Position numbers and translations under genes: made by a program
Notes under the pieces: generated by a model
Told to the model about the DNA's origin: nothing
Seen by the model: only the letters and a program-made list of their open reading frames with translations
The model's database searches: none
In this document: one piece after another, positions 1 to 64,000 of the stretch
How the letters are laid out: every line of letters begins with the position of its first letter
How positions within the stretch are numbered: the stretch's first letter is position 1
From: Actinomycetota bacterium
Lineage (GTDB): Bacteria > Actinomycetota > Geothermincolia > Fen-727 > Anoxymicrobiaceae
Length of the DNA: 64,000 bases
Assembly (NCBI GenBank): GCA_018831265.1
Contig: JAHJCO010000041.1
Location: 33,700 to 97,699, forward strand
Reading direction: 5' to 3'

Positions 1-2
1 GC

Positions 3-254
3 TCCCAGGCCGGACTGAACGGACTCTTCTTCGAGGATGCGCAGGACAGGTGCACCAAAGCATGGTACTACATCGACATCGACGGGCCTTACACTGTCGA
101 TAACTTGTTGTACGGGTTGTATGACCATTTGAATCATGTGCCGACGTGCGTCTGGTCTGAGACGGGATACGAAGGGGGATACAAGAAATGGCAGGAAGCT
201 ATCCCGGACACACAAGTAATGGACCCGGAAAAGGTACTTCCACGGTATCCATGA
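3..254 (+). CDS. 3' end of an upstream gene (5' truncated by the window edge), hypothetical protein
   Basis: Frame 3 is open from the window edge to TGA at 252-254 (...WYYIDIDGPYTVDNLLYGLYDHL...KVLPRYP*). The stop overlaps the next start as ATGA. No recognisable family. Confidence 0.35.
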   Translation, partial: SQAGLNGLFFEDAQDRCTKAWYYIDIDGPYTVDNLLYGLYDHLNHVPTCVWSETGYEGGYKKWQEAIPDTQVMDPEKVLPRYP

Positions 255-3019
255 GAAGACGCCAGTCGTCCTTTGCGGTGTTTGTCGTAGCACTAATACT
301 ACTGACCCCCGTTGCTGCAGTTGCCGGCGGAGGTCCGACTTTCCCGCTTGGGCAGGAGGGCGTGGAGGTGTCACTCCCTCGATTCCATGAGGGGGGCGTA
401 CGAGAACTCGAGAGCGACGGCGGTTTCTACGAGGCCTACGCCAGGGTAGGCGGAGAGTTCACCGAGTGGGAGAAGTACGACGTCTGCCTCCAGAAGGTCG
501 ACCCCGATGGCCGCATCCATGATGGCTGGCCCGCCGACTCCCTCCCGATCTGCACGCTGCCGGGATGGCAATCCCCGTACAAAGCCATATTGACGAACGA
601 CGGAGGCGTGATCGTGCTCTGGGGGGACGACCGCCCGGCATCACAAGGTGGGCCCGGCTGTTACTGCCAGCGGGTGGATTCAGACGGCGGAGTCCATCAA
701 GGTTGGCCGCAAAACGGATTCAAATACCATGGCGCCGAAACTTGGAGATCCGAGTGGCCAATCTATTTCACGGACGAGCAGAACGGCTTCTACGAATTCT
801 GTCTCGACTCGAGGGACTTTCCGCAGACGACCGATGCGGACGACCAGAAGTACGACATCTACGGGTATCGGTGCACCGGGGAACCAGCCACGGCCCCGGG
901 CTGGCAGTACGGCGGGAAGCGTATCCTTCCCAACCTCGCCTCCAGGCACGATCTCAAGGTTGTGCCCGACGGTAAGGGCAACGCGCTGCTCACCTGGATA
1001 GAGGATGACGATGTAGGCCAGGCATATTACGTCAAGGCTCTCAAGATAGGTCCTGACGGCAACGCCTGTCCCGGCTGGGACCCCGACGGGGTCATGCTGA
1101 TGAACGGGGATGAGATCTGGGATAGCGGAAACGACGTGTGGCTCGGTGGATGCGTTATGGTGAACGACGGCTTCGGTGGAGCGGTGGCGGTCTGGCTAGA
1201 CGTGCTCAGGGGTGGAACGTACCCCCACGGTGACTACTTCGCCCAGAGGGTGGACGCGAACGGAAACGTCCTCTGGCAGAAGAACGGCAGGCTGGTCTAC
1301 GACACGGAGTCGATTCTCGGCGACCCACACTCCGCCTCCTGCCCGGACATGCTCGGAGGAGCGTTCGTCCTGTTCGAGGCCCCGGAGGGAGACCCCTGGC
1401 AGGTGGTACACCTGTCTGCCGACGGCACGCCCAACGTGTTCAGCCTGGGGAGCTACCCCGCCGATACGAGTGAAAACGACATCTGGATCGAGGAGGACCG
1501 CTCGGGGGGCGTCTTCAGCCGGTTCACCGACGAAGACGGTGTCGTGTACGGCAAGAGCGACGTAACCGATATCAAGCGCTTCACCAGCCAGGGTACCCCG
1601 TATCCGGGATGGGAAACTCCCGTCATCGTAGAGCACGATGTCGACTACCTGGGCGCCTACATGCCCGGGGAGTGCGTGGTCACCTGGAAGATCGGCGCTT
1701 TCAATTGGGAGTCCATAGGCTACACACGCATTTGCGACCCCCCCAACTTCTCCACCTACATACTGCTGGCGAACCCCAACGACCAGGCGGCCGACGTCGA
1801 CCTCACCTTCATGCTGCCGGGAGGGATGACAAAGGACCACAGCGTAAGCGTCCCGGCAGAGGGAAGGGAGACCGTGTTCTTGAACGAGCTTCTCCCCGCC
1901 GTGGACGTCTCCACCACGGTGAGCGTGGAGGCGACCTTGCCCATAATAGCCGAGCGCTCCATGTACTTCGACTATCTCGGCTCCTATGAGGGTGGGCACG
2001 ACTGCGCGGGGATGACCTCTCCCTCGGACACCTGGTACTTCGCCGAGGGATACACGGCCGGGTCGTTCGACACCTACCTGCTGCTTCAGAACCCCCAAGG
2101 TACAGCAGCGAACGTAACTGTCACCTACATGCTCCCGGGTGCACAGACCATCACCGGCACGTACCAAGTGGCACCACATGCCCGCTACACGGTGAAGGTG
2201 GACGATATTCCTGGACTGGAATCAACCGAGCTATCCATGAAGGTGGACTCAGATCTTCTGATAACCGCGGAGAGGGCCATGTACTTCGACTACTACGGCA
2301 GGATAGGGGGACACGGACAGGCCGGGGTCCCGGCACCTTCAGCCACCTGGCACCTGGCTGAAGGCTACACCGCCCAGTCCTTCGATACCTACATACTGGT
2401 GCAGAACCCGGGAGATGCTCAAGCTACCGTCACCTACTCTTACCTGAAGGAGAACGGAGAGCCCGTAGAGAGGCAGGAGACGATAGCCCCCCACTCGCGC
2501 TTCACGGTGAAGGTGGACGAGGTTACCGGAATGGAGGCCGCCTCCTTCTCCACCACGCTCACCTCCAATGTCCCTGTGATAGCCGAGAGGGCCATGTACT
2601 TCGACTACTACGGTAAGCTCGGGGGACACGACTCGGTGGGGGCCACCTCACCTTCGGCCACCTGGTACCTTGCAGAGGGATACACCGCCGAGGGCTTCGA
2701 CACATTCGTACTGATGGAGAACCCGGGAACGGAGAGCGCCACCGTGAAGGCCACCTATATGAAGCCCTCCGGCGATCCCATCGAGAAGACCTACGTGCTC
2801 GAGCCCAAATCGCGCTTCACCCAGAAGGTGGACGACATACCTGGATTGGAGGCCACGGAGGTCTCCACCAGGCTGGAAACCACAGGCGGCAGCGAGATCG
2901 TGGCCGAGCGGGCGGTCTACTTCGCCTACAAGGGACTCTGGGCGGGGGGACACGACGCCATCGGGGTCACCGCCCCGTCTGCCTCCTGGTACTTCGCCGA
3001 AGGGTACACGGGGTACTGA
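251..3019 (+). CDS. secreted repeat protein: unknown ~480-aa N-domain (recurring D..G...GWP motifs) + 4 tandem ~110-aa 'WYxAEG...QNP...ERAMY' modules
   Basis: ORF 188..3019. Start moved to ATG 251 because MRRRQSSFAVFVVALILLTPVAAVA is a clean signal peptide and ATGA couples it to the upstream stop. The ~110-aa periodicity is visible in the translation; the protein ends on a terminal WYFAEGYTGY strand. Confidence 0.8.
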   Translation: MRRRQSSFAVFVVALILLTPVAAVAGGGPTFPLGQEGVEVSLPRFHEGGVRELESDGGFYEAYARVGGEFTEWEKYDVCLQKVDPDGRIHDGWPADSLPICTLPGWQSPYKAILTNDGGVIVLWGDDRPASQGGPGCYCQRVDSDGGVHQGWPQNGFKYHGAETWRSEWPIYFTDEQNGFYEFCLDSRDFPQTTDADDQKYDIYGYRCTGEPATAPGWQYGGKRILPNLASRHDLKVVPDGKGNALLTWIEDDDVGQAYYVKALKIGPDGNACPGWDPDGVMLMNGDEIWDSGNDVWLGGCVMVNDGFGGAVAVWLDVLRGGTYPHGDYFAQRVDANGNVLWQKNGRLVYDTESILGDPHSASCPDMLGGAFVLFEAPEGDPWQVVHLSADGTPNVFSLGSYPADTSENDIWIEEDRSGGVFSRFTDEDGVVYGKSDVTDIKRFTSQGTPYPGWETPVIVEHDVDYLGAYMPGECVVTWKIGAFNWESIGYTRICDPPNFSTYILLANPNDQAADVDLTFMLPGGMTKDHSVSVPAEGRETVFLNELLPAVDVSTTVSVEATLPIIAERSMYFDYLGSYEGGHDCAGMTSPSDTWYFAEGYTAGSFDTYLLLQNPQGTAANVTVTYMLPGAQTITGTYQVAPHARYTVKVDDIPGLESTELSMKVDSDLLITAERAMYFDYYGRIGGHGQAGVPAPSATWHLAEGYTAQSFDTYILVQNPGDAQATVTYSYLKENGEPVERQETIAPHSRFTVKVDEVTGMEAASFSTTLTSNVPVIAERAMYFDYYGKLGGHDSVGATSPSATWYLAEGYTAEGFDTFVLMENPGTESATVKATYMKPSGDPIEKTYVLEPKSRFTQKVDDIPGLEATEVSTRLETTGGSEIVAERAVYFAYKGLWAGGHDAIGVTAPSASWYFAEGYTGY

Positions 3020-3051
3020 GATCCCGCATTGAACAAGCCAGGTCAAACCAC

Positions 3052-3168
3052 CGGGGACTTCAGTCCCGGGTGAGATGGCGGACTGAAGTCCGCCCCCAAG
3101 CCTCACTGATTGGGCCGGGACTTCAGTCCCGGTAAGCGCGTTCGACGGCGGACTGAAGTCCGCCCCCA
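3052..3168. repeat. array of 4 short hairpin units (GGGACTTCAGTCCCGG / GCGGACTGAAGTCCGCC, alternating orientation) with shared spacer CCTCACTG..GATTGGG
   Basis: Read directly from the sequence. The same composite element recurs at 23706-23887, downstream of a paralogous gene. Confidence 0.75.
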
Positions 3169-3199
3169 AACATCAAAAGGCGTCAGCCCTGGATTTGTT

Positions 3200-3478
3200 T
3201 CACCCGCCCGCCAGCGGGAAGATCACCAGCAGCTCTTCACCGTCCCGGAGGGTGTCCGACCTTGCCAGCACCGGCCCGCCGCATCGGGCCAGCCTTATGC
3301 TCCTGTGAAAGCGGCCGTTTTCCGCGTCCCATAAGCCGGACGGCAGGCGCGAGCAGCGCTCCTCACCCAGGTGGTTGAGCAGGTCTCCCGCGGTGGAACC
3401 GTCGGCGACCTCGAAGACCGCCCCCCTCTCGCCCATGTATACGCCGAACACGCCCGTGAACAGGGTTGTGACCGTCAT
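3200..3478 (-). CDS. MoaD/ThiS-family small sulfur-carrier-like protein (ends in Gly-Gly)
   Basis: 92 aa with C-terminal ...FPLAGG and a beta-grasp-like pattern. Sits immediately downstream of AOR (TGA-gcc-ATG); MoaD-like genes commonly accompany AOR genes. Confidence 0.55.
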   Translation of the reverse strand: MTVTTLFTGVFGVYMGERGAVFEVADGSTAGDLLNHLGEERCSRLPSGLWDAENGRFHRSIRLARCGGPVLARSDTLRDGEELLVIFPLAGG

Positions 3479-3481
3479 GGC

Positions 3482-5359
3482 TCAGGACCCCCGCGCACCG
3501 TCGAGCATCAGCCCGGCGACCGACTTCAGGCCGAACCTCTCCAGCGTTTCGGCCGTCGGACGCCCATCGGGCCGCAGGCCTCGCAGCTCGTAGAACTCGC
3601 GGAGCATGGTCCCCATGTCGGGCACCGAGCCCGCTATCATACCGTCCCCGGTCGGGGTCATTATCCTCTCGCCGAGCCTGTCGTCCTCTCCGGTGGCGCC
3701 CCAGAGAAAGCCGAGGCAGCGCTGCAGGTGCCAGATGCGCGCTCCCGCCTCCATCATGGTCTCGATGTCGTAGCCGTATCCCGCCACCGTGTTGAACGCC
3801 TCCACCAGCTGGGGGATGGTCAGCGCCGTGGCCGGGAACTCGCACCAGCACGCCGAGTTGAATATCGCCCCCAGGTCGCTGGTGACCGCCGTCCCCAGCG
3901 CCTTGTGCTCGGTGGACTGCTCCTTCAGGATCATGTCCAGCCCCAGCTCCGGGTACTCCACCGCTCCCCACTCCAACAGGAACATCAGGTTGGAGACGTG
4001 GCAGGCACCGCGCACCGAGACGGCGTAGGCGAGCCCGTCCCCCCAGTTGCAGCGCGGGTCGTGCATCGGCGCCTCCAGGCCCTTGCTGTCGGTCAGGAAG
4101 CGCTCGCTGCCTCCTCCGACCTCGGCGGCGGCCGCCCTGGACCCCATCGCCAGGAGCCGGGCGAGTTTCCCTTCCCGGGCGGCGATCCTCGGCAGCAGCT
4201 CCAGCACCTCGTCTATCCCGCCCCACTCGAGCTTTACACCCTCGTAGTCCTCGGGCCTGAGGATACCGGCCTCGTAGCAGTCCATGGCCCAGGCGATGGT
4301 GGACCCGCAGGTCATGGTATCCATACCCAGCCGGTTGCACAGGTCGTTGGCGACCGCGACGGCCTCGAGGCTCGGGTTCATGAGCATGGTGCCGAACGCG
4401 GCGATGGTCTCGTACTCGGGCCCGGGCGTCTCAGGCATGCGATAGCGCCCCTCATCGACCCTGACCACCGGCTTGCACTTCACCGCGCACCCTCGACACC
4501 CCCGCGTTCCGGTCCGGATGGTGTCGGACATGGCGATGCCGCTCAGGGTCCGGGGGGCTTCCATCCAGGTCCCCCGCGACCAGTTCCTGGTGGGGACGTC
4601 CCCCTCCATCATCTTCATCTCCATGTTGGCGGCGGTGCCGAACGCCTGGACCGTCCGGCAGAAGATGCTCTCCTCGATCCGCGGGCGCAGGGTGCCGTCC
4701 CAGAGCTCCCGGAACCCCTCGGGATCGGCGAGCTCCGGCCTGCCGCCGCCGCTCGCGACTATCGCCTTGAGGTTCTTCGAGCCCATCACGGTGCCCATCC
4801 CCGCGCGTCCGAAGTGGTGCGCGCAGTCGTTTGTGATGCTGCCGAAGGGGACCCCGTTCTCCGAGGCCGGACCGATCGCCAGGACCTTGTAGCGGCGGCC
4901 GTGCCTCTTTTTCAGGAACCCGGTCGTCTCGAAGGTATCCATGCCCCACATTCGCCAGGCGGGCAGCAGCGCGGCGGTCCATTCCGTGATCATAAGGTAG
5001 ACAGGCTGCGCGGCCCGTCCCTGCAGCACCACCGCGTCGAACCCGCACCTCTTGAGCTCCGGGCCGAAGTTGCCGCCGCAGGATGACTGCCCCCAGATAC
5101 CCGTCAGTGGCGAGCGCGCGCCCGCGGAGAACCGGCTGGTGCCGTGCATCCCCGTCATGGCCATGGGGCCGGTGGCGAAGATAAGGACGGCCTCGGGGTC
5201 GAGCGGCCCCGCCTCGATGTCGCCGAGGTCCAGCAGCAGCTTCGCCGCGAGACCGCCGCCGCCGATATACCGCCGGTACGTCTCTTCCTCGAGCTCGATG
5301 GTCTCCGTCGTGCCGGCCGTGAGGTCTACCTTCAGGACTCTTCCGGTGTTGGCGTACAT
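3482..5359 (-). CDS. aor: tungsten-type aldehyde:ferredoxin oxidoreductase (AOR family)
   Basis: 625 aa. N-terminus MYANTGRVLKVDLT...YIGGGGLAAKLL and the RGCRGCAVKC Fe-S motif are typical of the AOR family. GGAGG sits 5 nt upstream of the ATG. Confidence 0.9.
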   Translation of the reverse strand: MYANTGRVLKVDLTAGTTETIELEEETYRRYIGGGGLAAKLLLDLGDIEAGPLDPEAVLIFATGPMAMTGMHGTSRFSAGARSPLTGIWGQSSCGGNFGPELKRCGFDAVVLQGRAAQPVYLMITEWTAALLPAWRMWGMDTFETTGFLKKRHGRRYKVLAIGPASENGVPFGSITNDCAHHFGRAGMGTVMGSKNLKAIVASGGGRPELADPEGFRELWDGTLRPRIEESIFCRTVQAFGTAANMEMKMMEGDVPTRNWSRGTWMEAPRTLSGIAMSDTIRTGTRGCRGCAVKCKPVVRVDEGRYRMPETPGPEYETIAAFGTMLMNPSLEAVAVANDLCNRLGMDTMTCGSTIAWAMDCYEAGILRPEDYEGVKLEWGGIDEVLELLPRIAAREGKLARLLAMGSRAAAAEVGGGSERFLTDSKGLEAPMHDPRCNWGDGLAYAVSVRGACHVSNLMFLLEWGAVEYPELGLDMILKEQSTEHKALGTAVTSDLGAIFNSACWCEFPATALTIPQLVEAFNTVAGYGYDIETMMEAGARIWHLQRCLGFLWGATGEDDRLGERIMTPTGDGMIAGSVPDMGTMLREFYELRGLRPDGRPTAETLERFGLKSVAGLMLDGARGS

Positions 5360-5370
5360 GAGTACCTCCG

Positions 5371-5823
5371 CTACTTGACCGATATCACCTTGGTCATGTG
5401 GGTGAGCGCCAGGTTATGGGCGAACATGCCCTTTATCTTGAGCTCGCCCTTGAGCAGCTTCTTGAGTACCATCCTTCCGACTTCGTCGAAGTAGTAGGGC
5501 AGCCCGAACCTGATCTGGATGTTGGCCAGGTCCAGGAGGGTCGAGGAGTCGGTCGATATCTGCAGCATGGGGTATCCCACCTTGCCCGGGTAGACCTTCA
5601 GACTTCCGCCGTCGAACAGCATGGTCATCTCGGTGTCCGCGTCGTCCGCCGTGATCCACACGTACCCGTCGAGCTTGTTGAAGTCCTTTACCCTGTCCGG
5701 CTTGTCCTTCAGGTTTGTCCGTATCATCTCCGCCATCATCACGGCCATTCCCGCGTCCCCGACGTCCGGTGCGAGGGTGATGTCCACCTCGCCGTTCCCA
5801 CCGGTGGTTGTCGCCTGTTCCAT
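5371..5823 (-). CDS. SCP2 (sterol/lipid carrier) domain protein
   Basis: The C-terminal ...LLKGELKIKGMFAHNLAL... pattern is SCP2-like. Start set to internal ATG 5823 (MEQATTT...) because GGAGG lies 5 nt upstream; the ORF-table start at 5862 directly abuts the ADH stop. Confidence 0.55.
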   Translation of the reverse strand: MEQATTTGGNGEVDITLAPDVGDAGMAVMMAEMIRTNLKDKPDRVKDFNKLDGYVWITADDADTEMTMLFDGGSLKVYPGKVGYPMLQISTDSSTLLDLANIQIRFGLPYYFDEVGRMVLKKLLKGELKIKGMFAHNLALTHMTKVISVK

Positions 5824-5863
5824 CTCTGCCTCCGTTTCCGGCTCCCCCATGGGAGCCCTCATA

Positions 5864-7027
5864 TCACCAGGCCTGCGCGAAAACCTCGAGCACCTGCTCC
5901 GGCTCGAGGATGGGGGTGGGGTTGTAGACGATGCTGCCGTCGTACATGCACAGCTCCGCGGCCTGCTCCAGGCCCTCGGATGGGACCCCCGCGTCTCGAA
6001 GTCTCTGCACTATCCCCAGGCTCTCGGTCAGGGCACAGATCGCCTGAATCGCCGCCTCGGCGGCCTCCCGGTCGCTCACCCCGGCCACGTCGATGCCCAT
6101 CGCCAGCGCGACCAGCCTGTACCTGTCGGGGCATGTCTCGATGTTGAATCTCATGGCGTGGGGCAGGACGATGCTGTTGGCCACCCCGTGCGGCACACCG
6201 AAGAGGCCGCCCACCGAGTGCGCCATGGCATGTGGCAGCCCGACCTGGGCGTTGTCGAAGGCGACCCCGGCCATGGTCGCGGCGCACTGCTGCTGACCGC
6301 GCGCCACCAGGTCGCCGCCGTCCGCGACGCACCTGGGCAGGTATTGCGTGATCAGCCTTATCGCGTGCAACGCCATGGCGTCGGCTACCGGTGAGGCCTG
6401 CAGTGTATGAATGGCCTCCACGGCGTGCGTGAAGGCGTCCATCCCGGTCGCCGCGGTAAGCAGCGGCGGAAGGCCCTCCACTATGGTGGGGTCCAGTATG
6501 CCGACGTCGGGGATTATGTGGTTGTCGGAAAAGAGCAGCTTCTGGTGCTTGTCCCAGTCCTTGACCACCGCGGTCATCGTGGCCTCACTGCCTGTCCCGG
6601 CGGTGGTGGGCACCACGACGTGCGGCGTCTGGGGGCGCTTGAGCAGCTGGAACCCGGAGTAGTCCTGGAGCCTCCCCCCCTCCTTGAGCAGGATCGCCAT
6701 GCCCTTGGCGGTGTCTATGGTGCTGCCGCCGCCCACGCTTACAAGGCAGTCGGCGCCCGCTTCCCTGGCGGCAGCCGTCGCCTCGTTTATGACGTGGATG
6801 CCCGAGTCCTGGATGCACGCGTCGAATGTGCCAGCGTGCTTTCCACCGAGCGCCTTCTCGATACGCTGCGAGATACCGGCCTCGACCACCCCCGGGTCGG
6901 TGACCACGAACGCCCGGTTGCATCCCAGCTCGCCGACCTCTATCCCCACGTCGGCAGCGGTCCCCTCGCCGAAAACGATCCTGGTGGGGTTCCTGTAGAC
7001 GAACGCAAGGTCCCTGTCGTACTCCAT
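5864..7027 (-). CDS. iron-containing (group III) alcohol dehydrogenase
   Basis: 387 aa. GGGSTIDTAKG and other Fe-ADH signatures are present. AAAGGAGG sits 6 nt upstream of the ATG. Confidence 0.9.
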   Translation of the reverse strand: MEYDRDLAFVYRNPTRIVFGEGTAADVGIEVGELGCNRAFVVTDPGVVEAGISQRIEKALGGKHAGTFDACIQDSGIHVINEATAAAREAGADCLVSVGGGSTIDTAKGMAILLKEGGRLQDYSGFQLLKRPQTPHVVVPTTAGTGSEATMTAVVKDWDKHQKLLFSDNHIIPDVGILDPTIVEGLPPLLTAATGMDAFTHAVEAIHTLQASPVADAMALHAIRLITQYLPRCVADGGDLVARGQQQCAATMAGVAFDNAQVGLPHAMAHSVGGLFGVPHGVANSIVLPHAMRFNIETCPDRYRLVALAMGIDVAGVSDREAAEAAIQAICALTESLGIVQRLRDAGVPSEGLEQAAELCMYDGSIVYNPTPILEPEQVLEVFAQAW

Positions 7028-7126
7028 CTAAGACCTCCTTTCAAAGACACCCGAGCGGCCCGGGCGCGGGGCGCCGCCCCGTGAACCCGTCCCACCGCCC
7101 CCGCCGGGGCAGCGGCCCCCGCCACC

Positions 7127-7711
7127 CTACACCGCCGGTGTCGCCGCTTTGATGCCCAGGAAGCGCTCGGCCAGCTCGTTGTTGATATGCCTGAACTCCG
7201 GGATCTCGTCGGAGGGGAGGTCGGGGGGAAACTTGCCGCCGACCTCCGCGCTGATGTCCGTGAGCCTCTGGGCGGCCCGGACCGCGCGCACGATGGTGGG
7301 AAGATCGCCCTTGAGCTTGAGCTTGCCCTGCATCATGCCCTTGACCGCGTCCAGCTCCCTCTTGCCGACCTGCGTCCAGCGATCGAGCGACCCGCTGATG
7401 ATGAAGTCGCCGGCCAGGCCCGCGCTCTCGGGGACGATCCTCACCGAGCGGCACTCGCCGTGCCAGAGGTCCATGAAGACGTAGAGGTCGAACTCGAGGC
7501 CGCGCTCCGGGTCGGGCTCGACGTGCAGGACCACGCTGCCCTCCCAGTCCTTCGCGGCCTCCTTGTAGATTTCGTCCATCCGGATCGCCTTCTCGAACAG
7601 CGCGACCCATTCCGGGGTGAAGTAGATGTAGGGCGGCGGGCTCTTGCTCTTCTCCGCGACCACCGCCTGGTACTCCTGCTCCCACTCGTCGGTTCCGTAC
7701 TGAAGTGTCAT
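7127..7711 (-). CDS. SCP2 domain protein
   Basis: ...KGMMQGKLKLKGDLPTIVRA... is an SCP2 signature. Start moved to ATG 7711 (MTLQYGTDEW...) with GAGGAGGG upstream. The ORF-table 5' extension runs into the intergenic region. Confidence 0.6.
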   Translation of the reverse strand: MTLQYGTDEWEQEYQAVVAEKSKSPPPYIYFTPEWVALFEKAIRMDEIYKEAAKDWEGSVVLHVEPDPERGLEFDLYVFMDLWHGECRSVRIVPESAGLAGDFIISGSLDRWTQVGKRELDAVKGMMQGKLKLKGDLPTIVRAVRAAQRLTDISAEVGGKFPPDLPSDEIPEFRHINNELAERFLGIKAATPAV

Positions 7712-7896
7712 GATTCCCTCCTCGATATCGTGGCTGCGCCCGTATGCCGTCAGCCTGACTGCTATTACGGTGAAGTGACGAAAACCATTTGCCGGAGCGC
7801 GGGCGCATGATTCGTCGAGCGCGTCCGTAATGACAGGCATACGGACAGGGGTCGAAGGTGCCGGGCGCTTTTGACCCCCGGTGAAAGGAGACCCCG

Positions 7897-9702
7897 ATGA
7901 GAGACGGCACGATAGGGGGCATGTTCTTCAACCGCGTGGAGAAGTACGGGGACCGGGTGATGATGAAGCACAAGGGCCCCGGAGTCTGGACCGACATCTC
8001 CTGGAACGAGTTCGGCGAAAAGGTCCGTCAGCTGGGCCTCGCGATGATAGTCTCGGGGGTTCAGCCGGGCGACCGCGTGGCGATCTTCTCGCCCAACTGC
8101 CCGGAGTGGCAGATGGCGGACATGGCCATCCAGTCGATCGGGGCGGTCAACGTCCCGCTGTATGCCACCATAACCGCGAAGCAGGCGGAGTACATACTCG
8201 AGGACTCCGGCTCGAAGATGGTTTTCGTGGGAAGCGAGGACCACATGAACAGGGTCCTGGAGGTCCGCGACAACCTGCCGGCGCTGGAGAAGATCGTGAC
8301 GATCTGCGAGACATCCTCCGATCACCCGGCGGTGATGAGCTTCGAGGAGCTTCGCATGTTCGGCGCGACCGGCGCAACGGACGACGAGTTCGGCGACCGC
8401 CTGGAGGCGGTGAAGCCCGACGATCTCTGCAGCATCGTCTATACATCGGGGACGACCGGGAACCCCAAGGGTGTAATGCTCACCCACCGCAACTTCATGT
8501 CCAACGTCCGGGCGGCATCGAGCCTGGTCGAGGTGGACGACTCGGACATCTGCCTGTCGTTCCTCCCACTGAGCCACGTGCTCGAGCGCATGAGCGGGTA
8601 CTATACGGCCGTCTACAACGGCGTCAGCATCGCGCACGCGCAGTGCATCGACACGCTCGCCGAGGACATCGCGGAAATAAAGCCCCACTGGATGGTCAGC
8701 GTCCCCCGGCTGTACGAGAAGGTCTACGCCGGCGTCCAGGCCAACGTCGCGGCCGAGCCGCCCGTCAAGCAGAAGATCTTCAACTGGGCGGTGGGCATAG
8801 GCCGTCAGGCGAGCCAGTTGAAGGTCGACCGGAGGCCTTTCCCCCTCGGGCTCAAGATAAAGTACGCGATCGCGAGCAAGCTGGTCTTCTCCAAGATAAG
8901 CGAGAAGCTTGGCGGCCGGCTCCGGTTCTTCTTCTCGGGCGGCGCCCCCCTCGCGCGCGAGATCGCCGAGTTCTTCAGCGCCCTGGGCGTTACCATCCTG
9001 GAGGGATTCGGGCTCACCGAGACATCGCCGGTGCTCACCGTGAACCGGCCCGACGCGATGAGGTTCGGCTCGGTGGGAACTCCCCTGCCCGGCGTCCAGG
9101 TGAGGATCGCTCCCGACGGCGAGATACTGGCCAGGGGACCGAACATCATGCGCGGCTACTGGAACAGGCCCGCCGATAGCTCCGAGGCCCTGGCCGACGG
9201 CTGGTTCCACACCGGCGACATCGGCCACATCGATCCCGAAGGGTTCCTGTTCATCACCGACCGCAAGAAGGACCTCATCGTCACGGCGGGCGGCAAGAAC
9301 GTCGCCCCCCAGAACGTGGAGAACGCGCTCAAGCTGGACAGCTACATCGAGCAGGCGGCGGTAATAGGCGACCGGCGCAGGTTCATCAGCGCGCTCATCG
9401 TGCCGGCGTTCGAGGTGCTGGAGGCATGGGCCGGGGAGAACGGCATCGATACCGCCGACAGGGCGAAGCTGGTCGCCGACCCCAGGGTCGTCCGGTTCAT
9501 GCAGCAGCGCGTGGACGAGGCGCAGGCCGACTTCGACCGCCACGAGCGGGTGATGAGGTTCGTGCTCCTGGGCGAGGAGATGACCGAGGAGTCCGGCCTC
9601 CTCACACCGACGCTGAAGGTCAAGCGCAAGGAGGTCGCTTCCCGGTTCGCCGAGCAGATCGAGTCGATGTACGCCGAGGAGCCCGAGCCGGCGCTGGTCT
9701 GA
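7897..9702 (+). CDS. long-chain-fatty-acid--CoA ligase (AMP-binding enzyme family)
   Basis: 601 aa. AMP-binding motif YTSGTTGNPKGVMLTHRN. AGGAGA sits 6 nt upstream. Divergent from the AOR/ADH operon. Confidence 0.9.
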   Translation: MRDGTIGGMFFNRVEKYGDRVMMKHKGPGVWTDISWNEFGEKVRQLGLAMIVSGVQPGDRVAIFSPNCPEWQMADMAIQSIGAVNVPLYATITAKQAEYILEDSGSKMVFVGSEDHMNRVLEVRDNLPALEKIVTICETSSDHPAVMSFEELRMFGATGATDDEFGDRLEAVKPDDLCSIVYTSGTTGNPKGVMLTHRNFMSNVRAASSLVEVDDSDICLSFLPLSHVLERMSGYYTAVYNGVSIAHAQCIDTLAEDIAEIKPHWMVSVPRLYEKVYAGVQANVAAEPPVKQKIFNWAVGIGRQASQLKVDRRPFPLGLKIKYAIASKLVFSKISEKLGGRLRFFFSGGAPLAREIAEFFSALGVTILEGFGLTETSPVLTVNRPDAMRFGSVGTPLPGVQVRIAPDGEILARGPNIMRGYWNRPADSSEALADGWFHTGDIGHIDPEGFLFITDRKKDLIVTAGGKNVAPQNVENALKLDSYIEQAAVIGDRRRFISALIVPAFEVLEAWAGENGIDTADRAKLVADPRVVRFMQQRVDEAQADFDRHERVMRFVLLGEEMTEESGLLTPTLKVKRKEVASRFAEQIESMYAEEPEPALV

Positions 9703-9745
9703 TCACTTTGGGGGCCTACCCGGCCCCCCTCCGCAAGGGAGACAA

Positions 9746-9790
9746 GAGCGGGCGGCATGCTTCATGCGCCGCCCGCTCGACCCGTTTTAT
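9746..9790 (+). terminator. intrinsic terminator: 11-bp GC stem (GAGCGGGCGGC...GCCGCCCGCTC) followed by a GTTTTAT tract
   Basis: Perfect inverted repeat plus T-run 45 nt after the fadD-like stop. Confidence 0.55.
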
Positions 9791-9855
9791 GGCGACCTCC
9801 CGCTTCGAGTGCTTTAATTGACTCGAGCCACTGTGCGTCTACCGGGAGGATGACC

Positions 9856-10014
9856 ATGTGTCCGAACTACGTCGAGAAATGCTGCACCCTGGAGCCGGAG
9901 AAGGGCGAGGTCGCCCAGCCGCTGCCGGTCTACTTCTGCAAGGGGCTCAAACCGGACTCCCACCTGGAATGCCCGGTGTTCAAGACCAGGGCGGCCGAGG
10001 AGAAGAAGGAATAG
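9856..10014 (+). CDS. small cysteine-rich hypothetical protein (52 aa, 6 Cys)
   Basis: MCPNYVEKCCTLEPEKG...YFCKG...LECPVF. GGAGG lies 7 nt upstream of ATG 9856. No family recognised; it could be a leader peptide for the downstream membrane-protein/MmpL genes. Confidence 0.35.
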   Translation: MCPNYVEKCCTLEPEKGEVAQPLPVYFCKGLKPDSHLECPVFKTRAAEEKKE

Positions 10015-10078
10015 CACCCCCACCCAGGCCCTCCCCCCTCGAGGGGGAGGGAGGAATCGGGCTCGTGAAAGCAGGGCT

Positions 10079-11287
10079 GTGGCAAGGGCCAGGAACGCGA
10101 TAGGGAACACGCTCGTACTTATCGGCGTCGCGATGCTCATCTTCGCGGTGCTCTGGTGGGGCGTGGCAGTAAAACGAATCGTCGTCTTCCCGAGGGGATA
10201 CGATCTCTCGTTCCGCGCCGAAGCCACCGTAACCCGCCTCGCCGAGAAGCACGGCCTGCTCGAGACAACTCCCGCTCAGACGGGTCGGGTCGCACTCGAC
10301 CGCAACCTCTCGTCGATGGACGGCGACTACCACGGCGACATAGCGGTGGTGGAGGAGGTCATCGAGGCCGACGGGCAGGCTCCCTTCGGGCTGAACCTCG
10401 ACGAGCGCAACATCTACGTGATGGACCGGCGCAGTTGCGAGAACATGAGCAGCACCCTTTCGACATCATCCGGCGAGGTGGTTGACCGGTCAGGCTCCTG
10501 GTACGTGAACTTCCCGTTCGGCGCGGGCAGGGACAGCCGCAACCTGTTCGACAACGACGTCGCCTCCGCGTTCGCGGTCAGCTTCGAGAAGAAGGACGTG
10601 ATCAACGGCGTCGGCGTGTATCTCTTCAAGGGTTCTCACGGCCATCGGCCCATGGTGGATCACGAGGTCAGGGCCATCGGTCTTCCCACGGAGACGACGT
10701 TCGGGGAGATCAAGGGAGAGCTCGCGGCCGCCGGCATACCTATCGACACTCTGGTGCGGTCCGCCTCCAGCAACCTGACCTCGGAGGAGCGGCAGACCTT
10801 CGCGCAGTTCCCCGACTCGCGGCCCATCGCGCTCGAGTACAGCATCAAGCTGGAGTGGGCAGGGGCCGTAGAGCCGGTGACGGGGACGATCGTGAAGATC
10901 GGGCGCTGCCGGAGATCCGTGTACGTGAACACGGAGGTAAGGGCGTTCCTGCCGCTCTTCGAGATACTGGCGAGGCACGCAGAGGACCCCCAGGTCCTGC
11001 AGTACCTGAGCCAGGTCGAACAGCAGAAGCTGCTGGAGCCCAAGGAGCTGTACCGCATCGATTACGGATGGACGGACGCTCAGGCCGCCCAGGCGACCGA
11101 GTACGCGGGTAGCCGTATCGGCCCGATGCGTTTCGTGCAGGACTACATGGTAACCATGTTCCTGCTGCTCGGTGCGGGGTTCTTCCTCGGCGGCTTCATT
11201 GTCCGCAGGAAGGAGCACATGAGGACCGCGCACGACGCGGCGGGCCCGGACGAAGGGAAAGGCGCTGAGGAAGAAAAAGGGCCCTGA
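10079..11287 (+). CDS. membrane-anchored hypothetical protein (N- and C-terminal TM helices), possibly DUF3068-like MmpL accessory protein
   Basis: 402 aa with TM helices near both ends and a large middle domain. Lies directly upstream of an MMPL transporter, as DUF3068 proteins do in Actinobacteria. Assignment is from topology and context only. Confidence 0.45.
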   Translation: MARARNAIGNTLVLIGVAMLIFAVLWWGVAVKRIVVFPRGYDLSFRAEATVTRLAEKHGLLETTPAQTGRVALDRNLSSMDGDYHGDIAVVEEVIEADGQAPFGLNLDERNIYVMDRRSCENMSSTLSTSSGEVVDRSGSWYVNFPFGAGRDSRNLFDNDVASAFAVSFEKKDVINGVGVYLFKGSHGHRPMVDHEVRAIGLPTETTFGEIKGELAAAGIPIDTLVRSASSNLTSEERQTFAQFPDSRPIALEYSIKLEWAGAVEPVTGTIVKIGRCRRSVYVNTEVRAFLPLFEILARHAEDPQVLQYLSQVEQQKLLEPKELYRIDYGWTDAQAAQATEYAGSRIGPMRFVQDYMVTMFLLLGAGFFLGGFIVRRKEHMRTAHDAAGPDEGKGAEEEKGP

Positions 11288-11345
11288 TCTGCGGACAAGG
11301 GCGCTGAGCTGGATAGGGAGCACCGCGACCAGGCGCTGGTACCTG

Positions 11346-13625
11346 GTGCTGCTGCTGGTCGCCGCCTCTCTGGTGCCATGCTTCTTCGCGATCCGGACGC
11401 TTCAGGTGAGCACGCGCTACGTCGACCTCCTCCCCCAGGAGCATGCGGCGGTCAAGAACTACTTCAAGGCGTTCGAGAAGTTCGGCGGCACCGACTACAT
11501 GATCGTGCTCATCGAGGCGAATGACGCCGGGCAGGCCCGCGGGCTGGCCGACGAGATGGCCTTCGAGATGGACGAGACCGGCCGGTTCAAGTACATCCAG
11601 TACAAGGCGGACGTGACCCGGTTCCAGCGATACGGGCTCCTGTTCCTGGACAAGGACACGCTGAACGAGCTGGACCGGCTGCTGGCCGAGAGGAACATCG
11701 ACGAGCTCGCGAAGATGGCGCAGTCGTTCCTGGCGCTGCGCGAGGAGCTCTCGCAGGCGTTCGGCGGCGGTATAACAATAGATGACCAGGGGTACTTCAC
11801 CAGCGACGACGGCAAATCGGTGCTGCTGGTGGCCCGGCCGTCCTTCAACGCGGACGACAGCGCGAAGGCCGGTCCCCTGGGCAGGGAGATGGGCGAGCTC
11901 GCCGGCGACATGGAGAAGCAGAACCCGGGCGTCAAGGTGTGGCAGGCGGGCAACTACGCGCTGCAGTACGAGCAGAGGAACGTGGTCAACCGCGACATCC
12001 TGGTGGTGGGGCTGATAGCCCTCCTGGCGATCGTGGTGGTGCTGGCCGTCGCCTTCAGGGGTCTGACCGAGCCGCTGCTGGCCATCGCTTCGCTGGGTGT
12101 GGGCGTGATGTGGACGCTGGCCTTCGCGCGGATGACGGTGAAGTCCCTGAACACGGTGTCGTCGGTCTTCGCCGCCGTGCTGATGGGCATCGGCATGGAG
12201 TACGGCATAGCGCTCCTGGCACGTTACCGGGAGGAGAGGGACCGGGGCAGCGACGGCCGGCAGGCGTTCGTGTCCGCGCTGTCAAACACCGGGAAGGGGA
12301 TAATCACCGGCGCGCTTACCACCGCCGGCGCCTTCTACGCCATAGTCTTCTCCGAGTTCAAGGCCATGCACGACATGGGACTGGTCCTGGGCACGGGCGT
12401 GCTGTGCACTCTGCTCGCCACCTTCTTCGTCCTGCCCGCCCTGATGACCATGAAGGAGAAGCTGATCCCCTACAAGCCCAGGGAAGGCGAGAGCTCCAGC
12501 AGGCTGATGCGCCGGGAGGGCTCGTTCGTCGCCGGGCGCCCGTGGTGGATCATCGTGGTGGGGCTGGTGATAACCATCGGCCTGGGGACCAGCGCGGGCT
12601 TCATCAAGTACGAGAGCAACATCCGCAAGGTGGAGCCGCGGGGGATGGAGGTGACAGAAGCCGAGGAGAAGCTGGCTTCCGAGTTCGGCATGGGCTCGGA
12701 CTTCGTGATCGTGCTGTCGAACAACGAACCGGCCATGCGAGAGGTGACCGATAAGCTGGCGGAGCTGCCCAGCGTGCGGGCGGTCGAGTCCCTGGCGACC
12801 ATCATCCCGTCGGAACAGCTCGGCAAGCTGGTGCTGATGTCGCGCATAAGGACCAAGATCCAGAGCATCAACCCGGACTGGCTGTCCTACGTGCCGCCGG
12901 AGATGCTCGTCGTGCTGGACGACATAGGCTCGGACACCCTCACCGTGGACAAGCTGCCCTCGGACGTGCTGCAGAAGTACGTCTCCACCGACGGGACGTA
13001 CGCGACCTACGTCTATCCCAGGAAGAGCATGTCCGAGGAGAAGAACGTCAACGAGTTCCTCGACCAGGTGCGGCAGGTGTCCACGGACGTGATCGGCTTC
13101 CCGGTGATAGTGCAGGACCTGCTGGAGTCGACCCGCAAGGGCCTGAGCGATACCACCCTGCTCTCGGCGGTGGTGGTCATGCTGATGGTGGTGATCGACT
13201 TCCAGGCGGTGCTACCCTCGCTGCTGGCGCTGCTCCCGCTGGCCTTCGCCATGGTCTGGATGATCGGGGCGTTCAACCTTCTTGGGATGAAGTTCAACAT
13301 AGTCAACATCGCCGTCACGCCCATGATACTGGGCATCGGGGTGGACTTCGGCGTCTACGTGCTGCACCGCTACGAGGAGGAGCACCTCCTGGAGGGCGAG
13401 ACCATCCCCTCCGTGCTCGCACATACCGGCAAGGCCATACTGGTCTCGGGCCTGACCGTGGTGGCGGCGTTCGCCGCTCTGTTGCTGGCGCGCTACCGGG
13501 GGCTGGCCTCCCTGGGTCTGGCGGCGGCGCTCGGCATCGGCTCGGCGGTGATAATCTCGGTGACGCTGCTGCCGGCCATCCTGCGGGTCCTTGAGAAGAA
13601 GCGCAAGAGCGGCCGCGCCTTCTGA
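11346..13625 (+). CDS. MMPL/RND-superfamily lipid exporter (MmpL-like)
   Basis: 759 aa with two 6-TM bundles and two soluble loops. Start is GTG/ATG-ambiguous, but the family is clear from the TM architecture and conserved GxxxD/E patches. Confidence 0.8.
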   Translation: MLLLVAASLVPCFFAIRTLQVSTRYVDLLPQEHAAVKNYFKAFEKFGGTDYMIVLIEANDAGQARGLADEMAFEMDETGRFKYIQYKADVTRFQRYGLLFLDKDTLNELDRLLAERNIDELAKMAQSFLALREELSQAFGGGITIDDQGYFTSDDGKSVLLVARPSFNADDSAKAGPLGREMGELAGDMEKQNPGVKVWQAGNYALQYEQRNVVNRDILVVGLIALLAIVVVLAVAFRGLTEPLLAIASLGVGVMWTLAFARMTVKSLNTVSSVFAAVLMGIGMEYGIALLARYREERDRGSDGRQAFVSALSNTGKGIITGALTTAGAFYAIVFSEFKAMHDMGLVLGTGVLCTLLATFFVLPALMTMKEKLIPYKPREGESSSRLMRREGSFVAGRPWWIIVVGLVITIGLGTSAGFIKYESNIRKVEPRGMEVTEAEEKLASEFGMGSDFVIVLSNNEPAMREVTDKLAELPSVRAVESLATIIPSEQLGKLVLMSRIRTKIQSINPDWLSYVPPEMLVVLDDIGSDTLTVDKLPSDVLQKYVSTDGTYATYVYPRKSMSEEKNVNEFLDQVRQVSTDVIGFPVIVQDLLESTRKGLSDTTLLSAVVVMLMVVIDFQAVLPSLLALLPLAFAMVWMIGAFNLLGMKFNIVNIAVTPMILGIGVDFGVYVLHRYEEEHLLEGETIPSVLAHTGKAILVSGLTVVAAFAALLLARYRGLASLGLAAALGIGSAVIISVTLLPAILRVLEKKRKSGRAF

Positions 13626-13770
13626 AAGAAAACCTCAGACCATTTCTTTCATCCATGAAAGAAAACCTCAGACCATTTCTTTCATCCATGGCCTGAGACT
13701 GATCTTCTGTGAAACTTCTGGTCTGAGGTAATCTTTCAGTGAAACTTTTGGTCTGAGGTAATCTTTCAGT
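13625..13770. repeat. 4 tandem units of an AT-rich ~30-bp element (2x GAAAGAAAACCTCAGACCATTTCTTTCATCCATG, then 2x inverted variant CTGAAAGATTACCTCAGACCARAAGTTTCAC)
   Basis: Read directly; begins at the MmpL stop. The same element recurs at 38776, 49844 and 51876. Not CRISPR-like: there are no unique spacers. Confidence 0.8.
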
Positions 13771-13771
13771 A

Positions 13772-14890
13772 TTAGGTCTTGCCCAGCTCCGGAGCGAGTT
13801 CGCCTGAGGGTTCCTCGGCGCGGCGTCGCAGCGGGAACATGGAAAGGCCGATGAGACCGGCCGCTATCGGCAGCCAGAAGGAGAAGAGGCGGTAGGCAAG
13901 GACCCCGGCTATGGCGACCTCCGGCCTGATGCCCATGGCCACGTACACCAGGACCAGGCTGCCCTCGACCAGGCCCAGCCCCCCGTGGGTCACCGGCACC
14001 ACCATCATCGCCATCCCGATCCCGTAGCCGAAGAGGAGGACCCAGAGGTTCACGCCGCGGGAGAACGCCAGGAAGCAGGCGGCCAGGCAGAGCATGTCGA
14101 ACGCCCAGTAACCGACCGATCCGGCCATGGCGCCGGAGAGGCGGCCCCGACCCCCCAGGAACGATCGCAGCTGCGCCCCCGACTCCACCACGGTCTCGTC
14201 CACCTTCTCGCTGAGCCTGATCCTGCCGCGGGATACCTTCAGCAGCCGTGGCCGCAACCACCGCAGGCTCGAAAGCAGGACGTCGGTCCTCACCAGCAGC
14301 CAGAAGCAGGCCGCGAACACACCGCTCAACAGGGCCGCCCCGGCGAGCGCCGCGGCAGCGTAGCCCGAAGACAGCAGGCCCGTGACCGTCGTCATCACCG
14401 CGCCTAAGCAGAAGAAGGCCGCCAGTACCGCGCCCGAGACCAGGTTGGCGACGACCACGTAGGCGACGCTGCGCTCGGGCGTGCAACCGTTGTTGGTCAA
14501 CCCCTTGTAGTAGAAGTAGAGCCCCCCGGCCCCGCCTCCCGGCGTCACGTTGCCTATGCCGTACGCCGTGACCTGCGTGTGCAGCGCTCGCGGGAAGGTG
14601 AAGCGCGGAGTGCCCGGCCTGCACAGCCGGTAGAAGAAGTACGAGTAGCCCAGGTAGCTCACCGCCTCCAGCCCGAAGGCGACGCCGATCAGCCGCAGGT
14701 CGGCCCCACGGATGACCCGCAGGGTCCTGGCAAGGCTGGACCGCTGGCTCAGCACCGTGTAGAGGGCGAACGCCACCAGTGCCACCACCAGAAGGTCCAG
14801 CAGCAGCTTGAAGTGCCGGCTCGCGCTTCCTTTCTGAGGGGAATCCACCGGTTGCCTCCAACCAGGAATCGAGGTAGGTCTATAGTACAC
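13772..14890 (-). CDS. integral membrane protein, lysylphosphatidylglycerol-synthase TM-region/UPF0104 (flippase-like) family
   Basis: 372 aa, ~8 TM helices, with the ...AYRLFSFWLPIAAG... motif typical of the LPG_synthase_TM domain. The overlapping ORF 13668..14861 in another frame was rejected. Confidence 0.5.
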   Translation of the reverse strand: MYYRPTSIPGWRQPVDSPQKGSASRHFKLLLDLLVVALVAFALYTVLSQRSSLARTLRVIRGADLRLIGVAFGLEAVSYLGYSYFFYRLCRPGTPRFTFPRALHTQVTAYGIGNVTPGGGAGGLYFYYKGLTNNGCTPERSVAYVVVANLVSGAVLAAFFCLGAVMTTVTGLLSSGYAAAALAGAALLSGVFAACFWLLVRTDVLLSSLRWLRPRLLKVSRGRIRLSEKVDETVVESGAQLRSFLGGRGRLSGAMAGSVGYWAFDMLCLAACFLAFSRGVNLWVLLFGYGIGMAMMVVPVTHGGLGLVEGSLVLVYVAMGIRPEVAIAGVLAYRLFSFWLPIAAGLIGLSMFPLRRRAEEPSGELAPELGKT

Positions 14891-14951
14891 TGAAGGTCAG
14901 TGGTATCCTACCGGCGGAGGCCCGCCGGACCGCCGAGAAACGGGAAAGGGA

Positions 14952-15485
14952 TTGCAGGAAACATCATCAGCCGAAGCCATACCGGCCAGGAAGCGCGTCG
15001 CGGACATGCTGACGGCCTCGCGGCTGGTGATCGCTCTCGCAGTGATCACGGTCGGGCTGCTGTTCGGTCGCGAGGCGGTCGGCATCGTTCTCATGCTGAT
15101 CCTCATCGGGTGGACCACCGACGTGGTGGACGGGCAGCTCGCCCGCAGCCTGGAGACCCCCGTGCAGAGCCGGATCGGCGACAACGACCTCGCCGTCGAC
15201 CTGGTCCTGGACCTGGCGGGTTACATCTACTTCATCGCATGCGGGTTCCTGGCGCCGGTCTGGTCGCTGGGATACCTGCTGGCGGCGTGCATAATCGTGA
15301 GCTTCGTGCGGACCCGACGTATCATCCTTATACTGGAGATGCCGCTGCTCATGATCACGCCGATAATCGCCTTCACCCAGCTCAACTGGGTAAGTATCAT
15401 CTACGTGGCCTGGCTCCTGGGGATCCTGGCCTACAACTGGAGCCGGATGATATCCATCATCGGCTTCATGTGGGGCAGGGACTAA
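14952..15485 (+). CDS. CDP-alcohol phosphatidyltransferase
   Basis: Signature D-G-x2-A-R-x8-G-x3-D-x3-D is present (DVVDGQLARSLETPVQSRIGDNDLAVDLVLD), with multiple TM helices. Confidence 0.8.
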   Translation: MQETSSAEAIPARKRVADMLTASRLVIALAVITVGLLFGREAVGIVLMLILIGWTTDVVDGQLARSLETPVQSRIGDNDLAVDLVLDLAGYIYFIACGFLAPVWSLGYLLAACIIVSFVRTRRIILILEMPLLMITPIIAFTQLNWVSIIYVAWLLGILAYNWSRMISIIGFMWGRD

Positions 15486-15508
15486 AAGCCGGCTCGTTAG
15501 AGACTATT

Positions 15509-15573
15509 CCCCCTCTCCCCTCGGGGGAGAGGGTCGGGGTGACTATTCCTCCCTCCCCCTTGAGGGGGGAGGG
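15509..15573. terminator. two tandem G/C-run hairpins (CCCCCTCTCCCC-TCG-GGGGAGAGGG and CCTCCCTCCCCC-TTGA-GGGGGGAGGG)
   Basis: Sits between convergent genes. The same hairpin type recurs at 10029, 35868 and 38870. Confidence 0.5.
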
Positions 15574-15642
15574 CTGGGGTGGGGGTGATTCGCTGAAGCG
15601 AGTGACTTGAATCCCGCCTGACCCCGATTCGAGTCAGACTCC

Positions 15643-16815
15643 CTATAGCCTGATCGTGATATCGCCCAGCGGGTAGGACATGCAGGGATGGATGTAGCCG
15701 AAAGCCACGTCGGCCTTGCGCAGCACCACCGAGGCGGGCATGAACACCTCGCCGGAAACCAGTTGAGAGCGGCAGACCCCGCATTCCCCCGAGCGGCAGA
15801 GGTTCTCGACCGCGACACCGTTGCGCTCGAGCGAGTTGAGCAGCGGCTCCCCGCAAAGGGCCTCGAAGCTCGACCGCGTGCCCTCTATCCTGACGGTGGC
15901 CTTCTTCGAGGGCTTGATCTTCTTCGGCCAGCCTTCGACCAGGGTAATGTCAGGCGGCGGGCCGCTCGCCTCCTTCTTGACGCTCGCCGGGGAGACCCCG
16001 AGCCCCTCCAGCGCCCCGGTGCACAGCCCGTACATCGCGTGGGGCCCGCAGATGAAGAACGTCTTGCCCTCCGCCCCGTCCAGCAGGGACGAGAGCATCG
16101 GAGCGTCGAGGAAGCCGCGGCAGCCGCTGAACTCGTCCGGCGGCTCGCTGATTACCAGGTCCAGCCGGAAGCTCTCATGGGTACGGGCCATCGCGGCCAG
16201 CTCATCCTCGAAGATGACATCGTCGAGGGTGCGCGAGCCGTACACCAGGTGGACGCGCGGCCCGGCGTCCAGGTCGGCGAAAGAGCGGACCATGCTCATG
16301 AAGGGGGTCACGCCGCTGCCCCCGGCCAGGAACACCAGCTCACGTGAGTCGGTCATCGGCTCGTGGTAGAAGGAGCCCCCGGGGCCCGAGAGCTCGAAGA
16401 CGTCGCCCACGGCGGCTTCTTCGCAGAGGTACACCGAGACGAACCCTGACGGCATCTTACGAACCGTGATGTCCAGGTAGCTCCTGGTGGGAGGAGACGA
16501 GACACTGTAGGCGCGGCTGGTGCGCACCCCGCCCACCTCGCAGAGTAGGGCGAAGAACTGCCCCGCGCGAAACGGCGGGAACGGCTCGCCGACCGGCACC
16601 AGGCGGAGCGTCCTGGTGCTGGCCGTCTCCTCTATGATCTCCGCGACCCTGCCGGGCACGCGCCGGGGGTGCAGGCGCTCCACCAGCTCGTCGGGGAGCC
16701 CCGGCTCCACGTCCCTGACGTCGGCCAGCGAATCGGCCACCATCTGCTTGCCCAGCACGAGCCCGATGGAGGCCACGTCGTGAAGCCCGTCGGCCAGGTC
16801 CCTCAGCGCCATCAC
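15643..16815 (-). CDS. ferredoxin-reductase-type oxidoreductase: FAD-binding + NAD(P)-binding + C-terminal plant-type 2Fe-2S ferredoxin domain
   Basis: RxYS FAD motif (RAYSVSSPP), GGSGVTP NAD-binding motif, and C-terminal CRSGECGVCRS...C cluster. Confidence 0.8.
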   Translation of the reverse strand: MMALRDLADGLHDVASIGLVLGKQMVADSLADVRDVEPGLPDELVERLHPRRVPGRVAEIIEETASTRTLRLVPVGEPFPPFRAGQFFALLCEVGGVRTSRAYSVSSPPTRSYLDITVRKMPSGFVSVYLCEEAAVGDVFELSGPGGSFYHEPMTDSRELVFLAGGSGVTPFMSMVRSFADLDAGPRVHLVYGSRTLDDVIFEDELAAMARTHESFRLDLVISEPPDEFSGCRGFLDAPMLSSLLDGAEGKTFFICGPHAMYGLCTGALEGLGVSPASVKKEASGPPPDITLVEGWPKKIKPSKKATVRIEGTRSSFEALCGEPLLNSLERNGVAVENLCRSGECGVCRSQLVSGEVFMPASVVLRKADVAFGYIHPCMSYPLGDITIRL

Positions 16816-16830
16816 ACTCTCCTTATGAGT

Positions 16831-18369
16831 CTACCCGGTGGCAGGGAGCAGCTTCGCGAGCCCCCTGGTGCCCCGCAGGTCCTTCATAACCTCGCCGTAG
16901 GCGAAGAGCCCCGAGGTGATGCAGGTCTCCATGCCGCCGCCCATCCTCACCCACGCGTTCGCGAAGAAGAGCCGCTCCAGCGGGCCGCGGTTCGACAGGC
17001 GGAACGGCGGGCTGCCCGCCAGGTCGTAGTCGAACCCGAGGATGGAGCCTCCCGGGTTCCCACTGTAGCGCATGTTGGTGATGGGGGTGGAGACCTCCAC
17101 CACCGCGAGGTGGTCCTTCAAGCCCGGAAAGCGGCGGTCGGTCGCCTCGATCATCTCGCGGGCAATCCGGTCCTTGGTCTCGCGATAGCGGTCGGCGGGC
17201 AGGTGCGCCCACGGGGTGTAGTCGACCAGCGCGGTCAGCACCACCACCGAGGTGCCGGGTGGGGAGAACTCCGGGTCGGCGTGGTTGTAGTTGGTCACCG
17301 CCCAGTACGACGGCCGGTCCGTGGTGAACATCCTCAGGTACTGATCGTCGTAGTCGTACCCCTCGTTGATGAAGAACTCGTGCCCGTCGAGCCCCAGATC
17401 GGCGGCCGGGTGGTCGAGGCCCATGTACACGTTGAAGGTGGACACCGCGATGTGGCGACCCGCGAGGGCCTTGAGGTAATCGGCCGGCACCTTGTCCGGC
17501 CCGATGAGCGAGAAGCAGGTCGTGATGGGATTGGCGCTGCACACCACGAAGTCGGCCTTGTGCCTGCCGCCCTGCCCGGTCACCACCCCGGTGGCGCGAC
17601 CGTCGGCGACCTCGATGCTGACGACCCCGTCGCGAAGGTGCACCCGCCCACCGTTGTCCTCGATGGACTCGACGAACGCGTTGGAGAGCGCCTGGGTGGT
17701 CCCCTTGACGTGGTAGGGGCCGTGCTCGATATAGGAGGCGTTGGCGACGGCGAAGAGCAGCCAGGAGAGGCGCGAGGGCGGCAGTCCGTAGTACCCCCAG
17801 ATGTTGGTGAACAGCGCCTTCAGCCCGGGGTCCTTCATCTCGCGGTCGAGCGCCTGCGCTACTGTGATACCCATGGAGCGCACCAGGTCGCCGGCCTTGA
17901 AGGGGAGGGTCAGCGCGTCGGACGCCTTTGTGATCTTCGAGGCCTCGGCGGACGCGTCGTTTATCCTGCGCATGGCCTGCATTACCCTGCTTATCCCCTT
18001 GCGCTCCCGGGGGAACTGATCGCAGTATGCCTCCTCGGCCGCCTCCCAGCCGTGGGGCACCCTCACCGTGAAGTCGGGGAAGATGGAGGTGTAGAAGTCA
18101 TCTATCGGGAGGAACTCCACCCGGCGCGCGACGTCGCAACCCTCCAGCACGCGGTAGCACGAGCCGCGGTTGCCGGGTGGGCCGATGCCCGAGAGCTCGT
18201 GCAGCGAGGCCTCGAACTCGTACGGGCCCCGGACGAAGCTGCAGGCGTAGCCGCCCGGGTAGCTGTTGCGCTCGAAGACGTCCACCTCGAGGCCGGCCCT
18301 GGCGAGATAGGCCGCCGCCGAGAGCCCGCCGAGCCCCGCGCCTACCACGATCGCGCGCTTGTCTTTCAT
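16831..18369 (-). CDS. phytoene-desaturase-family (CrtI-like) FAD/NAD(P)-dependent oxidoreductase
   Basis: MKDKRAIVVGAGLGGLSAAAYLARAG...GGYACSF is the CrtI-family N-terminus. Start set to ATG 18369 (GGGGAG 5 nt upstream); the ORF-table start at 18513 is an upstream extension. Apparently cotranscribed with the downstream reductase. Confidence 0.8.
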   Translation of the reverse strand: MKDKRAIVVGAGLGGLSAAAYLARAGLEVDVFERNSYPGGYACSFVRGPYEFEASLHELSGIGPPGNRGSCYRVLEGCDVARRVEFLPIDDFYTSIFPDFTVRVPHGWEAAEEAYCDQFPRERKGISRVMQAMRRINDASAEASKITKASDALTLPFKAGDLVRSMGITVAQALDREMKDPGLKALFTNIWGYYGLPPSRLSWLLFAVANASYIEHGPYHVKGTTQALSNAFVESIEDNGGRVHLRDGVVSIEVADGRATGVVTGQGGRHKADFVVCSANPITTCFSLIGPDKVPADYLKALAGRHIAVSTFNVYMGLDHPAADLGLDGHEFFINEGYDYDDQYLRMFTTDRPSYWAVTNYNHADPEFSPPGTSVVVLTALVDYTPWAHLPADRYRETKDRIAREMIEATDRRFPGLKDHLAVVEVSTPITNMRYSGNPGGSILGFDYDLAGSPPFRLSNRGPLERLFFANAWVRMGGGMETCITSGLFAYGEVMKDLRGTRGLAKLLPATG

Positions 18370-18557
18370 GTCACTCCCCGCCCGAGCCGATAACAGATGA
18401 GTCGTGTGGCTATTCTCTTCCCACCCGGGGGACAACGCAAGGCCGCCGGCCCTTGTGCTACACAGGCAGCCATTAGCGTTAGAATGGTGCAAAAGGGTCA
18501 GGCACTTTTGCACGAGTCGAGGAACAGCCCCTGGAAGAAGACGGGAGGGTCCCTGCG

Positions 18558-20831
18558 ATGAGGACGAGCAGATTCGTACTGATAGGCGTTACTGTCTGCG
18601 CACTGGCGATGCCCGCGAGCGCGGCGGCGGTCGCCCAGCCCGTGATCCAGGGGTGGGTCGAACAGGTCTCCGGGGTTACGCACAGGCTGCAGTCCGTCGG
18701 CGCGGTCAGCCAGGATGTGGCATGGGCGGTGGGCACCAACGATACCATCCTCAAGACGACGGACGGCTCGACCTGGCAGGCGCAGGCCTCCGGGACCACC
18801 GGTGAGGACTTCGCCTGCGTCGACGCCCTGGACGCCAGCAACGCCTGGATCGTGGGCGATGGGGGCACGGTGCTGCGCACCACCAACGGGACCGCCTGGA
18901 ACCCGCCGCCGGCGCCGGTGCCGACGGGCACCAAGAACCTGAGGGGCGTGAAGATGCTCAGCGCCACCACGGTCTGGATAGTGGGCTACGACGGGACCAT
19001 CCTGAAGACGACCGACGGCGGTACCGTCTGGGACAACCAGAGTGTAGCGGGAAAGAGCCTGTGGAGCATAGATGCCACCGACTCGAACCACGCCTTCGCG
19101 GTCGGAGACGAGGGCAGGGTCGTCAGGACCATCAACGGCGGGGGCACCTGGTACGAGCGCGACCCGGGGACGACGAGTAAGCTGCGGGGAGTGGTGATGA
19201 CCGACTCCAACACCGCCTGGGCGGTCGGGTACAACGGGACCATCGTGAAGACCACCAACAGCGGGACCAACTGGACGACGCAGCCCAGCCCGACCGACGA
19301 CATCCTCTTCGACATAAGCGCGGCGGGCTCGAACACGGCATGGACGGTCGGGTACAACGATTTCAGCAGCCTGGGCGGGTTCATACTCCAGACGGGGAAC
19401 GGGGGAAACGGCTGGTTCAAGCAGCCCGCCCCCCCGGTCGGCGACCTGTACGGCGTGTCCGCCGTGGACGCCAACACCGCCTGGGCGGTGGGGGCCGGCG
19501 GAACGATCCTAAAGACCGAGAACGGGGGCGAGTCACTGACCACCTGGTACCTGGCGGAGGGATCCTCCGACTGGGGCTTCGAGACCTTCATCGCCATCGA
19601 GAACCCCAACACGGTGCCGGTCACCGCGGAGGTGACCTACCAGACCAGGGACGGCGAGCAGACACGCCCGGACCTGCCGCTCGCCGCGCAGTCCCAGGTG
19701 GTCATCGATCCCAGGGGCGACGTGGGTGCGACCGACTTTTCGACCAGGGTCGAGTGTAAGGAAGGCTATACCATCGCGGTGGACAGGCGCATGATGTGGA
19801 CCGGCCCTGGCGCCGGCTGCCAGGAGTCCCACAGCTCGGTGGGGGTGACCGCCCCCGACACGACCTGGTTCCTCCCCGAGGGTTCCTCCAAGTGGGGTTT
19901 CGAGTGCTGGCTCCTCGTTCAGAACCCCAACGGCGCCCAGGCGAACTGCGAGGTCACCTACATGATAGAAGGCGAAGGGCCTCAGGTGATCGCGCATACT
20001 GTACCGGCGAACTCGAGGGCTTCTTTCGACATGTCACAGGACATCGGCGCGAAGGACGCCTCGATCCGCGTGGACTCGGACCTGCCGGTGATCCCCGAGA
20101 GGGCGATGTACCGGTACAACCGGCGCGAGGGCCACGAATCCATCGGGACCATCAACCCTTCGATGGACTACTACCTGGCCGAGGGGTGCACTTCCTACGG
20201 TTTCACGTCCTTCATCCTGGTGCAGAACCCCCAGGCGACGGCCACCGATGTCACTGTGACGTACATGACCGGCGCGGGGCCCGTGGACATGCCCGTCTTC
20301 AGGATGGAGCCCAACACCAGGCGGACCATAAACGTGAACGCCGAGGCGGTGCTCCCCGATCCCAACTTCTCGACCCGGGTCCACGGCACGCAGCCCATAA
20401 TCGCCGAGCGGGCCATGTACTGGGACCGCGGGTACGGCGAGGCCTGTCACGACTCAATAGGCATGCCCGCCCCGGACTACGTGTTCTACCTGCCGGACGG
20501 GGATTCCAGCCCACAGTTCGAGACCTGGACGCTCATCCAGAACCCGAACCCCGTGGATGCCCAGGTGATCGTCTCGTACTTCAGGCCCAACGGGCAGGGA
20601 AACGTGACGAAGATGGAGACGATCCCCGCCAACAGCCGGAGGACCTACGAGATGGGAGCGCACTCGGGTGCCGCCGGCCGCGCGGCGGTGATGGTCAGCA
20701 GCGACCCCGAAGCGGGCCGCCCGGTGATGGTCGAGCGCTCCATGTACTGGCCCAGGGAGAGCGTGAACCCCTCGCTGTGCAGGGGCGCCGGCACGGACAC
20801 GATCGGCGGTTCTTCGAGCTTCCAACCGTAG
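18558..20831 (+). CDS. secreted protein: 7-bladed BNR/Ycf48-like beta-propeller + 4 tandem 'WYLAEG...QNP...ERAMY' modules
   Basis: Signal peptide MRTSRFVLIGVTVCALAMPASAAAVA. Seven WAVG..GTILKTTDGG.TW blades. The same ~110-aa module as genes 251-3019, 21031-23712 and 33512-35851. Confidence 0.8.
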   Translation: MRTSRFVLIGVTVCALAMPASAAAVAQPVIQGWVEQVSGVTHRLQSVGAVSQDVAWAVGTNDTILKTTDGSTWQAQASGTTGEDFACVDALDASNAWIVGDGGTVLRTTNGTAWNPPPAPVPTGTKNLRGVKMLSATTVWIVGYDGTILKTTDGGTVWDNQSVAGKSLWSIDATDSNHAFAVGDEGRVVRTINGGGTWYERDPGTTSKLRGVVMTDSNTAWAVGYNGTIVKTTNSGTNWTTQPSPTDDILFDISAAGSNTAWTVGYNDFSSLGGFILQTGNGGNGWFKQPAPPVGDLYGVSAVDANTAWAVGAGGTILKTENGGESLTTWYLAEGSSDWGFETFIAIENPNTVPVTAEVTYQTRDGEQTRPDLPLAAQSQVVIDPRGDVGATDFSTRVECKEGYTIAVDRRMMWTGPGAGCQESHSSVGVTAPDTTWFLPEGSSKWGFECWLLVQNPNGAQANCEVTYMIEGEGPQVIAHTVPANSRASFDMSQDIGAKDASIRVDSDLPVIPERAMYRYNRREGHESIGTINPSMDYYLAEGCTSYGFTSFILVQNPQATATDVTVTYMTGAGPVDMPVFRMEPNTRRTINVNAEAVLPDPNFSTRVHGTQPIIAERAMYWDRGYGEACHDSIGMPAPDYVFYLPDGDSSPQFETWTLIQNPNPVDAQVIVSYFRPNGQGNVTKMETIPANSRRTYEMGAHSGAAGRAAVMVSSDPEAGRPVMVERSMYWPRESVNPSLCRGAGTDTIGGSSSFQP

Positions 20832-20854
20832 CGCCGGCATCCTGCCGACTAAGA

Positions 20855-20950
20855 TCGGGGTCAGGCACGATTCAAGTCACAAGCTGATTGAGCCCGGCCT
20901 CTCAGGCCGGGATCTGACTCAGTTTGGGGTCAGGCACCATTCAATTCACT
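20855..20950. repeat. composite intergenic repeat: GGGGTCAGGCACGATTCAAGTCA - GATTGAGCCCGGCCTCTCAGGCCGGGA (hairpin) - GGGGTCAGGCACCATTCAATTCA
   Basis: Units recur at 27567-27650, 28003-28045 (reverse complement), 42748-42800, 46640-46665 and 23706-23760 (variant), always intergenic. Confidence 0.75.
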
Positions 20951-21030
20951 CGTAAAGAATCGGGCACCGGGGTCGTCTACCGGTTAAAGGACGCACCAGC
21001 TCGAACCGAATAACTGGTAGAGGGCCGAAA

Positions 21031-23712
21031 ATGAAGGCTGGAACAGTGGCGGTGGCGCGGATAGCGCTCCTCTTCGTCGTCCTGGCGGTGATGGGGACGG
21101 TGCCCGCGCGCGCGGCAGGCAGTACGGGCGGGGATGCGCAGACCTACTACGTGTCCCCGTCCGGCCTCGACTCCAATCCGGGGACGCTCGACAAGCCCTT
21201 CAAGACACCTGGTTACGCCTCAAAGCAGATCCAGGCGGGCGATACCCTCATCATCCAGGGCGGCCGGTACGTGCTCTCCACCTTCTACGACGACATGATC
21301 ACCCCCCCGACCGGGACCGCTACCGCGCCGATAATCATCAAGGGGGAGGAAGGAAACCGCCCCGTGCTCGCCGGGCGCGACAACCTCTTCTCGGCGGTGG
21401 ATATCGGGGGGACCAGCTACATAACCATCGAGAACCTGGAGATAACCTCCGACAACGGGGCGCTGTTCCGGGGAGGTATCGCCGGGTCGAGCGGGCCGGT
21501 CGATCACCTGACGCTGAAAGATCTCTATATCCACCATATAGACGAGGGAGCGATGGACTTCGCGGACCTCTCGGCCGCGATCATCCAGGGCTGCGTGATG
21601 TCGTACTGCGGGTTCGGCTGCCTGGGCGGGCCCGTGGGCCAGCAGGGGGGATGGCGCGACGTCACCGTGCGCGGCTGCACTCTCTCCTACTCGGGGCACT
21701 ACTACCAGGGCGGCCCGGGGCCGAGCCCCTACGACCGGCCGGACGGGTTCGGGGTCGAGCCCTCCGAGGGGCCCATTGAGATCGTGGACACGGTCGCCGA
21801 GCACAACAGGGGCGACGGGCTGGACTCCAAGTGCAGGAACACCCATATCCACGAGTGCGTGGTCGCGAACAACTCCTGCGACGGGGTGAAGCTCTGGGGC
21901 GACGGCAGCCGGGTCGAGAACACGCTCGTCTACGGCACGGGCGACGGAGTGGGCGGCGCCTCTCCCTGGGCGGGGCTGGTCATCGGCACCGAGCAGGAGG
22001 GCGCGGACTTCGAGATAGTGAACTGCGCCATTGCCGACAACCCCGAGCGGGAGGCGTACCCGATGTACGTCGAGTACGGGGGGGCGGCCAACATCAGCGT
22101 CCTGTTCCGCAACAACATCGTCGCCGACGGCTACGGGGCGCCGTACTTCGCGCCCGAGGCCGACCTCACGCTCGACCACTGCATCCTCTACAGCCCGGAC
22201 CACCCCGACAACTCGCTGGAGGCGAACGGGAAGACCTACAGCGCCGACGAGCTGGAGGCCGGGGCGGTCGGGGAGGGAGTCCTGTGCGACGACCCGAAGT
22301 TCCTGCAGCCTGCCTGGGGCTCGGCCGGTGATTACCACCTGGAGGCGGGAAGCCCGGCAATCGACTCCGGGTCGTCGGACGGCGCTCCGGCCATCGACCT
22401 GGACGGTGCGGCCCGACCGTTCGGCGCGGGGTACGACATCGGCCCCTACGAGTACGGGGCTTTGAGGCCGGTCACGGGAGAGAGGACCTGGGGGACCGGC
22501 GCTCCGGGGGTCACGCAGCCCGGGGTCACCTGGTACCTGGCCGAGGGCTGCACCGCCGGAGGGTTCGAGACCTGGGTCCTGGTGCAGAATCCGAATAGCA
22601 CGCCCGCAACCGTGGACATCACCTACATGACCGGGGAGGGGGAGAAGCCCGGGCCCCGCGTCACCCTCCCGCCGGACTCGAGGGCGACGGTGAACGCGGC
22701 CGACACGGTGGGACAGGCCTGGGAGGTCTCGGCGAAGGCGTCCTCCAACGTACCGGTGGTTGTGGAGCGCGCCATGTACTGGGGCGGCCGGACCGGGGCC
22801 CACGGCTCGACGGGGGTGAGCGGGCCGGCAACGGACTGGTACCTGGCCGAGGGCTGTACCGCCGGCGGCTTCGAGACCTGGGTGCTCCTGCAGAACCCCG
22901 GAAGCGTCGAAGCCAACGCACAGCTCACTTTCATGACGGATACCGGACAGGTAACGGGCCCTTTAGTGGTATTGCCCCCGGGCACGCGCCGGACGGTGAA
23001 CGTCGCGGAGACGGTGGGCGAGGCCTGGAACGTTTCCACCGGGGTTGACTCCGATGAGCCGGTCGTCGCCGAGCGGGCGATGTACTGGAACGGGCGCGCG
23101 GGCGGCCACGACTCGGTGGGGGTGACGGCGGCCTCGAAGACCTGGTACCTCGCCGAGGGCTCCACCGGGGGCACGTTCGAGACCTGGCTTCTGCTGCAGA
23201 ACCCGGGAGACGTGCAGGCAAACGCGCAGGTGACCTTCATGACGGACGCCGGGCCGGTCACCGGCCCTTCGGTGGGGTTGCCCCCGGGCACGCGCCGGAC
23301 GGTCAACGTCGCGGAGACGGTGGGGGCGCAGTGGAGCGTATCCACCGAGGTGTCGTCAGACCAGCAGGTCGTCGCGGAGCGGGCGGTCTACTGGGACGGG
23401 CGGCGTGAGGGCCACGACTCGGCCGGGGTAACCTCGCGAGGCAAGACCTGGTATGTAGCCGAGGGCTGCACGGGCCAGGGTTTTCAGACCTGGATACTGG
23501 TACAGAACCCGGGCACGCAGAACGCCACGGTGAGCCTGGAGTACATGACGGGTAGCCGACAGGTGACCGGTCCCACGCTCATCCTCGGCCCCCGGACTCG
23601 CCGCACGGTGAACGTCGCCGACACCTGCCCTGGCGAATGGAGCGTCTCCACGAAGGTCACCTCCAGCCACGACATCACCGTCGAACGCGCCGTGTACGGC
23701 GTATCCCCTTGA
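21031..23712 (+). CDS. secreted protein: right-handed parallel beta-helix (pectate-lyase/DUF1565-like) head + 4 tandem 'WYLAEG...QNP...ERAMY' modules
   Basis: Signal peptide; YYVSPSGLDSNPGTLDKPFKT... and NNSCDGVKL... coils indicate a beta-helix fold, followed by four clear module repeats. Confidence 0.8.
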   Translation: MKAGTVAVARIALLFVVLAVMGTVPARAAGSTGGDAQTYYVSPSGLDSNPGTLDKPFKTPGYASKQIQAGDTLIIQGGRYVLSTFYDDMITPPTGTATAPIIIKGEEGNRPVLAGRDNLFSAVDIGGTSYITIENLEITSDNGALFRGGIAGSSGPVDHLTLKDLYIHHIDEGAMDFADLSAAIIQGCVMSYCGFGCLGGPVGQQGGWRDVTVRGCTLSYSGHYYQGGPGPSPYDRPDGFGVEPSEGPIEIVDTVAEHNRGDGLDSKCRNTHIHECVVANNSCDGVKLWGDGSRVENTLVYGTGDGVGGASPWAGLVIGTEQEGADFEIVNCAIADNPEREAYPMYVEYGGAANISVLFRNNIVADGYGAPYFAPEADLTLDHCILYSPDHPDNSLEANGKTYSADELEAGAVGEGVLCDDPKFLQPAWGSAGDYHLEAGSPAIDSGSSDGAPAIDLDGAARPFGAGYDIGPYEYGALRPVTGERTWGTGAPGVTQPGVTWYLAEGCTAGGFETWVLVQNPNSTPATVDITYMTGEGEKPGPRVTLPPDSRATVNAADTVGQAWEVSAKASSNVPVVVERAMYWGGRTGAHGSTGVSGPATDWYLAEGCTAGGFETWVLLQNPGSVEANAQLTFMTDTGQVTGPLVVLPPGTRRTVNVAETVGEAWNVSTGVDSDEPVVAERAMYWNGRAGGHDSVGVTAASKTWYLAEGSTGGTFETWLLLQNPGDVQANAQVTFMTDAGPVTGPSVGLPPGTRRTVNVAETVGAQWSVSTEVSSDQQVVAERAVYWDGRREGHDSAGVTSRGKTWYVAEGCTGQGFQTWILVQNPGTQNATVSLEYMTGSRQVTGPTLILGPRTRRTVNVADTCPGEWSVSTKVTSSHDITVERAVYGVSP

Positions 23713-23887
23713 GCCCATGCTTGAGCCCGGGCTCTAAGCCCGGGATTCATTCGGGGATTGGGCGCGGACTTCAGTCCGCTGACGGATCGCCTACCGGGAC
23801 TGAAGTCCCGGCCCAACCTCACTGCTGATTGGGAGCGGACTTCAGTCCGCTGACGGATCGGGCTTGGGCGCGGACTTCAGTCCGCGA
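23706..23887. repeat. GAGCCCGGGCTCTAAGCCCGGG hairpin + 4 GGACTTCAGTCC/GGACTGAAGTCC units (same element as 3052-3168)
   Basis: Read directly. Shared spacer CCTCACTGCTGATTGGG. Confidence 0.75.
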
Positions 23888-23928
23888 ATAATGGTCCGAT
23901 TCGAACAGGACTTAATCCCTGGCTCGGA

Positions 23929-24855
23929 TCAGTCCCACGCCTCGGGCATCACGGTCGGCCTGCCGTCTCTAACCTCGTGGTACGGCTGGCGCATGCCTTT
24001 CTCCAGCCTCTCCAGGCTCTCGACCCGCTCCTGCACGCCTGCCATCGAGGGCGGCACGAACATCATCACAGGTCGTACTCTGAACGGCGTCACCCTTTTC
24101 TTTTTCACCAACCACGAGACCTGGACAATCGCCTCTATGAGCGCACGTGGGTTCCCGGTGACCCTAGCGGCCAGGGTATCGGCGAGGACCCCCGGACGAT
24201 TCATGTACTCGTTGGCACCGAGCGCGAACCTGTGCCTGATCTCGTCGGAGAGCACCGGACCCCCCTCCACGGAGCCGCGCCTCTGCAGGGGGACGGCCGG
24301 TTTGGGCATGAGGATCAGCCTGGCGAGGATCGCCGCCATCACCGCCTCGACCTGCTGGTCGGATAGGTCCTGCTCCAGGAGCGTCGGGGTCACCGCCAGG
24401 CCGCGGCCCCCGGGTAGCACGTACGCGTTGGGCGACGGCAGGTCCATCACCTCCATGGGCGGGGCCTGTATCCCAAGCCCGATGCAGACCGCGTCGAGTG
24501 CCTCCCTGAATACGTGGCACCTTCTCGTGTTGTATGCCCTGGCGCGCCGACGCCCCCTTGCCGTGAAGCGTGATGCGTTGAGCTGTCGCCGGAGCATTAC
24601 TGCCAGCGCGAATCCACCTGCCACAGCCAGCGCTATCCCCAGGATGAGCCGGGCAACCCCTGCGGCGGCAGAGGGTTGCGGACCGACACGACTAACCGAC
24701 CCGAATGTGGAGATGAGCATCAGGATGCCCGCGACGGAAAGTATGAGGCTGAAGATCACGAGGATGTACCGGGCTCCATCCTTCGCCGGGTCGGCCGCGG
24801 CCCCCCGTGGCAATGGCTCGGCGGGCGGACGAGACCCGGTCGGATGCTCAGTCAC
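23929..24855 (-). CDS. membrane protein, catalytically degenerate M48/HtpX-like peptidase homolog (HEXXH replaced)
   Basis: N-terminal TM helices. ...SPNAYVLPGGRGLAVTPTLLEQDLSDQQVEAVMAAILARL aligns with the M48 zinc-binding region PNAFA..G..AVAVTtGLL..L..dELeAVLAHELGH, but His/Glu/His become Ala/Ile/Arg. The C-terminus PPSMAGVQERVESLERL resembles the M48 C-terminal helix. Confidence 0.5.
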   Translation of the reverse strand: MTEHPTGSRPPAEPLPRGAAADPAKDGARYILVIFSLILSVAGILMLISTFGSVSRVGPQPSAAAGVARLILGIALAVAGGFALAVMLRRQLNASRFTARGRRRARAYNTRRCHVFREALDAVCIGLGIQAPPMEVMDLPSPNAYVLPGGRGLAVTPTLLEQDLSDQQVEAVMAAILARLILMPKPAVPLQRRGSVEGGPVLSDEIRHRFALGANEYMNRPGVLADTLAARVTGNPRALIEAIVQVSWLVKKKRVTPFRVRPVMMFVPPSMAGVQERVESLERLEKGMRQPYHEVRDGRPTVMPEAWD

Positions 24856-24859
24856 GCAG

Positions 24860-25519
24860 TCACTCCCAGTACTCGGGTGTCAGGGAAGGCTTGCCCTCCC
24901 TGACCTCGTGGTGAGGCTCACGCACGCCTCTCTCCAGTCGCTCCAGGTTCTCGATCCTCTCCCGGATGCCGGCAAGCGAGAATGGAACGAACATCATCGG
25001 CGGCGATAGTCCAAAGGGGATCGTAACCCTGTACTCGCCCAGGATCACCGAGATTCTATTGATCGCCGAAATCAAGGCAAGCGGCTGACTGGTGATTCTT
25101 GCCGCCAGGGTGTCGGCGACGATGTCGGTCCGCTCCGAGTAGGGCCAATCGTGAAGGTCGTACTTCTTCCTGACCTCCGTGGGTGTCATTGAGTCGCTGT
25201 CAGGTGAACCTCGCGGCCTCAGCGGGTTCTTCCTGTCGGCTTCGAGGACGATCTTAGCCACCCCATCAGCCATGACCGCTTCCACCTCCAGATGCGAAAG
25301 GTCCTGCATGAGGAGCAGGGGTGTCACGGCAAGGCCTGCTCCGCGAGGCATCACGAAAGAGTTTGGAGCCGCGAGGTCTGCGACTACGAGAGGCGGGGTC
25401 TCTATACCGACCCCGATGCTCACACCGTCTAGGGCATCCCTGAAGACGTGATATCGACTTCGATCATAATCATCCGAGGACCTCAGGAACCGCCTTCCAC
25501 CCGTAAGGATTCGTTTCAC
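24860..25519 (-). CDS. tandem paralog of 23929-24855 (degenerate M48-like, no N-terminal TM region)
   Basis: Clearly alignable to its neighbour (RYHVFRDALDGVSIGVGIETPP...MMFVPFSLAGIRERIENLERLERG). The active-site stretch reads LEVEAVMADGVAKI, with no HEXXH. Confidence 0.5.
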   Translation of the reverse strand: MKRILTGGRRFLRSSDDYDRSRYHVFRDALDGVSIGVGIETPPLVVADLAAPNSFVMPRGAGLAVTPLLLMQDLSHLEVEAVMADGVAKIVLEADRKNPLRPRGSPDSDSMTPTEVRKKYDLHDWPYSERTDIVADTLAARITSQPLALISAINRISVILGEYRVTIPFGLSPPMMFVPFSLAGIRERIENLERLERGVREPHHEVREGKPSLTPEYWE

Positions 25520-26523
25520 AAGATATCCCGGGCGGCTTCCAGGATGCGGGCGACGCTGGGGAGGGCCTCGTCCTCCAGGCGGCGGGCGTAGGGGATGGTG
25601 CCCTCGGTGCAGATCCGGGCGAAGCGGGCGTCCGTGCCTGACTCGGCGATTACGGCGGCGACCTCGCCAGAGAGGCCGAAAGCGCGGTAGTCCTCGTCAA
25701 CGACGACTACGCGGCGGCAGCGGCGCGCCGCCTCTGAGATCACGTCGGTGTCGAGCGGCCGGACGGAGCGCAGGTCTAGGACCGTGGACCGCACCCCTTC
25801 GGAGCCCAGGGCCGCGGCGGCCTCCAGGCAGCGGTGGACGCTCAGGCCGAGCGATATGAAGGCGATGTCGGAGCCGTTCCTGAGTGTCGCGGCCACGCCG
25901 AGTGGGACGGGCTGGACAGGCAGCGGGACGTCTCCATTGGCGCCGGCCGCCGGGACGTCGAACTCCACTCCTTCACGGTTTCCTATGCCCATGTAGTCGA
26001 GCCAGTAGTCGGCCAGCATCTTGTGCTCCAGGTAGACCACCGGACCATCTTCCTGAACTGCGGCGAGCATCAATCCTGCTGCATCCGCCGGGTTGGACGG
26101 CACGACCACGGAAAGCCCCGGGACACCCGCGAGCATCCTTCAGAGGCTCTGCTCGTGCTGTCCTCCGTCGCCGTACCCCGCGCCGCACGAGGAGCGCACC
26201 ACCATGGGGACCTTGAACCCGCCACCCGAGAACGTCTCTATCTTGGCCGCCTGGTTCAGCAGCGCGTCGAAGCACACCCCGATGAAGTCCACCAGCATTA
26301 TCTCGACGACCGGCCGCAGGCCCATCATCGCCGCGCCGACAGCGGTGCCCAGGAAGGCGGACTCGCTGATGGGGGTGTTTCGCACCCGCTTGCCGCCGAA
26401 CCGGACCAGCAGGTCGTTTCGCAGCAGTTCGACGTCCTCGCCGAATACGATGACCGTCTCGTCGGCCTCCATCGCGGCCGCGAGCCCGGCTGAGATCGCC
26501 TCGGCGAATGTCATTTCAGGCAT
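25516..26523 (-). pseudogene. 2-oxoacid (pyruvate/acetoin) dehydrogenase E1 component beta subunit, interrupted by one in-frame TGA (at 26140-26142)
   Basis: ORFs 26140..26523 (transketolase pyrimidine-binding part, ...GGQHEQSL*) and 25516..26136 (RMLAGVPGL..., transketolase C-terminal domain) share a frame. Together they give a normal ~334-aa E1 beta; the TGA falls where Glu is usual (QSL-E-A..PGLKVV). Confidence 0.7.
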
Positions 26524-27538
26524 CGGGCCACGCTCCCAGCGCCTCCAGGGCGTTCGCGACCGCCTCGTTGACCTCCGAGCGCGCCTGCTCCTCGAGCTTC
26601 ACCCTGGCCTCGACCTCCAACTGCCTGCCGGCAAGGTCCACCGGGTCGCGCCTGGTGTAGGTATCGATTCCGAGCCCGGCCAGGGTCGCGCCGATACCGC
26701 CGAGGCTCGCGGCACGAGTGGTCCAGCCTGCGCCCGGCTGCTTGACGGCCGCGCCGAGCAGAGGCTCGCTCATCTGCTTCATCTGCCCCACCGGGTCCTC
26801 GTAGATGCGAAGGACGGGGTCGCCCAGGAAGTGGCCGTCCAGGTGCACGCAACGGGCGTGGATGAAGAAAGGTCCCTCCCCGGCACGCGCGCGGGCGACC
26901 GGCCCCTCCGAGGCGCCCCAGACCTTCTCTACCCTCAGACCGTTCACCTTGACACCTGGAACCCCCAGCGAACGGGCCCGGTCCGCCAGGTTGCCCGCCG
27001 TCACCGAGCCCGAGCGGGTGGTTATCGACCAGCGGTTGTCCTTGCAGACAACGATTAGCGGAAGCTTCCAGACCGCGGCCAGGTTGAGTGCCTCCATGGC
27101 CATACCCTGGTTCATCGCGCCCTCACCGAGGAACGCGACGGCCACCTTGCCGGGACGAAGGTGCTGGGCCGCCAGCGCGAACCCCGCGCCGAGCGGGACG
27201 GACGAGCCCACTATCCCGGATGATGCGGCCAGGCGCGCCGGGCAGAACAGGTGCATGTGGCCGCCCATGCCGCCGCAGAGGCCCTTCGAGTCGCCAAGTA
27301 GCTCGAGGACGATACGGGTCATGTCCACGTTGCGCCCCACGAACGCGGGCGTAGAGCGGTGGTCTAGGGAGACGGAGTCGCCGTCGGTGAGGTGGTCGAG
27401 GACCCCGGCGATGACCGCCTCCTCGCCGGTGCCCAGGTGCATCTCTCCGGATATCAGCCCGCGCCGCCACAGGCTGGCTATCGCCAGCTCGAAGGCGCGC
27501 ATGCGGGCCATCTGGAAGTAGAGCTGCTCGAGGTCCAT
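26516..27538 (-). CDS. 2-oxoacid dehydrogenase E1 component alpha subunit (ThDP-binding)
   Basis: MDLEQLYFQMARMRAFE...GTGEEAV...GxGAxNQG. The start is set at MDLEQ (about 27538, +/-1 nt by my counting) because the ORF-table extension to 27754 runs through an intergenic repeat. Overlaps the E1 beta start (ATGCCTGA). Confidence 0.8.
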   Translation of the reverse strand: MDLEQLYFQMARMRAFELAIASLWRRGLISGEMHLGTGEEAVIAGVLDHLTDGDSVSLDHRSTPAFVGRNVDMTRIVLELLGDSKGLCGGMGGHMHLFCPARLAASSGIVGSSVPLGAGFALAAQHLRPGKVAVAFLGEGAMNQGMAMEALNLAAVWKLPLIVVCKDNRWSITTRSGSVTAGNLADRARSLGVPGVKVNGLRVEKVWGASEGPVARARAGEGPFFIHARCVHLDGHFLGDPVLRIYEDPVGQMKQMSEPLLGAAVKQPGAGWTTRAASLGGIGATLAGLGIDTYTRRDPVDLAGRQLEVEARVKLEEQARSEVNEAVANALEALGAWPDA

Positions 27539-27566
27539 AACGGTACTATACGGCGCGAGAGGGTGA

Positions 27567-27650
27567 CTGGGATAGGGGTCAGGCGGGAGTCTATTCATAG
27601 ACTCCGTGATTCGACTCCCGCCTGACCCCGGTTTGAGTCGGACGAACGGA
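27567..27650. repeat. 17-bp inverted repeat GGGGTCAGGCGGGAGTC ... GACTCCCGCCTGACCCC flanking 21 bp (member of the GGGGTCAGGC repeat family)
   Basis: Read directly; intergenic between E1 alpha and the DUF2769 gene. Confidence 0.7.
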
Positions 27651-27678
27651 TCATGCCCGAACCGTCGGCGTCTACGGG

Positions 27679-27900
27679 CTACTGCGCCGCTCCCATCTCG
27701 CAGTAGAAGGAGTCTCCCAGGCTGAACTCGCTGTATATCGGACAGGTCGCGCATACACAGCTGACCTTCTCGAACTCACAGGTCGCCTTGCCCTTGGCAC
27801 AGAAGAACCCTTCCATCTTCTCCTTCATGCACTGGTTGTGGGTCGGACACGTCATGCAGATGCACTTCATCATGTTTTCCTGGGTGTCAGGTACGGGCAT
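27679..27900 (-). CDS. small cysteine-rich protein, DUF2769-like
   Basis: 73 aa with 12 Cys in the pattern MMKCICMTCP...C..E..FC..GK..C......C.CATCP...E....FYCE, which matches my recollection of DUF2769. Confidence 0.55.
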   Translation of the reverse strand: MPVPDTQENMMKCICMTCPTHNQCMKEKMEGFFCAKGKATCEFEKVSCVCATCPIYSEFSLGDSFYCEMGAAQ

Positions 27901-28041
27901 GTGTCACCTCCGTTAACGGGCTTCCAGGGTAAGGAAGCGGGTAACACTAGACTACGTCCGAAGCGTCATGATTCCTGCGCGCCGGCCTCAGGTTCGATCC
28001 ACCGAGATTGTGAATTGAATCGTGCCTGACCCCGGTTTTAG

Positions 28042-28836
28042 TCAGGCGACGTCCCTGCGCTGGAAGGCCCACAGGGCTCCCGCGAAGCAGGCCAGGCCGA
28101 ACAGGCAGGGCACGAGCACGTTCCTGGCGGGCAGGCTGGACTTCTGCAGCACCTCGAGCGGCTGGTAGTACTTGAAGATGCTGACCCACCCGATGAACTC
28201 TACGCTCTTCCAGTAGGACGCCGCGAAGTTCACGAGGTAGAAGAGCAGGGTCAGCCCCGCCGCTGCCATAGCCGCCGCGCCCGGGTCCTTGAGCAGGGCC
28301 GAGAACAGCATCGAGTAGCCGGCGATGGCGATCATCAGGGAGACTGCGGGCAGGATAAAGATAGCGAAGCGCCCGTAGTCGGAGCCAACCCCGAAGACGG
28401 CCGCCCAGCCGATGAGGCTACCTACCGTCACCAGCACGAACCCCACGATCGCGGCGAGCAGGAGGCCGGCCTGCACGCTCATCAGCCGCCATCGCTGGAC
28501 CGGCTGCGATAGTAGGAACTCCAGGGTCCCGTCCTTGAGCTCGCCTGCGACCATGCGCCTTGCCATGGCGATGACGAACGCCGCGACCAGTATCACCCAC
28601 ATGAGGCTCAGGAACTGTAGCGTTACGTAGTTGTTGAACGTGTCCAGGTTGAAGCTGCTGACCCCGAAGAGCTTGACGAAAGCCTTCGGCATCTGTTTCG
28701 CGTAGTCCGTCTTCATCTTGCCGACGGTCGGGTAGATGGCCGCTAGCAGCAGAGAGTACAGGACGATCACGCCGGCGAATATCGCGGCCATCCGCCAGCG
28801 TTCCTTGAGCGTCTTGAGGACGAGGCTCCAGGTCAA
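28042..28836 (-). CDS. ABC-2 type transporter permease
   Basis: 264 aa, 6 TM helices. Translationally coupled (4-nt overlap) to the upstream ATPase. Confidence 0.7.
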   Translation of the reverse strand: MTWSLVLKTLKERWRMAAIFAGVIVLYSLLLAAIYPTVGKMKTDYAKQMPKAFVKLFGVSSFNLDTFNNYVTLQFLSLMWVILVAAFVIAMARRMVAGELKDGTLEFLLSQPVQRWRLMSVQAGLLLAAIVGFVLVTVGSLIGWAAVFGVGSDYGRFAIFILPAVSLMIAIAGYSMLFSALLKDPGAAAMAAAGLTLLFYLVNFAASYWKSVEFIGWVSIFKYYQPLEVLQKSSLPARNVLVPCLFGLACFAGALWAFQRRDVA

Positions 28837-29732
28837 CGCGTCTCGCCCCCCTCCCGGCCGTAGAACTCCAGGAAGGCGTCCTCCAGGCTCGCGTGCCCTA
28901 TACTCAGGTCGAGCAGCTCCCTGCCGGTCAGGACCCCGAGCAGCGAGTTGAGGTCACCGCGGAACTTGAGCTGTATCCGGTTGCCGGCGCGCTCGAAGCC
29001 GCTGACCCCCTCGACGCGGTCGATGCCGTCCGGCGGGTCGGCGGCGTAGATGACCTCCACGTTGCGCAGGTGCTTGCCGCGGAGGTCCTCGATGCGCTCG
29101 GTACCCACCAGGGTACCCGCCCTGATGATGCCGACCCGGTCGGCCAGCCGCTCGACCTCGGGGAGGTTGTGTGACGAGAACAGGACCGTGGTGCCGCCCT
29201 CACGCCGCTCGTTGAGTATCTCGTAGAGGACGTGCTGGGTGATCGGGTCGAGCCCGTTGGTGGGCTCGTCCATTATAAGCAGCGGGGGGTCCTTCATGAG
29301 GGCGAGAACGATGGCCAGCTTCTGCTTCATGCCCCGTGAGTAGCCCTCCACTTTGCGGTCAAGGTCCAGCTCCAGGCGCGCGGCCAGCGCGCGGCCGGAA
29401 GCCTCCCGGCCGCCGTCGAAGCTGTCCACAAAGCGCACCAACTCTTCCCCGGTCATGCGCGGGTAGAGGGCAGGCTCGCCGGGCAGGTACCCCACCAGCC
29501 GCTTGACATCGACGCTCTTCTGCCAGGCGTCCAATCCCTTGACCGAGGCGCTGCCGCGGTTGGGCTTGAGCATCCCCATGATGAGGCGGATGGTGGTGGT
29601 CTTGCCCGCGCCGTTGGGGCCGAGGAAGCCGAACAGCTCGCCCTGGAAGACCTCCAGGTCGAGGTCCTGGACCCCGACGACCTTCCCGTAGTATTTGGTC
29701 AGGCCCTCGGTATGTATGACTGTCTCTGGCAT
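28833..29732 (-). CDS. ABC transporter ATP-binding protein
   Basis: Walker A GPNGAGKTT, signature YSRGMKQKLAIV and Walker B LLIMDEPTNGLD. Start set to ATG 29732 (MPETVIHTEGL...); the ORF table extends further upstream. Confidence 0.9.
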   Translation of the reverse strand: MPETVIHTEGLTKYYGKVVGVQDLDLEVFQGELFGFLGPNGAGKTTTIRLIMGMLKPNRGSASVKGLDAWQKSVDVKRLVGYLPGEPALYPRMTGEELVRFVDSFDGGREASGRALAARLELDLDRKVEGYSRGMKQKLAIVLALMKDPPLLIMDEPTNGLDPITQHVLYEILNERREGGTTVLFSSHNLPEVERLADRVGIIRAGTLVGTERIEDLRGKHLRNVEVIYAADPPDGIDRVEGVSGFERAGNRIQLKFRGDLNSLLGVLTGRELLDLSIGHASLEDAFLEFYGREGGETR

Positions 29733-29824
29733 GCCCCTGAGCCTATCAGATTTTCGCATCGGGGTCAGACGCCGATGCGGAAGGCGGTCTCGAAACGTCA
29801 TACTGTTGGTGGAGGTAGAGAAGA

Positions 29825-30730
29825 GTGATTGTATCGGCGAGCTACCGCACCGACATACCGGCCTACTACGGCGAGTGGTTCATTAACAGGCTGGCCGCCG
29901 GGTACTGCATGGTCGCCAACCCGTACGGCGGGCGGCCGTACCGGGTGCCCCTGCGAAGGGAGGAAGGTGTCGAGGCGTTCGTCTTCTGGACCAGGGACCC
30001 GGAGCCGTTCATCGACTGCCTGCGGGTCGTGGCCCGTGAGCACGGTTTCCCGTTCGTCGTCCAATACACAATCATCCCGTACCCCGAGGCGCTGGACCGT
30101 GAGGTCACCGACCCCGAGCGCGCCGCCGCCTGCGTGCACCTCCTGCGCGACGAGTACGGACCGAGGGCCATGGTCTGGCGCTACGATCCCATCGTCTTCT
30201 CGTCGCTCACCCCTCCGGAGTGGCACCTGGAGCGCTTCGAGACCCTGGCCTCTTCGCTGGAGGGCGCAACAGACGAGGTGGTCGTCTCGTTCGCGCAGGT
30301 GTACCGCAAGACCGAGCGCAACCTGGACGCGGCCGCCCGCGAGCACGGCTTCACCTGGGAGGACCCGCCCGACGATGCGAAGCGGCGATTTCTCCTCGAG
30401 CTTTCCAGCACCGCCTCCGGACACGGGATGCGCCTCAGTATCTGCGCCCAGCCCCGGCTACTGGCCCAGGGAGTCGAACCCGCCTCATGTATAAACCCTG
30501 GGCGGCTCGGGGACGTGGCCCGCCACCTTGGCATCGAGCCCGCGACCGTTCGCGCCAGGCGAAAGCCTCACCGCGAGGACTGCGGCTGCTGGGAGAGCCG
30601 CGACATAGGCGCCTACCACACCTGCCCCCACGGCTGCACCTACTGCTACGCGGTGAACGACCGGGAGCGGGCTGCCCACCGTTTCGCCGCCCACGACCCG
30701 GAAGGCGAGTTCCTCCTGCCTCCAGGCTGA
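29825..30730 (+). CDS. DUF1848-family protein (C-terminal Cys cluster)
   Basis: The N-terminus MIVSASYRTDIPAYYGEWFINRL matches my recollection of DUF1848 N-termini. C-terminal CGCW...CPHGCTYCYA. GTG start with GGAGG 9 nt upstream. Confidence 0.55.
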   Translation: MIVSASYRTDIPAYYGEWFINRLAAGYCMVANPYGGRPYRVPLRREEGVEAFVFWTRDPEPFIDCLRVVAREHGFPFVVQYTIIPYPEALDREVTDPERAAACVHLLRDEYGPRAMVWRYDPIVFSSLTPPEWHLERFETLASSLEGATDEVVVSFAQVYRKTERNLDAAAREHGFTWEDPPDDAKRRFLLELSSTASGHGMRLSICAQPRLLAQGVEPASCINPGRLGDVARHLGIEPATVRARRKPHREDCGCWESRDIGAYHTCPHGCTYCYAVNDRERAAHRFAAHDPEGEFLLPPG

Positions 30731-30838
30731 TTCAACATCAATAGCACCACCGATGTGGCCGCTGATTTGACCTTGACTAATAATAACGTTAATATGTCAT
30801 TATTATTGCATAATATTGACATGCTAAGGATAGTGATA

Positions 30839-32131
30839 ATGGACCTAATCACGTTCAATCCCTGGTGGAGGGACGGCAGGGTGTCTGCGGCTCTCGTTGG
30901 CAGGAAACGGCGGTTGCTGGCCGGGCTCTCGGAATATATGGGCCTGCGGCAGATGCTCATCCTCTACGGCCTGCGGCGGGTCGGTAAGACGACCACCATG
31001 TTCCAGTTGATCGATGGCCTCCTGGAGCGCGAAGAGGCAGATCCGTACCACATCCTCTACTTCTCTTTCGACGAAGAGAAGGCCGATATCAAGGAGATTC
31101 TGGCGGCTTACGAGAGGCAGATCATCAGAGAAGACCTGCCCCGCGACAGGAAGACCTACCTGTTCCTCGACGAGGTGCAGAAGCTCGACGACTGGCCGGA
31201 CAAGGTCAAAGTCATCTATGACATGTACCCCAGCGTGAAGCTCTGCCTCTCGGGTTCGGCCGCCATAGCCATCACCAAAGGGGTGAAGGAAAGCCTGGCG
31301 GGAAGGTTCTTCGAGACCATGATCGAACCCCTCGACTTCGACGAATACCTGGAGTTCTCAGGGGATGACATCGACCGCGAGCAGGAGAGGGTCTTTGAGC
31401 TGCGAATACGCCGCAGGTTCGAGGAGTTCATGGCGAACGGGGGCTTCATCGAGGCGCTGGAGCTTTCCGATTCCCACAGAAACAGGTACTTCAAGGAGGG
31501 CCTTCTAGAAAGAGTCATCTACCGCGACCTGCCGGACAGCTTCCATATCAACGCGCCCGACCTTCTGTACAGGTGCATGCGCGTCTGCGCCGAGAAGCCG
31601 GGTATGCTCCTCGACTACAGTAGCCTGGGGCGGGACCTCGGTCACGACCAGCGGACCATTGCAGCATACTTCTCTCACCTCGAATACGCTCTGCTGGCGA
31701 ACAAGCTCTACAATTACTCGCCCAATCTCCTCACGAGCGAGAAGAAGATGAAGAAGGTCTATCTATCGAGTACGGCGTTCAGCGTAGCGCTCTCCCCGCC
31801 GGTCGGCCGCCCGGAGCTTATCGAGCAGTTCTTCGCGAACGTCCTCAAGGCCCGGTTCTTCTCGAGGACCCCCCAGAGGGACGAGGTGGACCTGGTCCTG
31901 TCAGGCGATGGGGAGGTGGTCCCGATCGAGGTCAAGATCAGGTCCGAAGTGAAGAAGCGGGACGCCACGCCCCTGTTCAAGTTCCTGCACAGGTACAAAG
32001 CCGCCAGGGGGTACATGATCTCGGACGGTACCGAGACCGTGTTCTCGGATGGCGAGAAGGAGGTAGAGGTCATTCCCTACTGGATGTACTGGACGTTGAT
32101 GGACAGACTTGGTGGTATTCTCGACAGGTGA
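30839..32131 (+). CDS. AAA+ ATPase (AAA_14-like) fused to a DUF4143/PD-(D/E)xK-like C-terminal domain
   Basis: Walker A GLRRVGKTT and Walker B LFLDEVQ. C-terminal EVDLVL...VVPIEVK looks like a D...ExK nuclease motif. Start is ATG 30839 with AAGGA upstream. The gene and its upstream region are markedly AT-rich relative to the window. Confidence 0.8.
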   Translation: MDLITFNPWWRDGRVSAALVGRKRRLLAGLSEYMGLRQMLILYGLRRVGKTTTMFQLIDGLLEREEADPYHILYFSFDEEKADIKEILAAYERQIIREDLPRDRKTYLFLDEVQKLDDWPDKVKVIYDMYPSVKLCLSGSAAIAITKGVKESLAGRFFETMIEPLDFDEYLEFSGDDIDREQERVFELRIRRRFEEFMANGGFIEALELSDSHRNRYFKEGLLERVIYRDLPDSFHINAPDLLYRCMRVCAEKPGMLLDYSSLGRDLGHDQRTIAAYFSHLEYALLANKLYNYSPNLLTSEKKMKKVYLSSTAFSVALSPPVGRPELIEQFFANVLKARFFSRTPQRDEVDLVLSGDGEVVPIEVKIRSEVKKRDATPLFKFLHRYKAARGYMISDGTETVFSDGEKEVEVIPYWMYWTLMDRLGGILDR

Positions 32132-32275
32132 CAGGACATCGGTTATTCGATGACGGTTTTTTCAGGAGGGCAGAACCCTTGGACTCTGTTCAACCGGCTA
32201 GCTTGTTATCGGGTCTTTCGTAACTGAACCGAGCTCGGTGAATACCGTTGGTAGTCTGCCGCAGAATGTAGCCAG

Positions 32276-32842
32276 CTACTGTGCAGGTCTGCGTATCACT
32301 GCCCTCTCGGCATATTCCACTGTAGGCTCGGCCTCAAATTCCTCGATAGCCTGGTCCTCGTCCTTGCCTTCTGTCAGATGTACCGAGACGCCAAACCTAT
32401 CAGCACCAGTTCCAATGTTCCAGATACATGTCACAGAAGCCTGGTGCCTCGCCACGACCTCGCGAGCGGTCTCTTCAGATACGCCTTCTTTGAATTGGAC
32501 GATCACTTCCCCCTCCTGAAAATCACCTTCCGGCGTCGTGGTCGGAGGCGCAGGGGTCGTCTCAGGTGTCGTAGGAACCGTATCTACAGTTGGGGGAACG
32601 TCTTCTGAGGCCTGGGGCTCTTCCGCCTGGCCGCTAGTTGACTCGTCGCCCTGCGCGCTATTACTGGTGGAAGGGAGAGAAGTTGGGAGAGACGGCAACG
32701 AGAAAGATAGGCCGCCTCCGGATTCCTTCTTGTCGGAAGGCTTGACCTGGCTGCAGCCACCGATGATTAAGCTAATCGCCAAGAGCGCGAATGCAATGCA
32801 CACACATATGACCGAAGTAGACTTCTTTTGCCACATCCTCAT
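32276..32842 (-). CDS. lipoprotein with low-complexity Pro/Thr linker and a C-terminal peptidase-inhibitor-I9 (subtilisin propeptide)-like domain
   Basis: Lipobox LIIGGCS. C-terminus GEVIVQFKEGVSEETAREVVARHQASV...DEDQAIEEFEAEPTVEYAE resembles I9 prodomains. Lower GC than surrounding genes. Confidence 0.5.
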   Translation of the reverse strand: MRMWQKKSTSVICVCIAFALLAISLIIGGCSQVKPSDKKESGGGLSFSLPSLPTSLPSTSNSAQGDESTSGQAEEPQASEDVPPTVDTVPTTPETTPAPPTTTPEGDFQEGEVIVQFKEGVSEETAREVVARHQASVTCIWNIGTGADRFGVSVHLTEGKDEDQAIEEFEAEPTVEYAERAVIRRPAQ

Positions 32843-33061
32843 TGAGGCATTCTCCCCGTTTGCTCGAGGTTACTATAAAGCACGTTACAGGCCCGGTCCA
32901 ACTCGTACCACGCTTGTCGGCCCACGACCCTGAGTGAGTTCATCCTGCCTCCTCCTTGGCAGGCGTGACCTGGTCTCTTTGATTCATTTGCTTCCTTCCG
33001 TGTTACAGTTGCTTGATATGCTTGATCAGTTGCTTCAGCGAGGAAGGATTGGACGAGAGCG

Positions 33062-33256
33062 TTGAAGGTGCGTGATATCATCAGGATACTTGAAAAGGAC
33101 GGGTGGTTTCTGGTGACGACCAGGGGAAGTCATCGACAGTACAAGCATCAGATGAAGCCGGGCAGGGTTACGATAGCCGGTCACTTGAACGACGATCTGT
33201 CTCCGGGCACATTGGACAGCATATACAAGCAGGCGGGCTTGAAGGAGAGCCGATAG
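33062..33256 (+). CDS. hicA: HicA-family toxin (mRNA interferase)
   Basis: 64 aa; ...ILEKDGWFLVTTRGSHRQYKH...GRVTIAGH...LSPGTLDSIYKQAGL fits HicA/YcfA. Confidence 0.8.
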   Translation: MKVRDIIRILEKDGWFLVTTRGSHRQYKHQMKPGRVTIAGHLNDDLSPGTLDSIYKQAGLKESR

Positions 33257-33257
33257 G

Positions 33258-33485
33258 ATGTTCCGCTTTCTAGTCGTGATCGAGAAGGCAAACGGGAACT
33301 ACTCCGCATATTCTCCGGACCTGCCCGGATGCGTAGCATCCGGGGCGACCGTGAAAGAGGCGGAACGAAATATGCACGAGGCGATCGAGCTCCACGTGAA
33401 GGGGCTGATCGAAGACGGCCAGCCGGTTCCCGTCTCCGAATCCTTCGCGGAGTATTTCGCCATACCGGAGGATATCGCGCAGTAG
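33258..33485 (+). CDS. hicB: HicB-family antitoxin (UPF0150)
   Basis: 75 aa; ...VIEKANGNYSAYSPDLPGCVASGATVKEAERNMHEAIELHV is the HicB N-domain. Separated by 1 nt from hicA. Confidence 0.75.
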   Translation: MFRFLVVIEKANGNYSAYSPDLPGCVASGATVKEAERNMHEAIELHVKGLIEDGQPVPVSESFAEYFAIPEDIAQ

Positions 33486-33511
33486 TGTCCCATTGACCAC
33501 CCGGAGGTCTC

Positions 33512-35851
33512 ATGCTCCGCAAAACGATAATTGCGCTGGGGGTGGCCGTTCTCTCGGTCGCCTTCGCGCCCATGGCACTCGCCTCGAGCGGCTGGACCGG
33601 GGGGCACGACGTGGTCGGGTGCACTCAGGCCGCCACCACCTGGTACTTCGCGGAGGGGACGACCCGCACCGGGTTCAACGAGTGGGTCTGCCTGTACAAC
33701 CCCGCGGACAACGATACCAGCGCGACCTTCACCTATATGCTCGAGGACGGCAGCACCGAAGTGAAGACGTACGAGCTGCGCGCCGCGAGCCGCACCACCG
33801 TGGATGTGAACCTCGAGCTGGGGCCCGGGCACGACGTTTCGATAAAGGTCGATTCGGCAGCCCCGGTGGTCGCCGAGCGTCCCATGTATTTCCGCTATAA
33901 CGGCATGTGGACCGGTGGTCACGACGTGGTGGGGACCAACGGACCCCTGCCGGAGTGGTTCTTCGCCGAGGGCACTTGCCGTCCGGGCTTCGATCCCTAC
34001 ATCTGCATCCAGAACCCGGGCTCTGGAGACGCCGCCGTGCTCGTCACCTACATGCTGGGCGACGGCACCACGCGCGAGGAGAACCTGACCGTCGGTGCGC
34101 ACAGCCGTTCGACGGTCGTCCCCAGGCAACTGCTGGGCGAGGGCGACGACGCCGCGCACGACTTCTCCGCGCACGTGGAGACGACCAACGGCGCGCTTAT
34201 CGTGGCCGAGCGCCCGATGTACTTCAACTACAAGGGCGGCTGGAGCGGCGGGCACGACGTGGTGGGCGCGACCGCCCCATCGACCGCGTTCCACTTCGCC
34301 GAGGGGACGTGCCGCCCCGGCTTCGATCCTTACCTCTGCATCCAGAACCCGAGCGACAAGACCTCCCGCCTCCGGATCACCTACATGCTGGGTAGCGGCG
34401 CTACCCAGGCCCAGTCCCTGGCCATCAGCCCCCACTCGCGGTCAACGGTCGTCGTCAAGCAGGTGCTGGGAGAGTTCGACGACCCGGCCCACGACTTCTC
34501 TGCCAGCGTGGAGACGACCGACGGGAGCAAGGTCATCGCCGAGCGGCCGATGTACTTCAATTACAAGGGGGCCTGGACGGGCGGGCACGACGTGGTCGGG
34601 GCTACCTCTCCCGCCCAGTCGTTCTCCTTCGCCGAGGGCACCTGCCGTCCAGGCTTCGACGCCTACCTGTGCATCCAGAACCCCGGGCCCGAGACCTCCG
34701 CCATCAATATCACGTACGTGCTGGGGGACGGGACCAGCCGGCAGCAGGCGCTCGACGTCGGCCCCAACAGCCGGGCGACCGTCTTCGTCAAGGACGTGCT
34801 GGGGGAGGGCAACGACCCGGCGCACGACTTCTCCGCCACCGTCGCCACGACCAACGGCACGGAGATAATCGCCGAGCGGCCCATCTACTACGACTACTAC
34901 AGCACCGCGAAATGGTCGATGGCCGTGCTCGGGGACGTGAACCTCGGTGGCGACGTGTCGCCGACTCTGGCCGCCAACGGCTTCGGGTACGTGTGGACCG
35001 GGGTCGGCCCGTATATCTCGGAGGCGACCCTGGGATTCGCGAACCTGGAGTGCACCATGTCATACCAGGGCTCGCCGGTCCCCGGGAAGACGTTCACCTT
35101 CGAGGGCGACCCAAACGCTCTGCCCGCGATGCGTGACGCAGGGGTTGACGTCGTTTCGCAGGCCAACAACCACGCCCGGGACTACGGGGCGGTGGCACTG
35201 CTGGACTGCCTGGGTTACCTGGACGGGTTCGGCATCGCTCACTGCGGCGCGGGGGCCGACTACGAGAGTGCACACGTCCCCGCGTACCTCGACGCCGAAG
35301 GACTGCGCGTGGCATTCCTGGCGTACGACGACATCGGTACCGCGGGATGGTACGCCGACGCCGGCTACCCGGGGGTCTGCGACGCGACCGATACGGGCAG
35401 GCTCATCGCCGACGTCCAGGCGGCGAGCCTCAACGCCGACTTCGTGGTGGTCTCCTTCCACTGGGGCAACGAGAAGGAGTACACCCCGACGGCGCGCCAG
35501 GCGAACCTCGCGCGGCTGTCAATTGACTGCGGCGCGGACATCGTGCTTGGCCATCACCCGCACGTGGTGCAGGGGATGGAGATATACAACGGCGGACTGA
35601 TCTGCTATTCGCTGGGCAACTTTGTGTTCAACCCTGGCAGCGACGCCGGGCACTACACGATACTGACCCGGATATCACTCGACTCGCGTGGGTTCCTGCA
35701 GGCCGAGTCGCACCCGGTCCACATAGACAGCTGCCGACCGACCATCATGGGGGGCGAGGCCGGGGCCGCCTGGATTAACCAGGTGGCGGCCATAGTGCAG
35801 GGGCTGGGGACACCCGCCCGGGTGCAGGACAACGTGATGTACGTACCGTGA
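33512..35851 (+). CDS. secreted protein: 4 tandem 'WYFAEG...QNP...ERPMY' modules + C-terminal CapA/PGA_cap-like metallophosphoesterase domain
   Basis: Signal peptide, then four ~110-aa modules, then LGNFVFNPGSD...HWGNEKEYTPT...VLGHHPHVVQG, typical of CapA-family domains. Confidence 0.85.
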   Translation: MLRKTIIALGVAVLSVAFAPMALASSGWTGGHDVVGCTQAATTWYFAEGTTRTGFNEWVCLYNPADNDTSATFTYMLEDGSTEVKTYELRAASRTTVDVNLELGPGHDVSIKVDSAAPVVAERPMYFRYNGMWTGGHDVVGTNGPLPEWFFAEGTCRPGFDPYICIQNPGSGDAAVLVTYMLGDGTTREENLTVGAHSRSTVVPRQLLGEGDDAAHDFSAHVETTNGALIVAERPMYFNYKGGWSGGHDVVGATAPSTAFHFAEGTCRPGFDPYLCIQNPSDKTSRLRITYMLGSGATQAQSLAISPHSRSTVVVKQVLGEFDDPAHDFSASVETTDGSKVIAERPMYFNYKGAWTGGHDVVGATSPAQSFSFAEGTCRPGFDAYLCIQNPGPETSAINITYVLGDGTSRQQALDVGPNSRATVFVKDVLGEGNDPAHDFSATVATTNGTEIIAERPIYYDYYSTAKWSMAVLGDVNLGGDVSPTLAANGFGYVWTGVGPYISEATLGFANLECTMSYQGSPVPGKTFTFEGDPNALPAMRDAGVDVVSQANNHARDYGAVALLDCLGYLDGFGIAHCGAGADYESAHVPAYLDAEGLRVAFLAYDDIGTAGWYADAGYPGVCDATDTGRLIADVQAASLNADFVVVSFHWGNEKEYTPTARQANLARLSIDCGADIVLGHHPHVVQGMEIYNGGLICYSLGNFVFNPGSDAGHYTILTRISLDSRGFLQAESHPVHIDSCRPTIMGGEAGAAWINQVAAIVQGLGTPARVQDNVMYVP

Positions 35852-35867
35852 GACCCCCTCACCCCTA

Positions 35868-35893
35868 CCCTCTTCCCCCAGGGGAGAGGGGGA
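35868..35893. terminator. G/C-run hairpin CCCTCTTCCCCC-AGG-GGAGAGGGGG
   Basis: 17 nt after the CapA-fusion stop; same hairpin family as 10029 and 15509. Confidence 0.45.
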
Positions 35894-35915
35894 AAGGAAG
35901 CCGGGACTTCTACGG

Positions 35916-37037
35916 ATGAGCGGAATGATGCCCAACCCGGAGACGGTCGAGATCCAGACCGCGGACGGGGTCACGCTGCGGTGCCGGCGATACAGGAAGC
36001 CCGGCGCCAGGGCGGTCGTCTGCGGCCACGGGCTGGCCTCCAGTGCCTACGCCTTCGACCTCCCGCTGTACGGGTTCAACATCGCGAGGGTGCTCTACGG
36101 CCTGGGGTACGAGGTCTGGCTGGTGAACTTCCGCGGCGCGGGGCACCCGCCCTGGCGAAGCGACGACGGAGGTTGGGGCGGGGCCGGCGACGAGCTGGGA
36201 GTCTTCGACCTGCCCGCGGTCATCGAGCATGTGTACCGGGAGACCGGCCGGCCGGTCTTCTACACGGGACACTCGTTCGGAGGTATGTCCATCTACGTCT
36301 ACCTGCAGGGAGCGGCGATGGAGCCCGGTGACCCCGAGCGCAAGGTCCACCGCGATCCCGCCGAGGCGAGAAGGCGCAACCGGATGGTCGCGGGCGCGCT
36401 GACCGTCGGGAGCATGTCGGTCCTGGTGGACGACCCCCGGCCCCCGCTGCTGGAGCGTATAAGCAGGTTTCCGCGCGTCAGGAGAGTGTTGAAGCGTTTC
36501 GAGGACTGGCTGATCAGGCGCGCGTTTCGAAAGCCCGGCCTGGCGATCGGCAGGATGTCCCGCCGGCTCGGGTTCCGGCATCCACTGCTGGCCGGTCTCG
36601 TAATGTCCAGCCCGTTCCTGGACCTGTACATGGTCTCGCGCAACATGGGGTTCGAGGCGTGCAGGCTGTTCGGGATATGGGCGGGCGGTGACGTCGCTGT
36701 CCGCGAGGTGGCACAGACGGTCCGGGACATCAGGACCGGTGAGTTCTCCTCCTACGCGCCCGAGGGCCACGAGCCCTTCGACTACGGCGCCGGCATGGGA
36801 GAGATAACCACCCCGCTGGTCGCAGCCGCGGGTACCGAGGACTTCATCCGACCGTTACACGTGAAGGGCGGGGTCATCGACCGGATCTCCTCGGAGCGCA
36901 AACGGTTCATAGAGATGAAGGGGTACGGGCACGTGGACATGCTCTATCACCTGCCGTATGCCGAGATTATGGCATTCCTGGAGGAGGGTGCCGGGCAACA
37001 GGACGCCCCCACCCCCACCGACGGCGAAGAAGGTTAG
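35916..37037 (+). CDS. alpha/beta-fold hydrolase
   Basis: Nucleophile elbow YTGHSFGG and an HGxxSS-type oxyanion region; 373 aa. Confidence 0.8.
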   Translation: MSGMMPNPETVEIQTADGVTLRCRRYRKPGARAVVCGHGLASSAYAFDLPLYGFNIARVLYGLGYEVWLVNFRGAGHPPWRSDDGGWGGAGDELGVFDLPAVIEHVYRETGRPVFYTGHSFGGMSIYVYLQGAAMEPGDPERKVHRDPAEARRRNRMVAGALTVGSMSVLVDDPRPPLLERISRFPRVRRVLKRFEDWLIRRAFRKPGLAIGRMSRRLGFRHPLLAGLVMSSPFLDLYMVSRNMGFEACRLFGIWAGGDVAVREVAQTVRDIRTGEFSSYAPEGHEPFDYGAGMGEITTPLVAAAGTEDFIRPLHVKGGVIDRISSERKRFIEMKGYGHVDMLYHLPYAEIMAFLEEGAGQQDAPTPTDGEEG

Positions 37038-37044
37038 GGGAAGG

Positions 37045-38028
37045 ATGGATATCCTCGTCTGCCCGGCCTGTCGCGGAGAGCTGGCCGATACCTGTGATGC
37101 CGGGTCGTACGCCTGCATCTCCTGCGGCCGTTCGTACCCCGTGTTCGAGGGACACGCCAGCTTCGTCGCCGCGGACGAGATGGGGGAGTTCGCCCGCTGG
37201 CAGATGGACATCTACGACGGGAACCGTCCCGACCTCGCACCGCCCGACTACTCGGACCTCGAGCGGGTTCGCTCTCACAACGAGGGCTCGGTGGAGGTCA
37301 CGCGGGCCTGCGGGGCGCTCTCCCCGAACTGGAAGGGGATGAAGTCCCGCGAGGTCGTGGACCGTCTCGGGCCGCAACCGGGCGAGCTGGTACTGGACGT
37401 CGGGTGCGGGCTCGGTACCCTCCTGGACACCATGGCCGCCGCCTACGGCACCATGGGGGTCGGCATCGACCTGGGACACGCGGGCCTCAAGGCCGCTATC
37501 GCCTGCAACACCTCCGGGCACGGCTTCCACGAGGCTGACGCCCTGAACCTGCCGTTCCGCGACGGCGCCTTCGACCTCGTGGTGTCCTACGACGTGATTG
37601 AGCACGTGGACGATCCGGCCAGGTTCGTCTCCGAGATGGCCCGCGCCCTCCGCCCGGGCGGCAGGCTACTCGTCTACACCCCGTCCGCGCGTGACCGCTG
37701 GACCTGGCACTGGTGGGAGCGCCTCCTGCTCCGCGGGCGTTACAACCTCGGGATGGACAACCTGGCGGGCCACGACCCGGACAGGTTCCTCGAGCCTGGA
37801 AGGCTGGCCGCGCTACTCGAGGAAGCGGGCCTGGAGCGCGTCGGCACCGAGTCGTTCCACTCGCTGTTCACGCTCATATTTGACGAGGTCTATCCCGGGT
37901 TCTTCTACCGGGTGTTGAGGCGCGCGAGGTTCGTCCGGCCCGTATTCAGGATGCTCGAGAACGCGGATTCTCCGCTGAGCTCGTGGGGCTACGGAAACGG
38001 GTTCTTCGCCTGGGGGTGGAAGTCGTGA
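37045..38028 (+). CDS. class I SAM-dependent methyltransferase with N-terminal Trm112-like zinc ribbon
   Basis: MDILVCPACRG...CISCGRSYPVFEGH zinc ribbon and VLDVGCGLGTLL SAM motif. Start ATG 37045 with GGGGAAGG upstream; the ORF-table start at 36958 overlaps the previous gene. Confidence 0.85.
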   Translation: MDILVCPACRGELADTCDAGSYACISCGRSYPVFEGHASFVAADEMGEFARWQMDIYDGNRPDLAPPDYSDLERVRSHNEGSVEVTRACGALSPNWKGMKSREVVDRLGPQPGELVLDVGCGLGTLLDTMAAAYGTMGVGIDLGHAGLKAAIACNTSGHGFHEADALNLPFRDGAFDLVVSYDVIEHVDDPARFVSEMARALRPGGRLLVYTPSARDRWTWHWWERLLLRGRYNLGMDNLAGHDPDRFLEPGRLAALLEEAGLERVGTESFHSLFTLIFDEVYPGFFYRVLRRARFVRPVFRMLENADSPLSSWGYGNGFFAWGWKS

Positions 38029-38035
38029 TGCCGCT

Positions 38036-38242
38036 ATGAGCCTGCTCGGTCGACTCGTGAATCTGTCGCGAGACCTGGTACGCTGGCGCGACCTGGACTA
38101 TACGTCCAAACAGGTGTTGCTACGGAAGCTCTTCAGCATCCCATTCCTGGCGATGCTGCCGGTGATGCTTATCGCCGGGTTACTCCTGCGGCTCGTCAGA
38201 GGCCGGCTCGACGAAGCACTCGGCCAGCGGTATCTCGCATAG
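38036..38242 (+). CDS. possible small membrane protein (68 aa)
   Basis: ATG lies 4 nt after the methyltransferase stop and there is one predicted TM helix, but it overlaps the 3' end of the convergent gamma-CA gene by ~60 nt. Weak call. Confidence 0.25.
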   Translation: MSLLGRLVNLSRDLVRWRDLDYTSKQVLLRKLFSIPFLAMLPVMLIAGLLLRLVRGRLDEALGQRYLA

Positions 38243-38749
38243 ACCCTCGTAGCAGCGGCCGGGGAGCGTCTGGTACAGGCGGGTGCCGTACCAGGTGGCT
38301 TGAGCCATCGGCTCACCGACCTCCCTGACCACGCGCGCGGGGACGCCCACGACCAGCGACCCGGGTGGTATCTCGGTGCCGGGCAGGACGACCGCCCCGG
38401 CCCCTATCACCGACCCTTCGCCGACTACCGACCTGTCCTGCACTATCGCTCCCATGCCCACCATGACGTGCTCCTCCAGGGTGCAGTTGTGCAGGATCGC
38501 CCCGTGCCCCACGTGCGAGTTCTCGGCGAGCCTCATTACCGCCCCGAACCCCGCGTGGATGACCACGTTCTCCTGTATGTTGGAGCCGTCGCCCACGATC
38601 AGCTCGCCCCAGTCGGCGCGCAGGCAGGCCCCGGCCGAGACCAGGCAGTTCTCGCCTATGGTCACGCTCCCGATCAACACGGCGGTATCGTGGATGAAGG
38701 AAGTCCTGCCCACACGGGGCCTGCGGCCCTCGAACTCGTACAGCGCCAT
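38180..38749 (-). CDS. gamma-class carbonic anhydrase family / hexapeptide-repeat (LbH) protein
   Basis: Hexapeptide repeats and conserved His ligands (...VIHAGFG...SHVGHGAILHNCTL...), CaiE/PaaY/YrdA-like. Confidence 0.85.
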   Translation of the reverse strand: MALYEFEGRRPRVGRTSFIHDTAVLIGSVTIGENCLVSAGACLRADWGELIVGDGSNIQENVVIHAGFGAVMRLAENSHVGHGAILHNCTLEEHVMVGMGAIVQDRSVVGEGSVIGAGAVVLPGTEIPPGSLVVGVPARVVREVGEPMAQATWYGTRLYQTLPGRCYEGLCEIPLAECFVEPASDEPQE

Positions 38750-38775
38750 CTGAACTCCTCCGGTCTGAACGGTCT

Positions 38776-38804
38776 ATGAAAGAATACCTCAAACCATTTC
38801 TTGC
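38776..38804. repeat. degenerate copy of the GAAAGAAWACCTCAGACCATTTCTTTC element
   Basis: ATGAAAGAATACCTCAAACCATTTCTTGC, located in the promoter region shared by the gamma-CA and MerR genes. Confidence 0.5.
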
Positions 38805-38920
38805 ACGGACGCAACCGGGGCCGATCCGTATTAGAATCGCATGCGAAAAAACTCGGGCGAACACCTTGACTCTCCCCCCGGGGGAGGGCCGAAGATGGCG
38901 GCGGGAAGGGAGGTGAGACG

Positions 38921-39739
38921 GTGGACGGGCTGTTCAGCATAGGGGAGTTCTCCAGGATGTCCTGGCTGACCGTGAAGGCGCTGCGCCTGTACGACGAGGA
39001 AGGGATACTCAGGCCTGGCTTCGTGGACCCGGCGACGGGGTACCGGTACTACAGCAGCACGCAGCTGCCCGAGGCCAGGACCATTCGGATGTTGCGCTCG
39101 CTGGACATGCCGCTGGAGGAGGTCCGCGAGTTCCTCAAGGAGACGTCCCCGGGCGCCAGGACGAAGCTCCTGGAGGGACACCGGGAACAGCTCGAGAACA
39201 GGCTGGAGTCGTACCGCGCCATCATCTCATCGATAGACGACCTAACCGAGAGGAAAGGAGACGCCATGGAAAGGGAAGTGGAGGTAAAGGACCTCGCGAA
39301 CCTGCCGGTACTGTCCATCAGGTTCAAGACCTCGATGGCCGGGATAGGCGATGCAGTGGGGGTCGCCTTCGGCAAGATATTCGGGTTCCTGGGGCAGACG
39401 GGCACGCCGCCAGCGGGGCCGCCGTTCGCCCTGTACTACGACATGGAGATGAAAGAAGAGGACATCGACATGGAGATCTGCGTGCCGGTTTCCGGAGAGA
39501 TGGAAGGCGCGGGCGAGGTCGTGGGTCGCGTGGTCCCGGGCGGTGCCGCGGTCTCCACCATGCACGCGGGACCCTACGACCAGGTGGGCGGCGCCTACGA
39601 GGCGCTTATGACCTGGATGAAGGATAACGGCTACGAGCCCGCCGGACCCGCCCGCGAGGTATACCTGGTGGGCCCGGACAAGGTGCAGGACCCGGCGGAG
39701 TACCGCACGGAGGTGCTCATCCCGGCAAAGAAGGCATAG
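38921..39739 (+). CDS. MerR-family transcriptional regulator with C-terminal GyrI-like effector-binding domain (BmrR/TipA type)
   Basis: N-terminal MerR HTH (FSIGEFSRMSWLTVKALRLYDEEGIL) and coiled-coil linker, then a GyrI-like domain. Confidence 0.85.
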   Translation: MDGLFSIGEFSRMSWLTVKALRLYDEEGILRPGFVDPATGYRYYSSTQLPEARTIRMLRSLDMPLEEVREFLKETSPGARTKLLEGHREQLENRLESYRAIISSIDDLTERKGDAMEREVEVKDLANLPVLSIRFKTSMAGIGDAVGVAFGKIFGFLGQTGTPPAGPPFALYYDMEMKEEDIDMEICVPVSGEMEGAGEVVGRVVPGGAAVSTMHAGPYDQVGGAYEALMTWMKDNGYEPAGPAREVYLVGPDKVQDPAEYRTEVLIPAKKA

Positions 39740-39815
39740 ACAGCGGACTCAGTGAGCATTCACCTCAACCATTATCTCTCAACTGAGAAACAATGGTTGA
39801 GGTGAATTCTCGTCG

Positions 39816-40925
39816 TCAGTCGTTGGGGACAAGGACGTAGCCGGTTCCGCCGCAGTCCTGGCAGGTCACCCAGCCGGTCCAGCCCATCTCGTCGGTCATC
39901 CACCAGCCGCCCGTGCCGCCGCAGGTGCCGCAGACGACCCAGATATCGCTGGGGTACGGAGAGGGCGCGGGCTGTGCGTTGCGCCTGGCCTCCTCGGCCG
40001 CGGCGGCCGCCGCGGCGGCCGCCTTGCGGTTGTTGCACTCGCCTATGACGAAGTTGGCGTAGAAGGCGACCGAGTCCTGTTCCCCCACGAGCTGCTCTAT
40101 CTTCGTCGCGTTCTCGAGAAGGAACGAGCACTTGTCCAGGTAGTCGGGTAGCCCCGAGGCGTCGATGGCGCTGTTGTTCAGGTCCCCGACCGCGGCAACC
40201 GCCTCGTTGGTCCGGTCGTAGGCGCGCTGCCAGGCGTCGTCCCACTCGGCCTGTCGCTGCTTCTCAGCCTCCGCCTCAGCTTCTTCCTCGGCCGCCTTGC
40301 CGCCGCCGGCCTCGGCCGTGTACTGCATCTCGTCGGAGTCACCCCGCTTGTCCGCCCCGGACTCGAGCTCCAGCCTGGCCTCGACGTCCAGCGGCTTGCC
40401 GGTGCCGGAGGTCATCGTATACTCGATGGAGTACTCCTGTTCCGAGGAGCTCGATTTGCACTTGATGCTCTTGTTGATGAGGTTGGAGCCCTCAGAATCC
40501 ACAACCTTGACGAAAAGCCTGGCCTTGCCGTCCTCGGGGAACCTGGCCGTGTAGGCCACGGTCAGCTTGAGCTCGACATCCAGCGGGACTTCGTCCAGGT
40601 CGAGCTCGTCGTCATTCGCCTTCGTCAGATCGATGGACTCCAGCTTTGCCTCGAGGGTCGGTCCACCCCCGACAACGAGCACGAGACCGACGACGGCTCC
40701 GCCCGCCACCAGGACCGAGAGGGCGGTCACGAGGACTATCATCCACGTGGGGATCCTCCTGCCGCCGGAGGAGACCCCGACCGCTGAAGGAGCAACGGCC
40801 GGCGGGACGGCGCCGCGGGCGCGCCGGACCGCGGCACCGGCGTCCACCGCGTCGAGAGGGGTCCCGCAGCTCTCGCAGAACCTGTTCCCCTCGGGGACCG
40901 TCGAGCCGCACTGTTCGCAGTACAT
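39816..40925 (-). CDS. membrane protein: N-terminal zinc ribbon, one TM helix, extracytoplasmic domain ending in CGTCGGTG...CQDCGGTGYV (DnaJ-like CxxCxGxG pair)
   Basis: MYCEQCGSTVPEGNRFCESCG, then TM IVLVTALSVLVAGGAVVGLVLVV. Start taken as the second ATG (40925) for Shine-Dalgarno spacing; the ATG at 40931 is also possible. Confidence 0.5.
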   Translation of the reverse strand: MYCEQCGSTVPEGNRFCESCGTPLDAVDAGAAVRRARGAVPPAVAPSAVGVSSGGRRIPTWMIVLVTALSVLVAGGAVVGLVLVVGGGPTLEAKLESIDLTKANDDELDLDEVPLDVELKLTVAYTARFPEDGKARLFVKVVDSEGSNLINKSIKCKSSSSEQEYSIEYTMTSGTGKPLDVEARLELESGADKRGDSDEMQYTAEAGGGKAAEEEAEAEAEKQRQAEWDDAWQRAYDRTNEAVAAVGDLNNSAIDASGLPDYLDKCSFLLENATKIEQLVGEQDSVAFYANFVIGECNNRKAAAAAAAAAEEARRNAQPAPSPYPSDIWVVCGTCGGTGGWWMTDEMGWTGWVTCQDCGGTGYVLVPND

Positions 40926-41029
40926 CCTCATCACCTCAAGCTCTTGAATCCTCCCCGTACACACAGATTATCGGTCAAACGTGCGCGGTTCCATACCTCT
41001 GAGCAAAAAGGGGTCAAACCTGAGATTTT

Positions 41030-41120
41030 GCGTTTTTTGCATCAGGACGAACCTCGACCAAGACCTCGCGCAAAAAACGCAAAATCTCAGGTTTGACCCC
41101 AATTGGGTAGAATTGGTGTC
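41030..41120. repeat. perfect 31-bp inverted repeat GGGGTCAAACCTGAGATTTTGCGTTTTTTGC ... (29-bp spacer) ... GCAAAAAACGCAAAATCTCAGGTTTGACCCC
   Basis: Read directly; lies in the divergent intergenic region 40926-41120 and ends 1 nt before the methyltransferase ATG. Confidence 0.85.
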
Positions 41121-41870
41121 ATGAGCAAGCAGGGTGAGATCGAGTACCTCGGGAATCTCGGGGACGGGGGCGCGCGGCACGCCGCCGCCAAGCCGTTCTC
41201 GGACGACTCCTGCGCGGACAACCTAATGGAGATCGGCGCCGTTATGCTCCTGCTGCCCCCACCGCCCGCGAGGCTGCTCGACCTGGGCTGCGGGTCCGGC
41301 TGGACCTCGGTCTTCTTCGCCAGGCGCGGGTACGAAGTCACCGGGGTGGATATCGCGCCGGACATGATCGAGCTGGGCAGGCGGGCCGGGGAGCGCGAGG
41401 GGCTCGACAACGTGCGCTTCGCGGTCGGGGACTACGAGAGCCTCGACGTCGGCGCGGAGTTCGACTGCGCGGTCTTCTACGATTCCCTCCACCACTCCTC
41501 CGACGAGCGAGCGGCCCTGGCCTGCGCGTACCGGTCTCTGAGGACCGGGGGCGTCTGCGTGACCAGCGAGCCGGGCAGGGGACACTCCGAGACCCTCCCG
41601 GCCAGGAACGCCGTCAGCATGTACGGCGTCACCGAGCGCGACATGGAGCCGGAGCGCATCGTCGCCGCCGGGCGGGCCGCGGGTTTCAGGTCGTACGAGA
41701 CATACCCGCACGCCAACGTGCTGGTCGCCAGCATGTTCAGGGCCCCCACCCGAAGGCTCCTGAGCAGGGTAGACACCGCTGCGGTCATGAGGACACCGCT
41801 GCGCCTGTCGCTGCTGGCCTATCGCGTGGCGCGCAAGAGGGACAGCGCGATAGTCGCGCTCGTCAAATGA
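41121..41870 (+). CDS. class I SAM-dependent methyltransferase
   Basis: LLDLGCGSGWTSVFFARRGYEVTGVDIAPDMI motif I. Start taken as ATG 41121 (MSKQGEIEY); the ORF-table TTG at 41103 lies inside the inverted repeat. Confidence 0.8.
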   Translation: MSKQGEIEYLGNLGDGGARHAAAKPFSDDSCADNLMEIGAVMLLLPPPPARLLDLGCGSGWTSVFFARRGYEVTGVDIAPDMIELGRRAGEREGLDNVRFAVGDYESLDVGAEFDCAVFYDSLHHSSDERAALACAYRSLRTGGVCVTSEPGRGHSETLPARNAVSMYGVTERDMEPERIVAAGRAAGFRSYETYPHANVLVASMFRAPTRRLLSRVDTAAVMRTPLRLSLLAYRVARKRDSAIVALVK

Positions 41871-42030
41871 CGGCCTGCGCCGTCCGTGGCGCAGAGCCCG
41901 GCCTCGTGGTGTTTATTCCGAGGTACGCATGGAGGAGTCCTCAAGTCGGCCGGGAATTTTCCGATAGCAGGTAATAACGGAACGACAGGGAGCCGTTGCC
42001 GGCCGGTCGTCTGAAAGGGGATCCGACTCG

Positions 42031-42369
42031 ATGGAAGGACAGCGGGAAGAAAAGGCGCCGCAGAAGCGCGTCGTCGTCATCACGGACCGTGAGACCGCGG
42101 ACGGCTTCCTGTTGTCCGGCACCGAGCTCAGGGCCTTTGATAATGCTGAGGAGGGCGCCAGGGAGATCGAGCGGCTCCTTCATGACACGGCCATAAAGGC
42201 GATTCTGGCCAACGAGGAATTCCTGGAAGCGCTCGACGAGAGGACGCGGCGCCTGGCCGAGGAGTCGCCCATCGTGGTGATCGAACTCCCGGCGCAGAGG
42301 GGCGGCCTGGCGATGCCGGCGCACGAGGACCTGCTGAAGATGATCAACCGCCTGAAGCCGCAGTTCTAG
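42031..42369 (+). CDS. V-type ATPase subunit F (Vma7)-like stand-alone protein
   Basis: KRVVVITDRETADGFLLSG...ILANEEFLEAL...PIVVIELP follows the ATP-synt_F pattern (...iaViGd.dtv.GFrLaG...ilit...). No other V/A-ATPase genes are nearby, so the function is unclear. Confidence 0.4.
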   Translation: MEGQREEKAPQKRVVVITDRETADGFLLSGTELRAFDNAEEGAREIERLLHDTAIKAILANEEFLEALDERTRRLAEESPIVVIELPAQRGGLAMPAHEDLLKMINRLKPQF

Positions 42370-42404
42370 AATGCCCGGGCGCGCGAAGCCCGCGGGAGGA
42401 CCGC

Positions 42405-42746
42405 TTGGAGAACCCGCAGCAAGAAGAGAACCGCTATACATGTCACGTCTGCGGCCACCAGATGGAGAGGTTCACCCGGATCTGCGAGAAGTGCGGCTCC
42501 ATCCGGCGGCCGAGCGCCGCGAGGGGAGTCGGGGAAGCCGTTGACGTTACCGGTGCCAGGGGTGCCTGCAAGAGATGCGGTGTCGCGGTCAAGAAAGGTA
42601 AGCCCTACTGCCCCGAGTGCCAGCAGTACATGGACGAGAAGGAGAGGGCCGCCAGGCAGGCCGGGAAGAAAGGCTTCTTCCGTACCATCATCGAGTTCCT
42701 CCGCTCGATCCTGAACGCGATCACGGGAAAACCCGGCGAATCCTGA
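42405..42746 (+). CDS. zinc-ribbon hypothetical protein
   Basis: Three CxxC pairs (CHVCGH...CEKCG...CKRCG...CPEC); 113 aa. Confidence 0.45.
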   Translation: MENPQQEENRYTCHVCGHQMERFTRICEKCGSIRRPSAARGVGEAVDVTGARGACKRCGVAVKKGKPYCPECQQYMDEKERAARQAGKKGFFRTIIEFLRSILNAITGKPGES

Positions 42747-42803
42747 TCAAGCGATTGAGCCCGGCCTCTCAAGCCGGGAACGTCCGACACGATTGAGCAC
42801 GGC

Positions 42804-44750
42804 CTAGAGCCCCAGCCTGGCCCTGTTCGCCTCAATGTGCGCGAGCATACCCTCCGCCGCCTCCGCCGCGTCGTTCTCGAGGTGGAGAACGCCACCTGTG
42901 ATCCCGGGCAGCTCCTCGGTCAGCATCCGGACCAGGTTGGGTGCGCCGGTGACGGTTGGCACGGGGTGCACGTATGTGTACAGCCCGAAAGCCAGCGCGA
43001 ACACGGCGTCGATCGTCGCCTTCTGCTCCATGTACTGCGGAGCGCAGGCCACCACGGGCAGGTCGGGTATCGGCACGCCGCCGAGAGCGTCCGAGACGGC
43101 GGCGATGAGGTCGGCCACCCTCCCGGTGTCCGTGCATGTGCCGTAGCTGAGCACCGGTGGGATCCCCAGCCCGGCGCAGAGCGCCTCGAGCCCCGGCCCC
43201 GCCTGCTCCGCGGCCTCGGGGAGGCACAGCCCCGCAACCTGGACCGCCCCGTTGCCGCACCCCATGGATAACACGAGGACGTCCCGCTTGATAAGCTCGC
43301 GGGCGACCGCCACCGTGTGCGAATCGTGCGCGTCGTCGCGGAGGGTCGTGCAGGACACCATCCCGGCCACGCCCCGGATGCCGCCACTCTTTATCGCGTC
43401 GAGCAACGGCTCGAGCGTGCCGCCGAGCGCCTCCAGGATGCTCTCCGTGGAGAATCCGACCACGACTTCGCCCATCGGTTGACCGGTGAAAGGCCGGATG
43501 GCGGCCTTACGCCCTCCGAAGTTCTCGACCGCCATCTCCAGCAGCCGGTCGGCCTGCGCCCCGGCCTCCTCGGGCACGTAGTCCAGCCGGTCGGATATAC
43601 CCTCGAACGCGACCAGGTCGCTCACCGGGATCAGCTTGAACCCGTACTTCTCCGCGTAGATCGGGTCTATGGGCATGGAGCAGTTCATGTCCGCCGCGAA
43701 CAGGTCCACGCATCCCGAGGCCATGACCGCCTCCTGCATTATCCAGTTGCCGGTGAACCCGTAGAAGACGTCGTCCATCTCCCAGCGCTGTATCATCTCC
43801 TGTCCGGTCTCGATGTTGGCGATCACCCGCAGGCCTTTCGCCCCGGCGGTCCTCGCCCGCTCCTGCCAGTGGGGAGACCTGGCCCTCTCGACCATGGCGA
43901 AGCCGAGGAAGGGCTCGTGCCCGTTGACCAGCACATTCACGTAGTCGGCGTCCAGCACGCCCAGGTCCACCCTCATCCGGTGAGGGCGTGGCACGCCGTA
44001 CAGGATGTCCATGCCGTACTCGTTGACTATCTGGCTCTGGTAGGCCATGGCTATGCCCATGCGCATGGCCTTGAGTGCCAGGCTCCGGTAGTAGCCGTCG
44101 ACGTTGGTCAGGCAGGAGCTGGTGGACTTCATCATCTCGCCGTAGATGCCGCCCGGGAAGATGTCCAGCTCCCTCCACAGTGCCTTGCGCTCGGGAGGGG
44201 CCAGTGCCTCGACCACGAGGCTCGGCCGGTCGGCCGGGCGGTTGAAGTCCTCGGTCACCAGGTCGCAGAAGCGCACCGCGACGTCGGGACCCGAGCCGCG
44301 GGTGTCAACGCCCAGTCGCGCCGCGAACGATTTGAGCTTGTCGGGCTCGCTTATCCTGTATGGCGCTTCCCCCAGGGCCGTGGCGCGCAGGGTCTTCACG
44401 GTCTGCTCCGTGTGGTAATGGTAGGTGGAGGCTCCCAGGACGTTTCGCAGGAGCATCATGCGCATCGCCATGCCGTCGGCGGTGATGCCGCACACGCCCC
44501 GCTTGTCCTTCTCAGCGTCGGAGCGGCAGGGCCCGTTGGAGCACAGGTCGCAGCGGGTCCCGGCCATGCAGAACGGGCAACGCTTGTCGGGTGCGCCGAT
44601 CCCCTGGGCCTCGTAGCGGTCCCATATGTTGGTGACGCCGTCCGGCTTTATGCGCTCGGCGTATATCCGGCGCACCGACTCGTGGTATGAGATCCTGTCT
44701 GAATCCATTTCTCCTCCCCGGAGACACTGTCGGTATTCATCGAGTTCCAT
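42804..44750 (-). CDS. cooS: anaerobic Ni-Fe carbon-monoxide dehydrogenase catalytic subunit (CooS/AcsA, prismane family)
   Basis: 648 aa. N-terminal cluster motif CPFCMAGTRCDLCSNGPCR...GVCGITADGMAMR is CooS-like. No cooF or cooC is adjacent. Confidence 0.85.
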   Translation of the reverse strand: MELDEYRQCLRGGEMDSDRISYHESVRRIYAERIKPDGVTNIWDRYEAQGIGAPDKRCPFCMAGTRCDLCSNGPCRSDAEKDKRGVCGITADGMAMRMMLLRNVLGASTYHYHTEQTVKTLRATALGEAPYRISEPDKLKSFAARLGVDTRGSGPDVAVRFCDLVTEDFNRPADRPSLVVEALAPPERKALWRELDIFPGGIYGEMMKSTSSCLTNVDGYYRSLALKAMRMGIAMAYQSQIVNEYGMDILYGVPRPHRMRVDLGVLDADYVNVLVNGHEPFLGFAMVERARSPHWQERARTAGAKGLRVIANIETGQEMIQRWEMDDVFYGFTGNWIMQEAVMASGCVDLFAADMNCSMPIDPIYAEKYGFKLIPVSDLVAFEGISDRLDYVPEEAGAQADRLLEMAVENFGGRKAAIRPFTGQPMGEVVVGFSTESILEALGGTLEPLLDAIKSGGIRGVAGMVSCTTLRDDAHDSHTVAVARELIKRDVLVLSMGCGNGAVQVAGLCLPEAAEQAGPGLEALCAGLGIPPVLSYGTCTDTGRVADLIAAVSDALGGVPIPDLPVVACAPQYMEQKATIDAVFALAFGLYTYVHPVPTVTGAPNLVRMLTEELPGITGGVLHLENDAAEAAEGMLAHIEANRARLGL

Positions 44751-44856
44751 GACAGGGAGGTCAGCCTGGCCGAGCCCTGTTTCCCCGACGAGGAATGATC
44801 CCCGGGTTTCCCCGGTCTATGAGCCGCCTCCTGCGGGCATCCGACCCGCGGCCGCG

Positions 44857-46551
44857 CTACTCCTTCCTGAGAACCTTCTTGTCGACCTTACCCACGGCGG
44901 TCAGCGGCAGCTCCTGCCTTATCTCGATCGTCTTGGGGACCTCGTAAGGTGTCAGCTTGTCCTTCGCCATCTTCATGATGTCCGCTTTCAGGCCCTCGTC
45001 GTCGCCCTGGAACTTGTTCCCGGGAACGGGTGTGACGAGGGCCTTCACGAGCTCCGACCCCGGACGCTCGGGATTGGGAACGCCGATGAGTGCGACCATG
45101 TCGACCGCGGGGTGCTCGGCGAGGACCTCCTCGACCTTCTTGGAGAACACCTTGAACCCGCTCACGATGATCATGTCCTTGGTCCGGTCCACGATCCTGA
45201 GGTAGCCCTCGGGGTCCTGCACCGCCACGTCACCGGTGTGCAGGTATCCCTCGGAGTCGAAGACGAGGGCCGTCTCCTCGGGCTTGTTGTAGTAACCGGG
45301 CATGACCATCGGCCCCTTGACGCAGATCTCGCCGGGCTCGCCGAGCGCGGCCTCCCTGCCGGTGTCGGGATCGATCAGCCTGATGTCGGTGTTGGGCAGC
45401 GGCAGGCCGATGCTGCCGAGCTTCTTCACTCCCCGGTACGGGTTCATCGCCGTCAGAGGGGAGGTCTCGGTCATCCCGTAGACCTCCATCAGCTTGCCTT
45501 TCCCCACGACGCTTTCGAGCTGCTTCTGGGACTCCTCGGGGAAGGGCGCGGCGGCGGTGACGCACACCTCGATGTTGGAGTGATCGAGCTCCATGAACTT
45601 CGGGTTTGCGATGAGCATCTGGAATAGTGAAGGAACGTTGACCAGCGCGGTCGGCCTGTACTTGGCCAGCTCCTTGCAGATGTGGTCGGTGTCCCTCGGG
45701 TTGGGGATGAGCACCTGGGTCCACCCCAGGTAGATGCAGTTCTCGTTGAAGAACAGTCCGGCCACGTGGAAGAACGGGAAGCCGGACAAGGCCACTCCCT
45801 TGCCCTTCTCCCAGCCCAGCCAATCCTGCACCAGCAGCAGGTCGGAGACCGCGTTCCTGTGCGTGAGCATGGCGCCCTTGGGGCTGCCGGTCGTTCCGCC
45901 GGTGTACTGGATGTAGGCTATGTCATCGGGAGTGATCTCCACGGTCGGATGCTCCGCCGAGTACTTCGGGTCACCGATGACCTCTTTCATGTCGACGACC
46001 GTCTTGCCGGGCAGGGGCGTGACCTGACCCGTGGGGATCTTCTTGAGCAGCTTGCCCAGGAACCTCTTTATCCAGGGCAGAAACCCCCCGACGCTGGCGG
46101 TCGCCACCAGCTTCAGGTCGGGGAGGTTGGAGCTTATGCCCACCAGCCTTCCGGCGAAGATGGCGTCGAGCGTTACCAGGGCCTTAGCGTTCACGTCGCT
46201 CAGCTGGTACTCCATCTCCTCGGCCGAGAGCAGCGGTGAGACGCCCGACACGACACAGCCTGCGCGCAGGGTGCCCAGCCAGGCAATGACGTACTCGGGG
46301 ATGTTGGGCAGGTTTATCCCGACGACGTCCCCCTTCTTCAGTCCGTTCTTGATGAGCATGTCGGCGAACCGGTTGGCGTAGCGGTCCAGGTCGCCGTAGG
46401 TGACCTCGACGCCCATGTATGCCAGGGCCGCCTTGTTGGGGAACTCCTTGAAGATCTGCTTCACCGCCTCGACGTAGGTCGTCTCCCAGCTCTCCGGGTC
46501 CAGGTCGGTGATGCCGGCATCGTAGGACTTGGTCCAAAACCGCTCTGCCAT
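44857..46551 (-). CDS. long/medium-chain acyl-CoA synthetase (AMP-binding family)
   Basis: 564 aa with QYTGGTTGSPKGAMLTHRN. Confidence 0.9.
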   Translation of the reverse strand: MAERFWTKSYDAGITDLDPESWETTYVEAVKQIFKEFPNKAALAYMGVEVTYGDLDRYANRFADMLIKNGLKKGDVVGINLPNIPEYVIAWLGTLRAGCVVSGVSPLLSAEEMEYQLSDVNAKALVTLDAIFAGRLVGISSNLPDLKLVATASVGGFLPWIKRFLGKLLKKIPTGQVTPLPGKTVVDMKEVIGDPKYSAEHPTVEITPDDIAYIQYTGGTTGSPKGAMLTHRNAVSDLLLVQDWLGWEKGKGVALSGFPFFHVAGLFFNENCIYLGWTQVLIPNPRDTDHICKELAKYRPTALVNVPSLFQMLIANPKFMELDHSNIEVCVTAAAPFPEESQKQLESVVGKGKLMEVYGMTETSPLTAMNPYRGVKKLGSIGLPLPNTDIRLIDPDTGREAALGEPGEICVKGPMVMPGYYNKPEETALVFDSEGYLHTGDVAVQDPEGYLRIVDRTKDMIIVSGFKVFSKKVEEVLAEHPAVDMVALIGVPNPERPGSELVKALVTPVPGNKFQGDDEGLKADIMKMAKDKLTPYEVPKTIEIRQELPLTAVGKVDKKVLRKE

Positions 46552-46698
46552 CTCGTTCCCCCCTTAATCGGTGACCCTGCCGCTACAGGGCAAGATTGTA
46601 CAACGCCCGGCCAGTCCAGTGAATAGCCTGGGGGTCAGGCACCATTCAATTCATTCGCGGGAGGGGGAGCAGGACGGAGCCAAACCTGATCCCGGTAA

Positions 46699-46753
46699 GT
46701 AGACTGACGTGTCAATCTCCTATATTGACATGTCAGTCTACCACCGCTATAAT
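46699..46753 (+). promoter_or_regulatory. sigma70-type promoter (TTGACA-17 nt-TATAAT) overlapped by an 18-bp inverted-repeat operator GTAGACTGACGTGTCAAT-N7-ATTGACATGTCAGTCTAC
   Basis: -35 TTGACA at 46725-46730 and -10 TATAAT at 46748-46753, about 35 nt upstream of the lipase start. The palindrome has one mismatch and sits in the divergent region with the acyl-CoA synthetase gene. Confidence 0.6.
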
Positions 46754-46788
46754 CATCGCAACCAGGAGGCAACAAGGGGCAGGGGGCG

Positions 46789-48129
46789 GTGCCAGTGAAT
46801 CGGTCCTTCAAGTCGGCGATAACCATCCTGATCGTCCTTGCGATGCTTGTGTGGCTGGTGCCCGCGGCGGTCGCGGCCCCCAGGCCGGACCCCTCCGCTC
46901 CGTACACCGCCAGGACGCAGGACGGCGTGACGCTCGCCCTCAAGCGTTACCTCCCCGCCTCCGGTGTGGCATTCCACACCGGGGCGCAACCTGTCATCCT
47001 AATGCCCGGCCTGGGATGCAACCTCAACTACTTCGATATAAGGACCCCTGCCGGAGAGTGTTACCGGTTGAAGCTCCCGGGCGAGTTGGCCTCGTGGGCC
47101 AGGAACGACCCGTACGTCGCGAAAGATCCCATGAAGTACTACAGCATGGCCCACTACCTGTGGAGCCAGGGGTACGACGTCTGGTGCGCCAACTACAGGG
47201 GCGAGGGCAGGCTGCCGTACCGTAGCGGCGGCGCTTATGGATACAGCATCGACGAGCTTGGCATCTACGACATGCGTGCGATAGTCGGTACGGTGTTCGA
47301 CAATACGGGCAGGCACCCGGTCTGGATCGGTCACAGCATGGGCTCGAGTATGGCCTACGAGTACCTGGAGGGTTGCCGGTTCGGCGGGGGCTGGAATCCC
47401 CACGTGGTATCGGACGCGGGCCTGACGGCCGAGCGGAACGGCGGCTCGGGACGCGAGGCGCTCAAAGGGTTCGTGGACCTGGACGGGCCCATGGTCCCGG
47501 TCATGAACTCGGTGCCCCAGGTGAAGCTCCTCTGGGTACCGCTGAGCCTTCCCGTGTATATCAACGTGCGTCCCATCGTAAAACTGTTCGGAGAGGTCGC
47601 GGCGCCGGTCTTCGAGGGGTTCGAGTACGTCGCCTGGTTCATCTGGAGCACCCTGGGCTCCCCGGACCTGGGCCTGATAAACAGCCTCTTCAGCATGAAC
47701 CCGGCCAACATGGACGTGGACGTGGCCCGGTACATGATCGAGTACTGCGTGGACGGCATGAGCACCAGGACGATCTCCCAGTACGCCGACGCCGGCGCGT
47801 TCGGCAAGTTCCGCGAGGACTACAAGAACGGCACCTGGAACGCCCTCAGGGTCGCCCCCGGCAGGCCGAGGTCGGGGGACGGTTACTACTACTACACGGA
47901 CAACCTGGCCAGGATAAGCCTGCCGGCCCTGGTCATCGCGGACGCGACCGAGGACGTCACGAGTCCCGGGGACATAGAGAACTTCTACAAGGGCAAGACC
48001 CGGAACGCGCTGGACGAGTTCTACGTCGCTCCCGACACCGCGCACGTGGACGTCGTCCTGGGGCTGAACGCTCCGACAACGACCTTCCCGAAGATCGGTG
48101 GCTGGCTCAAGAGGCTGGGCACGAACTAG
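46789..48129 (+). CDS. secreted alpha/beta-hydrolase (lipase/esterase)
   Basis: Signal peptide (GTG start) and nucleophile elbow GHSMGSS; 446 aa. Confidence 0.8.
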   Translation: MPVNRSFKSAITILIVLAMLVWLVPAAVAAPRPDPSAPYTARTQDGVTLALKRYLPASGVAFHTGAQPVILMPGLGCNLNYFDIRTPAGECYRLKLPGELASWARNDPYVAKDPMKYYSMAHYLWSQGYDVWCANYRGEGRLPYRSGGAYGYSIDELGIYDMRAIVGTVFDNTGRHPVWIGHSMGSSMAYEYLEGCRFGGGWNPHVVSDAGLTAERNGGSGREALKGFVDLDGPMVPVMNSVPQVKLLWVPLSLPVYINVRPIVKLFGEVAAPVFEGFEYVAWFIWSTLGSPDLGLINSLFSMNPANMDVDVARYMIEYCVDGMSTRTISQYADAGAFGKFREDYKNGTWNALRVAPGRPRSGDGYYYYTDNLARISLPALVIADATEDVTSPGDIENFYKGKTRNALDEFYVAPDTAHVDVVLGLNAPTTTFPKIGGWLKRLGTN

Positions 48130-48176
48130 ACACCACCCGGGGTGGCAAGAGGGGACCCGGCCCGACAGCAGGAGCG

Positions 48177-48210
48177 CGGACGGTGAGGATTCTCACCGTC
48201 CGTTTTCTTA
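48177..48210 (+). terminator. intrinsic terminator CGGACGGTGAG-GATTC-CTCACCGTCCG + TTTTCTTA
   Basis: Perfect 11-bp stem plus T-tract 48 nt after the lipase stop. Confidence 0.65.
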
Positions 48211-48283
48211 GGCGTTGACCCCGTGGCGGGCCCTCTCGATAATTGTGTGGGCCGGGACGGGTCTGAAAGAAGAAGGGTGGCAG

Positions 48284-49087
48284 TTGGCAAGTAGGGTGAC
48301 ACTGGATCGCGAGCAGCGGGAGCGACAGCTGCTCGACGTCGCGTGCGCGGTGTTCGCGGAGAAAGGGTACAGGTGCTCGAACGTTGCGGATATCGTCGAG
48401 CGGGCGGGAGTCTCCCGTGGCACGTTCTACCATTACTTCGAGTCCAGGGAGGCGATCTTCGCTCGGCTCCTGGAGGATTACTTCCAGCGCTTCGAGGCGA
48501 TCGTCGAAGCGAACCACGACAGGTTGATGGCGGCGATCCTGGGCGACGGCGACGTGATAGGAGCGTGGCGTGAGAACACCCTGGAGGTGCTACGCTTCCA
48601 CGCCGACAGGCCGGAGCTGACGACGTTGATATACCGCGAGGCGATAGGCCTGGGCCGGCCCTTCGCCAGACGGATGGACCGATTGACCGGGCTCTCCAAG
48701 CGCCGGCTGGCCGAGGAGTTCGGCGCCCTGTCGTCCCGGGGGATGATCGTCCCCTTCGATCTCGAACTGCTGCTGCTGATAGTGAACGGCAGCGTGCTGG
48801 GGCTGATCATGGAATGGGTGCTTGAGAAGAAGACGGAGGACCTGGAGACGCTCGCGGACAACTTCGTCCGGTACCACACCAGGGCGTTGTCGCCGATCCC
48901 GGCCGAGCCGCCGGCCGCGAGGGTGACTCCCACCACGGAACGTCGGTTGGGCGCGCCCGACAGGAGAGCCTCCGGGTCCGGGGACCGCAGGGAGTCCGGC
49001 AGGGGCCACCGGCGTGCCCCGGGCATGAGCGACCGCACAAAGGCCGAGCGCGAGATGAGGCGGGACGGCCGGGGGGGCTCGGAATGA
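48284..49087 (+). CDS. TetR-family transcriptional regulator with long disordered Arg/Gly-rich C-terminal tail
   Basis: HTH ...NVADIVERAGVSRGTFYHYFESREAIF. The start is uncertain: the ORF-table TTG at 48215 lies inside the upstream terminator, so TTG 48284 (AAGGGTGG upstream) or GTG 48296 are candidates. The stop overlaps the next TetR (ATGA). Confidence 0.7.
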   Translation: MASRVTLDREQRERQLLDVACAVFAEKGYRCSNVADIVERAGVSRGTFYHYFESREAIFARLLEDYFQRFEAIVEANHDRLMAAILGDGDVIGAWRENTLEVLRFHADRPELTTLIYREAIGLGRPFARRMDRLTGLSKRRLAEEFGALSSRGMIVPFDLELLLLIVNGSVLGLIMEWVLEKKTEDLETLADNFVRYHTRALSPIPAEPPAARVTPTTERRLGAPDRRASGSGDRRESGRGHRRAPGMSDRTKAEREMRRDGRGGSE

Positions 49088-49755
49088 ACGAAGTACACGA
49101 GCCTGACTCCAGACCCGGCCGGGAGGAGCGCCGGGAGCGGATAATGAAGTCGGCCGCGACGGTGTTCGCGTCGAAGGGTTTCGAGTCATCGACCATCACC
49201 GACATCATCCAGGCGGCCGGCGTCGCCAGGCGGACCTTCTACAACTACTTCGAATCGAAGAAGGAAGTCTTCCTGAAGCTGGTCGAGGCATACTTCGATG
49301 GCTACACCACCGTCCTCGGCCGGGGGTATGACAACCTCGTACTGGTGCTGGAGCGGGACCCGTCCGGGACCATAGACGCCTGGCGCGAGCTGGTGCTCTC
49401 CATCCTGGAGTTCCACAACGAGAACCGGGAGCTCACCGTGCTGGTGTGGCGGGAGGCGCAGGCGGAGGACGAGCACTTCACGGCCAGGGTGCAGGAGCTC
49501 ATCCGGATGGCGCGAGAGCGGGTGGTGGAGGAGTTCAGGCTGATGGCCGACAAGGGCCTGCTGGTGGACCTGGACGTCGAGCTGGCCACCACCATCATCA
49601 ACAGCGCCGTCATGACCATCGTGCTCGACCACGTGCTGCGGAAGGACGACCTCGACCTGAGAGCGATCGCGGACCAGCTGGTGCGCTACCAGGCGCGCGC
49701 CCTGGCGCCCGACCGCTCAGTGGTCGACCAGGCCTTCGGAAGCCAGGTCTATTAA
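49084..49755 (+). CDS. TetR-family transcriptional regulator
   Basis: ...ITDIIQAAGVARRTFYNYFESKKEVF HTH; 223 aa. Confidence 0.85.
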   Translation: MNEVHEPDSRPGREERRERIMKSAATVFASKGFESSTITDIIQAAGVARRTFYNYFESKKEVFLKLVEAYFDGYTTVLGRGYDNLVLVLERDPSGTIDAWRELVLSILEFHNENRELTVLVWREAQAEDEHFTARVQELIRMARERVVEEFRLMADKGLLVDLDVELATTIINSAVMTIVLDHVLRKDDLDLRAIADQLVRYQARALAPDRSVVDQAFGSQVY

Positions 49756-49843
49756 ACGACAGGTTGGCTCGCACCACGTCACGGCTGCAATTGGTCGACC
49801 TACATTCACAGCGAAAAGGATTCTGACGGAACCCGATATGCCG

Positions 49844-49915
49844 TGAAAGAAAACCTCAGACCATTTCTTTCATCCGATGGTCCTCTGAGAGAAAACCTCT
49901 GAGGTATTTTTTCAC
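49844..49915. repeat. GTGAAAGAAAACCTCAGACCATTTCTTTCATCC element + adjacent variant GAGAGAAAACCTCTGAGGTATTTTTTCAC
   Basis: Between the TetR stop and the glycoside-hydrolase lipoprotein start. Confidence 0.75.
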
Positions 49916-49982
49916 CTGCCTTTAACGCGGCATAAACACGCGCGCGGGACAATGACTTCGATGGTCGGATGAAGGGACGACG

Positions 49983-51053
49983 ATGGGGCGAGGATGGTCA
50001 TTCGCGGCGGTGGTCCTGGTGGCGATGCTGTCGCTGGTCTGCCTCGCCGGTTGCGGTAACCCGACGGCCGGGACCGACGCCGGCATGGACCCGGGCCTGT
50101 TCGGTATCCACCTGAGCAACAGGCTCGGCACCGGGTACGACGAGACTTTCGCGGCCTTCAGCGAGCTGGGCGCGACCTGGGTGAGGACGAGCATACCCTG
50201 GGAGAAGGTAGAGCCCGAGAACGGGGCGTTCGACTGGGAGAACACGGACAGGATGGTCGAAGCGGCTTCTGAGCACGATATCCACCTGCTGATAACGATC
50301 CGCGCGCTCAGTACCTGGGGCTGCTCCCGCGTGCCGGCGAACTGGTCGAAGCCGGGATATCACGCCGCGGTCCCCCCGGCGGACATGGCCGAGTACGAGG
50401 AGTTCGTCCGGGCGTTCGTGGGAAGGTACTCGGGACGCGGCGTCGCCTGGCAGATCGACAACGAGCCGAACGCGAAGGCGTTCTGGGACGGAACGATGCA
50501 GGAGTACTTGGCACTGCTCGAAGCGGGGTACACCGCGGCTCACGAGGCTGACCCGGGTGCGGTGGTCCTTCCGGCCGGGCTGGCATGCGGGTTCTCGCTG
50601 ACCGGTTACCCAGAGGAGAAGCGCGACCGGATCGGGGACTGGTTCACCGCGATCCTGGACACGGAGGCACACGACGCGCTGGACATGCATGACTACTACC
50701 CGGCCGAAGGGGCAAACCCCTGGGGCATAGCCTTCGGCGAATACATAGACTGGCACCGTGTGTGGATGGATGAACGGTCGGTGGACGCGCCGCTCTGGAT
50801 GAGCGAGGCGGGGGTGCCCAGTGAGCCAATCACCATCGGCGGACGGGAGATCGGCCACACGGAGTCGCGGCAGGCATCAGGCCTGGAAGCTATTTACGAG
50901 ACCTCCGCCTCGAAAGGGATCGCGCACGTATTCTGGTTGAAGCTGGTCGACACCGACGAGTACTCGTTCTCCTCGATGGGGCTGATGACCGACGATCTCG
51001 TGAAGAAGCCGGCGTGGGAGTCGTACCGGGACCTGGCGAAGAGCGACCTTTAG
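49983..51053 (+). CDS. lipoprotein glycoside hydrolase ((beta/alpha)8 barrel, GH5/GH39-like, NEP catalytic motif)
   Basis: Lipobox VCLAGCG; ...WQIDNEPN... acid/base motif; 356 aa. Confidence 0.65.
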   Translation: MGRGWSFAAVVLVAMLSLVCLAGCGNPTAGTDAGMDPGLFGIHLSNRLGTGYDETFAAFSELGATWVRTSIPWEKVEPENGAFDWENTDRMVEAASEHDIHLLITIRALSTWGCSRVPANWSKPGYHAAVPPADMAEYEEFVRAFVGRYSGRGVAWQIDNEPNAKAFWDGTMQEYLALLEAGYTAAHEADPGAVVLPAGLACGFSLTGYPEEKRDRIGDWFTAILDTEAHDALDMHDYYPAEGANPWGIAFGEYIDWHRVWMDERSVDAPLWMSEAGVPSEPITIGGREIGHTESRQASGLEAIYETSASKGIAHVFWLKLVDTDEYSFSSMGLMTDDLVKKPAWESYRDLAKSDL

Positions 51054-51056
51054 CCC

Positions 51057-51737
51057 TCAGCGGGCGCCCTTGCGCGTGGCCTTGCCCTTCCTGTCCCGGG
51101 GCTCCACGCCCGTCCACAGGACGTCCAGGAAGACCTTGATCATGTCGACCATGCCGCGCATCGGCACGTCCGGGCCGGGCGGGAAGACGGTCATCGGGGA
51201 TATGACCATCGAGTTGATCATCATGGCCAGGAGCATTACCGGGATGTCATCCCGCACCTCGCCCTTCTCCAGACCCCGCGCAAGCACGCCCGCCACAAGA
51301 TCGAGGAAGGTGGGGATCCCCTCGCCCAGCATCGCCTCGAAGCGCCTGCGGTCCCGGGCGACCTCCCGCAGCACGGCCGCGTAGAGGTGCGGCGGAGCGT
51401 TGGTGTCGGCCATCGCGGTGTAACCGGCGAAAAGGATCTCCTTGGTGCCCATGTCCGGGTCCCGCTCGGACTCCTCGATCGCACGGCGCACCCGCCCGAA
51501 CTCGCCGGCGGCTATGGACAGGAGCACATCCTCCTTGCGCGGGAAGTAGTGGAAGAAGGTCCCCCTGCTGACTCCCGCCTTCTCGATGATGTCCTCTATC
51601 CTCGCTCCCTCGACGGTGTCGCGGGAGAACACGCTCACCGCGGCGTCGATGAGCTTCTGCCGCGTATCCACGCCTCTCTGCTGGCGGGGACGCGCGCCGA
51701 ACGGCGGGGCCGGCTTACCGGGCTTTCTCTCAGGCAA
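51057..51737 (-). CDS. TetR-family transcriptional regulator
   Basis: ...IEDIIEKAGVSRGTFFHYFPRKEDVL HTH. Confidence 0.85.
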   Translation of the reverse strand: MPERKPGKPAPPFGARPRQQRGVDTRQKLIDAAVSVFSRDTVEGARIEDIIEKAGVSRGTFFHYFPRKEDVLLSIAAGEFGRVRRAIEESERDPDMGTKEILFAGYTAMADTNAPPHLYAAVLREVARDRRRFEAMLGEGIPTFLDLVAGVLARGLEKGEVRDDIPVMLLAMMINSMVISPMTVFPPGPDVPMRGMVDMIKVFLDVLWTGVEPRDRKGKATRKGAR

Positions 51738-51875
51738 TATTCATCGCGTCCTTTGAGGGCGGTCGGATAAGTACCAATACATAGAGCATGGTATGGGTTT
51801 TGATGAAATTATTCAAACGCCAGGAGGAGCTCAGACTCATTCCGTCATCGTCGATCGACCGCTTTGAGGCTTCCG

Positions 51876-51908
51876 ATGAAAGAAATGGTCTGAGGTATTC
51901 TTTCAGTC
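51876..51908. repeat. reverse-orientation copy of GAAAGAATACCTCAGACCATTTCTTTCATCGG
   Basis: In the promoter region of TetR 51057-51737. Confidence 0.75.
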
Positions 51909-51910
51909 AG

Positions 51911-53191
51911 TCAGGGCCAGTCCGTTATGGTGGTCCGGCCTGCCGGCACCGTGCGCACGCGTTCGTCGTTCACGGGCAGGCGCCTGTAGTGGAGGACCGC
52001 GAGCAGGGTCATGGAAAGGAGCATGGCCAGTATCAGCGCGTAGCCGGGCAGGTGGCGCCAGTTCTGATTGAGCACCGCGTAGATGATGAAGGCGACCAGC
52101 AGGACGCACGGCCATGAGAGCTTGACCACGGCCGCCCTCCTGGCCTTCCTCGTGTCGAAACCATCCCCGCCGACGAAGGTACCCGGGGAGCGTGCGGCAA
52201 GCGCGATCATGACCAGGCAGGCTGCCGCCAGCAGCGGCACGAAGACCATGCTCCTGGTTCTGTGGTAACCCCAGACGGCGACGAAAGGAGCCGCGAAGAG
52301 GAGGAACCCGATTGCCGCCCGCCTCACACGCTCGGCCACAGGGACCTGTACGAGACCCGACTGCCGCAGCTCAGCGACGCGACGCGAGTAGTGGTAGACA
52401 CACTCGAAGCACCCGGCACCCGCCACCATCACCGAGCACGAGAACGCCAGAGCGATGACGACCGCAGGCGCCTGCAGAGAGCCGCCGGGCGCGAGGAGCT
52501 CCGCGATGGACAGCGGCCAGAAGACTCCGTTCGCCGCGAGTACGAGCACTCCCGCCAGGATGAGGGAGGGGTACCACCGGACCTCGCGGAACAGCCGGAA
52601 GCCCGACGCGACGCCGGAGAAGGGATTCCCGGTCCCCTCGTAGACGGCGCAGTGATAGCCGAGGAGGAACGGCGATATCAGGGGCGCCGCCGGCACCACC
52701 GTCGCTCCCAGAAGCACCGAGCCGACGAGGAACCCGACAACGCCGCCGAGATCCGCACGCGCCGCGTCGGGCACCATGACCTCCATGAAACGGGACATAA
52801 GGTAGATGCTCGCGAACGACACCGAGAGGACGATGACACCGAGGGCGAGCGCGGTCGGTATCATCGGGGCGAAGCGGCGGACGGAGCCCTTCAACCGGGG
52901 CCACCCCGCCAGGCCGAACGAGCCCTCCGCGAGGTAAGCGACGGCGAAACCGTAGAGGATCAGTAGCACACCGACGGCAACAACAGCGCACAGCACGAGT
53001 GCGGGCGTGGCGTCGCCGACTCCCGGCATGCGTACCCCGGTGCGGGCCAACCATGGGAGGAGGATCGCCGTGGCGGGCAGCAGCAGTGCCCCCACCGCCA
53101 GAGGGCTGCGGCCGAGCGAGACCAGGCCGTGCGACAAGGTCCGCGCTATCAGCAGGAAGCCTCCACGCAGCCCGAGACCCTCTTCGCCCAT
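51911..53191 (-). CDS. polytopic integral membrane protein, unknown function
   Basis: 426 aa, about 10 TM helices, no recognisable motifs. Confidence 0.5.
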   Translation of the reverse strand: MGEEGLGLRGGFLLIARTLSHGLVSLGRSPLAVGALLLPATAILLPWLARTGVRMPGVGDATPALVLCAVVAVGVLLILYGFAVAYLAEGSFGLAGWPRLKGSVRRFAPMIPTALALGVIVLSVSFASIYLMSRFMEVMVPDAARADLGGVVGFLVGSVLLGATVVPAAPLISPFLLGYHCAVYEGTGNPFSGVASGFRLFREVRWYPSLILAGVLVLAANGVFWPLSIAELLAPGGSLQAPAVVIALAFSCSVMVAGAGCFECVYHYSRRVAELRQSGLVQVPVAERVRRAAIGFLLFAAPFVAVWGYHRTRSMVFVPLLAAACLVMIALAARSPGTFVGGDGFDTRKARRAAVVKLSWPCVLLVAFIIYAVLNQNWRHLPGYALILAMLLSMTLLAVLHYRRLPVNDERVRTVPAGRTTITDWP

Positions 53192-53200
53192 GCTGTATCC

Positions 53201-54637
53201 TCAGTTCAAGACGCGTTCATCTGTACAGACTCCGGGGGAGGGAGCCGGCATCGCGGCCTGGCCCCGCCCTTCCCGGAGGTATTCGTCGATCGAGCGCGCG
53301 GCCCGCCTGCCGTGCGCGAGGGCCTTGCACACCAGCCCCGCCTCACCCGTGCAGTCGCCGCCCGCGAACACGCCCGGCAGGGACGTCATCATCCCCCGGT
53401 CCACCCGCACCCCATCGCGCCCGCCCCGGTCGATGCCGGCCGGCGCGCAGAACTCCGGGGCCCGGGGCCTGAAGCCGAATGAGACCACGACGAGGTCGGC
53501 ATCCAGACTCTTCCCTTCGCCGGGAACGCGCCAGAACTCGGGGGCGCCGTCCGAAGGGACGCATTCGACCCCGGTCAGCGCGACCGCGCGGACGGCTGCG
53601 GCCCCGTCGCCGCGGAAGCGCGTGGGCCCGAAGCCGGGCAGCATCCTGACTCCCTCGGCCCGGGCGACGCGGTACTCCGATGGAGAGCCGGGGCGAAGCT
53701 CCTCGCTCTCCCGGAACGCGCAGGTAACGGGCGAGTAGCCGAGCCTCACGGCGGCACGGGCACAGTCCATCGCGGAGTCCCCGCCTCCAAGGACCACCGC
53801 CTTGCCGGGGCCGCGCCGCCCTTCACCGCGGTTGAACGCTCTCAGGAACTCTTCCGCGCCGAGCACGTTTTCCAGTTCCCTTCCCGGCGCATCGGGAATG
53901 TCGATGGCGTGGTGGGCGCCGGTCGCTATGAACACGGCGTCGTACCCGTCTCTGAGCTCCTGCATGCTCATGGACGTGCCGACCTCCGCGCCGAGCCTGA
54001 ACTCGACACCGCGCCGCTCGAGCGCCTCCAACCGCCGGTTCAACAGGCCCTTCTCCAGCTTGAAGCCTGGGATGGTCGTGGCCGGTAGGCCCCCCGCCAC
54101 GGGCTCCTTCTCCATCACGGTCACCCTGTGCCCCGCCCGGCTCAGGAACTCCGCGCAGGAGAGCCCGGCCGGACCCGAGCCTACGACCGCAACCGATGTG
54201 TCCAGGGGCCGTATCGAGGCCTCTATCTCCGGCATGACACACTCGAGGGCTATCCCGGCCAGGAACCGCTCGGCGTACTGGATCGTGACCGCGCCTGTCC
54301 TGTCGCCGACGGCGCAGGCGCCCTCGCACAGACGGTCGGCCGGGCAGATCCTGCCGGTGACCTCCGGGAGGGGGTTGGTGAGGGCAAGAACCCGCGCGGC
54401 CTCCGTCACGAGCCCCTCCCGCAGCAGGTCCATCCAGGTCGGAATGTCGTTCCCCAGCGGGCAGGAATCGGCGCAGCGCGGAATGCAGCACGTTATACAG
54501 CGCCGGGTCTGCCCGGCCACGGCCACCGGGCCCAGCCCCTGGTGGATCTCGCCGGCGTCCCCGATGCGCCGCGAGACCCTCCTCTCCACGGGCCGCACCC
54601 GCACCGTCTTCTCGAAGGCCGGTCTCCGCCTGCTCAA
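53201..54637 (-). CDS. glutamate-synthase small-subunit (GltD)-like NAD(P)H oxidoreductase (N-terminal 2x[4Fe-4S] + FAD/NAD(P)-binding)
   Basis: ...RCITCCIPRCADSCP...; GxGxxG VAVVGSGPAGLSCAEFL and a second dinucleotide fold. TTG start at 54637 (GGAGAAGGTGGAG upstream) preferred; the ATG at 54715 would overlap the ferredoxin gene by 82 nt. Confidence 0.75.
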   Translation of the reverse strand: MSRRRPAFEKTVRVRPVERRVSRRIGDAGEIHQGLGPVAVAGQTRRCITCCIPRCADSCPLGNDIPTWMDLLREGLVTEAARVLALTNPLPEVTGRICPADRLCEGACAVGDRTGAVTIQYAERFLAGIALECVMPEIEASIRPLDTSVAVVGSGPAGLSCAEFLSRAGHRVTVMEKEPVAGGLPATTIPGFKLEKGLLNRRLEALERRGVEFRLGAEVGTSMSMQELRDGYDAVFIATGAHHAIDIPDAPGRELENVLGAEEFLRAFNRGEGRRGPGKAVVLGGGDSAMDCARAAVRLGYSPVTCAFRESEELRPGSPSEYRVARAEGVRMLPGFGPTRFRGDGAAAVRAVALTGVECVPSDGAPEFWRVPGEGKSLDADLVVVSFGFRPRAPEFCAPAGIDRGGRDGVRVDRGMMTSLPGVFAGGDCTGEAGLVCKALAHGRRAARSIDEYLREGRGQAAMPAPSPGVCTDERVLN

Positions 54638-54933
54638 CTGACTCCACCTTCTCCGCCTGAATTCGCATCGGCGTCCGACCCCGATGCGATCAACGCTCCC
54701 GTGCCGAGAGCACAATCCGCTTCCCAGGCCTGGGTCCTCTCCCTGCGCGCGGGATCCACGCGGACGGCTCCGACCGGGCAGGTGAGCTCGCAGTTGTAGC
54801 AGGTCATACAGTCGTCCCTGTACCTGATCTTCGCCTTGCGGCTTGGCGGATCGAGGTGGATGACGTCCATCGGACAGCAGACGTCACAGTTCCCGCATCC
54901 CAGGCAGAGCTCCTCGTCGATACGGTCTATCAT
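54634..54933 (-). CDS. 2x[4Fe-4S] ferredoxin
   Basis: CLGCGNCDVCCP and CMTCYNCELTCP motifs; 99 aa; 4-nt overlap with the upstream flavoprotein gene. Confidence 0.8.
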   Translation of the reverse strand: MIDRIDEELCLGCGNCDVCCPMDVIHLDPPSRKAKIRYRDDCMTCYNCELTCPVGAVRVDPARRERTQAWEADCALGTGALIASGSDADANSGGEGGVS

Positions 54934-56678
54934 CTTGCCGCTCCCACCTCCCGGATCCGGTCGCTCTTCAGGTCCGGGCCGAACGGGTATCGGTCCAGCG
55001 GCACGTCCTCCCTTTCAAAGGAGGCGCTGCCGTCCGGCTCCCTGCGCACGTTGATCCAGGCGAGCCAGCTCTCGTCGTCGGTTGAAGGGAAGTCCACCCT
55101 GAAATGGTCAGCCCGCGACTCCTGGCGGATCAGGGAGACCCGCAGGTACAGCTCGGCCACCGCGACCATGTTCGCCGTCTCGTGAGCCTTGACGAGCTGG
55201 TGAGGGTCCTCGGCGCTGAGCGCGGGCACGAGCTCGTCCCGGAGCCTCTCGACCTCCCGGAGCGCGCCGGAGAGAGAACCGGCGTCCTTGCACACGGAGA
55301 CACCGTACGGGAAGACCGCTCGCTGGAGCGCCGCGCAGACCCCGTCGGGGTCGGATCCGCCCCGGCACCTCAACGGGGCGAGGGCGCGTCGAGCGAGCTC
55401 TTTCTCTTCCCCCGGGTCCCGGCCGGCGTCGTCGCATGACAGGACGAACCCGGCGGCGGCCTCCCCGGAGCGTTCTCCGGACCACATCGCCCTCATGCTG
55501 GACCACCCGTTGAAGAGCCCCGGGTCCACGGACTGGGACAGCCCCGCCGCGAAGAGCCCGGGGAGGTCGGACATGCAGTCGGTCGATGTCCTGATCCCGC
55601 CGCGCAGGCTGTGGACGGCCGGGACCCACTCCTGGGGCCCGCGGAAGACGTCCACCCCCGTCTCCCTGAGCCGCTCGAGGTTGAGCGGTACCATGTTGCC
55701 GATGCGGTCCAGCAGCATGTGGATGATGTAGCTCGAAGGCTTGGAGGACATGTCGAAAAAGAACGGTGGTCCGTTTCCCTGCAGCAACTGGTCTGCCATG
55801 GCCTGAACGATGTAGCGGATCTCGGCGGAGTCGGCCCGCGGGTGGTACCGCTTCATGAACGGTTGCAGGTCCCGGTCGAGGAATCTCGCGAAGCGCGCGG
55901 CCATCCCCGTACCCTCGAACCCGTAGCGGGGCGAGCCCGTGTTGGACACCAGGAACTCCATGTTGTTCAGGCGGACGCCGGCGTCGTAGGCGAGCTTGAA
56001 CGCGTCACCGGTCACCTGGTCCACGCACAGGTAGTTGCCCCGGAAGCTGCAGTCCGCTCCGGCGAGTATGACCGCCCTGCTCCTGAAAGCGATCGGTTCA
56101 GCGGTGCGGCGGTCGACCCCGACCGCCCCGACCGCGCGACCGCCGCGGACCATGATGCCGGTGATCATCTTGCGCGGGTAGAGATCCACCCGGTGCTCGA
56201 AGTCGGGCGGTGCCTTGACCTGGCGAAGCATCGCTCGGACGACCGCCGATCCGCCCCTGGAGCCCGACCCCTTCGGGACCACCAGCATCCTCGCGCGCTC
56301 GAAGCCGCGGGAGGGGAGGGTGAAGTAACCGCCCCCGGGCAGGCGCATGTACTCGATGCCCCAGGACTCGAGCTTGCGCAGCCGCGAGTAGGAGGTCTCG
56401 AGGATCAGCGAGAGTATGTCCTGCCGCGAGAGGTACGAGTTGGCCCGGGCCATGTCGTCGAGCCACTCGTCGGGCCGGTGCTGCGGAAGGCAGAATATCG
56501 TGGCCCCGGCCGCCATCTTCGACTGGCTGGTGAGACTGATCGCCCCCTTGTCCGCGATCGCTATCCTCTTCACGCCCTTCGAGCGCGCGCTTATCGCCGC
56601 CCAGAGGCCGGCGAAGCCGCTGCCTACTATGAGCAGGTCGCAGTCGACTACATCGATGCCGTCATGGTCCACAGGCAC
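54930..56678 (-). CDS. FAD-binding flavoprotein of the fumarate-reductase/succinate-dehydrogenase/AprA superfamily
   Basis: N-terminus DCDLLIVGSGFAGLWAAISA...; 582 aa; paired with a small 2x[4Fe-4S] ferredoxin, as AprA is with AprB. Confidence 0.75.
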   Translation of the reverse strand: MPVDHDGIDVVDCDLLIVGSGFAGLWAAISARSKGVKRIAIADKGAISLTSQSKMAAGATIFCLPQHRPDEWLDDMARANSYLSRQDILSLILETSYSRLRKLESWGIEYMRLPGGGYFTLPSRGFERARMLVVPKGSGSRGGSAVVRAMLRQVKAPPDFEHRVDLYPRKMITGIMVRGGRAVGAVGVDRRTAEPIAFRSRAVILAGADCSFRGNYLCVDQVTGDAFKLAYDAGVRLNNMEFLVSNTGSPRYGFEGTGMAARFARFLDRDLQPFMKRYHPRADSAEIRYIVQAMADQLLQGNGPPFFFDMSSKPSSYIIHMLLDRIGNMVPLNLERLRETGVDVFRGPQEWVPAVHSLRGGIRTSTDCMSDLPGLFAAGLSQSVDPGLFNGWSSMRAMWSGERSGEAAAGFVLSCDDAGRDPGEEKELARRALAPLRCRGGSDPDGVCAALQRAVFPYGVSVCKDAGSLSGALREVERLRDELVPALSAEDPHQLVKAHETANMVAVAELYLRVSLIRQESRADHFRVDFPSTDDESWLAWINVRREPDGSASFEREDVPLDRYPFGPDLKSDRIREVGAAR

Positions 56679-56679
56679 C

Positions 56680-58197
56680 TCACTCGTTCACCCTGGCGAT
56701 CGCCGCCAGCGCTCGTTCCATCGAAGGGAACACCGGCACCCCTCTCTCGTGCAGGCGCGTCCTCATGCTGCGCAGGACGCCCTCGTAGTGGAGGTCGTCC
56801 TCGCCGCACGCCCGGGAATACAGGACCGCGGCCACAGGCTTGCCGCTGCGCGCGCGCGCTCCGAGCAGGGAATCCACCGACCGCTCGATGCTGTCCGCTC
56901 CGTAGAGCAGGTGCGCGAAGTTGACCGCCAGGTCGAAGACGAGCACGTCGGTGGTGGCGTTTCGCGACGCCTCGTCGATCGTCCGCTCGAAGAGCGCCGG
57001 GGGTATCAGGGGCGAGCCGATGTCGAGCGGGTTGGCGACCACGGTCCCGGCGCGGTCGAGCACCTCGCGCAGACGCGCCCCGGTACCCGCCTCCAGTGCC
57101 GGTACCTCGAGACCCGACTCCTCGGCGATATCGGCGCCCGAGGTCCCGAGCGCGCCGCCACCTCCACAGATGAGGACGCGGCGGCCGGGCCGCCTGCCCA
57201 TGTGCTTCAGGGCGAGCAACACGTCGCACAACCCGTCGATCCCCGAGGTCGTGATCACCCCGCACTGCCTCAACAGCGAGTCCCAGATGACGGGAGAGCC
57301 GGCCAGGCTTCCGGTGTGCGTCTGCACCGCGCGGCCGGCGGACGCGCCGCGGCCCGACTTCCACACGACGACCGGCTTTACCACAGCCGCCTCGCGGACC
57401 GCCTCGAAGAACCGATGTCCGCTCGAGGTACCTTCTATGTAGCAGGAGATGACGGCCGTGGCCGGGTCACGCGTGAAGTACCGGATGAGGTCTATCTCGT
57501 CGAGGTCCGCGGCGTTGCCGTAGCTGACCACGGCGCTGAAACCGACGCCGAGTCCCTTGCCCATCCGGGCGACATGGGCGCTGAACCCTCCGCTCTGCGA
57601 GATGAAGGCCACGTCACCCGGTTCGTGTGAGAAGTCGGGCCCGGGAAGCATGGTGAGCCGCGTGCGGGGGTTGTAGATGCCGAAGCAGTTCGGCCCGAGT
57701 ATCCGGAAGCCTCCTCGCCTGGCGATGCGGAGCGCCTCCCGCTCGAGCCGCAGACCGTCCTCCCCGATCTCTCGGAAACCGGAGGCTATCATCATCACGC
57801 ACCGGACGCCCACCGCGGCGCAATCGCGAAGTACGTCGATGGAGAGGTGCGCGGGAATGGCGAGGTAGACCAGGTCGGGCCTGCTCGGGAGGCTGAGCAG
57901 GTCGGGGTACGCCCGGACGCCGAAGACCTCGTCCTCGTTGGGATTTACAAGGAACACATCGCCGTCGAAATCCATCTCGAGCTGGGACCTGGTGTAGTAG
58001 TAACCGAACTTGGCGGGGGAGTTCGAGGCGCCCACCACCGCCAGGGAACGGGCGTTGATGATCGAGTCCATCTGGCGGAAGTCGAACGGGCGGAGCAGTT
58101 CACCGTCGTCTTCCCGTCCCCGCTCCCCCCGTGCCGACAGGTCCGCCCCTGACCCGGCGCTGCCTGCCTCTGCTGTGTAAATGGAATGACTAGTCAT
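56680..58197 (-). CDS. acyl-/acetyl-CoA synthetase (NDP-forming) alpha-type subunit (CoA-binding + CoA-ligase domains)
   Basis: ...INARSLAVVGASNSPAKFGYY..., succinyl-CoA-synthetase-like flavodoxin domain. ATG 58197 has GGAGG 7 nt upstream, and the start codon sits inside the palindrome GGAATGACTAGTCATTCC. Confidence 0.75.
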   Translation of the reverse strand: MTSHSIYTAEAGSAGSGADLSARGERGREDDGELLRPFDFRQMDSIINARSLAVVGASNSPAKFGYYYTRSQLEMDFDGDVFLVNPNEDEVFGVRAYPDLLSLPSRPDLVYLAIPAHLSIDVLRDCAAVGVRCVMMIASGFREIGEDGLRLEREALRIARRGGFRILGPNCFGIYNPRTRLTMLPGPDFSHEPGDVAFISQSGGFSAHVARMGKGLGVGFSAVVSYGNAADLDEIDLIRYFTRDPATAVISCYIEGTSSGHRFFEAVREAAVVKPVVVWKSGRGASAGRAVQTHTGSLAGSPVIWDSLLRQCGVITTSGIDGLCDVLLALKHMGRRPGRRVLICGGGGALGTSGADIAEESGLEVPALEAGTGARLREVLDRAGTVVANPLDIGSPLIPPALFERTIDEASRNATTDVLVFDLAVNFAHLLYGADSIERSVDSLLGARARSGKPVAAVLYSRACGEDDLHYEGVLRSMRTRLHERGVPVFPSMERALAAIARVNE

Positions 58198-58200
58198 TCC
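58183..58200. promoter_or_regulatory. perfect 18-bp palindrome GGAATGACTAGTCATTCC overlapping the acyl-CoA synthetase start codon (copy 1 of 3)
   Basis: Other copies are GAATGACATGTCATTC at 59397-59412 and GGAATGACAAGTCATTCC at 59665-59682. Confidence 0.7.
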
Positions 58201-58369
58201 ATGACCTCCAACAAAAACCCCGTCATAATTGTACGGCAGTGTTATGTGGCTTATTCTAGCACTTTAAGGGGATATTCCGCAAGAAGAAAATTATAGTGAA
58301 TAATGTCTGGATTGGTGAAGTGCCTATATAGTTACTACATAATACCTCTACGTAGCAGCGTGGGCGGGG

Positions 58370-59215
58370 TTAATCCATGACCTTCTTCCAGTTCGACTTG
58401 GTGGTGAGCTCGAACATCACATCGAGCAGATGCTGCGGGTCCCACTCGCTGTCCAGGTTGACCAGCAGCAGGGCGGTCTCGATGACGCCGACCAGGAAGT
58501 ATCCCCAGACCTGCGCGGTGATGGGCGGCAACTGGCGGTTCTTCACGGCCTCCTCCAGGTCCTGCTGGATGGTCGCCGCCACGATGCCGTATACCTCTCT
58601 TCTCTTGGCCTCGAGGCGCACGTCGCTCTCCACGGTGTGATACATCGCCTGCAGCAGGTCGATGAACTGGGGGTAGTTGATCAGGACCACTTCACCCCTC
58701 GCTCTCAGGCGCTCGAGGGGGTCCTCGATCTGCTCCACCTTCTCCCAGACCCCGGTGAACATCGCCTGGATGACCCTGTCGACGCACTCCATGAAGAGCG
58801 TCTTCTTGCTGGGGAAGTAGAGGTAGAAGGTGCTGTGGCCCACACCGACCTCTTTGGCGATGTCGCTGATGGTGGTATTGTGGTAGCCCTTGCGCGAAAA
58901 TACCTCAACCGCCCTGTCCATTATCTGCGCCCGGCGGCCCATGGACTCGATGGGGAGCCTTTCCCCCGACTCACCCTTTCTCTCCCTCTCCAGGATGTTC
59001 CTGATATAAGAGAGGGGGAACCCCTCCTCCCTCATCTCCTTGATCTCGACCAGCTCCCTGAGGTGGTCCTCGTTGTAGTAGGCCATCGTCTTGCCGGTCT
59101 TGTGGGGTGCGGTAAGGATCCCCTCCCGGAGGTAGTAGTGTATGGTGTTCCTGCTGATCCCCGTCGCCTTCTCGAGGTCGGAGATCCTCAGCGGCGCGCC
59201 TGCCGATTCTTCCAT
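58370..59215 (-). CDS. transcriptional regulator: N-terminal MerR-like HTH fused to a TetR-family HTH + ligand-binding domain
   Basis: LRISDLEKATGISRNTIHYYLREGIL is MerR-type; ...TISDIAKEVGVGHSTFYLYFPSKKTLF... is a TetR HTH. Divergent from the etf operon and flanked by GGAATGAC palindromes. Confidence 0.7.
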   Translation of the reverse strand: MEESAGAPLRISDLEKATGISRNTIHYYLREGILTAPHKTGKTMAYYNEDHLRELVEIKEMREEGFPLSYIRNILERERKGESGERLPIESMGRRAQIMDRAVEVFSRKGYHNTTISDIAKEVGVGHSTFYLYFPSKKTLFMECVDRVIQAMFTGVWEKVEQIEDPLERLRARGEVVLINYPQFIDLLQAMYHTVESDVRLEAKRREVYGIVAATIQQDLEEAVKNRQLPPITAQVWGYFLVGVIETALLLVNLDSEWDPQHLLDVMFELTTKSNWKKVMD

Positions 59216-59396
59216 CTGACCTCCCGGTTTTCAAGCTGTATTATGTATTATCTAATTACTTATACTATACAGTACGCACTGCCTGTCAATAGCTGCGCTC
59301 TCGACAGAACCATTGCTATTTGGCTTATTAATAGCCTTATACCCTCTTTCGTAACCAGTTCCACCATTAGAGATCATCCCGCCGACCATATCTTTA

Positions 59397-59412
59397 GAAT
59401 GACATGTCATTC
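59397..59412. promoter_or_regulatory. palindrome GAATGACATGTCATTC (copy 2)
   Basis: In the ~500-bp AT-rich intergenic region, about 185 bp upstream of the regulator start. Confidence 0.6.
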
Positions 59413-59664
59413 CATCTCCGCAGCCAAGCCGCGAGAAGTGTTGCCCGATCCCGCTTTGATACATAGACAGGGATACGCAGCATCGGCTGGACCTGACGGC
59501 TGCGTGCTATGTAGTGGTTAGGTACTGTAACTACATAATATTGTGTGGGCTTCGGGTTGCAGGACAAGACACAACCTGGCGAAATAATGCAGTCAAACCC
59601 GAGAAAAGCGAAGAATACTATTGACTTTAGTATATTAGAGTCAGTACTATACTGTAGTGTAAAA

Positions 59665-59682
59665 GGAATGACAAGTCATTCC
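59665..59682. promoter_or_regulatory. palindrome GGAATGACAAGTCATTCC (copy 3), ~30 bp upstream of the etfA start
   Basis: Read directly. Confidence 0.65.
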
Positions 59683-59713
59683 ACATCCATAAAGTAAGCG
59701 GAAGAGGGCGAGC

Positions 59714-60745
59714 ATGAAAGGCGAGTTGAACGGTAGCAGTGGCGTGATGGTCTTCGCCCAGTGCTCCGGGGAAAAGGGTATGAACCGGCTTGCCGGAGAG
59801 CTGGCCGGACTCGGGATGAGGCTTGCGAAAGACCTGGGCGAAGATGCGACCGTCGTGGTCTGTGGACCTGGGGCTGAACGGGCGGCGGACGAGCTGGCGG
59901 GGCTCGGGATGAGGACCTGCCTCGTGGAAGGCGCGGAAGCCGTCGCGGGGAGCGGTTGCGTACCGGCGACCGTCGCGGGGCCCCTCTGCCTGAGAGAGCG
60001 CCCGAGGCTTGTGATGTACGGGCATGTTCCCCCCGGCGACGAGGAGGCGGTGAGGCTCGCCTACCTGCTGGGCGCGGGGGTCACCAGCGACTGCACGGCC
60101 ATGGAGGTGTGTGACGAACGCGAGATAGTCCTGAGCAAGCCCGTGTACGGAGGCAACGTCATGGCCAGGTTCAACCCCGAGTCCTATCCGTATGTGGTGA
60201 CGGTGAGGCCGCACGTCGGCGTCGCCCCGGAGCCGGGAACGTCCGTGGTCGGAGAGATCGTACGACTGGAGGCCTCGGATCTTCTGCCCGACGGCGACGA
60301 CGCCGCGCGTCGGGGAGCCACCCTCGTCAGCAGGGAGCAGGTCCCCTCGAACGGGGTGTGCCTCGAGGAGGCGGGCGTGGTGGTGGCCGGCGGCCGGGGC
60401 ATGGGCGGACGGGAGGGGTTCGAGAGCCTGGAGAAGCTCGCGGGACTGCTGGGCGGGGCCGTGGGAGCCTCCCGGCCCCCGTGCGATTCGGGCTGGGCCA
60501 ACTCCGCTTCGCAAGTCGGCATCACCGGGAAGATTGTGGCGCCCGACATCTACATCGCGGTCGCGATCTCGGGCTCGACCCAGCACCTGTCCGGCATGTC
60601 CGACGCCGGGACGATAGTCGCGGTCAACCGCGACCCTGACGCCTACATATTCAAGGTCTCCGACTACGGTGTCACCGGTGACTGGAAGGAAGTGCTCCCG
60701 GCCTTCACGGCGAGGCTCGCGGAGATGAAGCGCCAGGAGGGATGA
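59714..60745 (+). CDS. etfA: electron transfer flavoprotein alpha subunit (EtfA/FixB-type)
   Basis: C-terminal FAD-binding region ...IVAPDIYIAVAISGSTQHLSGM...VAVNRDPDA...; GAAGAGGG upstream. Confidence 0.9.
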   Translation: MKGELNGSSGVMVFAQCSGEKGMNRLAGELAGLGMRLAKDLGEDATVVVCGPGAERAADELAGLGMRTCLVEGAEAVAGSGCVPATVAGPLCLRERPRLVMYGHVPPGDEEAVRLAYLLGAGVTSDCTAMEVCDEREIVLSKPVYGGNVMARFNPESYPYVVTVRPHVGVAPEPGTSVVGEIVRLEASDLLPDGDDAARRGATLVSREQVPSNGVCLEEAGVVVAGGRGMGGREGFESLEKLAGLLGGAVGASRPPCDSGWANSASQVGITGKIVAPDIYIAVAISGSTQHLSGMSDAGTIVAVNRDPDAYIFKVSDYGVTGDWKEVLPAFTARLAEMKRQEG

Positions 60746-60749
60746 GAGG

Positions 60750-61550
60750 ATGGAAGAGCTCGATATCATCGTCTGCGCCAAGCAGGTCCCCGACCCGGAA
60801 GCGCCTCCGTCCTCCTTCAGCATAGACCGGGAGTCGATGTCGGTCGTGCCCCACGGCGTGCCGCCGGTGACGAACCCGTTCGACGAGAACGCGCTCGAGC
60901 TGGCCATACGCATCAGGGAGCTGACCGGTGGGACCATAACCATGCTCAGCATGGGGAAGTCCATCTCGCGGGCGGTCCTGCTGAAGGCGATGGCCACGGG
61001 AGCGGACAGGGCGGTCCTGATCGAGGATCCGGCGGCCGAGGTCGGCCCGGCCGCCGGCTCAGCCACCGCGAGAGTGCTGGCAGAGGCGGTGCTGAGGATC
61101 GGGAGGTTCGACCTCCTGCTCGCCGGCCGGCAGGCGGCAGACACGAACTCTGGCCAGGTCGCCATCGGCCTGTCGGTGCTCCTCGGCATCCCCTGCGTAA
61201 CGCGGGCATCCTCGGTCGAGGTCCGGGACGGACGCCTGCTGGTAGAGCGTACGCTGCCCGACTCGCTGGAGGTCGTGGAGGTCTCGCCGCCGGCGGCCCT
61301 CATAACCGGCCCGGAGGCGGGAGACCTCCGGTACCCGAAGATCGCCGATATCAAGGCCGCAAAGGGTAGGCCGTGTGAGGTGCTCCACCTGGCCGACCTC
61401 GGCGTGGAGCAGTCCGGTGCACCGCGCGTGCGGCTGCTGGACCTCACCCAGCCCGTACGAGAGCGTCGGTGCCGGATGGTTGACGGCGAGAGCGGGGCGG
61501 AGGCGGGCGAGAGGCTGGCCGCCCTGCTGCAGGGAAAGGGAGTTATCTGA
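60750..61550 (+). CDS. etfB: electron transfer flavoprotein beta subunit (EtfB/FixA-type)
   Basis: MEELDIIVCAKQVPDPEAP... is the EtfB N-terminus; 266 aa. Confidence 0.9.
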   Translation: MEELDIIVCAKQVPDPEAPPSSFSIDRESMSVVPHGVPPVTNPFDENALELAIRIRELTGGTITMLSMGKSISRAVLLKAMATGADRAVLIEDPAAEVGPAAGSATARVLAEAVLRIGRFDLLLAGRQAADTNSGQVAIGLSVLLGIPCVTRASSVEVRDGRLLVERTLPDSLEVVEVSPPAALITGPEAGDLRYPKIADIKAAKGRPCEVLHLADLGVEQSGAPRVRLLDLTQPVRERRCRMVDGESGAEAGERLAALLQGKGVI

Positions 61551-61574
61551 GCCGCTCGACGGCGGCTGATAGGA

Positions 61575-62057
61575 ATGGGAATGGAGACCCGCAGGGTCAC
61601 GACCAAGGAGGTGAAGCGGATGGCCATGGAAGCGTCCGACGTCTCGGCGTTCATGTTGTCCGCGTATCGTAACGGCGTGCTGGACCGATTCGTCCCGATC
61701 CTGGGAAAGGCAATGGACGGCGCCCTGGCCGAAGCCGGCGTCGGCCTCGAGCAGATCGTCTACCAGATAGACGAGGCCGGAGAGGATACCCTGCGAAGGC
61801 TGGGCCTCTACTTCTCGCGGTCCGCCGTGTTGATGCGGCTGGCGGCGAGCGACGCCGTCATGAAGGTGCTCTCGGTGATGCTGGGTACCCGCCTTGTCTC
61901 GCGCTCGGTCGAGGCCGTCCTGCGCTTCTCGCTGGGGCTGGTGCTGTCATCCGGAGCGGACGCGGGCACGCTCGGTGAACGGTTGAAAGCCCGTGCCGGG
62001 GCGCGGCGGGGAGGACCTCGCCGCGAGGCGCAAGGTGGTGGTGAAAATGGCCGTTAA
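61575..62057 (+). CDS. hypothetical protein (160 aa), uncertain
   Basis: Open frame between etfB and the FAD oxidase with no recognisable motif; the Gly/Arg-rich C-terminus overlaps the next gene's leader. Could be non-coding. Confidence 0.3.
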   Translation: MGMETRRVTTKEVKRMAMEASDVSAFMLSAYRNGVLDRFVPILGKAMDGALAEAGVGLEQIVYQIDEAGEDTLRRLGLYFSRSAVLMRLAASDAVMKVLSVMLGTRLVSRSVEAVLRFSLGLVLSSGADAGTLGERLKARAGARRGGPRREAQGGGENGR

Positions 62058-63525
62058 GGCTGTGGAAGACCTCAAGGAACGGCTGGCCGGGATAGTGGGA
62101 GAGACCTCCGTCAACGACGACAGGAACGACCTCCTGCAGTACGCGCGGCCCGACGGAGACGGTCACCTGCCGACCTGCGTGGTCAGGCCCGTGAACCCGG
62201 AGCAGGTCACGGCGCTGGTCGTCCTGGCCAACGAGACCGGGCTGAACCTGGTGCCGGTCTCGTCCGGCCCCCCCCACGCCCGTGGAGGGACCGCCCCGGA
62301 GAGCGGTGCGGTGATGGTGGACCTCTCGGCCATGGACCGGATAGTCAGGATGGACAGGAGGAACAAGGTCGCCATCGTCGAGCCCGGGGTCACGTTCGGG
62401 CGGCTGGCGTCAGAGGCCTCGAAGGTGGGCCTGAAGGCTCTCATGCCACTGCTACCCAGGCAGCGTAAGTCCGTGCTCGCTAGCTACCTGGAGCGCGAGC
62501 CGATAATCATCCCCAAGTACCACTGGGACGCGACGGACCCCCTGCTCTGCATGGAGGTGGTCTTCGGTACCGGGGACATGTTCCGCACCGGCTCGGCGGC
62601 GGGCCCCGGCAGCCTGGAACAGCAGTGGGAGCACGGGGAGGCGCAGAAGAACCCCATGGGGCCGGGCCAGACCGACTTCGGCAGGCTCGTGCAGGGTGCC
62701 CAGGGGACCATGGGGATAGTCACCTGGGGCTCGGTCAAGCTCGAGGTCATGCCCTCCGAGCACAGGATCTACTTCGTCAACGACTCGCTGGAACGGCTGA
62801 TCGAGTTCGCCTACCCGGTGCTGAGGAGAAAGATGGCCGACGAGTTCCTGATCCTGGACGGGACCGCGTTTGCGACCACGATGCGAGGGGGCGCCGCGGA
62901 GATAGGCGATCTCGCGGGCCGGATCCCGGGCTACGTGCTGGTGCTGGGGATCTCCGGGTACGAGTACTTCCCCGGGGAGCGGGTGACCTACCTGGTGAAC
63001 GACATGGCGGACCTGGCCAAGGAGGCAGGCGTCGCGCTTACCAGGAGCGCCGCTGGTGTCGATCACCTGGAGGCGGAGCGCGCGCTTTCGGGTCCGTCGG
63101 GCGAGCCGTACTACAAGCACAGGATGAAGGGCGGCTCGAGGGACCTGTTCTTCCTCACCACCCTGGACCGGGTGCCGGCATTTACCGCGGCAATGGAGTC
63201 GCTTGCACAGGAGCACGGTCATCCCGTCGGGGAGATCGGGACGTATATCCAGCCGATCCAGCACGGCCGCACCGTGCATCTAGAGTTCGACATCTACTTC
63301 GATCCGGGTTCGGCGAAGGACGCCGCCCGGGCGGGCGGGTTGTTCTCCGCCGCGGCGAAGGCCTGCCAGGAGATGGGAGGCTTCTTCTCCCGCCCGTACG
63401 GTCCCTGGGCGGATATGGCCTTCGAGGCGTGCCCGGACACGGTGGACGCCCTGCTCAAGGTCAAGAGGGTCCTCGATCCACGCGGCGTGATGAACCGGAA
63501 CAAGCTCTGCTTCAAGGAGGCGTAG
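62047..63525 (+). CDS. FAD-linked oxidase (GlcD / D-lactate dehydrogenase-like, PCMH-type FAD-binding + C-terminal oxidase domain)
   Basis: ...VVRPVNPEQVTALVVLANETGLNLVPVSSG... FAD_binding_4. Start ATG 62047 with AAGGTGGTGGTGA upstream. Confidence 0.85.
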   Translation: MAVKAVEDLKERLAGIVGETSVNDDRNDLLQYARPDGDGHLPTCVVRPVNPEQVTALVVLANETGLNLVPVSSGPPHARGGTAPESGAVMVDLSAMDRIVRMDRRNKVAIVEPGVTFGRLASEASKVGLKALMPLLPRQRKSVLASYLEREPIIIPKYHWDATDPLLCMEVVFGTGDMFRTGSAAGPGSLEQQWEHGEAQKNPMGPGQTDFGRLVQGAQGTMGIVTWGSVKLEVMPSEHRIYFVNDSLERLIEFAYPVLRRKMADEFLILDGTAFATTMRGGAAEIGDLAGRIPGYVLVLGISGYEYFPGERVTYLVNDMADLAKEAGVALTRSAAGVDHLEAERALSGPSGEPYYKHRMKGGSRDLFFLTTLDRVPAFTAAMESLAQEHGHPVGEIGTYIQPIQHGRTVHLEFDIYFDPGSAKDAARAGGLFSAAAKACQEMGGFFSRPYGPWADMAFEACPDTVDALLKVKRVLDPRGVMNRNKLCFKEA

Positions 63526-63527
63526 GC

Positions 63528-64000
63528 TATGGCGCTCACAGATTACGTCAGGGACATGAGGGGCTGCTCCCGCTGCTCGTCGTGCAAATGGGTCCCGTTC
63601 AACCAGGTCAAGAGCTGGCGGAACGCCATGAACTGCCCGGCGATCACCAGGTTCAACTTCCACGCCTACTCGGGCAGCGGCAAGATGAACATGGGCCTGT
63701 CGCACCTGCAGGGCAGGAGCGAGCTGACAGAGGGCGCGGCCGACATCATCTACCACTGTCAGCTCTGCGGGGCGTGCGAGGTCTCGTGCAAGGTCTACCG
63801 CGACGACATAGACCTGACCGACGTGCTGCTGGAGCTGCGCGCCACATGCGTGGAGGAAGGCCAGCTCATGGTCGAGCACATGGCCATGCTGGACTTTCTG
63901 AAACGTGACGACAACCCGCTCGGAGAGCCCAAGAGCACGCGCGGCGACTGGACCGAAGGGCTGGGGCTCAAGGATATAAACCGGGAGCCCGCCGACGTCA
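63528..64000 (+). CDS. Fe-S oxidoreductase (GlcF/LutA-like, Cys-rich CCG-type), 3' truncated by the window edge
   Basis: MALTDYVRDMRGCSRCSSCKWVP...CPA...YHCQLCGACEVSCKV: two Cys clusters typical of GlcF/HdrD-like proteins. ATGG overlap with the upstream gene stop. Confidence 0.7.

Follow-up and report, generated by a model that had tools for sequence, protein, structure and literature searches.

A tandem pair of zinc-less HtpX-like (M48) proteins, very probably pseudo-peptidases, in an Actinomycetota genome

Two adjacent genes in the 64-kb stretch of Actinomycetota DNA analyzed here (64,000 nucleotides [nts], referred to below as the window) encode proteins that are homologous, by sequence and profile comparison, to the M48 peptidases and that have lost the catalytic motif of that family. 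The two proteins are very likely pseudo-peptidases, and their function is almost certainly something other than cutting proteins. Our best explanation of the data as a whole, to which we give a probability of roughly 0.55, is that the genes arose by a lineage-specific tandem duplication inside an old clade of HtpX-like (M48) proteins and that the resulting pair of pseudo-peptidases serves as a non-proteolytic module for binding or regulation. HtpX itself (M48B) is a zinc metalloprotease bound to the bacterial membrane, and proteases of the HtpX/M48 kind are central to the quality control of membrane proteins.

Both genes lie on the minus strand, and transcription runs from gene B to gene A. 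Gene B (24860 to 25519, minus strand; identified as an open reading frame [ORF]) encodes a soluble protein of 219 amino acids (aa) with no transmembrane (TM) helix; gene A (23929 to 24855, minus strand; supported by the ORF, its ortholog, and hhalign) encodes a membrane-anchored protein of 308 aa. The GTG start codon of gene B overlaps the stop codon of the upstream E1-beta gene (GTGA). Gene A also starts with GTG, 4 nts past the stop codon of gene B, and has a Shine-Dalgarno-like GGGAG 7 nts upstream. Both genes terminate in TGA. Position 25519 is the earliest start available in the gene B frame, and the lack of any in-frame start codon 5' of it rules out a longer gene B that would include a TM helix. 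The N-terminal residues 1 to 32 of gene B are conserved in its ortholog at the related locus L001, where the gene was mis-called short, at 187 aa. An ORF of 381 aa on the opposite strand (23864 to 25009, plus strand) was rejected as an artefact of high GC content, since the conserved homologs and the dN/dS values below 1 belong to the minus-strand frames.

The products of genes A and B are paralogs, 50% identical over 217 residues (E = 1e-70). A sequence-only reading of this DNA had described a tandem pair of M48/HtpX-like pseudo-peptidases at these positions, and the ORFs, their paralogy, and the profile comparison described below (99.4% probability) all agree with it. That reading also held that the first copy keeps a membrane anchor that the second has lost. 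One protein is indeed anchored and the other is not, but the anchored copy is encoded by gene A, the downstream gene.

The similarity to M48 is weak when single library models are used. The Pfam model PF01435 scored 18.0 bits on gene A, under the cutoff of 20.3, and gave no match to gene B; the best, still weak, library matches were to the NCBIfam HtpX equivalog models (E = 5e-5 to 7e-3). Because these libraries were below threshold or silent, we used profile-profile comparison. With hhalign, the family profile matched a profile of Pfam-validated M48 members with 99.4% probability (E = 3.9e-21) over 258 columns, pairing AAILAR with AHELSH and RPGVLAD with NREYLAD. The M48 members in this comparison were matches to the family's own profile and were validated independently by Pfam. 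The relatives reached by the family profile that retain an active site (called "live" below, as opposed to "dead") did so with E values of 1e-27 to 1e-8 and scored 22 to 115 bits with PF01435, again against the cutoff of 20.3. Thus, the similarity to M48 is significant when profiles are used, and it is also bridged by live relatives that exceed the Pfam M48 threshold. Neither gene B nor the family profile found a match in sequence searches of the PDB. When the AF2 models of both proteins were searched with Foldseek, the top matches were M48 and minigluzincin structures (ZMPSTE24, HtpX 3cqb, BepA, 3c37, abylysin, selecase, and BlaR1), each of them individually non-significant (best E values, 0.03 and 0.23).

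HEXXH (HE..H) is absent throughout both proteins. Its columns are occupied in gene A by A175-I176-L177-A178-R179 (24319 to 24333, minus strand; H to A, E to I, and H to R in both the hmmalign and the hhalign columns) and in gene B by D85-G86-V87-A88-K89 (25253 to 25267, minus strand; H to D, E to G, and H to K in the alignment columns). The catalytic Glu is therefore replaced in both. At the column of the third zinc ligand, canonical M48 proteins have Glu and the near live relatives have Asp; the residue there is Gly222 in gene A (24190 to 24192, minus strand) and Asp132 in gene B (25124 to 25126, minus strand). Thus, gene A has kept none of the three zinc ligands, whereas gene B has lost both His ligands and keeps an acidic residue at the third position. 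The sequence-only reading had put AAILAR and ADGVAK in place of the HEXXH histidines and glutamate, and AILAR and DGVAK fall exactly on the HEXXH columns; no HEXXH occurs elsewhere in either protein, and the proteins are nevertheless significantly similar to M48 by profiles.

Around the lost site the framework of an M48 protein has been kept, including E170, A174, D226, P236, and R277 (gene A numbering). The edge-strand motif is SPNAYVL in gene A (24415 to 24435, minus strand), where the alignment and an AF2 strand at residues 144 to 146 make it the equivalent of the substrate-binding strand N105-A106-F107 of BepA, and APNSFVM in gene B (25349 to 25369, minus strand; alignment, with an AF2 strand at residues 54 to 56). 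These motifs had been quoted from the sequence beforehand, together with VEAVMA-AILAR and VEAVMA-DGVAK, the AD.LAAR.T..P.AL helix, and MMFVP...ER.E.LERLE.G, and every one of them is present. The last had been taken as part of a characteristic C-terminal region, and this description holds for FV.P...R...L, which corresponds to the HP...RI..L helix of M48, but not for the extreme tail, DG.P...PE.W[DE], which is specific to this family and is not found in canonical HtpX. The tail is EVRDGRPTVMPEAWD in gene A (23932 to 23976, minus strand), where Pro304 and Trp307 do not vary within the clade of dead relatives described below, and EVREGKPSLTPEYWE in gene B (24863 to 24907, minus strand; by alignment). 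Low pLDDT values suggest that the gene A tail is probably flexible.

Gene A has two predicted TM helices, one at residues 29 to 52 (24700 to 24771, minus strand; hydropathy scan, with an AF2 helix at residues 23 to 53) and one at residues 66 to 90 (24586 to 24660, minus strand). The second is followed by an Arg-rich segment, with 8 K/R in 25 residues, which indicates that the domain beyond it is cytoplasmic. Gene A lacks the second hydrophobic pair that live relatives have between HEXXH and the third ligand, and the hydropathy scan found no hydrophobic segment in gene B.

The pair thus resembles HtpX in its homologous domain, in the two N-terminal TM helices and cytoplasm-facing domain of gene A, and in the conserved edge strand [(P)NA[FY]], EAVxA helix, AD..A..T..P.AL helix, and C-terminal R...L helix. 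It differs from HtpX in having no HEXXH, no third-ligand Glu, and no second hydrophobic pair, in the anchorless form of gene B, and in the extra conserved C-terminal tail, P..GW[DE]; it is also about 70 aa shorter than its live relatives. The nearest active relatives form a divergent live HExxH...D subfamily (for example, P0025, P0048, P0052, and P0112; family-profile E values, 1e-27 to 1e-11) that has the same framework, in some members the same tail, and the same kind of contig. In contrast to the pair, these proteins keep HExxH, the third-ligand Asp, an H.D.LADS block, and a 2+2 arrangement of TM helices, and their scores exceed the Pfam cutoff for M48. Asp occupies the third-ligand column in 36 of 41 members of the live subfamily.

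An exhaustive profile search yielded 646 relatives; word-indexed homolog searches, which gave only 4, 1, and 2, badly under-count the family. Among the best 150 of these 646 plus the pair, 56 were live, with HExxH, a median length of 373 aa, and the 2+2 TM arrangement of HtpX, and 66 were fully dead, with a median length of 300 aa and mostly no TM helix after the motif. In a neighbor-joining tree, which is crude and drawn from a sample biased toward the dead query, 42 dead members formed one pure clade that included both window genes as sisters; the clade comprises at least 42 cluster representatives. Its members are 25% to 35% identical and still hold its specific motifs. The position of the second His (H2) is K or R in 37 of the 42 (88%), the position of the catalytic Glu is hydrophobic (or Gly, as in gene B), the third-ligand column is unconserved, and the M48 framework, the edge strand (PNAY/PNSF), and the P..GW[DE] tail are conserved. 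Other losses, independent or partial, also occur (for example, HQxxH and HExxR). Such a sizeable clade of dead copies is apparently undescribed so far; it is coherent and is marked by K/R at the second His, the loss of TM3/4, and the P..GW tail. We know of no M48 pseudoenzyme that has been characterized.

The family is confined to rare, uncultured lineages. A genome scan with the family profile alignment found it in two metagenome-assembled genomes (MAGs) only, and the two lineages that have names are Actinomycetota MAGs. The MAG GCA_043807425.1 carries an orthologous pair (the gene A ortholog, P0001, is 83% identical). A check on whether the dead copies are conserved across relatives had been suggested, and this pair and the 42-member clade among the sampled representatives show that they are. 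Comparison with the orthologous MAG gave a dN/dS of 0.21 over the domain of gene A and one of 0.39 over gene B, versus 0.12 to 0.23 for neighboring genes; gene B is thus more relaxed than its neighbors. By this sequence measure, the values show that both genes are under purifying selection and are not pseudogenes.

Gene neighborhoods are not conserved across the loci of the family, and so the context indicates no specific pathway. A functional link to the 2-oxoacid dehydrogenase E1 genes was rejected: the arrangement is found only in the close relative, L001, and is absent from the other family loci, and E1-beta is broken in the window. The nonsense codon in E1-beta, upstream of the pair, makes operon expression in this genome uncertain. 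Recoding of this TGA was ruled out, since TGA is also the terminator of genes A and B, and the E1-beta ortholog has TGG. Genes for DUF5719 surface proteins recur near the family, but they are abundant across the contigs (three in 21 kb of L001), and a functional link to them was likewise rejected; they probably mark the lineage. No PADLOC or PHROG model matched, which disposes of an origin in a defense system or a phage.

What might such a pair do? The sequence-only reading had put forward a substrate trap, a regulator of a real HtpX, or a membrane-stress sensor, all of them hypothetical roles. In our preferred reading, the M48 fold would have been kept as a non-proteolytic polypeptide-binding module at the cytoplasmic face of the membrane. 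The TM pair would tether the gene A product, whose domain would face the cell interior like that of HtpX; the gene B product, made from the same message, would lie in that compartment as a soluble partner and is probably paired with A. Where zinc once bound, the basic residue probably makes up structurally for the lost metal. By binding along the edge strand, in the way that underlies the protease-independent, chaperone-like activity of BepA, the proteins would hold, shield, or hand over client polypeptides; another possible target of modulation by the pair is a live HtpX-type protease encoded elsewhere. This binding or regulatory mechanism is tentative, and we would give it slightly less than even odds. 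A bolder form of it strikes us as doubtful, namely, that these proteins are the first recognized prokaryotic M48 pseudo-peptidase family, an old branch of the HtpX lineage that has given up zinc, with a conserved Lys or Arg replacing the metal structurally and the P..GW tail and edge strand making up a new peptide-recognition device. Such proteins might act as a membrane-proximal holdase or might regulate the quality control of membrane proteins, and an A-B heterodimer could possibly gate a live protease of the HtpX or FtsH type.

Alternatively, the dead copies could be dedicated regulators or decoys that form heteromers with a live HtpX-like paralog elsewhere in the genome or compete for its substrates, in the manner of iRhom and ADAM17 or FtsHi and FtsH. 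Pseudo-metallopeptidases often regulate their active cousins (PMC11266112). Here, contigs that apparently belong to one lineage carry live as well as dead members, with DUF5719-rich neighborhoods common to both, and at locus L002 a dead copy, VEAIMATMLARI, lies immediately 5' of a 355-aa live paralog (HELAH, 2+2 TM, and the same C-terminal region). However, such pairing was seen at 1 of about 12 distinct loci. In the tandem arrays at L005 and L008 every copy is dead, and most loci have a single dead copy with no live neighbor. An intact htpX, which the sequence-only reading had advised looking for, is absent from the 64 kb of the window, and no live member is present there or in the 21-kb orthologous locus. 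On balance we regard a dedicated regulator or decoy as unlikely. The L005 array raises a different idea, that the dead domain is an accessory part of membrane signaling that serves a histidine kinase or some other regulator as its sensor or modulator, loosely like the gluzincin domain of BlaR1/MecR1 or the LiaF-type accessory proteins that control kinases. At L005, three dead copies are interleaved, all on one strand, with a HisKA_7TM/HisKA_3 kinase and a GerE-type response regulator; TetR regulators adjoin a dead copy at L004 and L014, and BlaR1 is among the weak structural neighbors of the pair. Yet the kinase arrangement comes from a single locus, and no kinase or regulator adjoins the pair in the window. 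Neither protein matches PF05569 (M56, BlaR1/MecR1) or has a sensor domain, and signaling by BlaR1 requires an intact zinc site, so a signaling role seems quite improbable.

Decay is a further reading, with the genes as pseudogenes or functionless relics of an htpX duplication. The loss of all the catalytic residues, dN/dS values of 0.38 to 0.39 that exceed those of neighboring genes, the nonsense mutation in the E1-beta gene, and the apparent frameshifts in the relatives at L004 and L023 are what decay would produce. Against it, two genomes carry both reading frames uninterrupted; start and ribosome-binding signals are in place; the dN/dS of the gene A domain is 0.21; and at 25% to 35% identity the 42-member clade still keeps its motifs, its invariant C-terminal Trp, and Lys/Arg at H2. 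We consider decay very unlikely. Equally remote, in our judgment, is an enzyme rebuilt from other residues, for example, a non-canonical hydrolase or metal site using Asp85 and Asp132 of gene B. Gene B does have Asp at the H1 and third-ligand columns, 11 of the 42 dead members have Asp at H1, and E170 and D226 are invariant in the clade. The last two, however, are equally conserved in live M48 proteins and are therefore framework residues; the column of the catalytic base has a hydrophobic residue or Gly; residues at the third-ligand column show no co-variation with Asp at H1; and no His, Cys, or Ser is newly conserved in the dead-clade alignment. In gene A the four columns read Ala, Ile, Arg, and Gly.

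Returning to the non-proteolytic binding module, a precedent is BepA, whose chaperone-like activity independent of proteolysis depends on its edge strand, N105-A106-F107 (PMC8423444). Like BepA, the window proteins would represent an M48 scaffold that acts on clients without cleaving them, and both keep the edge-strand motif. BepA differs in being periplasmic, in its TPR domain, and in its intact, His-plugged zinc site, with which it switches between proteolysis and assembly; the window proteins, judging from their residues, cannot proteolyze. Pseudo-proteases of other families, FtsHi1-5 (M41), alpha-MPP (M16), and the iRhoms, serve as scaffolds or regulators of active relatives, and FtsHi proteins have TEVGV or WAAGR in place of HEXXH with the fold retained (PMC11266112). 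These have the same evolutionary logic as the pair, but they come from other families of peptidases, and most are found in eukaryotes or organelles. The same 2024 review of pseudo-metallopeptidases gives no M48 example, with 0 mentions of M48, HtpX, or Ste24 (PMC11266112).

The minigluzincins (proabylysin, projannalysin, and selecase) resemble the pair as soluble, minimal versions of the M48/M56 fold and are structural neighbors of both models. They differ in being about 105 aa long and in retaining HEXXH, in active or zymogenic form, whereas the window proteins are larger and zinc-less. The C-terminal tails of minigluzincins fill the active-site cleft, and by analogy it is possible that the conserved tail of the dead clade does the same.

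The immediate biological impact of these findings is modest, given that the family occurs in rare, uncultured lineages and that no link to a pathway emerged. The dead clade does point to mis-annotation, as in the short-called gene B ortholog of L001 and in the label that IMG attaches to members of the family, "Zn-dependent protease with chaperone function." It is also a natural experiment on what an M48 scaffold can do without catalysis, which bears on the protease-independent roles of BepA and ZMPSTE24. Gene B, which is soluble and confidently modeled by AF2 (pLDDT, 85; pTM, 0.83), should be an easy member of the clade to express.

The two genes lie in tandem on the minus strand, gene B at 25519..24860 (an ORF of 219 aa) and gene A at 24855..23929 (an ORF of 308 aa). 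They are paralogs, with 50% identity over 217 residues (E 1e-70). The GTG start of gene B overlaps the stop codon of the E1-beta gene (GTGA); the GTG of gene A, preceded by GGGAG, lies 4 nt past the gene B stop. Gene B cannot be extended because 25519 is the earliest start codon in frame, and the ortholog on L001, a contig of the related Actinomycetota MAG GCA_043807425.1, conserves its first 32 residues. That ortholog (L001 9339-9995, V1748_01705) is publicly annotated with too late a start, giving 187 aa; its conserved frame begins, as in the window, at a GTG overlapping the E1-beta stop. The N terminus of gene A carries a pair of hydrophobic helices (residues 29-52 and 66-90) and, after them, a segment in which 8 of 25 residues are Arg or Lys. 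Because of this Arg/Lys-rich segment, the gene A domain is predicted to be cytoplasmic, as in HtpX. No hydrophobic segment was found in gene B.

Curated libraries alone do not settle whether the pair belongs to M48. Pfam Peptidase_M48 matched gene A at 18.0 bits, under the 20.3 cut-off, the match stopping at residue 174, right before the position equivalent to HEXXH; Pfam gave no match to gene B. The top matches for both genes were NCBIfam HtpX equivalog models, at E-values of only 5e-5 to 7e-3, and PDB sequence searches gave no matches. A word-indexed protein search returned four relatives only. An exhaustive profile search with a six-sequence family alignment against 1.84 billion cluster representatives returned 646 proteins at E ≤ 1e-3, of which 119 reach E ≤ 1e-10. 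Many of these relatives have HEXXH intact and pass the Pfam M48 threshold (bit scores for live relatives, P0141 115, P0149 91, P0048 47, P0025 31.5, and P0112 27). When the family alignment was compared, profile to profile, with ten Pfam-passing members, which were picked among the matches of the family's own profile and for which Pfam validation is independent, the probability was 99.4% (E 3.9e-21) over 258 columns. In this alignment VEAVMAAILARL falls on LEGVIAHELSHI, and RPGVLAD falls on NREYLAD, the Glu of which is the third zinc ligand. The similarity to M48 proposed in the sequence-only reading is therefore significant, and it is this profile comparison, a sequence-based one, that carries the weight of the assignment. 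The AlphaFold models (gene A, pLDDT 68.8; gene B, pLDDT 85.0, pTM 0.83) have as their nearest PDB structures ZMPSTE24, BepA, the Vibrio HtpX domain 3cqb, the Geobacter M48 protein 3c37, abylysin, selecase, and BlaR1, with weak Foldseek E-values (only 0.03 to 0.5). The predicted structures are consistent with the assignment and not decisive on their own.

HE..H occurs nowhere in either protein. The HEXXH columns hold A175-I176-L177-A178-R179 in gene A and D85-G86-V87-A88-K89 in gene B, and the third-ligand column holds Gly222 and Asp132, respectively. The earlier description of the pair as catalytically dead also stands in that no intact HEXXH...E was found elsewhere in either protein. The M48 edge-strand motif is kept, as SPNAYV in gene A and APNSFV in gene B. 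The equivalent residues of BepA, N105-A106-F107, contact the substrate directly and are needed both for proteolysis and for a protease-independent chaperone-like activity (PMC8423444).

Using the family HMM, we aligned the top 150 representatives together with the window pair and sorted them by their zinc-site columns; this sample is skewed to the dead query profile, and its dead-to-live ratio should not be read as a population estimate. HExxH was kept in 56 members (median, 373 aa), which have two transmembrane (TM) segments on either side of the motif; of the 41 in which the third-ligand column is covered, 36 have Asp there. Another 66 members (median, 300 aa) lack all three motif residues; these mostly have two TM segments before the motif, 42 of the 66 have none after it, and their third-ligand column varies. 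Between these forms were 8 HxxxH, 11 HExxX, and 5 Hxxxx members. The HxxxH representatives (P0038, P0040, P0041, P0063, P0068, P0108, P0111, and P0137) retain the two zinc-binding His residues without the catalytic Glu, seven as HQxxH and one as HHxxH; they resemble natural counterparts of the laboratory E-to-Q substrate-trap mutation. In the HExxX members the second His is gone. All family clusters are tiny (1 to 5 members) and metagenome-only, except for the NCBI MAG proteins P0001 and P0002. IMG annotates two dead members as 'Zn-dependent protease with chaperone function'.

In a simple neighbor-joining tree on p-distances of 101 well-covered members, one purely dead clade holds 42 of the 53 dead sequences, including genes A and B as sisters plus orthologs of both, and the remaining dead and partial forms are dispersed among live ones. 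This pattern implies that catalysis was lost long ago in the window's clade and recurrently elsewhere. The tandem duplication is recent and later than the loss of catalysis. Within the dead clade, V, D, A, or T occupies the first His column and a hydrophobic residue or Gly the catalytic Glu column; in 37 of 42 members the second His has given way to Lys (26) or Arg (11). E170, A174, D226, P236, and R277, part of the framework common to live M48 proteins, are 84 to 100% conserved, and no new His/Cys/Asp cluster appeared in the column statistics. Pro304 and Trp307 are invariant in the extreme C-terminal tail (DG.PV..P.GW[ED]).

The pair was compared with its orthologs on L001 (protein identity, 83% for gene A and 91% for gene B); these orthologs and the 42-member clade show the dead copies to be conserved across relatives. 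The dN/dS values were 0.38 (gene A) and 0.39 (gene B) versus 0.12 to 0.23 for three neighboring genes. The membrane anchor of gene A is relaxed (dN/dS 0.58, 68% identity); its M48-like domain is as constrained as the neighbors (0.21, 92% identity). These values, and motifs conserved across the clade at 25 to 35% identity, exclude decaying pseudogenes. At two other loci (L004 5932-6772 and L023 5881-6837) the dead gene is broken into two ORFs that adjoin or overlap; these apparent frameshifts are either assembly errors or real decay in those lineages.

The gene order in the window and L001 is ABC ATPase, ABC-2 permease, E1-alpha, E1-beta, B, A, convergent with the gene for an 893-aa beta-helix/DUF5719 protein; this order was not found in more distant family loci. 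Near the family member in a "Ca. Anoxymicrobiaceae" MAG and related contigs are TetR, MMPL, and an acetyl-CoA hydrolase-GNAT fusion. An SAM methyltransferase lies directly downstream in L006 and L023, and the latter also has an SPFH protein close by. L008 has two overlapping dead copies. No matches to PADLOC and PHROG models were found.

On the best-supported reading, the M48 fold has been retained as a module that binds polypeptides without zinc at the cytoplasmic membrane face. Gene A would be anchored there, and gene B, co-translated, would be a soluble protein of the same compartment. At the old zinc site, the conserved Lys/Arg probably steadies the helix pair once bridged by metal, and the kept edge strand would be available for binding by beta-augmentation. 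The conserved flexible tail may be a docking peptide or, as in minigluzincin zymogens, may fill the protein's own groove. Such a pair may act as a holdase. It may instead regulate a live HtpX-like protease or act as its decoy, for which one locus speaks: at L002 262-2357, the sole dead-plus-live pair seen, the gene directly downstream of dead copy P0003 (VEAIMATMLARI) is a live HELAH paralog (355 aa, ALMAHELAHI, 2+2 TM segments, Pfam M48 27 bits). As to the intact htpX that the sequence-only reading had proposed seeking, no live family member occurs within the 64-kb window. A role as kinase accessory is likewise suggested by one locus, L005 3983-9759, where a dead gene, a HisKA_7TM/HisKA_3 histidine kinase, two dead genes, and a GerE-type response regulator follow on one strand; this array may be a multicomponent signaling cassette with pseudo-peptidase accessories. 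Pseudo-peptidases as a kind are well known. An M48 pseudo-peptidase appears to be undescribed: our literature search found no study of a bacterial dead HtpX, and a 2024 review of pseudo-metallopeptidases makes no mention of M48, HtpX, or Ste24 (PMC11266112). The dead M48 clade is a well-defined, testable pseudoenzyme group, limited to rare uncultured lineages and without a pathway assignment.

Large, secreted-looking DUF5719-repeat proteins occur near family members in five independent loci (window 21031-23712, plus strand; L001 1905-4250, 11154-13835, and 14009-16288; L005 9837-12924; L012 4339-6837; L016 1143-2630), with beta-helix, PGA_cap, BNR, NosD/Big_6, or Peptidase_C39_2 as partner domains. 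They are probably a lineage marker and not a functional one, since they are abundant in these contigs; DUF5719 turned up in no paper in a literature text search. Three copies of a REP-like palindromic unit, GCGGACTGAAGTCCGC, take up the 216 bp that separate gene A from the convergent 893-aa beta-helix gene; this is the 'hairpin-repeat element' noted earlier beside gene A. The window has five copies (3078, 3148, 23764, 23835, and 23870, in regions 3078-3163 and 23713-23928) versus 0.13 expected by chance.

The 2-oxoacid dehydrogenase E1-beta gene directly upstream of gene B (25516-26523, minus strand) has an in-frame TGA at 26140-26142, which divides it into pieces of 127 and 206 aa. For CTC TGG GGG in the L001 ortholog the window has CTC TGA AGG, i.e., two adjacent G-to-A changes (W128 to stop and G129R). 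Recoding was rejected because genes A and B themselves end in TGA, which leaves either a nonsense mutation or an error in sequencing. Between the ABC-2 permease and E1-alpha genes, a 73-aa Cys-rich DUF2769 ORF (27679-27900, minus strand; Pfam, 52.5 bits) overlaps a long upstream extension of the E1-alpha ORF, which has 412 aa in the window versus 340 aa in L001; given this overlap, E1-alpha probably starts further downstream.

What the first reader, a model, noticed from the sequence alone, without database searches (positions are those of the whole stretch)
25516..26523. E1 beta subunit gene interrupted by exactly one in-frame TGA at a normally Glu position
The two adjacent same-frame ORFs reconstitute a full-length transketolase-like E1 beta (pyrimidine-binding + C-terminal domains) if the TGA at 26140-26142 is read through: ...GGQHEQSL-TGA-RMLAGVPGLSVVVPS versus the usual ...SQSLE(A/G)...PGLKVV. 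The break is inside a domain, so this is not a natural split gene. Options are a genuine nonsense mutation (GAA to TGA; a fresh pseudogene next to an intact E1 alpha), a sequencing or assembly error, or programmed read-through. Genome-wide TGA reassignment is unlikely because other long genes end in TGA and are not fragmented.
Basis: seen in the sequence. Interest (0 to 1): 0.6.

Follow-up and report, generated by a model that had tools for sequence, protein, structure and literature searches.

The report
Fresh nonsense mutation in E1-beta gene
A dehydrogenase E1 beta-subunit gene in a deep-groundwater actinobacterium carries a real, recent two-base mutation that turns an invariant tryptophan codon into a stop, so this is an ordinary young pseudogene and not recoding or an assembly error.

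Summary
On the minus strand, one TGA (26140-26142) interrupts an otherwise full-length E1 beta gene (26523..25516), inside the pyrimidine-binding domain.

One detail is wrong. In this clade the position is Trp, not Glu: 120 of the 120 closest homologs have W, and all 120 have G at the next position. Two relatives (92% and 82% identical) read CTC TGG GGG where the window reads CTC TGA AGG. That is a tandem GG>AA change giving W128stop plus G129R.

- **Not a one-off assembly error:** the same allele sits on 100%-identical DNA in an NCBI MAG, where no protein is annotated for this gene, and in an independent Logan assembly of SRR2544004 (Äspö deep groundwater biofilm).
- **Not recoding:**
  - TGA is the normal stop here: 24 of 42 genes end in it, including this gene and E1 alpha.
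  - No other in-frame TGA occurs against 271 TGG codons.
  - There is no SECIS-like structure downstream.
  - No relative keeps the stop.
- **Recent:** dN/dS against the nearest relative is about 0.12 on both sides of the stop, the same as E1 alpha.

Best reading: a recent loss-of-function allele. Weak tRNA-Trp read-through or re-initiation at the ATG one codon downstream cannot be excluded, but any read-through product would still carry G129R. Interest is low.

The parts
26516..27538 (-). Intact E1 alpha gene (340 aa, ThDP-binding E1_dh domain). Its TGA stop (26516-26518) overlaps the E1 beta start by 8 nt.
   Evidence: Pfam E1_dh E 5e-49. The 340-aa product is identical to NCBI MBU1670863.1, MBU1944304.1 and MBU2688289.1. 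It is 93% identical to the L001 ortholog, dN/dS 0.12.
26143..26523 (-). E1 beta, codons 1-127 (N-terminal two thirds of the pyrimidine-binding domain). Includes the ISE54 glutamate and His123 of the GDGGQHEQ loop.
   Evidence: Transket_pyr profile positions 3-122/174, E 7e-20. 95% aa identity to L001, dN/dS 0.10. Aligned to solved E1 beta chains.
26140..26142 (-). Premature in-frame TGA at the position of invariant Trp128.
   Evidence: W in 120/120 homologs. TGG in L001 and L009.
26139..26140 (-). The two substituted bases. On the coding strand GG>AA (CC>TT on the + strand), giving TGG GGG > TGA AGG, i.e. W128stop and G129R.
   Evidence: DNA alignment of window, L006 and L001; L009. G in 120/120 homologs at the second codon.
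26134..26136 (-). In-frame ATG (Met130) one codon after the stop. It is the only candidate site for termination-reinitiation. It is an ordinary internal Met/Leu/Trp position in homologs, not a conserved start.
   Evidence: ORF 25516..26136 starts at an ATG. Homologs have L/W/M at this column. No gene with this product is on record.
25516..26139 (-). E1 beta, codons 129-335 plus the normal TGA stop (25516-25518): the rest of the pyrimidine-binding domain and the Transketolase_C domain.
   Evidence: Transket_pyr 128-171 and Transketolase_C 2-124/124. The C-terminus aligns with the ends of P0001 and P0002. dN/dS 0.12.

Best explanation
This is a real and evolutionarily recent loss-of-function allele. 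In one strain of an uncultured Actinomycetota bacterium from deep groundwater, a tandem two-base substitution hit two adjacent invariant codons of the E1 beta gene: coding strand GG>AA, TGG GGG > TGA AGG. Translation by a standard-code ribosome ends after residue 127, five residues past the active-site His123. The resulting fragment lacks the last third of the pyrimidine-binding domain and the whole C-terminal domain. The alpha2-beta2 ThDP enzyme therefore cannot form normally, and the intact, translationally coupled E1 alpha is left without a partner.

Shown: the stop, the ancestral state, its presence in independent assemblies, normal use of TGA as a stop, and the absence of recoding signals.

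Inferred: that the protein is non-functional, and that the event is recent.
For: 1. **Ancestral state.** The two nearest relatives read CTC TGG GGG at this spot (L001, 92% aa; L009, 82% aa). All 120 best homologs have W-G there. The window reads CTC TGA AGG.
2. **Same allele elsewhere.**
   - It is on 100%-identical DNA in NCBI MAG GCA_018824995.1 (L006).
   - It is also in the Logan assembly of SRR2544004 (L002), an Äspö Hard Rock Laboratory biofilm metagenome (PMC5364579).
   - In three NCBI MAGs the E1 alpha accession is followed immediately by that of the 187-aa protein downstream of E1 beta, so E1 beta got no protein record in any of them.
3. **TGA is a stop here.** 24 of 42 Pfam-supported genes end in TGA. 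There are 271 TGG codons and no other in-frame TGA. E1 beta's own terminal TGA aligns with the homologs' C-termini.
4. **No recoding signal.**
   - The 91 nt around and downstream of the UGA fold no better than shuffles (z +0.77).
   - There is no Rfam hit and no tRNA in the window.
5. **The neighbouring invariant Gly129 is changed to Arg by the same event.** This is what random damage predicts, not a selected read-through site.
6. **The break is in the domain core.** W128 opens a short helix (128-132) between strands 108-111 and 138-140 in a confident model of the ortholog (pLDDT 89.5).
7. **Recent.** dN/dS against L001 is 0.10 for the N piece, 0.12 for the C piece and 0.12 for E1 alpha. No further lesions have accumulated.
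Against: - No reads were available, so the allele frequency in the population is unknown.
- The low dN/dS downstream of the stop is also what continued function would give. All copies of the allele are 100% identical, so selection after the mutation cannot be measured.
- UGA is the leakiest stop and is misread by tRNA-Trp, which would restore the native residue. An ATG sits one codon downstream.
- One Logan contig (L003, SRR10598176) ends exactly one base before the substituted bases. This may mean a second allele exists in that sample.
- Whether the cell has a second E1 beta cannot be seen from 64 kb.
Confidence: 0.8

Rival explanations
1. Leaky hypomorph. The UGA sits at a Trp codon and is followed by A. 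Near-cognate tRNA-Trp(CCA), or a 4-bp anticodon-stem or UCA variant encoded elsewhere in the genome, reads it at a low rate and inserts the native Trp. A little full-length E1 beta, carrying only G129R, is still made and suffices for a very slow-growing subsurface organism.
For: - The stop is at an invariant Trp position, so read-through by tRNA-Trp restores the wild-type residue.
- Background UGA read-through by endogenous tRNA-Trp(CCA), enhanced by 4-bp-stem variants, was shown in E. coli (PMC13092985).
- The allele is found in several assemblies.
- There are no further lesions downstream; dN/dS is 0.12.
Against: - Gly129, invariant in 120/120 homologs, is Arg in any read-through product.
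- No relative keeps the stop.
- No stimulatory structure lies downstream.
- The low dN/dS is fully explained by a recent event.
- tRNA genes cannot be checked in this window.
Confidence: 0.08
2. Sequencing or assembly artefact. The true sequence is TGGGGG and the gene is intact.
For: - The change lies in a G5 run (TGGGGGA).
- All sequences carrying it appear to come from one strain. The one sample whose origin could be traced is from Äspö groundwater.
- Contig L003 breaks exactly at the site.
Against: - The same two-base change appears in separately produced assemblies: an NCBI MAG and the Logan assembly of SRR2544004.
- By accession adjacency it is implied in three NCBI MAGs.
- No intact version of this strain's protein exists among about 5.8 billion clustered proteins.
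- A consensus G>A double substitution is not a typical homopolymer-length error.
Confidence: 0.05
3. Functional two-piece protein. Ribosomes terminating at UGA re-initiate at the AUG three nucleotides downstream (UGA AGG AUG). This gives a 127-aa and a 206-aa polypeptide that assemble into an active beta subunit.
For: - An in-frame ATG lies at 26136-26134, one codon after the stop.
- The substitution also creates an AAGGA purine motif.
- Split transketolase-superfamily enzymes exist in the PDB (6yaj).
Against: - The known split lies between domains. Here the cut is inside the Pyr-domain core at the start of a helix.
- Invariant W128 and G129 would be lost altogether.
- The AAGGA motif overlaps the ATG, so there is no spacer.
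- No relative is split.
- The Logan gene call chose a GTG 10 codons further on, not this ATG.
Confidence: 0.04
4. Recoded UGA: selenocysteine insertion, or a UGA=Trp/Gly genetic code.
For: Only that the in-frame codon is UGA and aligns with Trp.
Against: - 24 of 42 genes, including this one and E1 alpha, terminate at TGA where their homologs end.
- There are 271 TGG codons and no other in-frame TGA.
- Homologs have Trp, not Cys/Sec.
- No SECIS-like hairpin is present.
- No Rfam hit was found.
- The window is about 65% G+C. From general knowledge, the known UGA-reassigned lineages are mostly low-G+C.
Confidence: 0.01

Closest known systems
Ordinary bacterial pseudogene created by a nonsense mutation (the kind NCBI's PGAP pipeline flags as 'internal stop')
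   Same: - A single premature stop sits in an otherwise full-length, well-conserved gene.
- Orthologs have a sense codon there.
- No protein record exists for it in the NCBI MAGs.
- No recoding signals are present.
   Different: The lesion is a tandem double substitution hitting two adjacent invariant codons, not a single base. It is so young that no other decay is visible (dN/dS 0.12).
Heterotetrameric 2-oxoacid dehydrogenase E1 beta subunits (PDH, BCKDH and acetoin dehydrogenase E1 beta; e.g. PDB 3DUF_B, 1W85_B, 1NI4_B, 1UM9_B)
   Same: - It has Transket_pyr plus Transketolase_C architecture.
- It is translationally coupled to an E1_dh alpha subunit.
- The ISE glutamate and the loop histidine are conserved.
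- phmmer E is about 5e-51 to solved E1 beta chains.
   Different: - This clade has the motif GDGGQHEQ(S/C)LWG instead of HSxSLE(G/A).
- It stands alone, with no E2 or E3 gene in the window or beside the homologs examined.
- Here the reading frame is broken.
UGA read-through by tRNA-Trp, and UGA=Trp codes (PMC13092985)
   Same: An in-frame UGA lies exactly where homologs have Trp.
   Different: It is a single site in a genome that otherwise uses TGA as its main stop. It is not conserved in relatives, and the adjacent invariant Gly is damaged too.

Membership tests
2-oxoacid dehydrogenase E1 component, beta subunit (alpha2-beta2 type) | Transketolase pyrimidine-binding domain followed by the transketolase C-terminal domain | tested here: met
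   Pfam Transket_pyr (3-122 and 128-171 across the two pieces) and Transketolase_C 2-124/124.
2-oxoacid dehydrogenase E1 component, beta subunit (alpha2-beta2 type) | Adjacent, co-oriented E1 alpha gene with the ThDP-binding E1_dh domain | tested here: met
   E1_dh E 5e-49 at 26516-27538 (-), overlapping the beta start by 8 nt.
2-oxoacid dehydrogenase E1 component, beta subunit (alpha2-beta2 type) | Conserved ThDP-activating Glu (PISE) and active-site loop His | tested here: met
   E54 and H123 are invariant in 120 homologs. They align with the ISE/AES and HS motifs of 3DUF_B and 6CER_B. Their catalytic roles are taken from general knowledge of E1 structures, not tested here.
2-oxoacid dehydrogenase E1 component, beta subunit (alpha2-beta2 type) | Uninterrupted reading frame giving a beta chain of about 325-340 aa | tested here: not met
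   TGA at codon 128. Homologs are 332-341 aa.
2-oxoacid dehydrogenase multienzyme complex (E1-E2-E3) | Lipoyl-bearing E2 acyltransferase and E3 dihydrolipoamide dehydrogenase partners | tested here: inconclusive
   No 2-oxoacid_dh, Biotin_lipoyl or Pyr_redox_dim hit in any scanned gene of the 64-kb window or beside homologs in L001, L007, L008 and a JGI contig. The rest of the genome is not available.
Nonsense-mutation pseudogene | Premature stop where orthologs and outgroups carry a sense codon, not shared by relatives | tested here: met
   TGG GGG in L001 and L009 against TGA AGG here. W-G in 120/120 homologs.
Nonsense-mutation pseudogene | The stop is real in the organism's DNA and not an assembly error | tested here: inconclusive
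   The same allele is in an NCBI MAG and in the Logan assembly of SRR2544004, and is implied in three MAGs. Reads could not be inspected.
Nonsense-mutation pseudogene | Relaxed selection or further decay after the lesion | tested here: not met
   dN/dS is 0.12 downstream of the stop, equal to E1 alpha, and there are no other lesions. This is expected if the event is very recent, so it limits the age and does not contradict the class.
Bacterial selenoprotein gene | UGA aligning with Cys/Sec in homologs, and a SECIS hairpin immediately downstream | tested here: not met
   Homologs have Trp. The downstream fold has z +0.77. No Rfam hit.
UGA-reassigned genetic code (UGA=Trp or Gly) | Many in-frame UGAs at conserved sense positions, and UGA not used as a terminator | tested here: not met
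   24 of 42 genes end in TGA. There are 271 TGG codons and no other in-frame TGA.
Programmed stop-codon read-through | Stop codon and its context conserved among orthologs | tested here: not met
   No homolog of 60-92% identity has the stop.

The most novel reading that the evidence does not exclude
The allele is not dead. UGA-A at a Trp codon is misread by tRNA-Trp, or the ribosome restarts at the AUG one codon on. A deep-subsurface population has then carried a low-output E1 beta (W128, R129) across several samples. That would be a natural example of a nonsense allele maintained as a leaky hypomorph in an energy-starved, very slowly dividing community.
Probability: 0.08. Interest if true: 0.35.

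Novelty: already known. Interest (0 to 1): 0.1.

Why it matters
It matters little beyond correct annotation. The gene should be labelled a pseudogene (internal stop, W128*), and the stop should not be taken as evidence of recoding in this lineage.

Two small points of wider use:
- It shows that aligning only to canonical family motifs (HSQSLE) can mislead about the ancestral residue. The clade-specific alignment shows a one-step TGG>TGA route.
- The gene belongs to a widespread stand-alone E1 alpha/beta clade of unknown substrate and without a neighbouring E2. Its loss in one strain hints that the enzyme is dispensable in that habitat.

Tried and rejected
- **Selenocysteine or SECIS:** the 91 nt around and after the UGA fold no better than shuffles, and there is no Rfam hit. 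Rejected.
- **Suppressor or unusual tRNA in the window:** ARAGORN found no tRNA genes at all. Uninformative.
- **Code reassignment:** counting stops and TGG/TGA in 42 Pfam-supported genes rejects it.
- **Other genes broken by a stop:** I listed every pair of same-frame open stretches of at least 100 codons each separated by a single stop. The adjacent pairs of real genes checked by Pfam or synteny are distinct genes: DUF1848 with AAA_14 at 30728, amine oxidase with FAD/Fer2 reductase at 16831, and a Fer4_20/Pyr_redox_2 protein with an unknown protein at 53201.
- **Looking for an intact allele of the same strain:**
  - An exact-pattern scan with NN at the site found only the 92% relative in GTDB representative genomes.
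  - The same scan found nothing in JGI metagenomes.
  - A second protein search with the restored W-G sequence found only the fragment P0122 and the 92% relative.
  - A look-up of the 206-aa ATG-started product found nothing.
- **Literature search:** searching the MAG and run accessions gave only the Äspö biofilm paper for SRR2544004.
- **Possible conserved RNA element:** a stretch of about 115 nt after the E1 beta stop looked strikingly conserved. It turned out to be the edge of a block of about 630 nt at 97-100% identity, in a generally mosaic identity profile. I dropped the RNA-element idea.

Full report
**What is there**

The feature lies on the minus strand. Reading 26523 down to 25516 in one frame gives 335 codons with one internal stop...GYGDGGQHEQSL*RMLAGVPGLSVVVPS.... 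The TGA is at window 26140-26142.

- The 127-aa upstream piece matches Pfam Transket_pyr positions 3-122 of 174.
- The downstream piece resumes at positions 128-171 of the same domain and then has a complete Transketolase_C domain.
- The gene directly upstream (26516-27538, minus strand) is an intact 340-aa E1 alpha (E1_dh, E 5e-49). Its TGA overlaps the beta ATG by 8 nt.

In detail: one gene, one in-frame TGA, inside a domain.

**What the position normally is**

The 120 best homologs (60-92% identity) range from 332 to 383 aa, mostly about 335 aa, and all are uninterrupted. In all 120 the residue at the stop position is Trp and the next residue is Gly. The clade motif is Q-H-E-Q-(C/S)-L-W-G.

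Human PDHB has Ala there. It does not apply to this clade.

- The nearest relative is L001 (GCA_043807425.1, an Actinomycetota MAG). It is 92% identical at the protein level and syntenic with window positions about 15.6-39.4 kb. It reads CTC TGG GGG ATG.
- The next relative is L009 (82%). It reads CTC TGG GGG CTT.
- The window reads CTC TGA AGG ATG.

The event is therefore a tandem GG>AA substitution on the coding strand (CC>TT on the + strand, bases 26139-26140). It produces W128stop and G129R together.

**Real, or an artefact?**

- Exact look-ups show the 127-aa fragment on Logan contigs from two different runs.
- The SRR2544004 contig (L002, 5.8 kb) is 100% identical to the window and carries TGAAGG. 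That run is a biofilm metagenome from deep groundwater at the Äspö Hard Rock Laboratory (PMC5364579).
- An NCBI MAG contig (GCA_018824995.1, L006) is also identical across the gene and carries TGAAGG. No CDS is annotated between E1 alpha and the next gene.
- The identical E1 alpha protein has three NCBI accessions, MBU1670863, MBU1944304 and MBU2688289. In each case the adjacent accession number belongs to the 187-aa protein downstream of E1 beta. So E1 beta has no protein record in any of the three MAGs, which is what is expected for a gene treated as a pseudogene.
- No intact version of this strain's protein was found among the clustered proteins.

A one-off assembly error is thus unlikely. 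Only read pile-ups could settle it fully.

One oddity remains. The SRR10598176 contig (L003) ends at ...CTCTG, exactly one base before the substituted bases. This could be a graph branch caused by two alleles, or just low coverage.

**Recoding?**

- TGA is the main terminator here. Of 42 Pfam-supported genes, 24 end in TGA, 13 in TAG and 5 in TAA.
- Those genes contain 271 TGG codons and no other in-frame TGA.
- E1 beta's own terminal TGA and E1 alpha's TGA coincide with the ends of their homologs.
- The RNA around and downstream of the UGA folds no better than shuffled sequence (z +0.77).
- Rfam and tRNA scans of the window are empty.
- Homologs have Trp, not Cys, at the site.
- No relative conserves the stop.

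Selenocysteine, code reassignment and programmed read-through all fail their defining tests.

**Age and consequence**

Against L001, dN/dS is 0.10 for the piece before the stop, 0.12 for the piece after it and 0.12 for E1 alpha. There are no further frameshifts or stops. The lesion is therefore young relative to the roughly 11% DNA divergence of the two lineages.

In a confident AlphaFold model of the ortholog P0001 (pLDDT 89.5), W128 opens a short helix (128-132) lying between strand 108-111 and strand 138-140 of the pyrimidine-binding domain. The cut is in the domain core, just after the GDGGQH active-site loop.

A 127-aa product would lack the rest of that domain and the whole C-terminal domain. 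I infer loss of function, but this is not shown.

**Residual alternatives**

- UGA is misread at a low rate by tRNA-Trp, shown for E. coli in PMC13092985. Here that would restore the native Trp.
- An ATG also lies one codon after the stop, so some re-initiation is conceivable.
- Both routes give a protein lacking the invariant Gly129: changed to Arg by read-through, or absent together with W128 after re-initiation. Nothing in related genomes suggests selection for either.
- I give these about 8% and 4%.

**Context**

No E2 or E3 gene was found in the window or next to homologs in four other genomes. This is a stand-alone E1 alpha/beta clade of unknown substrate.

The window also encodes aldehyde:ferredoxin oxidoreductase, a prismane/CO-dehydrogenase family protein, iron-containing alcohol dehydrogenase (Fe-ADH) and ETF. 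This is consistent with an anaerobe.

**Verdict**

This is an ordinary, fresh nonsense pseudogene, already implicitly treated as such in the public MAG annotations. Interest is low.

Noticed in passing
window 20900-29900 compared with L001 7100-15700: Nucleotide identity to the sister lineage is mosaic. Blocks of 97-100% identity alternate with blocks at 60-85%. The high blocks include 25540-24910 (the whole 187/219-aa gene after E1 beta), 24414-24235, 29680-29450 and 26480-26300. This looks like recombination tracts between related populations. It explains the apparently 'conserved' stretch just after the E1 beta stop.
   Followed up: partly
window 26516-27538 and 25516-26523; L001, L007, L008, L009: This E1 alpha/beta pair belongs to a widespread clade (Actinomycetota, Acidimicrobiia, Geothermincolia, Thermoanaerobaculia and others). 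The clade has the motif GDGGQHEQxLWG and never has an E2 or E3 gene beside it in the loci seen. Neighbours vary: ABC-2 transporter, methyltransferase, amine oxidase. Substrate and partner are unknown.
   Followed up: partly
L003 (SRR10598176), equal to window 27174-26141: This 1034-nt Logan contig ends at ...CTCTG, one base before the two substituted bases. It is either a de Bruijn graph branch (both alleles present in that sample) or a coverage drop.
   Followed up: partly
window 27610-28050 and about 30731-33250: Two stretches are absent from the syntenic relative L001. One holds a 73-aa DUF2769 gene (27679-27900) between the ABC-2 permease and E1 alpha. The other holds an AAA_14/DUF4143 ATPase gene (30731-32131) followed by a lower-G+C stretch (0.58 at 32-34 kb), where L001 has a HicB-like antitoxin gene.
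   Followed up: no
L001 6201-7104, compared with window 29825-30730: The DUF1848 gene is intact in the window (301 aa, Pfam 1-262/262). In the relative L001 it is called as two overlapping ORFs (211 and 97 aa). So the sister MAG carries its own disrupted gene or an assembly frameshift.
   Followed up: no
window 161-3019, 18483-20831, 21031-23712, 33497-35851: Four large proteins (about 780-950 aa) each contain DUF5719. It is combined with beta-helix, BNR/YCF48-like or PGA_cap domains. This is a local expansion of a poorly characterised, probably cell-surface, family.
   Followed up: no
window 24860-25519 (-): The start of the gene after E1 beta is ambiguous. The Logan gene call gives 219 aa from a GTG that overlaps the E1 beta stop (GTGA). 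NCBI gives 187 aa. There is no Pfam hit. The next gene (308 aa) is named an M48 metalloprotease by NCBI but has no Pfam hit at E up to 1e-3.
   Followed up: no

Follow-up and report, generated by a model that had tools for sequence, protein, structure and literature searches.

A low-GC patch beside a DUF1848 gene is probably a lineage-specific mosaic of an ATPase-nuclease cassette, an I9-like lipoprotein gene and hicAB

PDC-S01 is a family of candidate defence proteins in PADLOC, and its members combine an AAA_14 ATPase with a C-terminal DUF4143 domain. DUF4143 is listed among the PD-(D/E)XK families (PMC3424549). PDC-S01 was nominated from its embedding in defence contexts and is among the commonest candidates pending validation (PMC12988326). 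One representative was assayed in E. coli B and was absent from the candidates reported to protect against phages T7, T5 and T4 (bioRxiv 10.1101/2024.09.26.614923). PDC-S01 is a candidate defence family whose anti-phage role is unproven. We describe a member of this family that lies in a low-GC patch of a 64-kb stretch of bacterial DNA (the window), together with a lipoprotein gene and a hicAB toxin-antitoxin pair. The first-pass annotation had read the patch, placed at 30730-33500, as a single defence or addiction module, likely acquired horizontally. The features are listed below, with the closest relative, a collinear sister genome (87-91% nucleotide identity), given as L003.

29825-30730, plus strand: DUF1848 gene (Pfam)
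30680-30723, plus strand: direct-repeat copy 1, which is the 3' end of DUF1848, in frame, with its stop codon at 30728-30730 (two direct-repeat families)
30716-33256, no strand: indel relative to L003, 2541 bp in the window and 50 bp in L003, spanning the ATPase, lipoprotein and hicA genes
30767-32165, plus strand: self-contained ATPase cassette, running from the promoter and operator-like repeats through the Shine-Dalgarno site and the gene to the terminator (homology to other loci)
30767-30795, plus strand: sigma-70-like promoter TTGACC-17-TAATAT (promoter scan; boxes conserved in position in homologous loci)
30776-30822, no strand: three 14-nt half-sites of alternating orientation, consensus AATAATAATGACAT, at 30776-30789 (+), 30794-30807 (-) and 30809-30822 (+) (pattern search and alignment)
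30839-32131, plus strand: AAA+ ATPase/helical/winged-helix/PD-(D/E)xK protein of PADLOC PDC-S01 type, 430 aa (Pfam, PADLOC, AlphaFold2)
32137-32162, plus strand: hairpin resembling a terminator, with a T-run after it, immediately past the ATPase stop codon and inside the stretch homologous to locus L182 (terminator scan)
32276-32842, minus strand: predicted lipoprotein, 188 aa, with signal peptide and lipobox, Ser/Thr/Pro-rich linker and C-terminal I9/N-pro-like domain at about residues 97-179 (Pfam, alignment)
32843-32910, minus strand: lipoprotein upstream region with its own predicted promoter TGGACC-17-TATAGT at 32900-32872 (promoter scan, global alignment, blastn)
32911-32952, plus strand: direct-repeat copy 2, a degraded remnant of the 3' end of DUF1848, reading RLSAHDPE and a stop (repeat search, local alignment)
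33062-33256, plus strand: gene for the HicA toxin (64 aa), starting at TTG, G22 and H24 present (HicA_toxin, E 3.8e-22, 78.6 bits, cut-off 27)
33258-33485, plus strand: hicB antitoxin gene, 75 aa (HicB_lk_antitox, E 1e-13, 51.9 bits, cut-off 27)
33512-35851, plus strand: gene with DUF5719 repeats and PGA_cap (Pfam)

The sharp fall in GC content from about 30730 to the end of hicAB is confirmed by windowed GC. The stretch 30731-33485 has a GC of 0.558, compared with a mean of 0.654 (sd 0.019, minimum 0.588) for windows of the same length elsewhere in the 64 kb, and is the lowest-GC stretch at about 5 sd under the mean. The profile passes from 0.68 (30450-30749) through 0.52-0.61 (30600-33450) to 0.64-0.69 past 33450. 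Between the stop codon of DUF1848 and the ATG of the ATPase gene, the 108 bp at 30731-30838 are indeed poor in GC, although at 0.343 the earlier wording of about 110 bp that are nearly all A/T was somewhat overstated. The proposed codon-usage comparison separates the genes. The third-position GC (GC3) of native genes is 0.876±0.037. The lipoprotein gene (0.588, z -7.7) is clearly foreign, hicA (0.698) and hicB (0.743) lie below native genes, and the ATPase gene (0.832, z -1.2) is host-like. The low GC of the ATPase gene is therefore due to its amino-acid composition and not to foreign codon usage. Pfam bears out all four gene identities first assigned (ATPase-nuclease, I9-like lipoprotein, hicA and hicB), and the patch combines genes of three kinds, all known already and unrelated to each other; it is an ordinary variable region and no new system.

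Comparison with L003 showed a variable, lineage-specific stretch. By blastn, L003 8182-10892 corresponds to window 28011-30715, and L003 10943-18702 to window 33257-41011. L003 has neither the ATPase nor the lipoprotein gene nor hicA, and it retains hicB. The variable part therefore ends at 33256 rather than at the 33500 first proposed. The 50-bp spacer in L003 has no scar homology to the islet. The DUF1848 gene and the ABC-2 exporter gene, which had been left open as islet members, are native, with 87% nucleotide identity to L003 and native GC3. A second indel lies nearby at 27640-28010, where a repeated element about 30 nt long flanks it, so indels do arise in the DUF1848 neighbourhood. L003 is the one close relative compared (n=1), and the polarity of the main indel is argued indirectly, from the direct repeats and from the lack of amelioration in the GC3 of the lipoprotein gene.

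The full ORF of the ATPase-nuclease spans 30755-32131 (458 aa). Its likely true start is the ATG at 30839, which gives the 430-aa form of the NCBI record. Pfam matches AAA_14 (E 5.7e-31, 107.6 bits, cut-off 27) and DUF4143 (E 3.5e-17, 63 bits, cut-off 28.1). The Walker A and B motifs and the C-terminal D...E.K nuclease-like motif, predicted earlier as DUF4143-type, are conserved in an alignment of 61 sequences: G44, G49, K50 and T52 of Walker A, D111 and E112 of Walker B and D351 and E364 of the nuclease occur in every sequence, K366 in at least 90%. In the AlphaFold2 model (pLDDT 91), the C-terminal domain is alpha-beta-beta-beta-alpha-beta, with D351 and E364/K366 on neighbouring strands. 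The suggested scan with defence HMMs also gave a match, to the PDC-S01 model PDLC04787 (E 2.3e-52; ORF residues 51-446 of 458, profile positions 12-406 of 412), and the match was reproduced with the 430-aa form. The top Foldseek matches in the PDB are 2fna, 2qen, CED-4 and Orc1/Cdc6 (E 5e-9 to 1e-7); no sequence relatives were found in the PDB at E<0.01.

The ATPase gene is part of a portable cassette. Seven homologous copies were found in six distinct genomic contexts, and they share only the part from promoter to terminator. Nucleotide homology covers exactly 30767-32165 in L182, 30767-32109 in L183 and 30781-32112 in L083-085, with unrelated flanks. The copies are dispersed, with housekeeping genes, tRNA genes, IS elements or toxin-antitoxin loci as their surroundings. 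The three half-sites overlap the promoter and pair up as two palindromes; the -10 box is the centre of the first, and the second lies just downstream. The half-site pattern has four matches in the window (0.31 expected), three of them at 30776-30822. Alignment and pattern matches show that the half-sites are kept in seven loci, down to 57% protein identity, and together they are probably an operator.

The lipoprotein is encoded on the opposite strand. Its N-terminus, MRMWQKKSTSVICVCIAFALLAISLIIGGC/SQ, carries the lipobox IIGGC with Cys30, residues 9-27 are a predicted helix in the structure model, and G29, C30 and S31 are invariant in three aligned homologues (the window protein and two others), as expected of a lipoprotein signal peptide. 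The I9-like domain that had been proposed is supported by Pfam PF22148 (Fervidolysin_NPro-like; E 4.5e-9, 37 bits, cut-off 21) and by structure. The predicted order E112-117, H123-132, E135-142, E150-156, H162-170, E178-184 is beta-alpha-beta-beta-alpha-beta, and the top Foldseek match in the PDB is the I9 inhibitor POIA1 with subtilisin (1v5i_B), at a weak E of 4.8e-3 and from a model of moderate confidence (pLDDT about 70-83 in the domain). Both known homologues lie directly upstream of a large Peptidase_S8+DUF5719 gene, on contigs of about 54% GC. When the partner S8 protein was used as a tblastn query, only DUF5719 repeats were matched in the window and no S8 catalytic domain was found there. 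Within the window, the lipoprotein thus appears to be orphaned from its usual S8 subtilase partner. Homology between L167 353-799 and window 32909-32466 (blastn, 76.7%) takes in the promoter and ends at about 32910.

The HicAB pair stands as annotated, with both Pfam domains in adjacent, co-oriented genes; hicA comes first, and a single base separates it from hicB. HicA keeps G22 and H24, which we take to be the catalytic positions. HicB matches profile positions 2-69 of 123 only. It has the N-terminal HicB fold without the C-terminal DNA-binding domain (RHH or HTH), and most of its close relatives are likewise 70-75 aa. In L003, a HicB with 83% identity is encoded at 10944-11171, at the same position as in the window, and tblastn found no hicA anywhere in that genome. 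In L174-177, the gene for a HicA with 70% identity stands immediately before that for a HicB with 80% identity. This pairing indicates that hicAB was inherited as a pair and that the lone hicB of L003 reflects a loss. The two hicB genes share 76.5% nucleotide identity, compared with 87-91% in the flanks, and because of this greater divergence an independent replacement of the toxin-antitoxin locus is also conceivable.

The ATPase and lipoprotein genes are enclosed by imperfect direct repeats of 35-44 nt, the second copy just outside the lipoprotein cassette. Local alignment of 30689-30723 with 32920-32952 scores 44, while shuffled sequences score 19.2±2.5 with a maximum of 30; 29 of 35 positions match, with a 2-nt gap. 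Copy 2 shows no resemblance to the region upstream in L167, with an alignment score of 14 (shuffles 14.1±2.2). The repeats point to an insertion. Pfam found no integrase or transposase domain in the genes between them, which leaves the repeat without such an explanation, and there is no tRNA gene within the window. With neither integrase or recombinase nor tRNA, and only an imperfect repeat, the locus does not resemble an integrase-mediated genomic island.

These results probably describe a lineage-specific mosaic that arose from at least two separate events and holds no single functional module. A hicA-hicB pair would have lain between the DUF1848 and PGA_cap genes before the sister species split, and the L003 lineage would then have lost hicA, leaving its hicB an orphan. 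In the window lineage, an insertion of about 2.2 kb at the DUF1848 3' end would have duplicated 35-44 nt of that end. The insert would consist of two unrelated, independently promoted genes, namely the PDC-S01-type cassette and the recently imported gene for the membrane-anchored lipoprotein. It is unlikely that the whole block of ATPase, lipoprotein, hicA and hicB genes was ancestral and was removed in L003 by a single 2.5-kb deletion, with no insertion in the window lineage. The orphan hicB shows that at least hicA was deleted in L003, the host-like codon usage of the ATPase gene fits a long residence, and the indel at 27640-28010 with its repeat shows that such events occur nearby. However, the GC3 of the lipoprotein gene still equals that of its donor-like relatives (0.53-0.61) despite a 9-13% nucleotide difference between the species, and an insertion would be expected to leave a duplicated DUF1848 3' end around the ATPase and lipoprotein genes, which a deletion in the other lineage would leave unaccounted for. 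It is less probable still that ATPase-nuclease, lipoprotein and HicAB arrived and work together as the one module first proposed. All of these genes share one contiguous low-GC stretch, the ATPase matches a PADLOC defence candidate, and toxin-antitoxin pairs are often found alongside defence genes. Against this, the genes carry three codon signatures and have separate promoters, with the ATPase and lipoprotein genes convergent; in its six other contexts the ATPase stands alone, and neither this lipoprotein nor hicAB accompanies it in any of them; the conserved partner of the lipoprotein is an S8 protease; and hicB is shared with L003 while the remainder is not. The context data largely refute a joint module.

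In the mosaic, the PDC-S01-type protein would join an ORC/Cdc6/STAND-like AAA+ ATPase to a winged helix and, at the C-terminus, a PD-(D/E)xK nuclease, and may act as an ATP-dependent DNA-binding nuclease that is tightly repressed at its own operator. Since the operator travels with the cassette, the winged helix of the protein itself is the likeliest candidate to bind it. The probable role is in genetic conflict, either in defence against foreign DNA or in selfish persistence. A role outside defence, as a selfish element that regulates itself and spreads or persists by means of its nuclease activity, or as a DNA-binding regulator, is a tentative but real alternative for function only. The tight promoter-to-terminator boundaries and scattered sites fit it, as do several paralogous ATPase genes at one locus of Ca. 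Anoxymicrobium and the absence of the assayed PDC-S01 representative from the protective candidates. The surroundings fit it too. A PADLOC scan of the 45 window ORFs gave PDC-S01 and generic cross-matches only (the ABC ATPase to mad3, mad8 and AriA, methyltransferases to mad2), and DUF1848 matched RTasDUF1848 with no reverse transcriptase present. The clustered defence genes of a defence island are thus lacking in the window. This alternative is weakened by the nomination of PDC-S01, a very common candidate, from defence contexts (PMC12988326), and by a search of the cassette copies in which terminal repeats, target duplications and viral copies were not found. Of the other products, the lipoprotein may be an inhibitor or chaperone of a subtilase that works in trans on a protease from another locus, or may be decaying; HicA would be an mRNA-cleaving toxin that is neutralised by HicB, and the pair may stabilise the locus.

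Compared with known systems, the ATPase-nuclease is the same single-gene ATPase-PD-(D/E)xK fusion as PDC-S01 (AAA_14 + DUF4143, COG1373), without essential difference. Its subfamily also travels as a unit that runs from promoter to terminator and holds three conserved half-sites, of which no description was found in the literature searched. The AAA+ core and the helical/winged-helix part are best matched in structure by the archaeal Walker-type ATPases SSO1545 (PDB 2fna) and PABY2304 (PDB 2qen), by Orc1/Cdc6 and by the STAND proteins CED-4/Apaf-1. Sequence identity to SSO1545, PABY2304, Orc1/Cdc6 and CED-4 is 12-15%, and the query-normalised TM-score is about 0.4 because those structures are without the C-terminal nuclease domain. 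In its C-terminal domain the lipoprotein resembles MEROPS I9 subtilase propeptide-like inhibitors (POIA1) and the fervidolysin N-terminal prodomain, and its homologues have an S8 neighbour. Unlike the POIA1-type inhibitors, it is a predicted lipoprotein with a long Ser/Thr/Pro linker rather than a soluble inhibitor or cis-propeptide, and unlike I9/N-pro systems with a cognate S8 protease, it has no adjacent S8 gene. HicAB agrees with type II HicAB systems in both families, in gene order and in having closest relatives that occur as the same pair, and differs from the typical system in its minimal HicB, which lacks the C-terminal DNA-binding domain, and in the hicB that L003 keeps alone.

The low-GC patch noticed in the first-pass annotation is real. 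In a sliding GC analysis, 30731-33485 had a GC content of 0.558, while equal-length windows elsewhere had a mean of 0.654 (sd 0.019, minimum 0.588), making it the lowest-GC stretch of the 64 kb. GC falls to 0.343 in the 108 bp upstream of the ATPase start codon, which is most likely ATG 30839, in agreement with the NCBI call. The gene identities proposed from the sequence were all matched by Pfam, as follows.

29825-30730, DUF1848 gene
30755-32131 (ORF), AAA_14 + DUF4143 ATPase
32276-32842, minus strand, lipoprotein with a fervidolysin N-prodomain-like domain
33062-33256, hicA
33258-33485, hicB
33512 (start), DUF5719-repeat/PGA_cap gene

A search of NCBIfam gave no family matching any protein of this islet, and Rfam gave only sub-threshold miRNA-like hairpin matches, all outside it. 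The second-lowest GC patch of the window (58370-59215, minus strand, GC 0.55-0.58) encodes a 281-aa regulator with an unusual fusion of two HTH domains, MerR-type at residues 10-78 and TetR-type N-terminal at about 90-170.

The genes of the islet differ in composition. Compared with the native codon reference (GC3 0.876±0.037, n=35 window genes), GC3 is 0.588 in the lipoprotein gene (z -7.7), 0.698 in hicA (z -4.8), 0.743 in hicB (z -3.6) and 0.832 in the ATPase gene (z -1.2), whose synonymous-codon score is within the native range. The ATPase gene owes its low overall GC (0.585) to codon positions 1 and 2 (0.55 and 0.35), and hence to amino-acid composition and not to foreign origin. The GC3 of the lipoprotein gene is indistinguishable from that of its relatives (0.53-0.61), which are found in contigs of about 54% GC. 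These GC3 differences therefore indicate at least three compositional histories in the patch. Pieces of differing age and origin can make up a single unbroken low-GC stretch.

A genome scan found a single close relative, contig JAZDFZ010000019.1 of an Actinomycetota metagenome-assembled genome (L003), whose collinearity with the window extends for more than 20 kb, at 87-91% nucleotide identity. A metagenome scan for further close relatives with DUF1848 returned nothing above 56% identity. Two collinear blocks flank the islet.

L003 8182-10892, window 28011-30715
L003 10943-18702, window 33257-41011

Between these blocks, 50 bp in L003 replaces window 30716-33256 (2541 bp: ATPase, lipoprotein and hicA), and hicB is at the same position in both. 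The proposed variable stretch is thus borne out, but its right edge moves from 33500 to 33256, since hicB is present in L003. The DUF1848 and ABC-2 exporter genes, which had been left as possible members of the islet, are conserved in L003 and have native codon usage, and so lie outside it. The DUF1848 gene is widely distributed. Its protein has the Cys motif CPHGCTYCY in the C-terminal part and hits the PADLOC model RTasDUF1848 (E 5.6e-34), which is tied to defence-related reverse transcriptases; no reverse transcriptase is present nearby.

Both hicA and hicB are intact, and HicB is a minimal protein of 75 aa without a DNA-binding domain. Since loci from other genomes (L174-177) carry a 70%-identical HicA directly upstream of an 80%-identical HicB, the window hicAB is a normal co-inherited pair. 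The lone hicB of L003 therefore implies that hicA was lost there. This hicB is 76.5% identical to the window copy at the nucleotide level, more diverged than the flanks. Fast evolution of an orphan antitoxin and replacement of hicB are not separable, because the family, which is very widespread, is too conserved: a phylogeny attempt gave a median HicB identity of about 77-79%, and identities are 75-83% among the best 120 of 5420 matches listed, including proteins annotated from other phyla.

The conserved form of the lipoprotein is 188 aa long, with a signal peptide and a lipobox Cys, and G29, C30 and S31 are invariant. The public NCBI annotation has only a 76-aa C-terminal fragment (32276-32506) of the full 32276-32842. 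The search found just two homologues, 65% and 43% identical, and in both a large Peptidase_S8 + DUF5719 gene begins 14-32 nt after the lipoprotein gene. At one of these loci, L167, nucleotide homology with the window extends from near the lipoprotein stop codon to about 32910 and includes the conserved promoter TGGACC-17-TATAGT. We found no S8 catalytic domain in the window, no S8 remnant between the ATPase and lipoprotein genes (32132-32275), and no DUF1848 adjoining the lipoprotein gene in donor-like contigs. The C-terminal domain was modeled with moderate confidence, and the nearest PDB structure, a weak hit (E 4.8e-3), is that of the I9 inhibitor POIA1 in complex with subtilisin. The pairing with S8 subtilases elsewhere suggests a membrane-anchored inhibitor for DUF5719-type surface subtilases. 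Since the L167 partner appears, from its N-terminal sequence, to carry its own N-prodomain, we interpret the lipoprotein as an inhibitor or chaperone anchored to the membrane and orphaned in the window.

The window encodes several large DUF5719-repeat surface proteins (18558-23712 and 33512-35851). One is fused to PGA_cap and contains 333-nt tandem repeat units of 72-76% identity (33869-34500). Repeats of this DUF5719 type also occur in the S8 partners of the lipoprotein homologues, where they reach 42% identity to window 22534-23697. REP-like G+C-rich palindromic elements occur in intergenic regions (15507-15542 and 35851-35890; also L167 1-125), for example CCCCTCTCCCC...GGGGAGAGGGG after the PGA_cap gene, and two copies of GGGAAAGGCCCCGTCTCCGGGGCCTTA precede the lipoprotein gene of L167.

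A footprint of the event that brought in part of the islet may be present. A second copy of the 35-44 nt that end DUF1848 (30680-30723) lies at 32911-32952, between the lipoprotein cassette, which ends just before it, and hicA, 110 nt downstream. The two copies align with 29/35 matches and a 2-nt gap (score 44, against 19.2±2.5 and a maximum of 30 for shuffles); the second copy translates as RLSAHDPE and a stop, and the DUF1848 gene as RFAAHDPEGEFLLPPG and a stop. Assignment of the second copy to the lipoprotein cassette was rejected, as it lies outside the L167-homologous DNA. Because the ATPase and lipoprotein genes (about 2.2 kb) lie between direct repeats of the target, the sequence favours insertion into an older DUF1848-hicA-hicB arrangement. 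This likely polarity comes from comparison with a single sister genome, L003. A deletion scar was sought in the 50-bp L003 spacer, but its alignment to the islet scored no better than shuffles (15, against 17.5±2.0). Domain and tRNA scans found no integrase or transposase gene between the repeats and no tRNA gene in the window; illegitimate or end-joining capture is a possible but speculative mechanism.

A second indel relative to L003 is found at 27640-28010, where a DUF2769 gene (27679-27900, minus strand; small, Cys-rich, GC 0.55) is missing from L003. An element of about 30 nt bounds it (about 27618-27646 and about 28015-28045) and is found a third time at 15611-15640. In L003 it occurs once, at the point where the two BLAST segments share 33 nt. 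Such an arrangement is the classic signature of direct-repeat-mediated deletion or insertion. The left edge of this indel is also where a very stable hairpin ends (27552-27647; -55.6 kcal/mol for 27545-27655); in Rfam it has only sub-threshold miRNA-like matches.

The ATPase gene has homologues in other genomes, in diverse settings.

L083-085 (Ca. Anoxymicrobium japonicum, class Geothermincolia), 86% protein identity, between radical-SAM and DUF234 ATPase genes, near dnaN
L183, 86%, tRNA-like sequence after the stop codon, cut by the contig end
L182, 83%, adjoins an AbrB-like gene
L086, 77%, 13 nt from tRNA-Phe
L178, 61%, beside an ISL3 transposase fragment
L179-181, 57%, between an IS200-type transposase gene and murJ

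Neither a window-type lipoprotein nor hicAB neighbours the ATPase gene at any of these loci. Nucleotide homology with the window is limited to 30767-32165 (L182), 30767-32109 (L183) and 30781-32112 (L083), a span from the -35 box to just beyond a terminator-like hairpin (32137-32152), and the flanks are unrelated between loci. The promoter TTGAC-17-TAnAAT is common to all seven ATPase loci and in 7/7 is overlapped by three 14-nt half-sites of alternating orientation with the consensus AATAATAATGACAT. The pattern has 4 matches in the window against 0.31 expected, and the three half-sites are as follows.

30776-30789, half-site
30794-30807, half-site
30809-30822, half-site

Since these elements are shared by seven loci, the AT-rich stretch remarked on in the first-pass annotation is a conserved, putative promoter-operator. 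The element accompanies the gene from host to host, and a single protein is encoded by the cassette, so the simplest explanation would be that the winged helix of the ATPase represses its own promoter. The element is missing from one Ca. Anoxymicrobium ATPase paralogue. In that species, three stand-alone ATPase genes (two AAA_14+DUF4143, one ATPase_2+DUF234) are interleaved with homoserine dehydrogenase just upstream of dnaN-recF-gyrB (L083 8001-13621), and the triple half-site is found only at the copy orthologous to the window ATPase. In L086 (2297-2385) the cassette ends beside tRNA-Phe, a gene that is a typical integration hotspot; the sequence after the stop codon in L183 is very similar, and ARAGORN called no tRNA in it.

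The idea of a horizontally acquired defence or addiction module survives in part. The stretch is variable, partly foreign, and holds a candidate-defence gene and a toxin-antitoxin pair, but it is a mosaic of known gene kinds and not a module. PADLOC matched the ATPase to the candidate-defence family PDC-S01 nearly full-length (E 2e-52), and among 45 window ORFs there were otherwise only generic cross-matches. The neighbourhood is made up of metabolic and cell-surface genes and is not a defence island. A 'defence module' label from proximity alone would mislead. PDC-S01 is reported to rank as the fourth most common prokaryotic defence candidate, with validation pending (PMC12988326), and one representative tested in E. 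coli B was not among the protective candidates against T7, T5 and T4 (bioRxiv 10.1101/2024.09.26.614923). A Thermus AAA_14/DUF4143 gene was reported as 6.6-fold up when plasmid DNA is present (PMC4406477). A phage origin of the ATPase was dropped, as a search of viral contigs found no relatives. We consider it improbable, yet worth stating, that PDC-S01-type genes move and persist as autonomous promoter-to-terminator cassettes, with the triple half-site bound by their own winged helix. The nuclease activity of this self-repressed ATPase-nuclease would then aid its own spread or retention, in a homing-like or addictive manner, and classical phage defence would be secondary or absent. If so, one of the most abundant 'candidate defence' families would have to be re-interpreted. 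The analysis yielded as its most interesting by-product the cassette organisation of this PDC-S01 subfamily, with its conserved promoter and putative operator. Because the subfamily travels as such a minimal unit, and the operator-like element is strongly conserved, it may offer a concrete handle on its regulation and function.

DUF4143/COG1373 is among the listed PD-(D/E)XK families (PMC3424549). In an alignment of 61 sequences, no variation is seen at Walker A G44, G49, K50 and T52, Walker B D111 and E112, D351 or E364, and at least 90% of the sequences keep K366. The AlphaFold2 model of the ATPase (pLDDT 91, pTM 0.90) combines an AAA+ core with a helical region and a winged-helix-like part (about residues 240-310); in its C-terminal alpha-beta-beta-beta-alpha-beta domain, D351 and E364/K366 are on adjacent strands. 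A PDB sequence search revealed no relatives, the sole match, of the C-terminal region to UPF0102 (3fov), being non-significant (E 0.55). By fold, the best PDB matches of the model are the archaeal ATPases SSO1545 and PABY2304, CED-4/Apaf-1, and Orc1/Cdc6.
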